From Candidatus Woesearchaeota archaeon (GTDB taxonomy: Archaea > Nanobdellota > Nanobdellia > Woesearchaeales > GW2011-AR4), in the NCBI GenBank assembly GCA_016185915.1, contig JACPMP010000059.1, positions 1 through 32,356 on the forward strand: DNA of 32,356 bases, written 5' to 3'. The position numbers and the translations under genes were made by a program. The stretch's first letter is position 1; the number at the start of each line of letters is the position of its first letter. This document shows, piece by piece, positions 1 through 32,356 of this stretch. Below the pieces are notes generated by a model. That model was not told the origin of the DNA. It saw nothing but the letters and a program-made list of their open reading frames with translations, and did not search any database.

Positions 1-1
1 G

Positions 2-1513
2 AATTTCATCGCTTATTTTGGCATTGAAGCCAGCGCTTTCCTGCTTGTTTTTTTTGCTGTTGCTGCCATTAGTGTATTGTTGTCCATCATCTTTCCAGGA
101 TTGTTTCAACTTAATGCAATTAATTACTCTCCATTTTTTGCATTTGGGATTTCCTCAATTTTTGTGACAATATTCTTCATTGCAGAAAGTTTTTTTGGAT
201 GGGAAAGCTCAACATATCTTGCAGAAGAAACCCAAGAACCCGAAAAGATAATACCAAGGGCAATTGTGATAGGAACAATAATAGTAGCTATTATTGGTAT
301 TCTAATTACAATAGTTTCTCTAGGTGTGATTCCATGGAAGGTATTGGCAGCATCACCTGTTCCTCTTTCAATTGTATCTGAGCGCTTACTTGGCAGTATA
401 GGGACAAAGGCAATCAACATAGGTATTTTTATTGCATTAATTGGCTCTGCTGCAGGAGGCATCATAACCCTGCCTAGGTTGATTCTTGCATTAGCAAGAG
501 ACAAATTATTCATAGCTCAATTAAGTGAAATTCATGAAAAATTTAAAACACCGCATAAAGCCATAATATTCCAAACAATAGTATCTCTTTTGGTATTTGG
601 AATGGCTTTTGGTAGGTATAAGGCATTATTAAGTTTGGTAGTGCCGCTTGGCTTTATAATGTATTTCTTTATAATCCTCTCAGTGCCTCTATTAAGAGCT
701 AAAGAGCCAAATATAAAAAGAGAGTTCAAAGTGCCTTTTGCAAAAATTGGTTCAGTTATTTTAATGGCATTTATAGTTGCCATTATGATTGCTTGGTCAT
801 TTTCAGAATCCAGCGCCTTAAACACCCTTAAATTAGGGCTATCGCTTATTTTTCTTGGCATGCCGATTTATTTACTGCTTGAAATCTACTATAATCCAGA
901 TACTATCATAAAAATAAATGATGCTCTTGCATATTTAACACTTTTAACAGAGAGGATAATTCTTCCAAAAAGTGTAAGGAAGGAGATACTTGCATTATTG
1001 GGAGATATAAAAGACAAAAGGATTCTTGAGTTCGGCTGCTCTGTCGGAACATTAACAATGCATCTTGCAGAAGCAGTAAGCCCAAATGGCAGAGTGTATG
1101 CCACTGATTTGTCAAGAAGGGATTTGCTTATAACTAAAAGGAGACTTGTTAAAAAAGGACATAGCCATGTTATTGTCATTCATGATGAGCATCAAATCAA
1201 CAGGGTTCATCCTTCAATACCTCATGTTGATGCAATTGTAAGCATTGGCATGATGGGCTATCTTCAGGATGTGAAAAAGGTGTTAAAGGAAATGCGCGAC
1301 TTATTGCCTTATGGAGGCAAAATAGTATTTGCTGATTACGCTGATTTCTTCAAAATTATTCCAAATGTTGCATGGCTCTCAAATGACAAAGTAATAGAAA
1401 AAATGTTCCGCGACGCTGGCTTTTCTATCTTTGTAACAAGAAAAAAGGGCTTATTCTGGAATTATGTTTATGTTTATGGGATTAAGTTTCATGAGAATAT
1501 TCCTTATGTTTGA
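2..1513 (+). CDS. APC-family amino acid/polyamine permease (5'-partial, runs off window start) fused to a C-terminal class I SAM-dependent methyltransferase domain
   Basis: The ORF-track frame stays open back to position 2, so the TTG at 77 is not the real start. The first ~270 aa are multi-pass hydrophobic with permease-like segments. The C-terminal ~190 aa carry methyltransferase motif I (ILEFGCSVGTLT) and a downstream acidic motif. Confidence 0.7.
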   Translation, partial: NFIAYFGIEASAFLLVFFAVAAISVLLSIIFPGLFQLNAINYSPFFAFGISSIFVTIFFIAESFFGWESSTYLAEETQEPEKIIPRAIVIGTIIVAIIGILITIVSLGVIPWKVLAASPVPLSIVSERLLGSIGTKAINIGIFIALIGSAAGGIITLPRLILALARDKLFIAQLSEIHEKFKTPHKAIIFQTIVSLLVFGMAFGRYKALLSLVVPLGFIMYFFIILSVPLLRAKEPNIKREFKVPFAKIGSVILMAFIVAIMIAWSFSESSALNTLKLGLSLIFLGMPIYLLLEIYYNPDTIIKINDALAYLTLLTERIILPKSVRKEILALLGDIKDKRILEFGCSVGTLTMHLAEAVSPNGRVYATDLSRRDLLITKRRLVKKGHSHVIVIHDEHQINRVHPSIPHVDAIVSIGMMGYLQDVKKVLKEMRDLLPYGGKIVFADYADFFKIIPNVAWLSNDKVIEKMFRDAGFSIFVTRKKGLFWNYVYVYGIKFHENIPYV

Positions 1514-1538
1514 TTAAAAATTAAGATATTTTTTATTA

Positions 1539-1877
1539 TCAAACACAAACCCCACCTCTATCTAATCTCAAAGAACCCTTAGCAAATATCACATTTCCAT
1601 CCCCATCTTCAATATAAATACAGAAATCATTTTTAACATTAAGCGATTTTTTAAAATCATTATAGCTCATATCTTTAATTTCTCTCAGTTTGTTTTCATC
1701 AATTATTCCGTTGTTTGCAAAACTAATGCTATGCTCATCAGTTACTAATCCTATTATCTTTTCTGCTTCTGTTATTTTGGGTTCATTAGCTTTATCATAA
1801 ACACTAACAACCATTGCTATAACTGCTACAATCAGCACAAGAGTTATTTCGTCAATCTTCCACTTTGATTTTTTCAT
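1539..1877 (-). CDS. small N-terminally membrane-anchored protein, unknown function
   Basis: The internal ATG (MKKSKWKIDEITLVLIVAVIAMVV...) lies 1 nt after the TAG stop of the upstream gene (1879-1881). The longer track ORF would overlap that gene. One TM helix followed by a ~85-aa soluble domain. Confidence 0.5.
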   Translation of the reverse strand: MKKSKWKIDEITLVLIVAVIAMVVSVYDKANEPKITEAEKIIGLVTDEHSISFANNGIIDENKLREIKDMSYNDFKKSLNVKNDFCIYIEDGDGNVIFAKGSLRLDRGGVCV

Positions 1878-1878
1878 T

Positions 1879-3270
1879 CTAACCGCATACTGCAACAACC
1901 AGCTTAACTGGCTTTCCATTATATGTAATTATTCTATACATCTTAACTAAAGTTCCGCTTGAGCAAGTAACAGTTGCTTGTGTTTCTGTCTTTACTTGAG
2001 GACATCCTGAAGGACATTCCACATAATTTGCTGCATCATAATCTCTAATCCAGCCAACTTGTGAGTTGTCACAAACAGTTTTAGCTCTCTCGTGTATTTC
2101 AGGGCTAATATCACAAAATGAGCAGCCATTTATGCCGTCACAAGAAGCATGAACAATATTGTCATTGGCAAAAGTACAATCTCTCTCACAAGTTGTGCCT
2201 AAAGTTAAAACAAAATCTTGTATAAGCTGTTGCCCTGATGCAAGACTTATGCTTACTGTTTTAGGAACATAGTTTGGGTAGGAAGCAACTAAGTTGTAAG
2301 CACCACAGTTAACCCCTGTAAAGATGTATGTCCCTTGTGGCGGAGGTGGTGGTTGCTGTCGTGTTGTTGTTGAGCTTACAGTTGTTAAATCTCTCTTTAA
2401 TAGAACATCTGCTGGCGCTAATGGCTGATTGTCTTGATTTTTCACAGTTCCTGTGATTGAGCCAGGTGTGCATACTGGACAATTGTTGTTAGTGCATGTA
2501 ATGCTGCAAGTAGCAGGGCAAGGACCATTATTGGCAGCACCATTGTCACATTGCTCATTGCCTTCTCTTATACCATTACCGCAAACTGCACCTCCGCCTC
2601 CCCCTCCACCGCCATCACCTGTTGGGCAAGTTTCACAATCTGGGTCACAAATTGAACCGCAGTTTGCTCCATAATTGCTTGGGCATACACTATCTATTGC
2701 TCCGCCGCAAAGATAATTTCTGCCGCAGATTGTAACTCCTGGTGTTGGTGGTCTTATAGGTTCAATTGCAATTAAACAATTGTAATCAAAGCCTTGCAGA
2801 CATTGTAAACAACAAGCTTGAGGAGGTAAAGGAGATGCTCTTGGAACTATGCATGCTGAAGTAAAGGGTGGGCATGGGGATTGAGGACATTGTTCTTGTA
2901 GCTGTTCACACTCACCAGTTCTTTCATTATACATGTACCCTCTTGGTGGACAAGCCCCGCATCCTTGCTGGCAACTTTCAAGAGGAGTTGCTAAACATCC
3001 TATCGGCATACCTACTCTTACCTCAACTGTCTGAGGAGTACTCCAATCACCACAAAGATTGTTTAGATTGCAGATTTTCATTTGAACTGTATAAGTTCCT
3101 GGAACAGCGCCAGCAGTTGGCAATCTTTGAGGAGAATTACCTACATTGTGGTACGGAATAATTGTTCCATCCGGTTTTATTATTTGAGCTTCACGATGCC
3201 AAGTGCTTTGAGCAAAAGCATACGGCAGAAGCAAGAAAATTACAGCAAACAAAAATATTCTATTTTTCAT
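1879..3270 (-). CDS. secreted Cys-rich surface protein with CGNG..EQCD Cys-rich repeat, poly-Gly and poly-Pro linkers and a carboxypeptidase-regulatory-like (Ig/beta-sandwich) domain
   Basis: Signal peptide MKNRIFLFAVIFLLLPYAFAQ. More than 50 Cys. CGNGIREGNEQCDNG resembles the Myxococcus-type Cys-rich repeat. GSITGTVKNQDNQPLAPADVLL...YIFTGV...YNLVASYPNYVP resembles CarboxypepD_reg. Confidence 0.75.
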   Translation of the reverse strand: MKNRIFLFAVIFLLLPYAFAQSTWHREAQIIKPDGTIIPYHNVGNSPQRLPTAGAVPGTYTVQMKICNLNNLCGDWSTPQTVEVRVGMPIGCLATPLESCQQGCGACPPRGYMYNERTGECEQLQEQCPQSPCPPFTSACIVPRASPLPPQACCLQCLQGFDYNCLIAIEPIRPPTPGVTICGRNYLCGGAIDSVCPSNYGANCGSICDPDCETCPTGDGGGGGGGGAVCGNGIREGNEQCDNGAANNGPCPATCSITCTNNNCPVCTPGSITGTVKNQDNQPLAPADVLLKRDLTTVSSTTTRQQPPPPPQGTYIFTGVNCGAYNLVASYPNYVPKTVSISLASGQQLIQDFVLTLGTTCERDCTFANDNIVHASCDGINGCSFCDISPEIHERAKTVCDNSQVGWIRDYDAANYVECPSGCPQVKTETQATVTCSSGTLVKMYRIITYNGKPVKLVVAVCG

Positions 3271-3307
3271 TATTCCCTCTTTTTTGTCTAAATTTATTTA
3301 AAACTTA

Positions 3308-4633
3308 TTATCCTACACAAAGACGCTGTCCAATCAAGGTTGCCACAGCGCCATTTAAAATATTTTGTTGAGTTCTTGGTTTATAATATCTCATATCAGT
3401 ATAACCATTTGTAGAATTCCACAAATAGTTTTCTACAGCTGCAGCAACTGCCTCCAATAGTGTAACATTGGTACTTGAACCACCATTCATGCGATGATTA
3501 AAGTTTATGCCTGGAAAAACTGTGTTTCGCCTTTGGCCTTCTAATCGAAAAAAGAGATGCCCTAGTTCATGTTGTTTAGTCATTGAATCAGATAGTATCG
3601 GGAAATAAATAATTGCTCCACTAGTGTAATATCTTCTTGTTGGTGTCCTAGAATCTTGAGGACGAACATGACCAGATATACCACCCCGAACTACATAAAC
3701 AGCATTTTGAATAAAAGAACCATCAGTTGGTATGTCATCGCTTTGGATGTATTCAAACAAGCGATGGAAAGTGCCTGAGTTATTTTCCCAATGCCTGCCA
3801 GCTTCTGCTATGTCGCTTATATTAGCAGCATATATCCTTATTGGGCGAGCTTCAGGAGTCAAAAATCCTCCCAAAACTGTGCTTCCTTTTGGATTGTTGT
3901 CTGGGTTTCTATTTGGGTCATCACCATTTGTGCCTGTCATATACTTAAACCATTTCAATAAATCAAGTGGCTGGCCAGTTTGAGGGTCTATATTTAGTGA
4001 ATCACTACGTTGTCTAATTAGCTGGACGTTTTTAACATTCATCCCTTCTCCTAAATTAACAGGTTGTTGAAAAGGATAAAATCCAGGGTCAAAGTTGCCA
4101 GGCGGCTCTGTCCTGCCTGTAATAAATTCAGGCGCGCCAAATAAATAATTTCCAGACGCAATTTGATTTATTGGAGCAATACTTTGGTCACAGAGATTGA
4201 CATGAAAGCTATAACCCTGATTACTCTGAGGGTCTATTACAAAATATCCTGATGGATCAGTAACTCCTATGTGAATATCAAACTCACTTGGATTTTGAGC
4301 GCTGCTTCCTTGGCGGAATACTACAACTATATGTTCCAGTCCGGTATTCCCATCAGAAGCGCTAAGCGCCCTGCCTTGGAGTGTATTTCTAGTTTGTCGC
4401 GAGTAAAGTAATTTCTCAATGCCATCGTTTGTTTGTGCTTTCTCTATGCCTCCGTCTATAAGAGAATATTGCCTAACAGTTTGTGATTCTGGAAGATACA
4501 ATGGCGGCCCTTCAGATCCATGTGCTTTTGCACGTTTAGAACCCCCTATAATTGGTATGGAACCGACAGTAATAGCCGCGCCTGCTCTTCTTAATAATTC
4601 TCTTCTAGTTAAAAGTCTTTCATCTATGCCCAT
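3308..4633 (-). CDS. Tat-signal secreted protein with HExxH zinc-metalloprotease-like motif
   Basis: N-terminus LLTRRELLRRAGAAITVGS is a twin-arginine signal. HELGHLFF lies near the C-terminus. Long uninterrupted ORF. Confidence 0.65.
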   Translation of the reverse strand: MGIDERLLTRRELLRRAGAAITVGSIPIIGGSKRAKAHGSEGPPLYLPESQTVRQYSLIDGGIEKAQTNDGIEKLLYSRQTRNTLQGRALSASDGNTGLEHIVVVFRQGSSAQNPSEFDIHIGVTDPSGYFVIDPQSNQGYSFHVNLCDQSIAPINQIASGNYLFGAPEFITGRTEPPGNFDPGFYPFQQPVNLGEGMNVKNVQLIRQRSDSLNIDPQTGQPLDLLKWFKYMTGTNGDDPNRNPDNNPKGSTVLGGFLTPEARPIRIYAANISDIAEAGRHWENNSGTFHRLFEYIQSDDIPTDGSFIQNAVYVVRGGISGHVRPQDSRTPTRRYYTSGAIIYFPILSDSMTKQHELGHLFFRLEGQRRNTVFPGINFNHRMNGGSSTNVTLLEAVAAAVENYLWNSTNGYTDMRYYKPRTQQNILNGAVATLIGQRLCVG

Positions 4634-4733
4634 TTTATTAGCGATATATTTTCTGTGTTTTTAAACCTTTCGTTTGTTGCTACTTAAATGTGGTATATTG
4701 ATGATATTTTATTAGTTTTATTCCTTAATCAAG

Positions 4734-5030
4734 TTAAAATACCTCTTTTAAGGATGCATAACCCTCTAAATATTCCTCATAGCTTATAGGTGATTTTATA
4801 CCCAAATCAGCCAAAAGTTCTATTGTTTCTGTTATCGTTAAATTTAATTCTTTTGATGCCCTTCCTATGCTCATTTTTCCTTCTTTATAGTTCTTTAGAA
4901 TAAAATAAATCCAGCCATAATCTATTAGTTTTCTAGCTGCATATGACTTATCCTCATTTTCTTTCTTAGATAGTTCTTTTATAAAGTCTAGCTCTCTTTC
5001 TTTTAATCTTAAAGTTATAATCTTTGCCAT
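4734..5030 (-). CDS. antitoxin-like protein (RHH-like N-terminus plus UPF0175-like C-terminal HTH)
   Basis: The ATG at 5030 is preceded by GAAGGTGA and lies 1 nt after the PIN gene stop. MSIGRASKELNLTITETIELLADLGI resembles UPF0175. The track start at 5045 is a TTG. Confidence 0.6.
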   Translation of the reverse strand: MAKIITLRLKERELDFIKELSKKENEDKSYAARKLIDYGWIYFILKNYKEGKMSIGRASKELNLTITETIELLADLGIKSPISYEEYLEGYASLKEVF

Positions 5031-5031
5031 T

Positions 5032-5529
5032 TTATTCACCTTCAATTTTGTTTTTTGCGTCCTTTATTATATCGTAACTATACCTGCCATATTTCTCTAG
5101 TGCTTTTAGTTTCTCAAATGCAATTTCTTTGTCCAATAATCTATTTTCATAAAGGCGTATCAAAAAGTGTATTGAAGTTGCAAATTTTATATCCAAAATT
5201 TTGCATGCTTTTATACATGGTCCGTCATCAGTAGCGAATAATGCATTTTTTTCCTTAGCTAGCACTAAACCGTCTGCTTCCCCTATTTCTATACCAAAGT
5301 CTTGAATTAACTTAGTAACTTCTGGGTTATTTACTTTTAATACTTGAATTTTATTCTCAGTAATTAATCTATTTATTAATTTTGAATCAAAACTATCTTT
5401 TTTCTTTGTTGTTTCTTCTTTGACATTTTCTGAAAAGATAATTCTGAATTTTTCAGTCAATGCACCCAATAAATGTATCTTGGCTAATAATATCGCTGTT
5501 GAACTATCAAAAACTATTTCTTTCCTCAT
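5032..5529 (-). CDS. PIN-like nuclease domain protein (DUF3368-like), putative toxin
   Basis: VFDSSTAILLAKIHLL...GEADGLVLAKE...FATDDGPCIKACK matches the acidic-residue pattern of the PIN/DUF3368 proteins that usually partner UPF0175. Tightly coupled to 4734-5030. Confidence 0.55.
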   Translation of the reverse strand: MRKEIVFDSSTAILLAKIHLLGALTEKFRIIFSENVKEETTKKKDSFDSKLINRLITENKIQVLKVNNPEVTKLIQDFGIEIGEADGLVLAKEKNALFATDDGPCIKACKILDIKFATSIHFLIRLYENRLLDKEIAFEKLKALEKYGRYSYDIIKDAKNKIEGE

Positions 5530-5629
5530 GTATTACTTTATAATACAATCGTATTATTTAAACTTTTCTGTTCTCCACTACTTCACAAGCATTATGTATC
5601 TTAAAAATGTTTTTTTAATTTTCTATATT

Positions 5630-6691
5630 TCAGGATTCTGCCCAATAAACAGTCAAATCAGTTCCTGCATCGACAGGGTCTGGAGTAATACGCATATTGC
5701 TTATTTGGGGTAGCGCATTCACTTGCACAGTAGCTGTTGCTCTTGGTGAAGAGCATGCTCCAGTATTTTGGCAAGCTTCTCCTCGGATGTTATAAGTGCC
5801 AGTAGGTGATGTAGCTGGAATTGTGAAAGATACTCCTTGTGAACAAGTGCCTGTTGGACCTAAAATCCAGCTGGTTGATCCTGGAGATTGGTATTCAAAA
5901 CCGCAAACATCAGCATTAGCATAGCCAATAAAATTAATTGCTACTAGTTGTCCGATTATCGCTGGATTTGGACTGGCAGAAATTCTTTGCAAGGTGGGAG
6001 CTGATCCCAGACGAGGAGATGACCTGCTGTTGCATTGTCCATTCAAACAACCATATTGACAGTTTTGCGCAACAATTGTACCTCCACTGCAATACAAATG
6101 AGTATTACCTTCACATCCACTAAAATCATTAGCATAGCACTCTCCTCTATAAACACACTCTGTGCTTGAGGAACAACAAGCTGTTGTTCCATCATAATTG
6201 CTTTTACTTAATTTTTCTCCTACACATTTACCAGTGCAAGGACTGATGGCACCGGTATCCCTACAGCCGCATGATTCAGCGCTATATTTTGTTGGCGGCG
6301 GTGAGCCGATAGAGCAACTTCCCGTGCATTTATCAATTATACCACAAGAATTACATGTATTGCAATTGCAAGGATTTGCAGCATAAACACATGTAGGAAC
6401 ACAAGAGCCTCCACTACAAACGCCTGGACCACTGCCTGTAGAGCATGCTGCGCCATTATTATAAACAGTGTAACACGAACCACAATCATAGCATGAGAAG
6501 CATGTGACAGTTGTCCACCAGCAATGCCCTTCTTTATCACAATCCAATCCGCCGCAATTATAGAAATTACAGCAAGTCGCTGAATCACATTGTGTCCAAC
6601 TGCACTGGGCAAAGGATGTCTCACTTTTATATACAAAACTATATAACAAGAACACTAAAATCAATATGATGAATTTAGAGCGCAATTTCAT
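5630..6691 (-). CDS. secreted Cys-rich surface protein with C-terminal Ig-like domain (paralog of the 14745-15635 N-terminal module), apparently ending inside a second Ig-like domain
   Basis: Signal peptide MKLRSKFIILILVFLLYSFV. Cys-rich N-terminal half. Domain APTLQRISASPNPAIIGQ...NADVCGFEY aligns with the domains at 14745-15635 and 14539-14763. Confidence 0.75.
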   Translation of the reverse strand: MKLRSKFIILILVFLLYSFVYKSETSFAQCSWTQCDSATCCNFYNCGGLDCDKEGHCWWTTVTCFSCYDCGSCYTVYNNGAACSTGSGPGVCSGGSCVPTCVYAANPCNCNTCNSCGIIDKCTGSCSIGSPPPTKYSAESCGCRDTGAISPCTGKCVGEKLSKSNYDGTTACCSSSTECVYRGECYANDFSGCEGNTHLYCSGGTIVAQNCQYGCLNGQCNSRSSPRLGSAPTLQRISASPNPAIIGQLVAINFIGYANADVCGFEYQSPGSTSWILGPTGTCSQGVSFTIPATSPTGTYNIRGEACQNTGACSSPRATATVQVNALPQISNMRITPDPVDAGTDLTVYWAES

Positions 6692-7617
6692 GAAAATTCA
6701 CCCTTTAGGAAAATTAAATTATTTTCTTTCTCAGAACCTTCGCTTGAATATATTGTATTTCCAATTTCATCTACAAGGAAAAGCTTGTGTGTAATTTTTG
6801 TTTCACCTGGCTGAATTCGAAACATTTTTTGTCCATTTGGACCTGTTGCTTCATTCAATGGTGGAGCTCCTGTTAGCTTCATAACTGGTGCGCCCGAACC
6901 CTGATTAGCAGAAGATGTTCTGATTATTCCTGACCTAAAATCAAGAAGACTATCTGCATTCTTTGTATAGGTTGAATTTAATTTTATCAAAACTTCATAT
7001 ACATTATTCAACTGACAGTTTGAGCAAGTATCAACAGTGCAATCATATGAAATTTGCCTATTCACCTTGTTAATATCTGGATTTGCGTCTTTACCGTTTG
7101 TTGTATCATATACTATCTTGCCATTTTTTGAAAACTTATTTTTTATTTCATTCAACGGTGTTGGAATAATCTTCTTATCTTCCACAACAATAATTGCATC
7201 ATCAGCCTTTATCTTTTGATTGCATACCTCTACAAAGCCCAAATCAACCTCTGCTCTCAGCACTTCCTTTCCATCATAAACAACAGAGCCATAATTTTTT
7301 ATTTTATAATTTGCATATTTTTCATTAAGTGCCTTGTTTATTATGCTCAACTGCTTTTCTGAAGTAAGCTGTTCCCCTGCCGCTCCTCTTTTTTTGCTTA
7401 CATTCTGTATTATCAAGAAAAATAAAATTAAAAGAATAACAATGGAAACTATAACTAATGGTTTGTATTGGTAATTTCTTATGCCAGATTCTTTTGCAGC
7501 CTCTTCTATCCTCTTGGCAGAATGGCCTTTTTCCAGTAATTTTTTTTTGAGAATATCAAATGGCACACCCTTTTTTCTACCTAGCTTAAGATATTCAACT
7601 ATTCTTCTGTCTGCCAT
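6688..7617 (-). CDS. single-pass membrane protein: N-terminal cytoplasmic helical module, TM helix, ~235-aa extracellular domain
   Basis: Overlaps the downstream gene start by 4 nt. N-terminal RRIVEYLKLGRKKGVPFDILKKKLLEKGHSAKRIEEA is followed by the TM helix LVIVSIVILLILFFLII. Confidence 0.65.
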   Translation of the reverse strand: MADRRIVEYLKLGRKKGVPFDILKKKLLEKGHSAKRIEEAAKESGIRNYQYKPLVIVSIVILLILFFLIIQNVSKKRGAAGEQLTSEKQLSIINKALNEKYANYKIKNYGSVVYDGKEVLRAEVDLGFVEVCNQKIKADDAIIVVEDKKIIPTPLNEIKNKFSKNGKIVYDTTNGKDANPDINKVNRQISYDCTVDTCSNCQLNNVYEVLIKLNSTYTKNADSLLDFRSGIIRTSSANQGSGAPVMKLTGAPPLNEATGPNGQKMFRIQPGETKITHKLFLVDEIGNTIYSSEGSEKENNLIFLKGEFS

Positions 7618-7802
7618 TTATACCTCTTTTTTGAAATTAGGACGTAGGAATACATAAAAACTCTCCGAAGCTGAATTAATCTTCTTGCTCCAAACGAACA
7701 TTAGCATAGCCCTTCCTATGGGCACTTACCTGCCACGCAAATGAAACATCTCTGCCATCAATTGATTTGACAACACAAGTAAATTGCCTCATTTTGTTGT
7801 AT

Positions 7803-8924
7803 TTATTGAATACTTACTAAAACAAGCACTTGCCCATTTTCTCCAACAGGTGTTAAGACTTTTCCTACAATTTTACCTTCACAATTACCTAAACATGACT
7901 TGGCTTTGCCATTATAAGAGCTTATTAACAAATCTCCTGGCTTAACATTTCCTTCTACATTTACCGGCACTCTTCCTGAAATTGCAAGTTTTATTGAGTT
8001 ATCTCCTTCATATTCATTGCCTATAATCATGTGAGGTTTTGTGCTAACAATACCTATAGCAAGATTACTATTGCTATCGCATTTTTTAACAACACCGCCA
8101 TTTTGTATAGTGCTTTTTTCTGCATCTATGCATACAACATCGCCTGCTTCTGGTTTAATTCCAGAAAATTTGACCCATTCTGCAATATCAATTGCACCTC
8201 CTGTTCTTGTTGTAGCAAATGAGTTGCCAACTACGTTTAGGTCACCACTTACCCATAAATTTTTTCGTGCCCAAGTTTGTCCGCTTCCTTCACCAACATT
8301 GACATCACCCATCAATACAATTGTTCTGCTTTGAGCCCCTGGCAAAGCACTATTCTCAGTCCAGCCAATTACATTTCCTGCATTAGCTTGATCAATTCCC
8401 GGCAACCCATTTGTCTCTCCTTCGACATTTGAATCCATTATCCATTTATGATTCGCAGCATCCCATCCTGCTAAAGTAAGTCTATTGCCTGATACGTAAA
8501 AGTTCGCTTGAGGACTAGCGCCTATTCCATAAATCCCAACAGTGCTGTAAGATGGAACAGCAAATCCTATTTGTCCTGAAGTTGAATCCCAGCCAACACC
8601 ATAAAATGTTACACCGCCTCCAACTGCAGCAGCATCTCGTAAAGCCCTCTGCCTTTCCCCTAAGCCCATGAATACATATGGAGGTTGAGATGTAGAAGGG
8701 GATTGGATATACATGTTTCCGTTAGCCACAATTGCGCTGTTCGATGCAATTGGACCATTAACGCTTAATAATGGACCAGTCGTACTACCGCATGTATTGC
8801 TCAAAGTTACTTTTCCTGGAAATGTGTAATCACAAGAACCAAAACTGCATGCAGTCTGAGCATATGCCCCTACCATCAAAATCAAAGAAAAAACAACTCC
8901 GCATAAAAATATTTTATTTTTCAT
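7803..8924 (-). CDS. secreted protein, unknown function (Gly-rich beta-rich body plus a C-terminal small barrel-like domain)
   Basis: Signal peptide [23 protein letters not shown]. The C-terminus DIAEWVKF...GDVVCID...[14 protein letters not shown]...[19 protein letters not shown]...GKIVGKVL is a pattern I recall from bacterial and phage fibre-like surface proteins. I cannot name the family. Confidence 0.65.
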
Positions 8925-9023
8925 TTTATACCTCTTTTTGTTTAAGATACAGTCTTATTTTTATTACTTTAATTAACTCATATTTAATCTTTATTGTTTT
9001 TTCTGATGTTTATCTGTTTTTGT

Positions 9024-9428
9024 TCAGTTCATAAACACAAACCCATTCCTCTTAGAAATTCTGTTAGAGCCTTTTGTGATATTTCCTGTAACATTTGACA
9101 AAAATTTTATGTATTCGTAGCCCGAGTAATTTACCGCAAGTTCCCTGTTATCAGTTATGTTTATGCTGTAACTAATGCCATTAACAGTCTGAGGCATGGT
9201 AAAATTTCTTGTGTAGCCGTCATTAACCGATTTTGCAATTTCTATTTCACGGTAAGCAAATTCTGCTATGTCTTGAGCAATTTTTTTACTGCCTTCTTCT
9301 CTGGCTTCCAGCATTTTAGAACTAGTTACTGCAAAAAAACCAACTACAACTAAAAGCATAAATGATGCTAAAAAAATAAACTCAACAGCAGACTGTGATT
9401 TTAATTTATATTTCTTAGTTTTAAACAT
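9024..9428 (-). CDS. archaeal type IV pilin-like protein (class III signal peptide)
   Basis: The internal ATG gives MFKTKKYKLKSQSAVEFIFLASFMLLVVVGFFAV, a basic leader plus Q-x-x-x-E-F hydrophobic segment. Confidence 0.6.
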   Translation of the reverse strand: MFKTKKYKLKSQSAVEFIFLASFMLLVVVGFFAVTSSKMLEAREEGSKKIAQDIAEFAYREIEIAKSVNDGYTRNFTMPQTVNGISYSINITDNRELAVNYSGYEYIKFLSNVTGNITKGSNRISKRNGFVFMN

Positions 9429-9681
9429 TTTTATATTTTCTGCAAAACTCAATTGGCGGAATACTGTATCCTTGCTCTTATTTTGTCAAATGGAATTTTT
9501 CATTGTTTAATCTTGTTTTATGTATTTGATAATCTGAAATTGATGTATTCTGTAATTTGTCTTCATCATTCACAGCGCATTATACAATCCTGCCATTAGA
9601 TTTTGAAAAATAAAAATATTTGAATTATCTTTTGTTTTATTTTTATTTAATGTTCAATCGTTAATGGATTTTTATTATTCT

Positions 9682-10155
9682 CTATATCACACTTATATTT
9701 ACAGTCTCTTTGCTTATCGCTTCTATTTTTACCTTTTTAAGGCCTTGACTTGCGAGTTCCGGAAGCTTGCATACCATTTGCTCGCAGTTTGAGCCTGAAG
9801 TTGACATATTGACAGAAGAAAAAAATACAATTTCTGAAATTCCAAAACTAGTTGTTAAATTCAAGACAAGCTCTCTGCCGTCAATTATTTGGGCGCTTTG
9901 GACATTATCCGGGACATTCAGCTCTAATGTGGTTTTTGAGCCTTGGCCTGAATAAAAAATAGTTTCTGCAGCATCAACTATGCTTTTGCCTATTTTTGTT
10001 ATCTGCGAGTCTGTTATTTCCTGGCTTGATTCTTTGGAGTAATTATAAAATAAATAAGCAGTTGGCACAATTATCGCAAAAGTTAAAGCTACCACTAATA
10101 GATATTCCAAAGACGATTGTGCTAAATGCGATTTAGCTGGATGTGACTTTTCCAT
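9682..10155 (-). CDS. archaeal type IV pilin-like protein (class III signal peptide)
   Basis: MEKSHPAKSHLAQSSLEYLLVVALTFAIIVPTAYLF. Overlaps the upstream pilin gene end by 23 nt. Confidence 0.6.
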   Translation of the reverse strand: MEKSHPAKSHLAQSSLEYLLVVALTFAIIVPTAYLFYNYSKESSQEITDSQITKIGKSIVDAAETIFYSGQGSKTTLELNVPDNVQSAQIIDGRELVLNLTTSFGISEIVFFSSVNMSTSGSNCEQMVCKLPELASQGLKKVKIEAISKETVNISVI

Positions 10156-10627
10156 TTATCCTGCCGTTTATTGAATGAATTGGCCTGCTTGGAGTATTTA
10201 CAGCATAATAGCTGAGTGATACCCTTAATTCAACTCTTGTGTCAGCAACATAAGCCCCGCCAGTGCAAGTTGCAAAAGACAAATCCTTTTCTGTTGCATG
10301 AACCCATTGAAATTCAGATGCTCCACAAGAGCCCTGCGGTTGCGCATTTGGTGTGCATGAAATTGGCGGTGTGGCATCATTTGTTATTTGCATTGATTTC
10401 ACACAGATGTCTTCCCCCAGATTGTTAACCAGTTTAAACCTTACCTCGGTTGGCTTCAAACTAAAGTCTAAGCATTTAAACTGCGATGGAAAAACACATT
10501 TCTGCGGCAGGTATTTGCTAAAATCAAAAATCCCAAAATAATACAAAGCTCCAATTGTTACAGTAATGACAATAAAAGCCCATGCATAGGTGGTGAGAAA
10601 TTCCAGCGCTGCTTGTGATTTTTTCAT
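10133..10627 (-). CDS. archaeal type IV pilin-like protein, same family as 16539-17042 and 17059-17553
   Basis: MKKSQAALEFLTTYAWAFIVITVTIGALYYFG. Downstream LPQKCVFPSQFKCLDF...FKLVNNLGEDI aligns with the two tandem paralogs. Confidence 0.75.
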   Translation of the reverse strand: MKKSQAALEFLTTYAWAFIVITVTIGALYYFGIFDFSKYLPQKCVFPSQFKCLDFSLKPTEVRFKLVNNLGEDICVKSMQITNDATPPISCTPNAQPQGSCGASEFQWVHATEKDLSFATCTGGAYVADTRVELRVSLSYYAVNTPSRPIHSINGRINGKVTSS

Positions 10628-10659
10628 TTCGATTACAAGGGAAGGATAAAAGACAATTT

Positions 10660-11070
10660 TTAGAAAATGCTTCCCAAGTCCTTTAAGTTGCCTGAAGCAT
10701 TTTCAAGTTCACGAGCTGTTGCTTCTTGATTTTCTTGTGTCGCTTGTTGAGATTGAGTAGTTTGAGCATTTTGCGAAAACCCCGGTGTTTTATCTGCCTC
10801 TAAGCTTGATTTTGAAGTCAAGTGAATGTAGGTAACAACCGTAAATACCAATACGACAATAAACAAGCCCGCAGCCAGAGCTGCATAGTTATGGGCAGGG
10901 TGAGGAGCTTCCAATAGCCCAAGAGTCTTTGGCTTGGATATTTCATCAATTAATTCATCAACTATTTCAGGATCGTATTCCTTTTTCAATAGCGCGTTTT
11001 TTATTTGGCTGGTTGAGTAGCCATTATGCAAAGAACTCCTTGCCCATTCAACCAATTTTTCGTTTGTCAT
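10660..11070 (-). CDS. single-pass membrane protein with N-terminal cytoplasmic helical module
   Basis: The ATG at 11070 is preceded by AAGAGGT. LVEWARSSLHNGYSTSQIKNALLKKEYDPEIVDEL is followed by the TM helix AALAAGLFIVVLVFTVVTYI and a Q/T-rich tail. Confidence 0.6.
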   Translation of the reverse strand: MTNEKLVEWARSSLHNGYSTSQIKNALLKKEYDPEIVDELIDEISKPKTLGLLEAPHPAHNYAALAAGLFIVVLVFTVVTYIHLTSKSSLEADKTPGFSQNAQTTQSQQATQENQEATARELENASGNLKDLGSIF

Positions 11071-11119
11071 TTTGATAACCTCTTTTAGATTTTGTTGCAA
11101 AACTTATTTAAATATTTAT

Positions 11120-11821
11120 TTATTTCAAACCTTTAAAAGCTTCATCAACATCATCTTTGCTATAATTATGCGTTAGCAAGGCATTTCTTATCTGCTCTTT
11201 GCTGTAGCCCTTTCTCAGATTAGTTGTTACATAATTCTTTAATGTCAAAATGCTTTGCTGTTGAACTTGGCTCATAAGAGCTTTGTGGTCATTTTTTCTC
11301 TTAACCTCGATATATGTTAAAAAGCCGAATATCAGCAAAAGAGGCAATGCGATGTAGAGCCATAAAAGGTTTAATGGGTTTGTTTGTACCGCCTCTAAAG
11401 GGATTTCTAAAAGTTTTTTGTTTTTATTATCATAAATGTTGATGAGTTTGGCGTTTGAATAATAAGGAACAGAGAGTTTAAAAGTTAAATCTTCAGGCGT
11501 GCCTTGAACTTCATCTTTTGTAACATCTTTTAATAATAATGCCCCTGGTTGTATATTAAAATTCATTGATTTTAGTACTTCATTTTCAGACGAAACAACA
11601 TCAAGCCTGTAATCAGCATCTGGCTGAGATAAAGTATTTGTTGCTGTGCCATCAGCCACTTTAACATCAACTAAAGATAATGAATCTGTCAAGAGTTGTT
11701 TTTTATAATTAAAGGTTAGAGAATATACTTTTCCAGTTTCTTGTGCATTTACAATTACCGATAATAATAGCACACATAACAATAATATAATACCAAACGT
11801 TATTTTGTTTATTTTTGACAT
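11120..11821 (-). CDS. type I membrane protein: signal peptide, ~150-aa extracellular domain, TM helix, C-terminal cytoplasmic helical module
   Basis: The start abuts the stop of 11822-14617. C-terminal LKNYVTTNLRKGYSKEQIRNALLTHNYSKDDVDEAF matches the module in 10660-11070 and 6688-7617. Confidence 0.65.
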   Translation of the reverse strand: MSKINKITFGIILLLCVLLLSVIVNAQETGKVYSLTFNYKKQLLTDSLSLVDVKVADGTATNTLSQPDADYRLDVVSSENEVLKSMNFNIQPGALLLKDVTKDEVQGTPEDLTFKLSVPYYSNAKLINIYDNKNKKLLEIPLEAVQTNPLNLLWLYIALPLLLIFGFLTYIEVKRKNDHKALMSQVQQQSILTLKNYVTTNLRKGYSKEQIRNALLTHNYSKDDVDEAFKGLK

Positions 11822-14617
11822 TTAAATCACATTAATATTAATATCAACTGTGTTTGTTCGTGAAACTTCTACAGTTGGCTGCGAGCCTGAAGCAATTATT
11901 GCAAATGCCCTATAACGCCCTGGCGTAATAGGACTTGTTATAGGAGCTGTTTGAAATTCCAAATTACCTACCAAATCTGTTCCTCCAACTCTCTGGTTGT
12001 TCAAGGGTCCCTCGGACGTACCTTCTCTTATAAGAGAAAGATACACTATATGCCCTGAAGGAGCGTTTGAAATCTTAACATTAACTGGTTGTCCAGTAGT
12101 CAGCTGTACTAAACCACTTTGCTGATTGTTAATCCTAAGTATAGAGGTTGGTGTGGGGGCTACTGTATAGAAAACATGATTGCTGTCAACTGGTACTAAC
12201 CTCACTGCATCTGTTGCAGTAATCCATGCTTCCCACTGCTCTGGTAGTCCACCTTCTCTTACTAAGGATACTGGTCCTAGTTCAAAAGTACAAGGTGTGC
12301 CTACGCAGCTACCAATACCGCCATAAGGAACATCATTTTGTCGCACCCCATTTAATTTTCTATTTAAAGTTACACTGGTGCTGAGTAGTCCAGTAGTTGA
12401 AGCAACTGTAACTCTTATTCTTTCGCCTGGAACATAAGATCTTTTATCCAAACTTAGTGCAACTCTATATGGGGGCAATTGTGTGGGTGAATTTGGGTCC
12501 CTTACATTTACATAAAATGGAGGAGATATAAATCTATTTTTATTAGGTGAATTATCTATTGCTTCAAACTGAATTACATGAGTGCCTATACTATTTGCTG
12601 GAAGTGATGATGACTGCTCTATCCTGCATGTTACTTCACCACCAGATGTGGTGGGTAAAGTAACAGAAGGTGTGCACGAGCGAGGATTGTTATTTACAAG
12701 AATTCTGATTGAGTCAATTCCGCTTGGGTCTCTAACGCGAGCAGTAGCTGTAAATGGTTGAGATGGGTTAACAATGCCATCATTCTGGATAGCTTGACCA
12801 CCTTGTGTTATGCCTGCCTCTATAACCTCGGGTGGTGTTGTGTCTTGTGGAGTAGGAGCAGCAGTAGGGGGGGGAATGGGGGTAGGAGCTCTTGGAGTTA
12901 TCTCAAGCGTAACCGTTCTTCTTGCGCAATTGCCTGTACCTATGTTATTAATGCTAACAACTCTTACATTTCCATTAGCATAACTAAATTGGTTTCCTGA
13001 TGCGTACAAATTCTCTGCAATTGTAGAACTTCCGCTGGACAATCGTAGAACTACTCTAGGTAGCGTACTTCCTTCACTATTCGGAGGAGTATCACTACTC
13101 GGTCCAACAACTAATTTTACACCAGAGCCAAAATCCAATTCTGTACCAGAAATTTGAGTTGTACCCCCAATACTTTGGCATAATGTGTACCTCCTGGGAC
13201 TAGTAGAACTATAATCATAAGCAATCCTTGATTCACATAATGGGCATTCTTCAACTGGAGATATACTAGCAGGATTTGAAGGAACAGTAAAGGTTATTCT
13301 TTTCCTAAGTTCATCGACATTACAATTAGAAACACCAATAGGGTCAACCCAAAAGGTATATGTAGAGCCAGGATTGACTGGAACATTTGGTACAGGAGTT
13401 GTTGTTTGTATACCATTTTCACAGACATAATGTTGTGGACAATCAGAAGAACCAGGTACAGCATCAATATGATTAACAGTAACAACTTCGCCCTCATATG
13501 AGCCAATTAACCTTCTGGTATATGTGCCACTTAACCTTATGTTGTATGAAGTTGCACCTGGAACACTTGCCCAAGATAAAGTTACCTCACTATTTGGTCG
13601 TAAAGTAACGGTTGGTGTGTTGATAGTGTTTGGATTTATGGGGCATTGAGGAGCTGCAGGTGGAGCAGTTGGTGCTGCGCCTGGAGCAGATGGAGGTGGC
13701 GTTGCACTTGTCCTTAGCGCACTGCAATCATTGATGTTAAAGTAAGAACTAAGACCACTGCAATCTAAATCGTTTGGGGTACTAACAACTTGAACATTAT
13801 TTCCACAATCTCTTGTTGATTCGATCCCATTAATTATGTCAGTTACACTCAAAGCATTGCAAACTGCACGGCAGAAGCATGGTTTGATTTTATTATCTCT
13901 TTCTGTGTCTGTGATAGGTGTGCGGCCTTGTATTATTTGCCTAATCCTAGAAACCACTAAATTTTTGTCAGAATTTATTTTAATTTGTAATTGAGCTAAA
14001 TCTGCATTTCTCTGTGGTCTAACATTATTGTTTATCGCATTCGCAATTCTTTGTATTACTTCATCAGCTCTAGCTAATATGGCATTGGCTTGGGTCTCCC
14101 ATCTATCAAAATCAGTTGGAGGAATTATTCTTCTTTGAGTTACTGTAACAATCTTCAGTTCTGTTGCAGAAAGACCATCATTCCTGTTTTTTGCAGTGAC
14201 ACTTATAATGTATGCGTCTTGTGCATTTTCTGGGACAAAAGATTCAATTCCACACCAGAAACCTGTTGGCTGGGGACTACACTGCCTTTCATCACTTCCA
14301 CTTATCACATCTCTAAAAGTGGCACCTTGTTGTATTCTTGCATTTATTGAATTTCTATCAACATCTGTGCCTGTTATTCGAGCAGTAAATATAATATACC
14401 CGCCTGCTACAACTGTATCAGATGTTGCAATTTCTATTCTAGGCGGAGGTGCTTGCTGTACTGTTAATCTTTTTCTTATGAAAGATGAGAATCCTGCTGC
14501 ATTCCATGCAGCTCCTTCAACATCATATTCTAATAAGGTTATTCCCTGCGGCAGTTGAGGCACAAGAGTATTCCCTGCGGCAGTTGAGGCACAAGAGGCG
14601 TGTCTAAGCCTGAGCAT
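11822..14617 (-). CDS. C-terminal 931-aa fragment of the giant surface protein (Ig/Fn3-like repeats, Pro/Thr/Ala linkers)
   Basis: Long open frame. SWASVPGATSYNIRL is an Fn3-like signature. The first ~17 aa after the annotated Met (MLRLRHASCASTAAGNT) are out-of-frame readings of upstream coding sequence, including part of the duplicated 29-mer. Confidence 0.7.
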   Translation of the reverse strand: MLRLRHASCASTAAGNTLVPQLPQGITLLEYDVEGAAWNAAGFSSFIRKRLTVQQAPPPRIEIATSDTVVAGGYIIFTARITGTDVDRNSINARIQQGATFRDVISGSDERQCSPQPTGFWCGIESFVPENAQDAYIISVTAKNRNDGLSATELKIVTVTQRRIIPPTDFDRWETQANAILARADEVIQRIANAINNNVRPQRNADLAQLQIKINSDKNLVVSRIRQIIQGRTPITDTERDNKIKPCFCRAVCNALSVTDIINGIESTRDCGNNVQVVSTPNDLDCSGLSSYFNINDCSALRTSATPPPSAPGAAPTAPPAAPQCPINPNTINTPTVTLRPNSEVTLSWASVPGATSYNIRLSGTYTRRLIGSYEGEVVTVNHIDAVPGSSDCPQHYVCENGIQTTTPVPNVPVNPGSTYTFWVDPIGVSNCNVDELRKRITFTVPSNPASISPVEECPLCESRIAYDYSSTSPRRYTLCQSIGGTTQISGTELDFGSGVKLVVGPSSDTPPNSEGSTLPRVVLRLSSGSSTIAENLYASGNQFSYANGNVRVVSINNIGTGNCARRTVTLEITPRAPTPIPPPTAAPTPQDTTPPEVIEAGITQGGQAIQNDGIVNPSQPFTATARVRDPSGIDSIRILVNNNPRSCTPSVTLPTTSGGEVTCRIEQSSSLPANSIGTHVIQFEAIDNSPNKNRFISPPFYVNVRDPNSPTQLPPYRVALSLDKRSYVPGERIRVTVASTTGLLSTSVTLNRKLNGVRQNDVPYGGIGSCVGTPCTFELGPVSLVREGGLPEQWEAWITATDAVRLVPVDSNHVFYTVAPTPTSILRINNQQSGLVQLTTGQPVNVKISNAPSGHIVYLSLIREGTSEGPLNNQRVGGTDLVGNLEFQTAPITSPITPGRYRAFAIIASGSQPTVEVSRTNTVDININVI

Positions 14618-14763
14618 GGCGCTTCTGCTGGATCACCAAATGATGCATCTGTTGTCCTCTTGAAACGGAAATAGCATTTATCAGCACGCTGAGGATTAAC
14701 AAAGCTTATCCTTAATGGTTGGCCAGGACTAACTGTGGTAGGAGTTATTGTAAAGTCTTGCAA
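14539..14763 (-). CDS. middle fragment (second Ig-like domain) of the disrupted giant surface gene, not an independent gene
   Basis: TTG 'start'. ITPTTVSPGQPLRISFVNPQRADKCYFRFKR aligns with ISAAPNPVDLGQSITISFGNPQNADFCGFQYKR in the upstream ORF. Confidence 0.55.
   Translation of the reverse strand: MQDFTITPTTVSPGQPLRISFVNPQRADKCYFRFKRTTDASFGDPAEAPCSGLDTPLVPQLPQGILLCLNCRRE
14540..14597. repeat. exact 29-bp tandem duplication (2 copies of TATTCCCTGCGGCAGTTGAGGCACAAGAG)
   Basis: Read directly: 14540-14568 is identical to 14569-14597. The length is not a multiple of 3, and LVPQLPQGI is encoded twice in different frames. Confidence 0.95.
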
Positions 14764-15635
14764 TGTTGGTGCATTTGGGCATTTGGTGGAGGTTGTCGGA
14801 CCGTTAGCGTAAATGTTGGTCTGTAATCAGAGTATCTCCCATCATTTTTGAATGCAGCTCCTTTTATTATATAGTCACCAGTTGGGAAACTTGATGTTAT
14901 TATACCTGAGCTTATGTCAGAGCATGGTCCTGTAATTGCAGGGGTTGGTTCAAATACTGACGAGTCTGGTCTTTTGTATTGGAATCCACAAAAATCTGCA
15001 TTTTGTGGGTTTCCGAAAGAAATTGTTATGGATTGTCCAAGATCTACAGGATTTGGTGCTGCTGAAATGCTTAAAAGTGTTGGTGGATAAGTACAAACTC
15101 CACTTTGACAAGTGCCACCAGAGCCACAAGGAACACTGCTTATTGGAGATTGACATTGGAAGGTTGTATAATCACAATTTCTCTGGGAAGAAGAGCAATA
15201 ATTTGTATTATAAGGAGGTTCATTTAAAGCAATACCGCTTGAGCAATAGGCATTTGAGCATACACCTTGAGGATAGCAGCCCGTTACACAAGATGGACCT
15301 TTTAGTTGTCCTCCGTAATCTGAGCACTGTTGCTGTGTAAAACATCCGTCTCCAAGGCTATAGTATCCAGTTGGAAGGCTTGGCGAATAAGCAATATAGC
15401 ATGCAGAGCTTATATAAGTATAGCCGAGATTAACGCAATCTTCAGCTGTGCATGGTCTAGGTGTAACAACATCTCTACAAATAGGGGTAGATGAAACACA
15501 CCATCCTGTTGAAGTACATCCACCATAGCAGGGGTTAGTTGTATAACACCCAGCATCATAAGCAAAAATGAAAGAACTATTTAAAGAAAGAGAAATTAAA
15601 ATAATCAAACTCAACAAAAAATTTCTTTTTATCAT
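14745..15635 (-). CDS. N-terminal fragment of the giant surface gene: signal peptide, Cys-rich region, first Ig-like domain
   Basis: The ATG at 15635 gives MIKRNFLLSLIILISLSLNSSFIFA. The track start at 15713 is a TTG upstream of the signal peptide. Confidence 0.7.
   Translation of the reverse strand: MIKRNFLLSLIILISLSLNSSFIFAYDAGCYTTNPCYGGCTSTGWCVSSTPICRDVVTPRPCTAEDCVNLGYTYISSACYIAYSPSLPTGYYSLGDGCFTQQQCSDYGGQLKGPSCVTGCYPQGVCSNAYCSSGIALNEPPYNTNYCSSSQRNCDYTTFQCQSPISSVPCGSGGTCQSGVCTYPPTLLSISAAPNPVDLGQSITISFGNPQNADFCGFQYKRPDSSVFEPTPAITGPCSDISSGIITSSFPTGDYIIKGAAFKNDGRYSDYRPTFTLTVRQPPPNAQMHQHCKTLQ
14771..14786. repeat. exact 8-bp tandem duplication (GCATTTGG x2)
   Basis: Read directly. It lies exactly at the frame switch between ORF 14745-15635 and ORF 14539-14763. 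Confidence 0.95.
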
Positions 15636-16026
15636 CTTTTGTTTGTAAAATGTCGAAATTTTCCCTAGTTTATAACTAGTGACTGGAAGCCAATTTGCAA
15701 GTGTATTGTGCAAAATTTCCGAGCATGCTCAAAAACCTCCAGTAATGTCATTGCACATTAAGCTTCCGCAACATTCCACCAGTCTATGACTAGCGGTTTT
15801 TGACATATTAATTTATAGCAAAGGTATCAATTGTAAGTGCATTATTATTTATTCTCCAATTACAAACTGGTTACCCTTATCAAATTTGCTTCCAAAGGTC
15901 ATTCCAATTTTTTGAATAAATTTTTGTTGTAAATATTTTTTGGAGTCGTTTTGGATTTTTGATGTTTCTACTGTCTTTGATTACTTAAATTGTTTAATGT
16001 AGTTAAAATTTTGTTAAACCATCACC

Positions 16027-16404
16027 TTAATCCTCGGCAAGTGCCCATATAGCTTTTATGGTAATTATCAATGCGGCTGGCAAAACAAATATAGTTATGT
16101 TTCCAACAGCAGTCGCCAAAAACAACCCAAATTCTTTTGGCGGAATTAAAGTCAATCCAAACCTTGCAGTGCCTATCACAATCAGCGACGTTGTTGCGAT
16201 CAAAAAAGGCGTTGTTTCTTCTTTTTTTATGTTTAAAAATCCAACTAAAGTGCCGAGAATAATTAATGAAGTAGTTACAGGCACAATCCATTCCTTAGGT
16301 ACAAGCCCGGCTATAAATGCAAATGCCAAACCAAAAATAAAAATCCAATGGCCTAATTTGTTTTTTTCAATAGTTTGCTTGCTTTTCATTTTAACTTCTT
16401 TCAT
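16027..16404 (-). CDS. small multi-pass membrane protein, unknown function
   Basis: The ATG is preceded by GAGGTGA at 7-nt spacing. Three to four hydrophobic helices. The antisense ORF 16058-16441 is judged spurious. Confidence 0.6.
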   Translation of the reverse strand: MKEVKMKSKQTIEKNKLGHWIFIFGLAFAFIAGLVPKEWIVPVTTSLIILGTLVGFLNIKKEETTPFLIATTSLIVIGTARFGLTLIPPKEFGLFLATAVGNITIFVLPAALIITIKAIWALAED

Positions 16405-16538
16405 TTTAATTTCACCTCAATTTTTTATTAAGCACAATTAATATATCCTCAATCAATTTACTGTTTAAACCTTACTTTTTAAAGTTACAATACTTAATTG
16501 CAAATAAATCTTTTGAATGAAATTAACAATCATTGATT

Positions 16539-17042
16539 TTAAACAACACTTGAGAATACTTCTCCTTTTACTTGTCTTGCATAAGATGTGCCGCTAGCTA
16601 CTGTATTATAAGTAGTAGTCACTAAAACTTTTCCTTTTTCACCGGCAACAAAGCCAGCAGGGCCTGAGTTGCAGTTACTCCATAACAACTCATTAATCTG
16701 GCCTGAATTCATTGTTATTGGGACTGATTGGGGTGTTGAGCAAGAATAAACAGTTGTGCCTTCACTTCCCAAAGTTAGAGAAGAGATTTGTATTGCTTCA
16801 CCGACATTGTTTTTGAGCCGCACTTTGAATGTACCTGCTGTTGCTGATATTTGATAATCAAGGCATTGAAACTCTGCTCCAAAATTGCATCTATTTGGCA
16901 AAATTTTGCTTGGGTTTAATATTCCAAAATAAGCAAGAGTGCCTATCATAATCAATATAACCAGAAAAGCCCAGCCATAAGTAGTAAGAAATTCTAATGC
17001 AGCTTGACTTTTTTTAAATAGCTTATGTGGAGAGTTATCCAT
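16539..17042 (-). CDS. archaeal type IV pilin-like protein (class III signal peptide), tandem paralog A
   Basis: KKSQAALEFLTTYGWAFLVILIMIGTLAYFG. About 75-80% aa identity by eye to 17059-17553. Confidence 0.8.
   Translation of the reverse strand: MDNSPHKLFKKSQAALEFLTTYGWAFLVILIMIGTLAYFGILNPSKILPNRCNFGAEFQCLDYQISATAGTFKVRLKNNVGEAIQISSLTLGSEGTTVYSCSTPQSVPITMNSGQINELLWSNCNSGPAGFVAGEKGKVLVTTTYNTVASGTSYARQVKGEVFSSVV
16924..17006. repeat. 83-nt block identical to 17444-17526 (N-terminal pilin segment of the two tandem paralogs)
   Basis: Read directly. The two copies are offset by 520 bp, and the flanking gene sequence is clearly diverged. Confidence 0.9.
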
Positions 17043-17058
17043 TTTTCATATTTTATAT

Positions 17059-17553
17059 TTATGTAACACTTGAGAAAACTTCACCCTTTACTTGCTTTGC
17101 ATAAGCAGAACCACTAGCCACAGTATTATAAGTTACTGTAACCAACACTTTTCCTTTTTCACCCGCAACAAAGCCGGCAGGGCCTGAATTACAGCCCCCC
17201 CAAGATAAATCTTTAGTTTCACCTGACTTCCATGCAGTCGGCATTGATGGTGGCACAGTGCATGTATATGCAGTTGTGCCTTCACTACTTAATGTTATAG
17301 CTGACACATCTATCAGCTCTCCTGCATTGTTCTTGAGCCTTAATTTGAATCCGCTCGTTGTTGCTGATATTTGATAATCAAGGCATATGAACTCTGAGCC
17401 CAAATTACACCTATTTGGAAGTACTTTGCTTGGGCTTAATATCCCAAAATAAGCAAGAGTGCCTATCATAATCAATATAACCAGAAAAGCCCAGCCATAA
17501 GTAGTAAGAAATTCTAATGCAGCTTGTGCTTTGCCAAATATTCTAATTTTCAT
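17059..17553 (-). CDS. archaeal type IV pilin-like protein (class III signal peptide), tandem paralog B
   Basis: GKAQAALEFLTTYGWAFLVILIMIGTLAYFG, with the shared C-terminus QVKGEVFSSV. Confidence 0.8.
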   Translation of the reverse strand: MKIRIFGKAQAALEFLTTYGWAFLVILIMIGTLAYFGILSPSKVLPNRCNLGSEFICLDYQISATTSGFKLRLKNNAGELIDVSAITLSSEGTTAYTCTVPPSMPTAWKSGETKDLSWGGCNSGPAGFVAGEKGKVLVTVTYNTVASGSAYAKQVKGEVFSSVT

Positions 17554-17558
17554 TAATA

Positions 17559-17771
17559 TCAGCTCTTTTTTTTAGTTTTCTCACTAAGGTTTTCTTTTAT
17601 CTGGAGTAAAACGCCAAATATGATTAGCAATAACAGAGCATTAACCAGCAATAAGCCTATACTCAAAACGCCTAAATTTACATCTTTGAACTGAGATGCT
17701 ATAAAAACTCCAATTAGCATAATTATAAAAACCACTGCCGTAGTTAAGAACTTGTGTTGGGCATGATTCAT
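17559..17771 (-). CDS. small two-TM membrane protein
   Basis: 70-aa ORF with two hydrophobic helices and a Lys-rich tail. It lies directly upstream of, and co-oriented with, the pilin pair. Confidence 0.45.
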   Translation of the reverse strand: MNHAQHKFLTTAVVFIIMLIGVFIASQFKDVNLGVLSIGLLLVNALLLLIIFGVLLQIKENLSEKTKKKS

Positions 17772-18005
17772 TTTTCTCTCTTTTTCAATTTTAATTCAGT
17801 TTATTATATATAAACTTTTCTGTTTATGGATACTGTTTAATCTTCAACATATAGCCAATTTTTTGATAATTTATTGGTTTTGCTATTTATCTTCTCGACT
17901 AAAAACCAATCATCAAATCGTAAAATTTCGCATTAATTCAACAATCTGCCGATAACTGAATAGTATCCTGTTTATGAGAGAATAAATCCAAGTTCATGAA
18001 GTTAC

Positions 18006-18863
18006 TTATCTTTTCCTAAAAGCGTTATCCATTATTTCTTTATTATAACCGCTTGGTATTTTGCCTTTTGCAGCATAAACGTAGAGCGCAGTATTAAATA
18101 TCGAGTTAGCCACACTAAAGATAATGATTACACCCAGCAAGTAGATTACAGTAAGGAAAATTATTGGTATTATAAATGCAATACCTAAACTCGAAGTTAA
18201 AACTACTAAGATTACTGCTGTAACTATCCCAACAACCATAAACAAAAATTCTACTAAGCCAAGTCCGTAATACCCAATTAAGCTTTCACCCCAAGTTTTC
18301 TTTAATATTTCTACAGATTTTTTTATTGCATCTATAGGTCCTAAGTTATTATACACCATTCCCGGAACAACGAATATTGTGATAAGACTCCACATCATTC
18401 CTAAAACAGCGTTTTGTATTCTTAATAGTATCTCACCAACACCACCTAATTTTTCTGCCAATCTGTCAAACAATCTTAAAATAACCCCTAAAGTTGCGGA
18501 TATCAATGCCCATGTAAATATCAAATGAATCTTTGATGTGGTGAATTTGATGCTTTCACCAAATGTTGCATTGCCCCCTTCAAATCTTTTTTTAGTGGTG
18601 TAAACAACACAAACATTGAAGAAAGTAGTAATGAATGATAATACAAGATATGCGATAAATAACAAGAAATATTCCATAACACCAAAAACAGGACTTACCC
18701 CATTTAAAAGTGCAACGATTATTGACGGAAATAGTATAGCTATTATGAATATTATTGATAACACACCTGACAATATAGGAAATAGTAATAGCTCTCTATC
18801 TTGTTTGATTACACTGAAACTTAATCGAGTTATTGCCCAGCTTCTTGAAAACGCATTTGCCAT
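18006..18863 (-). CDS. multi-pass membrane protein (DUF6159-like by recollection)
   Basis: MANAFSRSWAITRLSFSVIKQDRELLLFPILSG followed by about six TM helices. The family name is from memory and was not searched. Confidence 0.6.
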   Translation of the reverse strand: MANAFSRSWAITRLSFSVIKQDRELLLFPILSGVLSIIFIIAILFPSIIVALLNGVSPVFGVMEYFLLFIAYLVLSFITTFFNVCVVYTTKKRFEGGNATFGESIKFTTSKIHLIFTWALISATLGVILRLFDRLAEKLGGVGEILLRIQNAVLGMMWSLITIFVVPGMVYNNLGPIDAIKKSVEILKKTWGESLIGYYGLGLVEFLFMVVGIVTAVILVVLTSSLGIAFIIPIIFLTVIYLLGVIIIFSVANSIFNTALYVYAAKGKIPSGYNKEIMDNAFRKR

Positions 18864-18994
18864 ATAATGAAATAGAAAGACAATAAGTATTAAAATGTTA
18901 TGGTGCTGTAAAAACTAAAACTTTCACTATTCTTCCGAAAACAATAAATAGGACTTCTTATTAGTTTTGTGCCTCATAAGTTGATTTGGTGATA

Positions 18995-19672
18995 ATGTTG
19001 AAAAAAATTTTTTTAATTAGCGTACTGCTTTTTATCGTAAGCTGCACACAAATAAAGGGCTTTGATTATGGTGTTAAGCAGATTAGTAAACTTAATTCTA
19101 GATATAATACAACTATGGAAACCTACCCAAATAATATAAAACAAATTGGCTTAATGCTAAATGATTTTGAAGAGCTCAAGAAAATTCAATTGGAGAAAAA
19201 TCAAGAACCATTCAATTACATCATCAATTACAGAATACTTAATCTTGAAGCTGAAAGGCTATATATCGAAGGGCAGAAATATGGTGATGCTGGAACTACT
19301 AAAAAGGGTTTTGGATGTAAACCAAGACCGCTTATAATTGAATCAGTCTTTTTGAGAAATAGCTCGGCAATGAAGGGTTTTGAAGCAGTTAACTTATTAC
19401 GGGAATTTGTCGGTAAATACCCAAAAGAGGCAAATTTGGCGGGCTTATCTTTTAAAAATGCATTATTCCTCAATGCAACTTTCTATCAAATCTCAAGAGA
19501 CGCAAGAAGTGACAGCAGTATAATCAATCGTTTTTGCCCTGCAAATGTGACCTTAGAAATTTATCAGCAAGAATTCAGAAAAAAGACAAATATGAGTGAA
19601 GATTTCATCAACAATTTAAGTTATGAGGAAGCAGTGCCTATTTGGAAGAAATTAAGAGGTATCGAAAAATAA
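18995..19672 (+). CDS. lipoprotein-like secreted protein, unknown function
   Basis: The ATG at 18995 gives MLKKIFLISVLLFIVSCTQ, a signal peptide with a lipobox-like Cys. Confidence 0.55.
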   Translation: MLKKIFLISVLLFIVSCTQIKGFDYGVKQISKLNSRYNTTMETYPNNIKQIGLMLNDFEELKKIQLEKNQEPFNYIINYRILNLEAERLYIEGQKYGDAGTTKKGFGCKPRPLIIESVFLRNSSAMKGFEAVNLLREFVGKYPKEANLAGLSFKNALFLNATFYQISRDARSDSSIINRFCPANVTLEIYQQEFRKKTNMSEDFINNLSYEEAVPIWKKLRGIEK

Positions 19673-19717
19673 TAGATTTTTCGGAACCTCCTCGTAAACT
19701 CGGAGGTATAACTTAAG

Positions 19718-20137
19718 ATGTCATTAAAAAAACCTACTAGTGTGGAAGAGTGTGTTTATTTCACTAATAGGACAATAGATTCTGGCAGAGCCATGGCATG
19801 GGTTTTCAGAAAGGAATGCCCAAAGTGTAAAAAAGGATTTATGGGCAAACCACAAAAAAAAGGCGGCAAAATTGATAAGAAAGCAGACCATTATGTTTGC
19901 TATTTATGTGATTACAAGGAGACAAATGAGCAAGTGGAAACTAGCTTAGTCCTTAATGTTGAATACAAATGCCCGCATTGCGGAAATGAGGGTGAAACAA
20001 CTACTGAGTACAAAAGAAAAAGCTTTGAGGGAGTTCCTTCTTTCGTTTTTGAATGCCAGAAGTGCCATAAAAAGATTGGATTGACGAAAAAGATGAAGGA
20101 ATCGAAGAAGAAAGGAAAAGAAGATTTGGATGAATAG
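19718..20137 (+). CDS. double zinc-ribbon protein with Lys-rich tail, unknown function
   Basis: GGAGGT lies 10 nt upstream of the ATG. Four CxxC pairs: CPKC, CYLC, CPHC, CQKC. Confidence 0.65.
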   Translation: MSLKKPTSVEECVYFTNRTIDSGRAMAWVFRKECPKCKKGFMGKPQKKGGKIDKKADHYVCYLCDYKETNEQVETSLVLNVEYKCPHCGNEGETTTEYKRKSFEGVPSFVFECQKCHKKIGLTKKMKESKKKGKEDLDE

Positions 20138-20261
20138 GTTAAATTGATTTTTCATTGATATAAGATTAGAGTTTTGCTTTATTATTTACATTCTCCCATG
20201 ACACATTCTATGCCTTTGCCATTAATTTTTAATCAACAACAATAACAAATAAAAAAATTAA

Positions 20262-20360
20262 TTATTTGTTCCCTTTCTTAAATATATCTTCAACCTTTTT
20301 CCAGTTGACAACATTCCACCAATTCTTTAAGTAATCGGCTCGTCTGTTTTGGTACCCCAT
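20262..20360 (-). pseudogene. orphan 3' end of an Fe/Mn superoxide dismutase gene (last ~30 codons)
   Basis: The minus strand translates to (M)GYQNRRADYLKNWWNVVNWKKVEDIFKKGNK*, the canonical SOD C-terminus YQNRRPDY..WNVVNW. It aligns with [27 protein letters not shown] of the intact gene at 23129-23737. Confidence 0.6.
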
Positions 20361-20361
20361 T

Positions 20362-20817
20362 TTAGTAGGTCTCTCTAAATTTTCTACTTATGTTCAGTTC
20401 TCTAACTTCAAGCCACCAGGATGGTATCTTTAAATCTAATTTTTCGAGCAATTGATTTAGGTGATTTATTCTGAAAAATCTCTTAATATTTTTCCCAGAG
20501 ATACAAACAAATACTGGTTTGTTATGTTTTAAGGCTAAATCTATTTCTGAAATAGCCCCTAAAGTAAAAGTTGTATCTATTTCTAATGGCAATGGTAAGA
20601 TATACAATAATGCGTCTGATTCTTTAACAATATCAAAACATTCATTCATTAGTTTATTCCCATTATTATTTTGATTAATTTCTGTAAAAGGATTAAAGAA
20701 TAAATGGTTTTTGTACTTAGAATTAGTTGAGATTAATTTACTTTTTGCCGATTTAATTCTATTTCTTTCTTTGCCCTTTAAAATTAAAGGCATTGCAACA
20801 TAAATTTTCTTTTTCAT
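20362..20817 (-). CDS. nucleoside 2-deoxyribosyltransferase-like (flavodoxin-like fold) protein
   Basis: KIYVAMP at the N-terminus, then ...IVKESDALLYILP...TLGAISEIDLALKHNKPVFV. This matches the NDT-family layout of an N-terminal strand-Gly/Pro, a D-containing strand and E-x-G-x-A..KPV. 4-nt overlap with the upstream gene. Confidence 0.45.
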   Translation of the reverse strand: MKKKIYVAMPLILKGKERNRIKSAKSKLISTNSKYKNHLFFNPFTEINQNNNGNKLMNECFDIVKESDALLYILPLPLEIDTTFTLGAISEIDLALKHNKPVFVCISGKNIKRFFRINHLNQLLEKLDLKIPSWWLEVRELNISRKFRETY

Positions 20818-21236
20818 CCTAGTTTATTCTCTATCCACAATTTTCTTTCTTCTGGTGATAATGTTTCTAAAAACCGCTCGGAATAAATACCTTTAAGAGT
20901 GGACTCGTCACTTTTCCAATATCTATACTCAACTTTATCATTATTCTTATACCTCTCTGCTAGCTCAAATTTTCTGGAATCGTCAACATCATATAGACAT
21001 AAAACATAATCTTCCCCTTTCTTATGTTCATCCGTATTAATTTTAGCATGAAAGAATCCGTCTTTTTCTAACTCTTCAATTGCTATTTTATTTAATTCAT
21101 CTTTGTATTCAGAAAAAAATAAATATTTGCCAGTTATTTTAGGCTCTTTTTTAGAAATTTTTATGTAGTAATGCCAGTATTCATCATCTACTCTAATAAC
21201 ATTTTTTGATACCCTTTTTGGTTTTTGCATAATCAC
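20814..21236 (-). CDS. DUF1917-like (Bles03 / phosphothreonine-lyase-like fold) protein
   Basis: GKYLFFSEYKDELNKIAIEELEKDGFFHAKINT...EDYVLCLYDVDDSRKFELAERY...YRYWKSDESTLKGIY matches my recollection of the DUF1917 pattern (GKW.IF...AKVST...VICVYT.D...YK.D..T..G.Y). Confidence 0.45.
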   Translation of the reverse strand: MIMQKPKRVSKNVIRVDDEYWHYYIKISKKEPKITGKYLFFSEYKDELNKIAIEELEKDGFFHAKINTDEHKKGEDYVLCLYDVDDSRKFELAERYKNNDKVEYRYWKSDESTLKGIYSERFLETLSPEERKLWIENKLG

Positions 21237-21298
21237 TCAATTAACTTATATGTATTTGATTCTATTTTTTGCAAAAATTCTAAAAGTGCTTCTGTTTT

Positions 21299-21958
21299 TC
21301 ATTCATTTACTAACATTTTTTCAGTAATCAAGAAAGTATTTACTGCATCTGCTTCACAATACTCACGAAAAGCTTCTGGGTTTTCTTTCCACAATTTTTT
21401 AATAAGTTTTCCTTTATCAGGGTTGTTAGGAATATGTTCTTTTCCAGTCTTTAGTGGTAATCCTGAAAATGCACTATGTGTTATCAAATCTGATAAACTC
21501 CAAGGTTTGTACAAACCATTATTGTAACTCTTCATAAATATTGATGCAATAGTGGATGCCTCAATTGAAGGAGCATTTAAAAAATCCTTAATTTTCCAAT
21601 ATTGTTGAGATAATTTTTCTCCATTTTTAAAGTAGTCTTCAAATTTTTTCAATCTATAAGCAACTACAGGATGGTCATAGGTCATTGCAAAATAACCAAT
21701 TCTTACATACTTGTAACCTATACTTCGTAAAAGTATACCAAATTCTTTCATAATTTCAACTTCTGCAAGTTCTGTTTCCTCTTTCTTTATGAATGATTTG
21801 CAAACGAGTTTATTAGTCATATCACGATATGCCACCGTTATCGAAAGAAGTGGCTCTCCTTTCATCATGTCGCTAGTTTTGGGTACATCTGTTTCAATAT
21901 CCCAAGAGATTTTAGTTCCTGGCGTTAACCATATATGTTTTCCTTGGTCCAAATCCAT
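21299..21958 (-). CDS. stand-alone DEDD(y) 3'-5' exonuclease domain protein (family-B polymerase exonuclease-like)
   Basis: Exo I ISWDIETD, Exo II-like YFAMTYDHPVV, Exo III-like YCEADAVNT. At 219 aa it is too short to include a polymerase domain. Confidence 0.6.
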   Translation of the reverse strand: MDLDQGKHIWLTPGTKISWDIETDVPKTSDMMKGEPLLSITVAYRDMTNKLVCKSFIKKEETELAEVEIMKEFGILLRSIGYKYVRIGYFAMTYDHPVVAYRLKKFEDYFKNGEKLSQQYWKIKDFLNAPSIEASTIASIFMKSYNNGLYKPWSLSDLITHSAFSGLPLKTGKEHIPNNPDKGKLIKKLWKENPEAFREYCEADAVNTFLITEKMLVNE

Positions 21959-22047
21959 TTTTACCCCAATTTAGCTTTATTTTCTATACTTATTTGTTAA
22001 AAGATGAAAGTTATACTTATTTATATATCTCACGTCTCTTTGTCCAG

Positions 22048-22119
22048 TGTCCAGTGCTTTTTTACAATATAGAAAAAAATACTTTTAAGGTTTATAGATA
22101 AGCAAATTTGCACTGGACA
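22048..22119. promoter_or_regulatory. 10-bp inverted repeat (TGTCCAGTGC / GCACTGGACA) flanking an AT-rich, TATA-like 52-bp spacer in a divergent intergenic region; the left arm is part of a GTCCAGT x2 tandem
   Basis: Read directly at 22048-22057 and 22110-22119. It lies between the divergently oriented exonuclease and LAGLIDADG genes. Confidence 0.3.
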
Positions 22120-22161
22120 TCTCTGCCTAAAATATATAAAGGCATTCTACATCTGAAATTG

Positions 22162-22250
22162 AAAAAGAGAACACGCAAAACTGCCAAATTAAGCCTTTCT
22201 GTCTTCGACAAGAAAGCCTTTTACGCAGTTTCGCTTAACGTTCTCTTTTT
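22162..22250 (+). other. ~89-nt imperfect long hairpin in the putative leader of the LAGLIDADG gene
   Basis: An 11-bp perfect base (AAAAAGAGAAC 22162-22172 / GTTCTCTTTTT 22240-22250), internal paired blocks, and an apical stem CTTTCTGTC-TTC-GACA(A)GAAAG. A TATA-like AAATATATAAA lies ~25 nt upstream. Confidence 0.35.
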
Positions 22251-22300
22251 CCTTAATTCCAAAGTCTTTGGAAAACAAAAAACTTTGGAGGGTGATTAAA

Positions 22301-23128
22301 ATGAAAATAAGGATTAGGAAAAATCATGAATTAAGATTGAAAGCTTTTGATTTGATGAATGAACTTAAAAGTAATAATCTTACTCAAAAGGAGGTTATAG
22401 ATAAAATCTATGCAGAATTTGGTGTACCGAGAGGAACTTTGTATAGTTGGTATGCAAATAGAGATTATCCGTATGGGCGAAGAGGTAGAGAAGTTACTAA
22501 AAATCCTGAGTTATTCTATGTTTTAGGTGCCCTATTAGGAGATGGGTGTATTTATTACTGGAAGAAACTCAATAGGCATATTATAAACATTGCTGGTGAA
22601 AAAGAGTTTACAGAGAAATATGCAGACAAATTATCAAAATGCACCAGAAACAGAGTTAAAAACTATATAAACAGGAACAATAATGTTTGGTTTGTAAATA
22701 TTGGCAACCTTCAACTTTATTTTCTATTCCAACAAATAAGAGGAGACCTCAAAGTATTACGTAACCTTCTTGCAAAAGGAGATTACTACAAAAATTCTCT
22801 ACAGCTAATAGAAGGTTTTTTTGACGCTGAGGGTTGTATTAAGATTATAAAAGAAAAAGTGAGAAAAACTCCTAAAATATGCCCGGATATTTGCTGTACA
22901 AATTATGAAATTTTAGAATTGATAAGAAAACTTTTACAAGAGCATCTAAATATTGAAGCAAGATATTCAATTCAAAAAGCAGATGGTATCAAAAATAAGA
23001 AAGTTGCTTATCATTTAAGAATTTATAAAAAGGAATTTGTAAGAAAATTTTTTGAAAATATCAGTACAATAAAGTTAAAAAATGAAAAAATTGCTTATGT
23101 TGAAAATTGGTTAAACAATGGTTTATGA
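22301..23128 (+). CDS. free-standing double-motif LAGLIDADG homing endonuclease with N-terminal HTH region
   Basis: GGAGGGTGA lies 5 nt upstream of the ATG at 22301. Motifs LGALLGDGCIY and IEGFFDAEGCI are present. The N-terminal LTQKEVIDKIYAEFGVPRGTLYSWY is HTH-like. Confidence 0.8.
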   Translation: MKIRIRKNHELRLKAFDLMNELKSNNLTQKEVIDKIYAEFGVPRGTLYSWYANRDYPYGRRGREVTKNPELFYVLGALLGDGCIYYWKKLNRHIINIAGEKEFTEKYADKLSKCTRNRVKNYINRNNNVWFVNIGNLQLYFLFQQIRGDLKVLRNLLAKGDYYKNSLQLIEGFFDAEGCIKIIKEKVRKTPKICPDICCTNYEILELIRKLLQEHLNIEARYSIQKADGIKNKKVAYHLRIYKKEFVRKFFENISTIKLKNEKIAYVENWLNNGL

Positions 23129-23737
23129 TTATTTTTTCATTGCTTTTTTATAATATTCTTCTACTTGTGGCCAATTTACCACGTTCCACCAAGTTTTAAT
23201 ATATTCAACTCTAGCTGGACCCCACTTTTTATAGTACGCATGCTCCCACACATCAACACCCAAAATCGGAGTTTTCCCTTCCATCAATGGGCTGTCTTGA
23301 TTTGCAGTGCTGTAAACTTCTAATTTACCGTTGTTTAATACAAGCCACGCCCATCCTGAGCCAAACCTGTTCAAGCCAGCATTTGTAAACTCTTCCTTAA
23401 ATTTTTCAAAACCACCAAATGCCGATTTTATGGCATCTGCAACTTTGCCTTGTGGCTCACCTCCTGCATTTGGCGCCATTATCTGCCAGAAAAAAGAATG
23501 GTTTGAATGCCCTCCTCCATGGTTTCTTACAGCCGTTCTTATATTTTCAGGAACGTCATTTAATTTTTTAAGAACTTCATTGATGTCCATATCCTCAAAT
23601 TTTGTGCTTTTTACTGCACCGTTTAATTTATCAATATACGCTTGATGATGCTTTGTGTGATGTATGGTCATAGTCTGCTCATCAATGTACGGCTCAAGCG
23701 CATTGTATGCGTATGGCAATTTTGGTAATGTATGCAT
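23129..23737 (-). CDS. sod: Fe/Mn-family superoxide dismutase
   Basis: [34 protein letters not shown] and WNVVNW are all present. The ATG at 23737 is preceded by GGAGGCGG. The stop codon is directly adjacent (0 nt) to the convergent LAGLIDADG stop. Confidence 0.95.
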
Positions 23738-23858
23738 ATAAACCGCCTCCATTTAGTTATTAATATTTAAATTAACAATTGTTAAGAAGAATATTGGAGT
23801 AATATAAATAGTTTTTGATTGGATTTGAAAGTAATCTTAAACCCCAGATGAAAGCCCG

Positions 23859-23951
23859 TCAAGAACTATAATCCTCATCTTTCTTCATTATGTTTCCCAC
23901 AAAGTTCTCTTTATGTAGATCAACTCCTGCGTATAGCTCTTTCAAATGCAT
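23859..23951 (-). pseudogene. possible N-terminal remnant (30 codons) of an IS110-family (DEDD) transposase
   Basis: GAGGTGA then ATG, followed by MHLKELYAGVDLHKENFVGNIMKKDEDYSS*. The L-Y-x-G-V-D-L-H-K motif is the typical IS110 N-terminus, and a stop follows after 30 aa. Confidence 0.35.
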
Positions 23952-24105
23952 CACCTCAATAGTTTATATGGAATTAAACCATTTAATATTTTCTAGAAAG
24001 ATAAATTCTAAGGATGTTATGTATTTTTTCTGCAAGAAAAATTGCCGAAGCGAAGGCACAGTATGACGCAGGGCTCGGTTTTAAATTTATCTAGGAAAGA
24101 ATTTT

Positions 24106-24420
24106 TTAATTTTTTCGTTTATTTAATAAGTAAAATAAAACACATGAAGTTAAGTATCCTACAACAATGTTAATTACAATTATAGTAATTATGTTGATTA
24201 TAGGGCTATCAAAAGATGATTCTGTAAGTCCAACGAAAAAATAAGTATGGATTGACAATATTTTTGCTACTACATTATACCAATTACCGAAACAATTCCC
24301 ATTAGGTTTGCATATTGCACCGAAACCAGAAATAAAAAACATTATAAACTCGAATATTGTTATAATAATTGTTACACTAATCTTCTTTAAATCGGGTTTA
24401 AAAAATTCTTTCCATTCCAT
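24106..24420 (-). CDS. small multi-pass membrane protein, unknown function
   Basis: The ATG at 24420 gives MEWKEFFKPDLKK.... Three hydrophobic helices. Confidence 0.45.
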   Translation of the reverse strand: MEWKEFFKPDLKKISVTIIITIFEFIMFFISGFGAICKPNGNCFGNWYNVVAKILSIHTYFFVGLTESSFDSPIINIITIIVINIVVGYLTSCVLFYLLNKRKN

Positions 24421-24519
24421 ACAACTTTTCAAATGTTACATCTATTTAAACTTTTTGATAAGTTATTTTTTCTACTGGAAATTATTTTTTTGTTGCAGAT
24501 TCAGTAGAAATAGCATTTT

Positions 24520-25443
24520 TTATCTAACCTCCAAAATACTTTTCCTCAATTTTTCCAAATAAACACAAGCATTGCAAAGCTCATTTGCGCTTGGCTCATT
24601 GCATCTAGCGCAAACTTTTATTATTTCATGTTTGAATTTTTGTTTTAACAGCGGCAATATTTGCAAAAATGAATTTACAATTGAATATTTTGTTCCAGGG
24701 AATTTATTCTCAAAATCATTTAACATATCTCTGACTTGCGCTCTAAAGGATTGTGATGCATTCGGACATTCTGCAAAATCATCAAGCAAACCATTCATAA
24801 AAGCATAAGCTGTCACTTCTTTTTCTGTGCATAAATACAATGGCTTGATTCTTTGAACAAATTTCCCGTCTTGAATTAAGCCGACTTTTGGACCAAGCCT
24901 TGCAGACGCCTCAATATTATTTTTAAATTGATTCATTAAAATTGATTGGCATTCATCATCCAAGTTGTGTCCAGTAGCTAATTTTGTTAATTTAAGTTCC
25001 CTTGATTTTTTATTCAATAAGTATCTTCTAAATATACCGCAAATTGTGCATGGCTTGGCATTGAGGATTTTGAGCATTTCGTCAAGAGTCAATCCAAATT
25101 CTTCTTTATAAGAGAAAATATGCAATTTTATGTTGTTCTCATTACAGAATTCTTTTGCTTTCTCTAATGTTTTATCTCTATAGCCACTAATTCCTTCGTC
25201 AATTGCAATTGCATTGATCTTTATCTTTTGATTTTGCTTTGATAATTTTTTTAGTAGGTGTAATACAGTTAAAGAGTCTTTTCCTCCAGATAGAGCAACT
25301 CCTAAATTCTCATCTTTGCCGATCAAATCAAACTGTCTTATGGTTTTGAATACCTTACTTTCAAAATAGTCTATAAAGTGGTTCTTGCAGAGTTTCTCTC
25401 CGGCAGGCAATGCAATAACAGATTTTTCGTTGCAGCAGTTCAT
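24520..25443 (-). CDS. ttuA: tRNA 2-thiolation PP-loop ATPase, TtuA/NcsA/TtcA family, with N- and C-terminal zinc fingers
   Basis: PP-loop ALSGGKDS. CTICGIFRRYLLN...ATGHNLDDE. N-terminal C..C....C..H and C-terminal CARC...CNAC. The ATG at 25443 lies 1 nt after the upstream stop. A TtuA versus NcsA assignment cannot be settled by eye. Confidence 0.8.
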   Translation of the reverse strand: MNCCNEKSVIALPAGEKLCKNHFIDYFESKVFKTIRQFDLIGKDENLGVALSGGKDSLTVLHLLKKLSKQNQKIKINAIAIDEGISGYRDKTLEKAKEFCNENNIKLHIFSYKEEFGLTLDEMLKILNAKPCTICGIFRRYLLNKKSRELKLTKLATGHNLDDECQSILMNQFKNNIEASARLGPKVGLIQDGKFVQRIKPLYLCTEKEVTAYAFMNGLLDDFAECPNASQSFRAQVRDMLNDFENKFPGTKYSIVNSFLQILPLLKQKFKHEIIKVCARCNEPSANELCNACVYLEKLRKSILEVR

Positions 25444-25444
25444 T

Positions 25445-26365
25445 TTATTTGAAAATTTGAAGAAATACTTTGTCCAATTCTTTATTTTTATCTCCCTTAA
25501 AATCACTATGAGGGATGCCTAAATTTTCCAATGCCTTTTTGAATCTTTTGTACCCCTCTTTGTCTCTAAGTTCGACCCATTCTACTTTTAAGCTGTTTAA
25601 CTGTTTCTTGTTTGTATCTGATAGTTTATCTGCAATGAATACAGAGCTATCCCTTGCTATAACAGCATCTGCACTTTCTGGATTCCCTTTCCCCATTAGT
25701 TTTACTTCGCAAAGATAATCTGTTCCCTTATTGGTTAAATAAAAGTCAATTTCTCTCTCAAATTCTTCTTCAGATTTTATTTGGCTTTTGACTTTTATTT
25801 TATAGTTTTTATCACTAACACCATACAATTTACATAATGTTAACATTAATGGTTTTTCCACTCTCTTACCAGCAGTGCTCCAAAGCCCGCCTCTGAGTGC
25901 GGCTCTTTTAACAGCTAAAGTATTTATGACTATTAGGCTTTCGCTAACATTCAAATCAACGCTAACTCCTTTGAATTTTAATGTAAGAATGACATTTAAC
26001 TCATCTTCTCCATCTACTAATGATTGAATTGTATTGTATAATTGTTCATAGTGTTCATTTGAAGCCTCGATAACTATCTCTTTTGTTGCAGAGTTATACA
26101 TATTTGATATCGTCTTCCGGTTTAAGCCTGAATTAATAGCGATTTCCTCAGCAGAAAGATTTTTGTTCAAGAATTCTTTTTTATACCAATCTACTGTGAT
26201 GTCTTTATTCTTCAGTTTTGCATCAATTATTTTTTTAAAGAAGTCAATTGTATATTGTAGAAACTCAGCATTAATTAGAGTAACTATCTCTATTCTATAA
26301 TCCTCTCCATTCATGAGCTTTTTTATTATGTTTTTTGCAACTTGTTCTGTTAATGTTATCGTCAT
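25445..26365 (-). CDS. candidate type II restriction endonuclease (PD-(D/E)xK-like), partner of the upstream methyltransferase
   Basis: ATGA start/stop overlap with the methyltransferase gene. D-x(n)-E-V-K in GTDYLCEVKLMGKG. I recognise no other family signature. Confidence 0.45.
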   Translation of the reverse strand: MTITLTEQVAKNIIKKLMNGEDYRIEIVTLINAEFLQYTIDFFKKIIDAKLKNKDITVDWYKKEFLNKNLSAEEIAINSGLNRKTISNMYNSATKEIVIEASNEHYEQLYNTIQSLVDGEDELNVILTLKFKGVSVDLNVSESLIVINTLAVKRAALRGGLWSTAGKRVEKPLMLTLCKLYGVSDKNYKIKVKSQIKSEEEFEREIDFYLTNKGTDYLCEVKLMGKGNPESADAVIARDSSVFIADKLSDTNKKQLNSLKVEWVELRDKEGYKRFKKALENLGIPHSDFKGDKNKELDKVFLQIFK

Positions 26366-27726
26366 TTTGCTACTCTTCCAAATTCATTTAAGCTTAAGAA
26401 TTTTAGTGAAAACTGGTTATTTGAAAAAATCTTTGTTTGGATCAGATTTTCTTTAATCCTTTCAAAATATTTCTTCTCTTTTTCAGCCAAAAAGAAAAAT
26501 CTATCTAAGTTTATAGCGGATTCACCGAATGTTCCGCTACCAGCAAAAGGGTCGAATACTAAATCTCTCTTAAATGAATAAAATTTAATTACCTTGTTAC
26601 AAAGTTCTAAAGGGAAAACGGCACTGTGCGTTTTATCAAAAGTAGTGTCTATTTTCCAGACATTTGAAGATTCAAAATCTCCATTAATTTTACTTTCTTC
26701 CACTATTTTTTTGTCATATTGTTTAATATTCCAATCGATTAATTTATCCGTTTTCTTTCTATAAACCATCACGCATTCAGTACAAGGATTAGGTTTATAT
26801 CCTAATGGTTTTCTATGTTGTAAAAAACCCGCGTTCCTATTTTTTGCACTTGCCTCCGGTTTTTCCCAGATTATATCATCAATAAATTCCCAGCCCATAT
26901 TCATTAGGATAGGGTGTATATCATATGGGATGGGATATCTTTTACTAGAATATTGTCTTCCAACACGTGGGATTATTATTGGTGAAGTATTCAATAAAAA
27001 AAATCTTCCTTCTTTGGTTACTCTGTGAACTTCTTTAAAAACTTCTTTAAGAAAATTTAAATATTCTCGATAACTTGAATAGATGGAGTAATCTCTTGCG
27101 TTGTAATAAGGTGGCGAAGTAAAAGTTAAATGGACTGACTCATTTGGAACGGATTTTAGTATATCTCTAACATCTCCATAAACAACAACGTTTTTCATAT
27201 AATCTGGAGATTTAGCATGGTTTGGGTCATAACCATTACTAGAACTTGAATGAAATTCTTTTTTTATTACTTCTTGTATTATCTCATTTGGATGATTTCC
27301 CAATTTTTTTAATTTTTCTTGAACAGTTTTATCTTCCCTAAAAACTAGCAATCCCCTCATAGCTTGCAAAACAACTTCTGGGTCCGAATCACTCAAATAC
27401 TTAAATAAAAGCTGTTTGTTTGAACTATTTCTTAACCTGCCTATTCCAGAAACCGCTTCTCGTCTTACGCTCGAACTGTTATCATTTTCTACAACATTTA
27501 CAAAAACATTAATTAAAGTAGAATTACCTATTTTTGCTAAATTTTTTACAGCTAGACTTCTTACTTTTTCATTTTCGTGTTTAAGAAGACCCATTAAAGG
27601 TTTAGTATCAAAATTCTCGTTTAATCTTCCAAGTTTACCAAGTAATCTTATTATAGCTCCAATATTGTTCTGCCTAATAAGTTCTTGTATCTTTTCAGGC
27701 TCTTTTTTTAATAATTCTGCTTCCAT
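26362..27726 (-). CDS. beta-class N4-cytosine/N6-adenine DNA methyltransferase with an N-terminal HEAT-repeat domain
   Basis: Motif IV TSPPY (VHLTFTSPPYYNARDY) precedes motif I DPFAGSGT. The N-terminal ~150 aa hold three or more PBS-lyase/HEAT-like repeats (ENEKVRSLAVKNLAKIG, SSVRREAVSGIGRL, SDPEVVLQAMRGL). The ATG at 27726 is preferred to the TTG at 27753. Confidence 0.8.
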   Translation of the reverse strand: MEAELLKKEPEKIQELIRQNNIGAIIRLLGKLGRLNENFDTKPLMGLLKHENEKVRSLAVKNLAKIGNSTLINVFVNVVENDNSSSVRREAVSGIGRLRNSSNKQLLFKYLSDSDPEVVLQAMRGLLVFREDKTVQEKLKKLGNHPNEIIQEVIKKEFHSSSSNGYDPNHAKSPDYMKNVVVYGDVRDILKSVPNESVHLTFTSPPYYNARDYSIYSSYREYLNFLKEVFKEVHRVTKEGRFFLLNTSPIIIPRVGRQYSSKRYPIPYDIHPILMNMGWEFIDDIIWEKPEASAKNRNAGFLQHRKPLGYKPNPCTECVMVYRKKTDKLIDWNIKQYDKKIVEESKINGDFESSNVWKIDTTFDKTHSAVFPLELCNKVIKFYSFKRDLVFDPFAGSGTFGESAINLDRFFFLAEKEKKYFERIKENLIQTKIFSNNQFSLKFLSLNEFGRVAK

Positions 27727-27796
27727 CTTTCCCCATAAGTATATAAAGCTCAATTTAATAAGTTTTCCGTTTCGTACGCCCCTCCCAAATAAATTA

Positions 27797-27919
27797 TTAG
27801 GATTTTTGAAAATTGAATATAACTAATATTATATGACTTCCTTTTTGCCTATTTTCTTCAAAACCTACTTTCTTTAGAACTTTGATAACTTCCCTACCTG
27901 ACAAAACTGGCAACTTCAT
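27797..27919 (-). pseudogene. hicA: truncated hicA-like mRNA-interferase toxin gene (40 codons; typical HicA is ~60-70 aa)
   Basis: Not in the ORF track. The minus strand reads MKLPVLSGREVIKVLKKVGFEENRQKGSHIILVIFNFQKS*. The N-terminal 32 aa are canonical HicA, and the rest is non-homologous before a stop. The ATG overlaps the hicB stop (TAATG). Confidence 0.55.
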
Positions 27920-28137
27920 TAAGCTTGGACCTCAAAACTTGCTACAATTGTATCTTTAGAAGTAGCACCTTCTGGTATGCCCATTTCTTCTATGTAAAGC
28001 TCTACTGCCTCTTTTAAGTTTTGCAAGGCTTCTTCAACTGTGTAACCTTGACTAACAACATCAAGTTCTGGGCATAAGGCTACAAACTGTTTTTCTCCTT
28101 TTCTGATTATAGCTGTAAAGTCCATCGTAATATCCAT
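27919..28137 (-). CDS. hicB: HicB-like antitoxin (UPF0150 family)
   Basis: FVALCPELDVVSQGYTVEEALQNLKEAVELYIEEM is the canonical HicB/UPF0150 core. Confidence 0.8.
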   Translation of the reverse strand: MDITMDFTAIIRKGEKQFVALCPELDVVSQGYTVEEALQNLKEAVELYIEEMGIPEGATSKDTIVASFEVQA

Positions 28138-28176
28138 ACTTGCTTAATTTATTTATAAATCTATCTTTTTAAACTT

Positions 28177-28392
28177 TTAGCCACCTGAAATCACTGATAA
28201 AATCTTTATTTCATCATTATCGCTTAATTTTTCATCTTCTAAAATCAATTCATTATTTCTTGAAACTATAACGGTAACGGAGTTTATATCAAGTTTTTTT
28301 AATAGGTCTGCAACTATTGAATTATTTTCTAATTGTAATGCTGTATTTTTGTTTTCTCTGTCAATGAAAACATTAACATTGATTTTAGGCAT
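28177..28392 (-). CDS. ThiS/MoaD/TtuB-like ubiquitin-fold sulfur-carrier protein ending in Gly-Gly
   Basis: 71 aa with a beta-grasp-like pattern and C-terminus ...KILSVISGG*. Confidence 0.7.
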   Translation of the reverse strand: MPKINVNVFIDRENKNTALQLENNSIVADLLKKLDINSVTVIVSRNNELILEDEKLSDNDEIKILSVISGG

Positions 28393-28439
28393 TCATTCTA
28401 AAGAAATAAAGTTTGATTAATAAATATTCTGAAAAATGA

Positions 28440-28784
28440 TTACCCAACAGAATGCCCGCATCCACAAGTTGTCTTGACATTTGGATTATTTACCTTAAAT
28501 CCGGCATTTGTTAATGAATCTATATAATCAACTGTTGAGCCTTTCATAAAGGCAATACTTTCTGGGCTTATAAACATCTTTACTCCTTTTTCTTCAATTA
28601 CCGTGTCATTTTCCTTAGGAGCTTTCTCTAAGCCAATGTCGTACATATAGCTTGAACAACCTCCCGGAGTTACGCCTACTCTTAATCCGTAATCAGGTTT
28701 ATTCTCTTTCTCAAGCAACGATTTCACTTTATTTGCTGCTTTTTCAGTCAAACTTATTATAACTTCTTTTGTTTGTTGTTCCAT
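28440..28784 (-). CDS. HesB/IscA-family iron-sulfur cluster insertion protein
   Basis: LTEKAANKVKSLL..., GLRVGVTPGGCSSYMY, and C-terminal CGCGHSV. Confidence 0.85.
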   Translation of the reverse strand: MEQQTKEVIISLTEKAANKVKSLLEKENKPDYGLRVGVTPGGCSSYMYDIGLEKAPKENDTVIEEKGVKMFISPESIAFMKGSTVDYIDSLTNAGFKVNNPNVKTTCGCGHSVG

Positions 28785-28853
28785 TTTAAATCACCTTACA
28801 ATTTTATTTGATGTAACATTAATTTTAATCAACATTTTTATTTGATTAAATTT

Positions 28854-29216
28854 TTAATTGGATTTTTCTATTGGATGACCATGCTTTTGCCATTCATCAA
28901 AGCCGCCTACCATTTCCATAACATCGTAGCCCTTCTTTGCTAACCTTAATGCTACTTTTGGTGCTGCAAAGCAAACCACATGATAGCAATATAAAATCAA
29001 TTTTTTGTTTTTTGGCAGTTTGCTTAAATGCTTTTCCCATTCCCTGCTTGGAACATTAATTGCTGTAGGAACATGTCCTGCTTTATGGGACTCTGAATCT
29101 CTAACATCAACTACAAGATACTCCTTATTTTTTTCGTCAACAATCTTTCTTACAGTATAAGGGTCAATCTCGTATTTTAATTTTTCCTCAAAAAATTTGA
29201 CTGCTGCTTTGGACAT
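28854..29216 (-). CDS. single-domain rhodanese-like sulfurtransferase
   Basis: VVDVRDSESHKAGHVPTAINVP, the active-site region LILYCYHVVC, and GGFDEWQKHGHP. Confidence 0.8.
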   Translation of the reverse strand: MSKAAVKFFEEKLKYEIDPYTVRKIVDEKNKEYLVVDVRDSESHKAGHVPTAINVPSREWEKHLSKLPKNKKLILYCYHVVCFAAPKVALRLAKKGYDVMEMVGGFDEWQKHGHPIEKSN

Positions 29217-29309
29217 TTTTAATTTTAAAATTTTGAAAAGCTGTAAAGTAAACCTTTAAAGTATACAGTTTAGTCTTCCCTTTTGATAAATTTAAAAGGG
29301 CTCAAACAC

Positions 29310-29509
29310 GGTTTTCTTTGCGAAAACCTATTCGGAAAGGAAAAATCCGAACTTCGTAGCGGATTTTTCCTCTCCACTCAGTTTTCGCCCAACAACAATG
29401 GTGGCAAATCGAATGCAGAGGATTTTTCAGTTACGCAGTTCTGAAAAATCCTTTGTGAGTAGCATTTTCACCAAGAAAATGCGTGTTTGCCACCATTATT
29501 GTTGTTGGG
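29310..29509. ncRNA. hairpin-dense structured element: candidate small RNA or MITE-like palindromic element
   Basis: Perfect stems at 29310-16/29322-28 (7 bp), 29339-49/29360-70 (11 bp), 29419-30/29441-52 (12 bp) and 29462-69/29475-82 (8 bp). A 21-nt long-range pairing, 29388-29408 with 29486-29509, encloses the last two. The GGATTTTTC / GAAAAATCC core recurs four times. Confidence 0.35.
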
Positions 29510-29642
29510 TTGGATACTTAACAACTTGGCTTAACAAAAGCACAAGTTTTTTAAATTCGTTGTTATTTCCACACGAAACTCTTTGGTAAAGTTAGGGGTT
29601 TTATTGGATTTGTCATAATAAATTAAATATTTTTTGTTTAAG

Positions 29643-32354
29643 ATGAAAGATAAGTGGTTTCAATATAAAAACTTTAGTGTTCTTAGGATTCTATTAATTA
29701 GTGTAATTATATTTGTTGCTTATGGTACTGGAACAACTGCTCAGGGCATTTGGATACAAAAAGGTGGAACTTTAAGCGCTGATGCTCAAGGTTGGGCGTA
29801 TCATCCCTCAATTGCAGTTGCTTCTGATGGCACAATTTACGCAGCTTGGTCACAGCACAGAAATCCCGGCACTTGGGATTTAGTCGGAACTTATGTAAAG
29901 AAATGGTCAAATGGAAGTTGGCAGCAACTTGGCTCTAGAATTGGTCATTTACAAGGGCAAGCCCAATGGCCTGAAGGTTATTCTCCTTCAATATCTGTTT
30001 TAGGCAATGTTCCTTATGTTGCTTGGTATGAAGGTGGTGGCTATGGATGGAATGTTGGAGTTGGAGCTTCTCTATTTGTAGCTCATTGGGATGGCACTAA
30101 ATGGGTTTATGACAATAGTACTGAGACATATAATGGTGCACTTAATAACAATCTAACCTTTAGTGCTCGCGAGCCAGATACAGCAGTCATTAATAACAAA
30201 CTATATGTGGCATGGATTGAAGGTGGAAATTCTGTTGTTCTAAAGCATTTAGATGCTGGAATTTGGGTTAAAGATGGAGTAATTAATACAGGTACAAAAC
30301 TAATCGGAGTAAAGGTTTTTGACGTTGCTGGCATTCCTTATATTGTTTTCTCTGGATTTAGCCAGCAAAGCGATTCATACGGCACATTAAACACTCCAGG
30401 AACTGTGAAGGTTTATAGCTTCCAAAGTGGTTTGTTTAACCAAGTCGGCCAGTCTCTGAACATAAATCCGCAAAGTTATCCAAATTATGTTGCTGCAACA
30501 TCAGTTGGAGCAACCCCTTATGTAGCCTGGCAAGAGCGTTCAGCGTCTGGCAACAATCAAATCTATGTTAAGCACTGGAACGGAATTTCATGGCTACAAG
30601 ATGGCGGAAGTTTAAATATTGACTCAATACAAGGAGAAGCAGGTGCACCTGCATTAGCAAACAATGGCTCTTCAGTATTTATTGCATGGGTTGAAGGTGC
30701 TCAAGGGCAAAAATCCCAGCTTTACACAATGGTATTGGAAAGCGGCTCCTGGAGCGCACCAGAAGGCACTTTGAATGTTGATTCTGTAAATGGCTCTGCT
30801 GATCATCCTGCGCTTGCAGTAAGCAGCGGCTTTGCTCAATTAATCTGGGCAGAGAAAGATTTCTCAACATCAACAAAACAAGTTTATGCCAAGGGCAGAG
30901 GCGATGTTGGAGCTCCAAATTCAAGCATGTTGTTGAAATGGGGAGCTGATGGAGCTGTGCAAAATATCCCAGCAAACACTTGGGTAAAAATGCAGCCAGG
31001 CGGAATTGCATTAGGTTCAGGAATCGGGGATGAAAGCTATTCTACATTTGTTTATGTGCCTGGGCTTAAGAAAGCGGTTGTTTTTGGAAAATATCATGGA
31101 GCAACAATTACTTCAGGCGAAGACCAAAATGCATTGCTCGGCTATGACCTTAATTCAAACAGATGGGACCTAGTTGATATTGGAGAAGATGCTTGGAGCG
31201 AGCATTTTTCTGGAGTGGGTCATGACAGTGGAACTGTAACAATTGATACTGTACGTGATTTATTCATTTCTCATGGCAATCTTAACTTAAATGCAGGAAC
31301 TGCTTTCCAAACTTATGTTTATGACCTAAAAGCAGGCAGAGGCAAGCGAATGATGTCGCCAAAAGAGCCGCCAATGGCTGCCTCATCTGCTACAGCTTTT
31401 GATAAAGAGCATGATATTACATTGATGAATGTTCCAAATGCGCCGCCATATCCAACATCTTGGCTTTACAATTACAATGCAAACAACTGGACATCTCTTC
31501 CAGTTGGACCTCCGAATAGGAATGATCCAGCCATTGTGTATGATACAAAGAATCATGTTTTTGTAATGATTGGCCCTTACTTTAATGAGACATGGACATT
31601 TGAACCAATTACAAAGCAGTGGCAGAAGAAATCTCCAGCATTGTCGCCGCCTTCATCAGTATATTATGCTGCATTTGATACATTAAATAATGTCACGCTT
31701 TCAGTTCTGCCAAGAGGAGCAACAGCTGAAGTGTGGGTTTATGATGCCGGCTTGGATTCGTGGACACAACTGCCAAATGCGCCTGTGGAAATTGGAGCAT
31801 ACACAACTGGCTCAAATCTTGCTTATGACACTGAAAATAATGCGTTCCTTCTCCATTCTGGCACATACCTTACAAACACTTGGGCGTTTAAATATGTGCC
31901 TTTGATTGATGCAAGTGCTCCAAGCATTCCACAAAATCTAGCAGCAAGCAATATGACACAAACCTCAGTCACATTAAGCTGGTCAGCTTCATCTGACCCA
32001 GAATCTGGTGTTACTAATTATAAAGTATATAGGAACAATGCTGTAGTAGGACAACCTGTCTCAACATCATTTATAGACACTGGCTTAGCTCAGGGAACAA
32101 CATACACTTATGAGGTTTCAGCTGTTAATGGGGCAGGACTTGAATCTGCAAGAAGTCTGCCTTTAAATGTAACGACCTTGACTGACACAACTCCGCCAAT
32201 TATCTCTGGAGTTACATCTTCCTCAATCACAACAAGCAGTGCTACTATCAACTGGAACACAAATGAGCCATCAGATTCACAAGCTGAGTATGGATTAACA
32301 ACAGCGTATGGCTTGCAAACAACTCTTGACACTTCACTTGTTACTGCCCATGCT
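29643..32354 (+). CDS. large secreted/anchored protein (3'-partial): N-terminal signal/anchor, ~55-aa Trp-rich beta-propeller-like repeats, Kelch-like region, at least two Fn3 domains
   Basis: Absent from the ORF track, presumably because there is no stop before the window end. Codons I hand-translated in frame 0 (29643 to ~30110 and ~30684 to the end; the stretch between was not hand-translated) contained no stop. It starts MKDKWFQYKNFSVLRILLISVIIFVAYG. Recurring P..AV..G.PYVAW.E....IYVKHWNG..W units. The end has SVTLSWSASSDPESGVTNYKVYRNN...TYTYEVSAVN (Fn3). Confidence 0.8.
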   Translation, partial: MKDKWFQYKNFSVLRILLISVIIFVAYGTGTTAQGIWIQKGGTLSADAQGWAYHPSIAVASDGTIYAAWSQHRNPGTWDLVGTYVKKWSNGSWQQLGSRIGHLQGQAQWPEGYSPSISVLGNVPYVAWYEGGGYGWNVGVGASLFVAHWDGTKWVYDNSTETYNGALNNNLTFSAREPDTAVINNKLYVAWIEGGNSVVLKHLDAGIWVKDGVINTGTKLIGVKVFDVAGIPYIVFSGFSQQSDSYGTLNTPGTVKVYSFQSGLFNQVGQSLNINPQSYPNYVAATSVGATPYVAWQERSASGNNQIYVKHWNGISWLQDGGSLNIDSIQGEAGAPALANNGSSVFIAWVEGAQGQKSQLYTMVLESGSWSAPEGTLNVDSVNGSADHPALAVSSGFAQLIWAEKDFSTSTKQVYAKGRGDVGAPNSSMLLKWGADGAVQNIPANTWVKMQPGGIALGSGIGDESYSTFVYVPGLKKAVVFGKYHGATITSGEDQNALLGYDLNSNRWDLVDIGEDAWSEHFSGVGHDSGTVTIDTVRDLFISHGNLNLNAGTAFQTYVYDLKAGRGKRMMSPKEPPMAASSATAFDKEHDITLMNVPNAPPYPTSWLYNYNANNWTSLPVGPPNRNDPAIVYDTKNHVFVMIGPYFNETWTFEPITKQWQKKSPALSPPSSVYYAAFDTLNNVTLSVLPRGATAEVWVYDAGLDSWTQLPNAPVEIGAYTTGSNLAYDTENNAFLLHSGTYLTNTWAFKYVPLIDASAPSIPQNLAASNMTQTSVTLSWSASSDPESGVTNYKVYRNNAVVGQPVSTSFIDTGLAQGTTYTYEVSAVNGAGLESARSLPLNVTTLTDTTPPIISGVTSSSITTSSATINWNTNEPSDSQAEYGLTTAYGLQTTLDTSLVTAHA

Positions 32355-32356
32355 CA

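What the first reader, a model, noticed from the sequence alone, without database searches (positions are those of the whole stretch)
14540..14786. One ~1,258-codon adhesin-like gene is split into three ORFs by two exact tandem duplications (8 bp and 29 bp)
**Observed in the sequence:**
- ORFs 14745-15635, 14539-14763 and 11822-14617 are consecutive on the minus strand, in three different frames.
- GCATTTGG is duplicated at 14771-14786.
- A 29-mer is duplicated at 14540-14597.
- Each duplication sits exactly at a frame switch.

**Reconstruction:**
- Deleting one copy of each restores a single frame of 3,777 nt.
- The restored protein junctions make domain sense.
- The second Ig-like domain (APTLQDFTITPTTVSPGQPLRISFVNPQRADKCYFRFKR...RLTVQQAPPP) then parallels the first (PPTLLSISAAPNPVDLGQSITISFGNPQNADFCGFQYKR...TLTVRQPPP).
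- LVPQLPQGI is currently encoded twice.

**Interpretation (inference):**
- There are no other stops across ~3.8 kb, so the lesions are recent.
- Short tandem duplications can revert by slippage. This could therefore be reversible ON/OFF switching of a major surface protein, very recent pseudogenisation, or population heterogeneity collapsed into a consensus.
Basis: partly seen in the sequence, partly recalled or inferred. Interest (0 to 1): 0.75.

Follow-up and report, generated by a model that had tools for sequence, protein, structure and literature searches.

The report
Surface-protein gene split by two duplications
One large secreted surface-protein gene of a groundwater Woesearchaeota genome bin is cut into three annotated genes by two exact tandem duplications, which look more like a scaffold-join assembly error than a biological on/off switch; only the raw reads can decide.

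Summary
A 29-mer (14540-14597) and an 8-mer (14771-14786) are each exactly doubled. They sit at the two frame switches between three minus-strand ORFs, annotated in GenBank as HYX00_02575, 02570 and 02565. Removing one copy of each gives one 3,777-nt ORF (1,258 aa).

The one-gene reading is well supported. The only homologue is an intact 1,139-aa protein from a Hainich groundwater MAG. It aligns without gaps at 65% identity across both lesion sites. An AlphaFold model places both lesions in a single beta-sandwich domain.

The on/off-switch reading has no support here. There is no repeat tract, no sign of mixed alleles, and two non-compensating lesions would need two reversions.

Both duplications lack microhomology, lie 210 bp apart, and are the only such lesions in 32 kb. 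The contig very probably comes from an uncurated pipeline (MEGAHIT contigs joined by the IDBA-UD scaffolder) for which join errors are documented. I rate assembly artefact about 0.55, real recent inactivation about 0.3, and reversible switching under 0.1.

Runs SRR12113424 and SRR12113383 carry this or a near-identical strain, so the test is simple.

A side finding is that the affected domain has about four times lower synonymous divergence than the genome background. It is also present as an identical pair in the homologue.

The parts
11822..15635 (-). Whole gene as deposited (3,814 nt; 3,777 nt or 1,258 aa after removing one copy of each duplication). It encodes a secreted multi-domain surface protein.
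   Evidence: single ORF after repair; intact homologue P0002 spans the junctions.
14745..15635 (-). ORF A, 296 aa, GenBank HYX00_02575 / MBI2652328.1. It holds the signal peptide, a Cys-rich region, beta-sandwich domain 1, and then an out-of-frame tail QMHQHCKTLQ.
14539..14763 (-). ORF B, 74 aa, TTG start, GenBank HYX00_02570 / MBI2652327.1. It holds the first two-thirds of domain 2, then an out-of-frame tail LLCLNCRRE.
11822..14617 (-). ORF C, 931 aa, GenBank HYX00_02565 / MBI2652326.1. Its first 17 residues are out of frame. It then carries the last third of domain 2 and the rest of the protein. It has no signal peptide of its own.
14771..14786 (.). Exact 8-bp tandem duplication GCATTTGG x2 (lesion 1, +2 frame). 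It lies at the domain 1/domain 2 linker (PPPNA|PTLQ). On the coding strand its downstream end (window 14771) abuts the base (14770) homologous to the first base of the identical repeat core in the homologue.
14540..14597 (.). Exact 29-bp tandem duplication (lesion 2, +2 frame). It lies in a loop of domain 2 (LVPQLPQGI) between predicted beta-strands.
14569..14778 (.). 210-bp piece bounded by the two duplication junctions. Under the artefact model it is a short contig whose ends overlapped its neighbours by 29 and 8 bp.
Evidence: Sequence geometry.
14441..14775 (-). Beta-sandwich domain 2 (repaired residues 285-386). It carries both lesions. It is 65% identical in protein and 77% in DNA to the homologue, with unusually low synonymous divergence.
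14776..15086 (-). Beta-sandwich domain 1 (residues 184-284), a paralogue of domain 2.
15561..15635 (-). Predicted N-terminal signal peptide MIKRNFLLSLIILISLSLNSSFIFA.
   Evidence: Read from the sequence. This is an inference; no predictor was run.

Best explanation
**What it is.** This is one gene for a secreted protein of about 1,258 aa.
- The N-terminal half holds a signal peptide, a Cys-rich N-terminal region, three FN3/Ig-like beta-sandwich domains, and a helical/Cys-rich segment.
- The C-terminal half holds a Pro/Thr linker and further beta-rich domains.
- The organism is a groundwater Woesearchaeota (DPANN) archaeon.

**What the deposited contig shows.** The gene is cut into three CDS by two exact tandem duplications of 8 bp and 29 bp. 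These bracket a 210-bp piece inside domain 2.

**Most likely cause.** The two duplications are the two ends of one local assembly error.
1. The de Bruijn graph broke in this domain because of strain variants or a repeated module.
2. That left a short contig that overlapped its two large neighbours.
3. The paired-end scaffolder joined the three pieces without removing the overlaps exactly, so each overlap appears twice.

On this reading the organism carries an intact gene and makes the full-length surface protein.

**Shown:** the duplications, the one-gene reconstruction, the domain context and the pipeline.

**Inferred:** that the junctions are unsupported by reads, and the exact way the scaffolder produced them.
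For: 1. **One gene.**
   - The repair gives a single stop-free 3,777-nt ORF.
   - The only homologue, P0002, is an intact 1,139-aa ORF. It aligns without gaps at 65% identity over 102 residues covering both lesions.
   - The AlphaFold model of the repaired segment gives beta-sandwiches with pLDDT around 80. Lesion 2 falls between strands of domain 2.
   - Foldseek matches tandem FN3 arrays at E about 1e-9.
2. **Lesion geometry.**
   - These are the only two exact tandem duplications of 8 bp or more in coding sequence across 32 kb.
   - They are 210 bp apart. Neither has any microhomology.
   - That pattern fits two ends of one mis-joined piece better than two independent mutations.
3. **Provenance.**
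   - A Logan contig from SRR12113424 is 100% identical to window 15762-16745.
   - Neighbouring run SRR12113421 belongs to PRJNA640378, the He et al. 2021 project.
   - That project assembled with default MEGAHIT 1.2.9 and then used the IDBA-UD scaffolding function. No error curation is described.
4. **Documented error class.**
   - Chen et al. 2020 report local assembly errors as prominent in IDBA-UD output.
   - They describe duplicated sequence on both sides of scaffold joins, and 13 errors in a 1.13-Mb genome.
   - The COBRA paper advises against IDBA-UD scaffolds because of scaffolding errors.
   - It also states that graph assemblers break at repeats and strain variants, leaving overlapping contig ends.
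   - 29 is one of MEGAHIT's default k values.
5. **A reason for a graph break at this spot.**
   - In the homologue this very domain is present twice, 293 bp 100% identical.
   - A near-identical strain (99.6%) with different neighbouring genes co-occurs in the project's samples.
Against: - No reads were available, so junction support is untested.
- The published description of the IDBA-UD duplicate-at-join error has Ns between the copies. This window has no N at all.
- That IDBA-UD trims overlaps by an estimated distance is my recollection of its code, not a tested fact.
- MEGAHIT contigs themselves cannot contain a junction that is absent from reads, so the whole model rests on the scaffolding step.
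- The 8-bp overlap matches no k value.
- The link between the window and PRJNA640378 is strong but indirect.
- Independent evidence shows that this module does undergo real duplication or conversion in nature.
Confidence: 0.55

Rival explanations
1. The duplications are real and present in most cells. The gene was inactivated very recently, either by pseudogenisation or by selection for loss of a surface protein. Cells then make at most a secreted 296-aa N-terminal fragment. Alternatively, two different loss-of-function alleles co-exist in the population and the assembler stitched them into one consensus.
For: - MEGAHIT contigs can only contain junctions seen in reads, so the duplications are real if no scaffolder join lies here.
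- The window has no Ns, so there is no visible scaffold join.
- The same module shows real structural change in the homologue, as an identical 293-bp pair.
- The module also shows signs of recent exchange.
- Strain heterogeneity exists in these samples.
- There is no other stop in 3.8 kb, which fits very recent events.
Against: - Two rare events of the same unusual type, within 210 bp, with nothing else wrong in the gene, is improbable for independent mutations.
- Neither duplication has the microhomology expected of slippage.
- After the first frameshift there is no selection to explain a second one so close by.
Confidence: 0.3
2. This is reversible on/off switching (phase variation) of the surface protein. 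Spontaneous tandem duplications frameshift the gene and precise excision restores it, as in pneumococcal capsule genes.
For: - Exact tandem duplications can be lost precisely by slippage or recombination between the copies. The mechanism is documented for cap3A, cap8E and tts (Waite et al. 2001, 2003, cited).
- The target is a large secreted protein of an episymbiont, the kind of gene where switching is useful.
- The ORF is otherwise pristine.
Against: - Two non-compensating lesions need two independent reversions, which makes a poor switch.
- An 8-bp pair reverts rarely.
- There is no multi-copy repeat tract.
- No alternative allele exists in any public assembly or protein set searched.
- The only homologue has no such lesion.
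Confidence: 0.08
3. The true locus differs from both the deposited and the 'repaired' sequence. For example, domain 2 could be present in two or more near-identical copies, as in the homologue. The assembly would then have collapsed them and left garbled joins.
For: - The homologue carries two copies of this module, identical over 293 bp with a 303-bp period.
- The 8-bp duplication abuts the base homologous to the start of that repeat core.
- Repeats longer than k and longer than the reads are classic causes of collapse.
Against: - No coverage data are available.
- The second junction is not at a module boundary.
- The 210-bp spacing is not the module length.

This is a sub-case of the artefact explanation, and its probability is included there.
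Confidence: 0.15
4. There are three genuine separate genes, or one gene expressed through two programmed ribosomal frameshifts.
For: GenBank annotates three CDS. Both shifts are formally -1.
Against: - The pieces cut one beta-sandwich domain in two places.
- The 74-aa and 931-aa ORFs have out-of-frame ends or starts and no signal peptide.
- The homologue is a single ORF and aligns without gaps only after the duplicated copies are removed.
- No slippery heptamer lies in the correct frame at either site (read from the sequence).
Confidence: 0.01

Closest known systems
Local assembly errors at IDBA-UD scaffold joins (Chen et al. 2020, Genome Res, PMC7111523; also noted in the COBRA paper, PMC10914622)
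   Same: - The source is a short-read metagenome bin.
- Scaffolding was done with IDBA-UD.
- Sequence is duplicated on both sides of a join.
- The error lies inside a repeat-containing protein gene.
- The result is an apparently broken CDS in a public database.
   Different: - The published description has Ns between the duplicated flanks, and there are none here.
- The scaffolder was applied to MEGAHIT contigs.
- Read support was not examined.
Phase variation by spontaneous tandem duplication in Streptococcus pneumoniae capsule genes cap3A, cap8E and tts (Waite et al. 2001 Mol Microbiol; 2003 Microbiology; cited via PMC4243769)
   Same: - Exact tandem duplications of non-repetitive sequence lie inside an ORF.
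- They shift the frame.
- Precise loss of one copy would restore the gene.
- The target is a surface structure.
   Different: - There, a single duplication occurs per OFF variant, and ON and OFF cells are demonstrably mixed and interconvert.
- Here there are two simultaneous non-compensating duplications, no evidence of mixture, an archaeal host, and no experiment.
Simple-sequence-repeat contingency loci (Neisseria, Haemophilus, Campylobacter and others)
   Same: A frameshift in a surface-protein gene caused by repeat copy number.
   Different: Those loci have tracts of many copies of 1-9-nt units that slip at high rate. Here each unit is present only twice and the flanks have no tract.
Multi-domain FN3/Ig-like secreted proteins of DPANN and CPR episymbionts
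   Same: - A signal peptide.
- Tandem beta-sandwich domains.
- A Cys-rich region.
- Fast evolution and domain shuffling between homologues.
   Different: - No Pfam, NCBIfam-type or PDB sequence family is matched.
- Only two members are known.
- No membrane anchor was seen.
- An adhesion function is untested.

Membership tests
Scaffold-join / local assembly error | The sequence comes from a scaffolded, uncurated short-read assembly. | tested here: met
   Logan contigs tie the strain to SRR12113424 and SRR12113383. Neighbouring run SRR12113421 belongs to PRJNA640378. The methods were MEGAHIT plus the IDBA-UD scaffolder, with no curation step described. The link is indirect.
Scaffold-join / local assembly error | Duplicated sequence lies on both sides of a join, classically with Ns between. 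| tested here: inconclusive
   Exact duplicates are present at two points 210 bp apart. There are no Ns anywhere in the window.
Scaffold-join / local assembly error | No read supports the junction sequence. | not testable with these tools
No independent assembly of this stretch was found.
Tandem-duplication phase variation (pneumococcal cap3A type) | An exact tandem duplication inside an ORF causes a frameshift, and removing one copy restores the ORF. | tested here: met
Tandem-duplication phase variation (pneumococcal cap3A type) | ON and OFF alleles co-exist and interconvert in the population. | not testable with these tools
   Needs reads or cultures. Only one allele exists in public data.
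Tandem-duplication phase variation (pneumococcal cap3A type) | A single lesion per OFF variant, so that one excision restores function. | tested here: not met
   There are two lesions, each +2, summing to +1. Repairing either alone leaves many stops.
Simple-sequence-repeat contingency locus | A tract of many copies of a short unit or homopolymer in or before the ORF. | tested here: not met
   Tandem Repeats Finder and an exact scan show exactly 2.0 copies of each unit and no tract.
FN3 / Ig-like beta-sandwich repeat proteins | A beta-sandwich fold in the repeated domains. | tested here: met
   AlphaFold model: domains 1 and 2 have pLDDT around 80 and are all-beta. Foldseek top hits are tandem FN3 arrays at E 1e-9, although global TM is only 0.25-0.35 because domain orientations differ.
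FN3 / Ig-like beta-sandwich repeat proteins | Sequence membership in a curated family (Pfam fn3, Big, PKD and similar). | tested here: not met
   No Pfam family at E <= 0.01. Only sub-threshold hints appear at E <= 5. The PDB sequence search gives nothing below E 0.19.
Three independent genes | Each ORF is a self-contained unit, and orthologues keep the same three genes. | tested here: not met
   The homologue is one ORF. The ORF boundaries cut a domain.
Diversity-generating retroelement target | A reverse transcriptase and a template repeat nearby. | tested here: not met
   No RT domain was found in the ORFs that were scanned against Pfam (not every ORF was scanned). No second copy of the region was found within 11800-15800, and the 29-mer occurs nowhere else in the window.

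The most novel reading that the evidence does not exclude
The duplications are real and heterogeneous in the population. On this reading a DPANN episymbiont switches a host-facing surface protein off and on by gaining and losing tandem duplications. The switching occurs inside a beta-sandwich module that is itself recombination-active: it was exchanged between lineages recently and is duplicated identically in the only homologue. This would be the first tandem-duplication phase variation described in an archaeon.
Probability: 0.07. Interest if true: 0.7.

Novelty: new member of a known kind. Interest (0 to 1): 0.27.

Why it matters
**If it is an artefact** (my leading view), the practical value is curation. 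Three GenBank 'hypothetical proteins' (MBI2652326-28) should be one 1,258-aa protein. The case also illustrates how scaffold joins seed false gene fragments into protein databases.

**If the lesions are real**, they mark either the very recent loss of a large surface protein in an episymbiotic archaeon or, less likely, a switch. Either would say something about how DPANN cells modulate host contact.

**The side observation may be the more durable lead.** One beta-sandwich module has about four times lower synonymous divergence than the genome background, and it occurs as an identical tandem pair in the sister genome. That points to exchange of modules among surface proteins of related DPANN lineages.

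Tried and rejected
1. **Independent assemblies of the lesion region.**
   - Exact-protein look-ups of the 931-, 296-, 74- and 233-aa ORFs found nothing outside the GenBank record.
   - Logan contigs of the same or a near-identical strain exist, but they are about 1 kb long and do not reach the gene.
2. **More orthologues.** Three searches found only the Hainich contig and generic Ig-like repeat proteins:
   - the genome contigs and metagenome-contig scans;
   - an exhaustive HMMER search with the homologue;
   - two word-index searches.

   The word-index search is erratic. It missed proteins known to be in the database, so its negatives carry little weight.
3. **Family assignment.** Pfam, PDB sequences and Rfam gave nothing, and there are no tRNAs.
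4. **Programmed frameshifting.**
   - No slippery heptamer lies in the correct frame.
   - The homologue alignment is gapless only without the extra copies.
5. **Transposon-excision footprints (target-site duplications).** An 8-bp footprint is conceivable, but no element makes 29-bp duplications, and no element is nearby.
6. **Diversity-generating retroelement.** There is no reverse transcriptase and no template repeat.
7. **Slippage between flanking direct repeats as the origin.** Neither duplication shows any microhomology.
8. **Run accession.** SRR12113424 was looked for in He et al.'s supplementary files and not found as text. The link was made through a neighbouring accession instead.

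Full report
**Observation.**
- The window is a 32,356-bp, 35% GC contig without Ns.
- At 14540-14597 a 29-mer (TATTCCCTGCGGCAGTTGAGGCACAAGAG) is present twice head to tail, with no mismatch. At 14771-14786 GCATTTGG is present twice.
- A scan for exact tandem pairs finds only three with units of 8 bp or more in the whole window. The third is an A/T-rich AATTTTTT pair at 24100.
- First-order Markov resampling of the window (which preserves dinucleotide frequencies) gives 0.94 eight-bp pairs per window and essentially none above 12 bp.
- The 29-bp pair is therefore far beyond chance. The 8-bp pair is notable only for where it lies.
- Three minus-strand ORFs in three different frames meet exactly at these two places: 14745-15635, 14539-14763 and 11822-14617.
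- Removing one copy of each repeat yields one 3,777-nt ORF with no internal stop. Removing only one does not.
- Both repeats are exactly 2.0 copies with no flanking microhomology. Their junctions are 210 bp apart. Each adds +2 to the frame, so they do not cancel.

**Identity of the sequence.**
- The 931-, 74- and 296-aa ORFs are GenBank proteins MBI2652326.1, MBI2652327.1 and MBI2652328.1 (HYX00_02565, 02570 and 02575). They are 'hypothetical proteins' of a Candidatus Woesearchaeota archaeon, each known from this contig only.
- A Logan contig assembled independently from run SRR12113424 is 100% identical to window 15762-16745.
- A Logan contig from SRR12113383 is 99.6% identical to 28419-29211.
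- Run SRR12113421 is cited as source data of the Californian groundwater study of He et al. 2021, BioProject PRJNA640378.
- The window therefore almost certainly comes from that project.
[quoted passage not shown] No correction of local assembly errors is described.

**One gene, not three.**
- The repaired protein has a typical signal peptide and a Cys-rich region of about 160 aa.
- These are followed by three beta-sandwich domains, a helical segment, a Pro/Thr linker, and further beta-rich domains.
- It matches no Pfam family and no PDB sequence.
- Only one real homologue exists in more than 15 billion proteins and in the genome and metagenome contig collections. It is P0002, an intact 1,139-aa ORF on a 10.9-kb contig of a Hainich groundwater Nanoarchaeota/Woesearchaeales MAG.
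- The two contigs also share a 71%-identical amino-acid-permease/methyltransferase fusion gene, so the organisms are related.
- P0002 aligns to repaired residues 285-386 (domain 2) without a single gap at 65% identity. The alignment runs straight through both lesion sites.
- At the DNA level the window shows precisely an 8-nt and a 29-nt insertion relative to both copies of the module in the homologue.
- An AlphaFold model of the repaired 321-aa stretch gives all-beta domains 1 and 2 with pLDDT around 80.
  - Lesion 1 lies in the linker before domain 2.
  - Lesion 2 lies in a loop between strands 172-174 and 186-197 of the model.
- Foldseek finds tandem FN3 arrays (fibronectin, contactins) at E about 1e-9.
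- Hence the 74-aa ORF is two-thirds of a domain. The 931-aa ORF begins with 17 out-of-frame residues and then the last third of that domain, without a signal peptide.
- 'Three genes' and 'programmed frameshifting' can be dismissed.

**Real lesion or assembly error?** This is the crux, and reads are needed to settle it.

*Arguments for an error:*
- The two lesions are of the same rare kind and are the only ones in 32 kb. They bracket a 210-bp piece, as two ends of one mis-inserted short contig would.
- Neither has the microhomology that slippage normally uses, whereas untrimmed contig overlaps have arbitrary ends.
- The pipeline includes a paired-end scaffolder applied to foreign contigs.
- IDBA-UD output is reported to be prone to local errors.
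  - These include duplicated sequence at joins and errors in repeat-containing protein genes.
  - About 13 errors were found per 1.1 Mb.
- The COBRA authors advise against IDBA-UD scaffolds for this reason.
- De Bruijn assemblers break at repeats and strain variants and leave overlapping ends. 29 is one of MEGAHIT's default k values, and 200 bp is, from my knowledge of MEGAHIT, its minimum contig length.
- There is a specific reason for a break here.
  - In the homologue this module occurs twice with 293 bp of 100% identity.
  - A 99.6%-identical strain with a different gene neighbourhood co-occurs in the samples.

*Arguments against an error:*
- There is no N in the window.
- The documented duplicate-at-join error has Ns between the copies.
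- MEGAHIT alone cannot invent a junction.
- My model of how IDBA-UD trims overlaps (by an estimated distance) is from memory.

*If the lesions are real,* they are very recent, because there is no other defect in 3.8 kb. They would leave at most a secreted 296-aa fragment.

*A switch is the least likely real scenario:*
- Two non-compensating lesions need two precise excisions.
- There is no repeat tract.
- Nothing indicates mixed alleles.

My estimates are: artefact 0.55 (including a collapsed-repeat variant), real recent inactivation or co-existing loss-of-function alleles 0.3, reversible switching 0.07-0.08, and other explanations about 0.05.

**Comparison with known systems.**
- Mechanistically the closest biological precedent is capsule phase variation in pneumococci by spontaneous tandem duplications in cap3A, cap8E and tts (Waite et al. 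2001, 2003, cited).
  - The 'exact duplication, frameshift, precise loss restores' feature is met.
  - The 'one lesion per OFF variant' feature is not met.
  - 'Mixed interconverting alleles' is untestable here.
- It is not a simple-sequence-repeat contingency locus.
- The closest technical precedent is the IDBA-UD local assembly error.

**Side finding.**

| Region compared between the two genomes | pS | dS | Other |
|---|---|---|---|
| Domain 2 | 0.34 | 0.45 | identical codons at 51 of 66 conserved residues |
| Other aligned parts of the same gene | 0.65-0.68 | 1.5-1.8 | |
| Permease orthologue | 0.69 | 1.84 | minimum pS 0.52 in any 102-codon window |

- This one module was therefore shared between the lineages, or homogenised, much more recently than the genomes diverged. 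Alternatively its DNA is constrained.
- Together with the identical pair in the homologue, it marks the module as recombination-active.
- That raises the plausibility both of real structural polymorphism and of assembler confusion at exactly this spot.

**Verdict.**
- The switch interpretation is unsupported, and an assembly artefact is the leading explanation.
- Whichever explanation holds, it belongs to a known kind. Interest is low to moderate, and a decisive test on named public runs is cheap.

Noticed in passing
window 14441-14775 (minus strand) versus L001 6568-6873: Domain 2 of the surface protein has about four times lower synonymous divergence from the Hainich homologue (pS 0.34) than the rest of the gene (0.65-0.68). 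The syntenic permease orthologue has pS 0.69. Runs of 12 and 9 consecutive codons are identical. This suggests recent inter-lineage exchange or gene conversion of this module, or constraint at the nucleotide level.
   Followed up: partly
L001 6573-7168: In the homologue the same module is present twice. The copies are 100% identical over 293 bp and separated by a 10-bp spacer (period 303). Because the spacers differ, it is not a clean tandem duplication, so it looks like gene conversion or a very recent duplication. The window's 8-bp duplication abuts the base homologous to the first base of this repeat core.
   Followed up: partly
window 28419-29620; L005 1-493: A Logan contig from run SRR12113383 is 99.6% identical to window 28419-29211, then diverges completely. 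It carries a SufC-like ATPase gene upstream of the rhodanese and Fe-S assembly genes. The window instead has about 400 bp of non-coding sequence and a large plus-strand ORF. This is either strain-level rearrangement or a chimeric join in the window near 29212.
   Followed up: partly
window 29622-32354 (+): An open reading frame of at least 911 aa runs off the 3' end of the contig. It has Kelch repeats and an FN3 domain (fn3 E 5e-14) and is another large secreted-type protein.
   Followed up: partly
window 1879-8924 (minus strand): A run of six ORFs of 165-463 aa with almost no Pfam matches; the only ones are a CarboxypepD_reg domain in 1879-3270 and a sub-threshold UPF0175 hit in the small ORF 4734-5045 interspersed among them. 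Together with the split gene, this forms a block of roughly 14 kb of orphan, probably extracellular proteins.
   Followed up: no
window 10660-11100 and 11120-11821 (minus strand): Two adjacent small membrane proteins end or begin with the same motif (GYS.xQI.NALL...Y..). It gives a weak RecX three-helix hit (E 8e-5). The second gene starts immediately after the stop of the large surface-protein gene, which suggests co-transcription.
   Followed up: no
window 24520-27753 (minus strand): A type II restriction-modification pair. It consists of a CfrBI-like endonuclease (25445-26365) and an N4/N6 DNA methylase with an N-terminal HEAT-repeat extension (26362-27753). A PP-loop ATPase lies next to them.
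   Followed up: no
window 22268-23128 (+): A free-standing LAGLIDADG homing-endonuclease-like ORF. It lies between a PolB-exonuclease-like gene and an Fe/Mn superoxide dismutase gene, and is not inside an obvious host gene or rRNA.
   Followed up: no
(tool behaviour): The word-index protein search failed to return proteins that are in its own database and are 100% identical to long parts of the query. P0136 and P0006 were missing; P0001, P0006 and P0002 were missing. Negative results from this tool should not be read as absence.
   Followed up: yes

Follow-up and report, generated by a model that had tools for sequence, protein, structure and literature searches.

The mobile-element biology of DPANN archaea is poorly known. 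The locus analysed here resembles described homing endonuclease cassettes of the free-standing type that co-convert the end of the neighbouring gene, and the three proteins that it carries can each be compared with described families. Classical nucleoside deoxyribosyltransferases (NDTs) are salvage enzymes. NDT-like domains also occur as effectors of anti-phage defence, as in retron Ec86 (bioRxiv 10.1101/2023.08.16.553469). Bles03/DUF1917, eIF4E and the phosphothreonine lyases (OspF/SpvC, the C-terminal domain of HopA1 and the lyase domains of LanKC/LxmY) share one fold (PMC4159009). The name TOTE (TPR, OB, TBP, Effector) is used in bioRxiv 10.1101/2025.09.15.676423, with reference to Aravind et al. 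2022, for conflict systems in which RNase H-fold domains are frequent.

Here, we analyse a minus-strand trio of genes at positions 20362–21958 of a 32,356-nucleotide stretch of DNA (hereafter, the window) from a Candidatus Woesearchaeota archaeon with a small genome of 1.14 Mb. We compare the operon, its cassette and each of its proteins with these systems, and weigh what the trio may do.

A three-gene operon carried by a homing cassette

The three open reading frames were confirmed, are all co-oriented and form one compact operon (Table 1). Genes 2 and 3 share 4 nt in an ATGA at 20814–20817, in agreement with the compact layout and the 4-nt overlap of the last two genes described in an earlier, sequence-only reading of this DNA. 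That reading also gave a gap of 62 nt between genes 1 and 2. This value holds if GTG 21236 is the start of gene 2 (20814–21236, 140 aa); the gene 2 homologues in our alignment begin at the position of ATG 21230, which gives a protein of 138 aa and a spacing of 68 nt. Upstream of the gene 1 ATG at 21958 are A/T-rich, TATA-like stretches, and a GGGGT precedes the start codon by 5 nt. A scan for sigma-70 promoters and terminators was uninformative, as expected in an archaeon.

Table 1 Coordinates of the operon genes and of the elements of the surrounding cassette
Feature	Position	Strand	Remarks
Displaced 3′ end of the original sod, at the distal edge of the ~2.9 kb cassette	20262..20357	-	31 codons + stop
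Gene 3: divergent NDT-superfamily (SLOG-like) N-glycosidase/transferase-like protein (probable)	20362..20817	-	151 aa; hhalign
Gene 2: eIF4E / phosphothreonine-lyase / Bles03 fold protein (predicted)	20814..21230	-	138 aa; AF2 model
Gene 1: DEDDy exonuclease (predicted)	21299..21958	-	219 aa; Pfam sub-threshold match and motif alignment
Presumed promoter region, divergent intergenic region between cargo operon and LAGLIDADG gene	21959..22267		A/T-rich TATA-like stretches
LAGLIDADG homing endonuclease gene	22268..23128	+	Pfam LAGLIDADG_3, E 2.2e-9; convergent with and abutting sod
Superoxide dismutase gene (sod), intact, 3′ end replaced	23129..23752	-	Pfam Sod_Fe_N and Sod_Fe_C

The trio is cargo of a LAGLIDADG cassette that, in this genome, inserted itself into the 3′ end of sod. 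This status follows from the displaced sod 3′ end, from empty sites in relatives and from a TIR gene in the cargo slot of a sister genome. The displaced segment begins 4 nt past the gene 3 stop and translates as a SOD C-terminus of the 'YQNRRADYL' type; the C-terminus of the intact sod is of a different allelic type, 'KKWGPAR'. The empty site, in which sod is followed by a Zn-ribbon gene with no insert, is present in at least ten genomes of the same genus. A LAGLIDADG gene occupies the sod 3′ site in 5 of 43 genomes of the genus (this one and four others), and the cargo varies: the cassette of genome G403 has none, and that of the sister genome G001 carries a TIR-domain protein (TIR_2, E 7e-21) in the slot filled here by the trio. 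Nested sod and LAGLIDADG remnants in G001 indicate repeated invasions at the site. Misassembly as the origin of the gene order was considered and rejected, as the sod remnant and parallel cassettes in three other genomes speak for a genuine insertion. The proposal that the trio is mobile-cassette cargo was therefore correct, and the homing endonuclease and the restriction–modification pair previously noted nearby were both confirmed.

The element resembles free-standing homing endonuclease cassettes with flank co-conversion in that its LAGLIDADG gene abuts a rebuilt sod stop codon, the original 3′ end has been displaced and relatives retain empty sites. In contrast to such cassettes, it has variable, multi-gene cargo of a conflict type, represented by the TIR protein in G001 and by the trio here.

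Gene 1 encodes a predicted stand-alone exonuclease

The gene 1 protein matches Pfam DNA_pol_B_exo2 (PF10108) at E 1.9e-4 and 21.6 bits, below the 24-bit cut-off, and this sub-threshold match was all that Pfam, NCBIfam, PADLOC and PHROGs returned for the three proteins. In an alignment of 32 sequences (the window protein and 31 relatives), D20 and E22 of Exo I, D95 of Exo II and D204 of Exo III are invariant, and Y200 is nearly so. All catalytic residues of the Exo I/II/III motifs recognized earlier are present. Among the 32 family members, DNA_pol_B_exo1 (PF03104) is matched by 22, with a best E of 3.2e-11, and DNA_pol_B_exo2 by 11. A search that left out the 'longer' length class yielded 36 relatives, all of them remote, stand-alone proteins of 116–299 aa with no polymerase domain; together with the length of the window protein, this bears out the view that the exonuclease lacks a polymerase domain. 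The nearest relative is merely 32–35% identical, and no close homologue was found among ~15 billion proteins.

On its conserved motifs, gene 1 is predicted to encode a stand-alone PolB-type DEDDy 3′–5′ exonuclease. With PF10108 and PF03104 exonucleases it has in common the DxE (Exo I), YD (Exo II) and Yx3D (Exo III) motifs, a length of ~220 aa and the lack of a polymerase domain; it differs in falling under the Pfam cut-off and in its distance from even the closest relative.

Gene 2 has the predicted fold of eIF4E, Bles03 and phosphothreonine lyases

Gene 2 belongs to a large family, with 330 members at E ≤ 1e-3, in none of which was a Pfam domain found. PF08939 (DUF1917) gave no match at E ≤ 0.1 to the gene 2 protein or to 46 family members, a PF08939 search of gene 2 in this genome and four other genomes gave none at E ≤ 1, and a search of the PDB with the gene 2 sequence profile produced nothing significant. 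The confident AF2 model of the protein (pLDDT 84.8) points to the eIF4E/phosphothreonine-lyase/Bles03 fold, whose hallmark is an antiparallel, curved β-sheet with helices packed behind it. Its best structural match is HopA1 (Z 9.0–9.1, with 117–118 residues aligned), and lanthipeptide lyase subunits (Z 7–8), eIF4E (Z 7–7.6) and SpvC (Z 5.9–6.9) are also matched, so that the predicted fold consistently resembles all of these families. Solved BLES03 chains are not among the best 50 structural matches. A giant-virus DUF1917 protein has the top TM-score for gene 2 in the viral library (TMq 0.48, E 0.077), and one of the nearest ESM Atlas matches is a cluster of which 22% of the members are Bles03. 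The description of the middle protein as 'DUF1917-like' in the sequence-only reading thus stands for the fold but fails for the Pfam family.

The family alignment reveals invariant residues at W19, G34-K35-Y36, K63, C78, Y80, K87 and Y102-R103-Y104-W105-K106. The active site of OspF/SpvC-type lyases comprises a lysine acting as base, a histidine acting as acid, a Lys/Tyr and an arginine-rich phosphate pocket. In gene 2, K35, K63, Y80, K87, R103 and K106 are invariant in the sequence alignment. To our knowledge, the eIF4E/Bles03/phosphothreonine-lyase fold has no established prokaryotic role beyond lanthipeptide synthesis and type III effectors. On the strands of gene 2, the spacing of conserved Lys and Tyr appears similar to that of the K/K/Y/K set reported for BLES03, judging from PMC4159009 and our alignment. 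Gene 2 differs from Bles03 (PF08939) in showing no sequence match even at E ≤ 1 and in being much smaller, and from its fold relatives in its neighbours, which are nucleases and helicases rather than kinases or lanthipeptide genes.

The gene 2 family recurs beside nucleases and helicases

In Bathyarchaeia and one Methanomethylicaceae genome, the gene 2 family is found beside an RNase_H_2-type DEDD exonuclease in seven loci and with an overlapping HNH-like gene in nine, counts that overstate the number of independent associations because the Bathyarchaeia loci are kin. The genes around this exonuclease–HNH–gene 2 module vary from locus to locus. In one further locus (L025), homologues of genes 1 and 2 and the gene of a second exonuclease are all co-directional, and in a myxobacterium a single protein of 1026 aa joins a helicase of the SF2/Lhr type to a DNA_pol_A_exo1 exonuclease and a domain resembling gene 2 (48% identical). 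The linkage between exonucleases and the gene 2 family thus appears to have arisen independently in different forms, including fusion. The pairing is facultative: of 22 Bathyarchaeia genomes that encode related exonucleases, most lack a homologue of gene 2 in the 1.5 kb around the exonuclease gene. Many loci of the family lie in unrelated contexts, such as those of methylmalonyl-CoA mutase, an MFS transporter or a GTPase, and one gene 2 relative sits between ruvA and ruvB, with an intein containing a LAGLIDADG domain in ruvB.

The family also touches TOTE systems: in five Dehalococcoidia loci, a gene 2 relative directly follows a protein with AEP-TOTE and SF2 helicase parts. In contrast to TOTE loci, the window has no AEP, TPR, OB or TBP gene among its scanned ORFs, and the link runs only through the gene 2 relatives. 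Gene 2 was considered as the TBP component of TOTE and rejected, as fold searches gave no TBP match. Literature searches on DUF1917 and on TOTE with AEP found nothing directly relevant.

Gene 3 encodes a rare, divergent NDT-like protein

Just nine relatives of gene 3 were found among 5.8 billion clusters, giving a family of ~10 members. PF05014 gave no Pfam match to gene 3 at E ≤ 1 and none in a six-frame search of this genome. In a profile–profile comparison, hhalign of the gene 3 family alignment against 12 PF05014-type proteins from relatives, 6 of which are below Pfam's own cut-off, gave a probability of 95.1% and an E of 2.9e-8 over 78 columns, and placed the invariant E91 of gene 3 on the catalytic glutamate in the G-x-x-x-E motif of NDTs. 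An HMM built from the same 12 proteins matches the gene 3 homologue of another locus, L003, at E 4.3e-6. SLOG/LOG-like proteins combine a motif of the GGxGTxxE type with a Rossmannoid core. A profile search of the PDB returned the LOG-like protein 6y01 (E 0.013) over residues 75–108, which contain the same Glu motif, and nothing else of significance; the match to Pfam LDcluster4 is weak (E 0.31). The nearest named ESM Atlas clusters belong to Nuc_deoxyrib_tr/NDT families, mostly viral. The AF2 model of gene 3 is poor (pLDDT 56); with this low-confidence model, Foldseek found nothing at E ≤ 0.1, and VIA-align scored NDT chains no higher than Z 4.9, interspersed with other Rossmannoid folds.

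These comparisons support the view that gene 3 encodes a rare, divergent member of the NDT superfamily that keeps the catalytic glutamate, as the NDT-like assignment made earlier had anticipated. Relative to that superfamily (PF05014, DNPH1/Rcl and the retron Ec86 effector), TLGAxSE aligns with S-L-G-V-G-Y-E at the catalytic Glu, the N-terminal Y-V-A-M-P of gene 3 resembles Y-x-A-G-P, and the size is similar. The protein differs from PF05014 in escaping detection by the Pfam model and in the small size of its family. Unlike in retron Ec86, neither a reverse transcriptase nor an ncRNA is found among the annotated neighbours of the trio in the window.

L003 is the one other locus of the gene 3 family that was read. 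There, the gene 3 homologue comes before an HNH gene that hhalign relates to the HNH of Bathyarchaeia (93.7%), and genes 1 and 2 are absent. Some neighbours of gene 2 relatives were considered as relatives of gene 3 and rejected on comparison. In L015, an NDT-like gene of 143 aa at a distance of 0.5 kb from the cluster of exonuclease, HNH and gene 2 is not an orthologue of gene 3, a 148-aa neighbour in Bathyarchaeia proved to be HNH-like, and a 175-aa neighbour in L025 is unrelated.

The trio is accessory and matches no named system

The sequence-only reading had proposed to survey other genomes for the trio. Across the genomes and loci searched, the exact trio was found nowhere else; parts of it recur together. 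No real counterpart of any of its genes was present in the other searched genomes of the same genus, family or order. The gene 1 exonuclease occurs in none of 24 same-genus genomes and the gene 3 family in none of the other 69 genomes of the taxonomic family; among 400 other genomes of the order, gene 3 has two weak fragment matches and the gene 2 family occurs in two. The trio genes are therefore accessory, being absent or near-absent across genus, family and order. In Logan, a homologue of gene 2 (77% identical) and one of gene 3 (58% identical) are each attributed to a contig of exactly 2360 bp, which is circumstantial evidence that the two genes share one contig there.

Viral collections contributed little. 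PHROGs gave no match to any trio protein at a meaningful E, 50,697 phage records contained nothing for any of the three, and a scan of viral contigs returned only two gene 2 relatives and no relative of gene 3. None of the three proteins matches PADLOC-DB 2.0 at E ≤ 1, consistent with the previous statement that the trio is no recognized named system.

Discussion

We regard the chances as about even that the operon serves as an accessory module in conflicts, either of defence or of counter-defence, with nucleic acids and nucleotides as its targets. Its effector would be the DEDDy exonuclease, degrading DNA, and possibly RNA, from 3′ ends. The gene 2 protein would be its partner: a β-sheet face with conserved Lys, Arg, Tyr and Trp residues may engage the end of a nucleic acid, or else a ligand resembling a nucleotide, upon which the protein would target or gate the nuclease, or carry out a lyase-type step. 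The NDT-like enzyme would act through its conserved glutamate on nucleotides or nucleosides, either released by the exonuclease or taken from the pool, and cleave off their base or swap it for another. We favour this reading because the catalytic residues are intact, the trio is cargo with an accessory distribution, and nucleases and helicases are recurrent partners of the gene 2 family; the gene 3 homologue beside an HNH gene in L003 and the precedent of NDT-like defence effectors point in the same direction. Weighing against it are the absence of the exact trio elsewhere, the lack of a close gene 1 homologue, the empty PADLOC, PHROG and phage searches, the facultative pairing and frequently unrelated surroundings of the gene 2 family, the kinship of the Bathyarchaeia loci, and the low-confidence model of gene 3 with its weak structural matches to NDTs.

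The main rival is nucleotide salvage, in which the exonuclease would turn scavenged or damaged DNA into dNMPs and the NDT-like enzyme would exchange or remove bases, so that the pool is rebalanced or cleaned. Such an activity would benefit an archaeon with a reduced genome, as this one is, and would resemble virus-type recycling of host DNA; the mostly viral NDT families nearest to gene 3 fit this picture, as does the retention in gene 3 of the glutamate used by the classical salvage enzymes. PF05014-type genes are moreover scattered in relatives, in 22 of 61 genomes at E ≤ 1, with 6 above the cut-off. Nevertheless, we consider salvage unlikely, given that the gene 3 family is missing or reduced to weak fragments in the other genomes of the family and order, that the genes are located in a homing cassette whose sister carries a TIR protein, and that the recurrent partners of gene 2 are HNH nucleases, helicases and AEP, not metabolic genes. 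The trio could also be no functional unit at all, that is, three unrelated accessory genes gathered in a recombination hotspot and merely co-transcribed. The uniqueness of the exact trio would be expected in this case, and so would the very different abundances of the families (36 remote relatives for gene 1, over 330 for gene 2 and nine for gene 3), the presence of gene 3 without gene 2 in L003 and the repeated invasions recorded in G001. The tight packing with its ATGA overlap, the apparently independent origins of the exonuclease–gene 2 linkage and, circumstantially, the shared Logan contig make chance assembly distinctly improbable in our view.

A role in homing itself is also conceivable: the exonuclease and its partner would process the double-strand breaks that LAGLIDADG cleavage generates, promoting gene conversion, co-conversion of the sod flank and spread of the cassette. 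The genes lie physically within the cassette, the sod 3′ end was co-converted, relatives of genes 2 and 3 repeatedly adjoin HNH-type endonucleases, and one gene 2 relative belongs to a ruvAB operon with a LAGLIDADG intein. Yet cassettes at the same site function without the trio (G403) or with a TIR gene in its place (G001), and an NDT-like enzyme has no evident use in break repair, which leaves support of homing a very slim prospect.

Returning to the conflict module, a broader joint reading is that the gene 2 family is a widespread, undescribed end- or nucleotide-sensing or lyase partner of conflict-system nucleases, that the trio is a new defence system and that sod LAGLIDADG cassettes shuttle defence cargo. 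We put this forward tentatively, as the combination is more doubtful than not. If true, prokaryotic conflict systems would use the gene 2 domain as a companion of DEDD exonucleases, HNH nucleases, SF2 helicases and AEP primases; the trio, including its private NDT-like N-glycosidase, would form a new defence system; and sod 3′ LAGLIDADG cassettes would shuttle interchangeable defence cargo, be it the trio or the TIR protein, between DPANN archaea.

The coupling of a Pfam-less family of more than 330 members to exonucleases, HNH nucleases and primase-helicases, in one case by fusion, makes a nucleic-acid role for the eIF4E/Bles03/phosphothreonine-lyase fold testable. Gene 3 probably represents a new branch of the NDT superfamily, with ~10 known members and the catalytic glutamate kept, and would add to the candidate nucleotide-targeting effectors. 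Finally, the presence of a TIR protein in one species and of the trio in another at the same site suggests that, in DPANN archaea, immunity genes can travel with homing endonucleases, a possible new route for their spread.

Three accessory genes ride in a homing cassette

Three genes at 20362-21958 of the window (genes 1-3; together, the trio) share one orientation, and the last two overlap by the 4 nt ATGA, as the sequence-only reading had described. The 62-nt gap it gave between genes 1 and 2 holds for a GTG start of gene 2 at 21236; gene 2 homologues begin at ATG 21230, two codons downstream, which yields a protein of 138 aa and a gap of 68 nt. The proposal that the trio is cargo of a mobile element is borne out: it lies in a homing cassette, between a LAGLIDADG gene at the sod 3' end and a displaced SOD C-terminus. 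At least 10 same-genus genomes have the empty site (PP-loop gene, sod, 0.4-1.3 kb, Zn-ribbon gene, 228-aa gene), and the trio is absent from all of them. All three genes are accessory. Gene 1 was found in 0 of 24 other same-genus genomes and the gene 3 family in 0 of 69 other genomes of the taxonomic family; among 400 other genomes of the order, the gene 2 family occurs in two, as does that of gene 3, there as weak fragment matches in both.

Coordinates of the features discussed (window positions, or positions within the named locus of another genome)
Feature	Locus	Position	Strand	Remark
Displaced SOD C-terminus	window	20262-20357		31 codons; begins four nt past gene 3 stop codon
Gene 3 (P0003)	window	20362-20817	minus	ORF, 151 aa
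Gene 2 (P0002)	window	20814-21236	minus	ORF; extent if GTG start
Gene 1 (P0001)	window	21299-21958	minus	ORF, 219 aa
LAGLIDADG gene	window	22268-23128		adjoins stop codon of intact sod
Intact sod	window	23129-23752		2.8 kb from displaced SOD C-terminus
R-M pair	window	25445-27753		
G001 cassette	L060 (G001:C8:62000-71300)	6190-9174		
TIR gene of G001 cassette	L060	6688-7473	minus	
Exonuclease/HNH-like/Bles03-fold module	L006, L008, L009, L011, L015, L020, L022	about 4850-6500 each		
NDT-like gene, Bathyarchaeota	L015	3919-4350	plus	143 aa
Fusion protein, Myxococcota	L027	3262-6342	plus	1026 aa
AEP-TOTE/helicase gene with gene 2 relative, Dehalococcoidia	L018	3418-6417		
ruvA, gene 2 relative and ruvB, Blastocatellia	L007	5264-9030		
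Gene 3 homologue locus	L003	234-2048		

LAGLIDADG homologues lie at the sod 3' end in 5 of 43 genus genomes. In the relative G403, the LAGLIDADG gene and a sod remnant are present at the sod site without cargo; in G018, a 214-aa ORF with two TM takes the trio's position; and in G001, a TIR-domain protein of 261 aa (TIR_2, E 7e-21) occupies the slot of the trio in the same orientation and adjoins a sod remnant. Nested in the G001 locus are further remnants, two fragments of the sod 3' end and one of the LAGLIDADG C-terminus, which point to repeated invasions of its sod site. The SOD C-terminus occurs as two allelic types in the genus, 'YYKK[FW]GPAR..EYI' and 'YYL.Y....DYL', independently of LAGLIDADG presence (loci L046-L059). 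The intact sod and the sod remnant of the window are of different types at their 3' ends, a difference that co-conversion during homing would explain.

In L046-L059, sod is separated from the Zn-ribbon gene by a spacer of variable length (about 0.4 to 1.3 kb), which may harbour further small cargo or remnants. A second accessory insertion lies near the cassette: a CfrBI-family restriction endonuclease gene that overlaps a gene for a DNA methyltransferase with N-terminal HEAT repeats, the pair adjoining the PP-loop tRNA-thiolation gene.

An exonuclease, a predicted Bles03-like fold and an NDT-like protein

Gene 1 is a stand-alone DEDDy PolB-type 3'-5' exonuclease. Its match to Pfam DNA_pol_B_exo2 is sub-threshold (E 1.9e-4; 21.6 bits, cut-off 24 bits). 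In 5.8 billion clusters, a word-index search returned only gene 1 itself; scanning 1.84 billion representatives in full with HMMER gave 36 relatives (116-299 aa, identity at most about 35%). PF03104 matches 22 of 32 family members and PF10108 matches 11. In the alignment, the Exo I (D20, E22), Exo II (D95) and Exo III (Y200, D204) positions are fully or almost fully conserved, and the enzyme looks catalytically competent. Both the motifs and the lack of a polymerase domain had been read correctly.

The gene 2 family comprises 330 matches at E<=1e-3 from DPANN, Bathyarchaeia, Methanomethylicia, Asgard archaea and several bacterial phyla. The label 'DUF1917-like' given to this protein appears right for the fold, but does not extend to Pfam membership: no Pfam domain occurs among 46 members examined, and six-frame searches with PF08939 (Bles03/DUF1917) miss gene 2 even at E<=1. 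The AF2 model, predicted with confidence (pLDDT 84.8, pTM 0.76), matches the HopA1 C-terminal domain (Z 9.0-9.1 over 117-118 residues), LxmY and class III lanthipeptide lyase domains (Z 7-8.1), eIF4E (Z 7-7.6; Foldseek E about 2e-3) and SpvC/OspF phosphothreonine lyase (Z 5.9-6.9), values little above the level at which common arrangements occur; the call is based instead on the recurrence of one fold class among the matches. BLES03, phosphothreonine lyases and eIF4E have a common fold (PMC4159009). Matches in a viral structure library include giant-virus eIF4E proteins and one DUF1917 protein, and one of the nearest ESM Atlas clusters has 22% Bles03 members. The conserved residues G34-K35-Y36, K63, C78/Y80, K87 and Y102-R103-Y104-W105-K106 are on strands, which fits a sheet face that would bind a ligand or phosphate; we infer that they may map onto lyase or cap-binding sites.

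Gene 3 has only nine relatives (52-73% identity), all metagenomic, and matches nothing in Pfam or NCBIfam; a PF05014 search of the window's genome does not recover it. Profile-profile alignment with 12 PF05014-type proteins taken from relatives' genomes supports the earlier NDT-like assignment (95.1% probability, E 2.9e-8, 78 columns) and places the invariant E91 (T-L-G-A-x-S-E) on the catalytic Glu of S-L-G-V-G-Y-E. An HMM of the same 12 proteins matches the gene 3 homologue in L003 (E 4.3e-6), a PDB profile search matches a LOG-like protein on the E91 motif (E 0.013), and Nuc_deoxyrib_tr families make up the closest named clusters of the ESM Atlas. The AF2 model is poor (pLDDT 56) and its matches to NDTs are weak (Z <= 4.9). 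We file gene 3 as a divergent NDT-superfamily branch that keeps the nucleophile.

Parts of the trio recombine elsewhere

A neighbourhood survey of readable genome loci found no second occurrence of the exact trio, but its parts recombine elsewhere. Of 33 genome loci encoding a gene 2 relative, nine carry, upstream and overlapping it, a gene of 148 aa with a CxxC...H...CxxCH...H (HNH-like) signature; these nine belong to Bathyarchaeia or Methanomethylicaceae. Seven of these add a divergent RNase_H_2-type DEDD exonuclease (hhalign probability 95% against the gene 1 family), and L014 and L024 are partial versions. The outer neighbours vary by locus (HD protein, SMC-like ATPase, others); this module therefore moves as a unit and is mobile. 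In L025 (Bathyarchaeia), a homologue of gene 1 (30% identity), another exonuclease gene and a homologue of gene 2 all point the same way. The Bathyarchaeia loci are kin and thus not independent observations.

At one Myxococcota locus, a single protein joins an SF2/Lhr (DEAD-type) helicase, a DNA_pol_A_exo1 3'-5' exonuclease (residues 716-874) and a C-terminal gene 2-like domain (residues 911-1024, 48% identity). At five Dehalococcoidia loci (L012, L013, L018, L028, L036), the gene 2 relative directly follows a protein of ~820 aa with AEP-TOTE primase and SF2 helicase domains; TOTE has been proposed as a conflict system (bioRxiv 10.1101/2025.09.15.676423). In one Blastocatellia genome, a gene 2 relative lies between ruvA and ruvB, overlapping the ruvA end, and the intein of this ruvB has a LAGLIDADG domain. 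The gene 2 family is thus recurrently linked with nucleases and helicases, one fusion included.

The sole readable locus of a gene 3 homologue (57% identity) is L003, where an HNH endonuclease gene is directly downstream, with ParB beyond; this HNH protein matches the Bathyarchaeia one at 93.7% hhalign probability, and a gene 2 relative is absent. In L015, the exonuclease/HNH/Bles03-like cluster has a canonical-looking NDT-like gene (local HMM E 9.6e-10) at a distance of 0.5 kb, which brings the three enzyme types together in 2.6 kb; this NDT-like gene was rejected as a gene 3 orthologue.

Possible functions of the trio

As evidence to the contrary, most Bathyarchaeia exonucleases of the gene 1-related type have no gene 2 neighbour, and many loci with a gene 2 relative lie in unrelated surroundings. 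We consider it improbable that the genes form no functional unit. Nucleotide salvage, weighed with an NDT-like gene 3 and with the accessory distribution of the trio, is possible though doubtful. Support of homing, seen beside cassettes with other cargo or none, is distinctly unlikely.

The remaining reading, a defence or counter-defence conflict module, has in our view about an even chance. The three proteins would act together: that of gene 2 would recognise a nucleic-acid end or nucleotide and then gate or target the exonuclease, while that of gene 3 would cleave or exchange bases on nucleotides, the role of the module being defence or counter-defence. No component matches PADLOC or a cultured-phage record, in keeping with the earlier remark that the combination was not recognised as a named system; if the trio is a defence system, it is an undescribed one.
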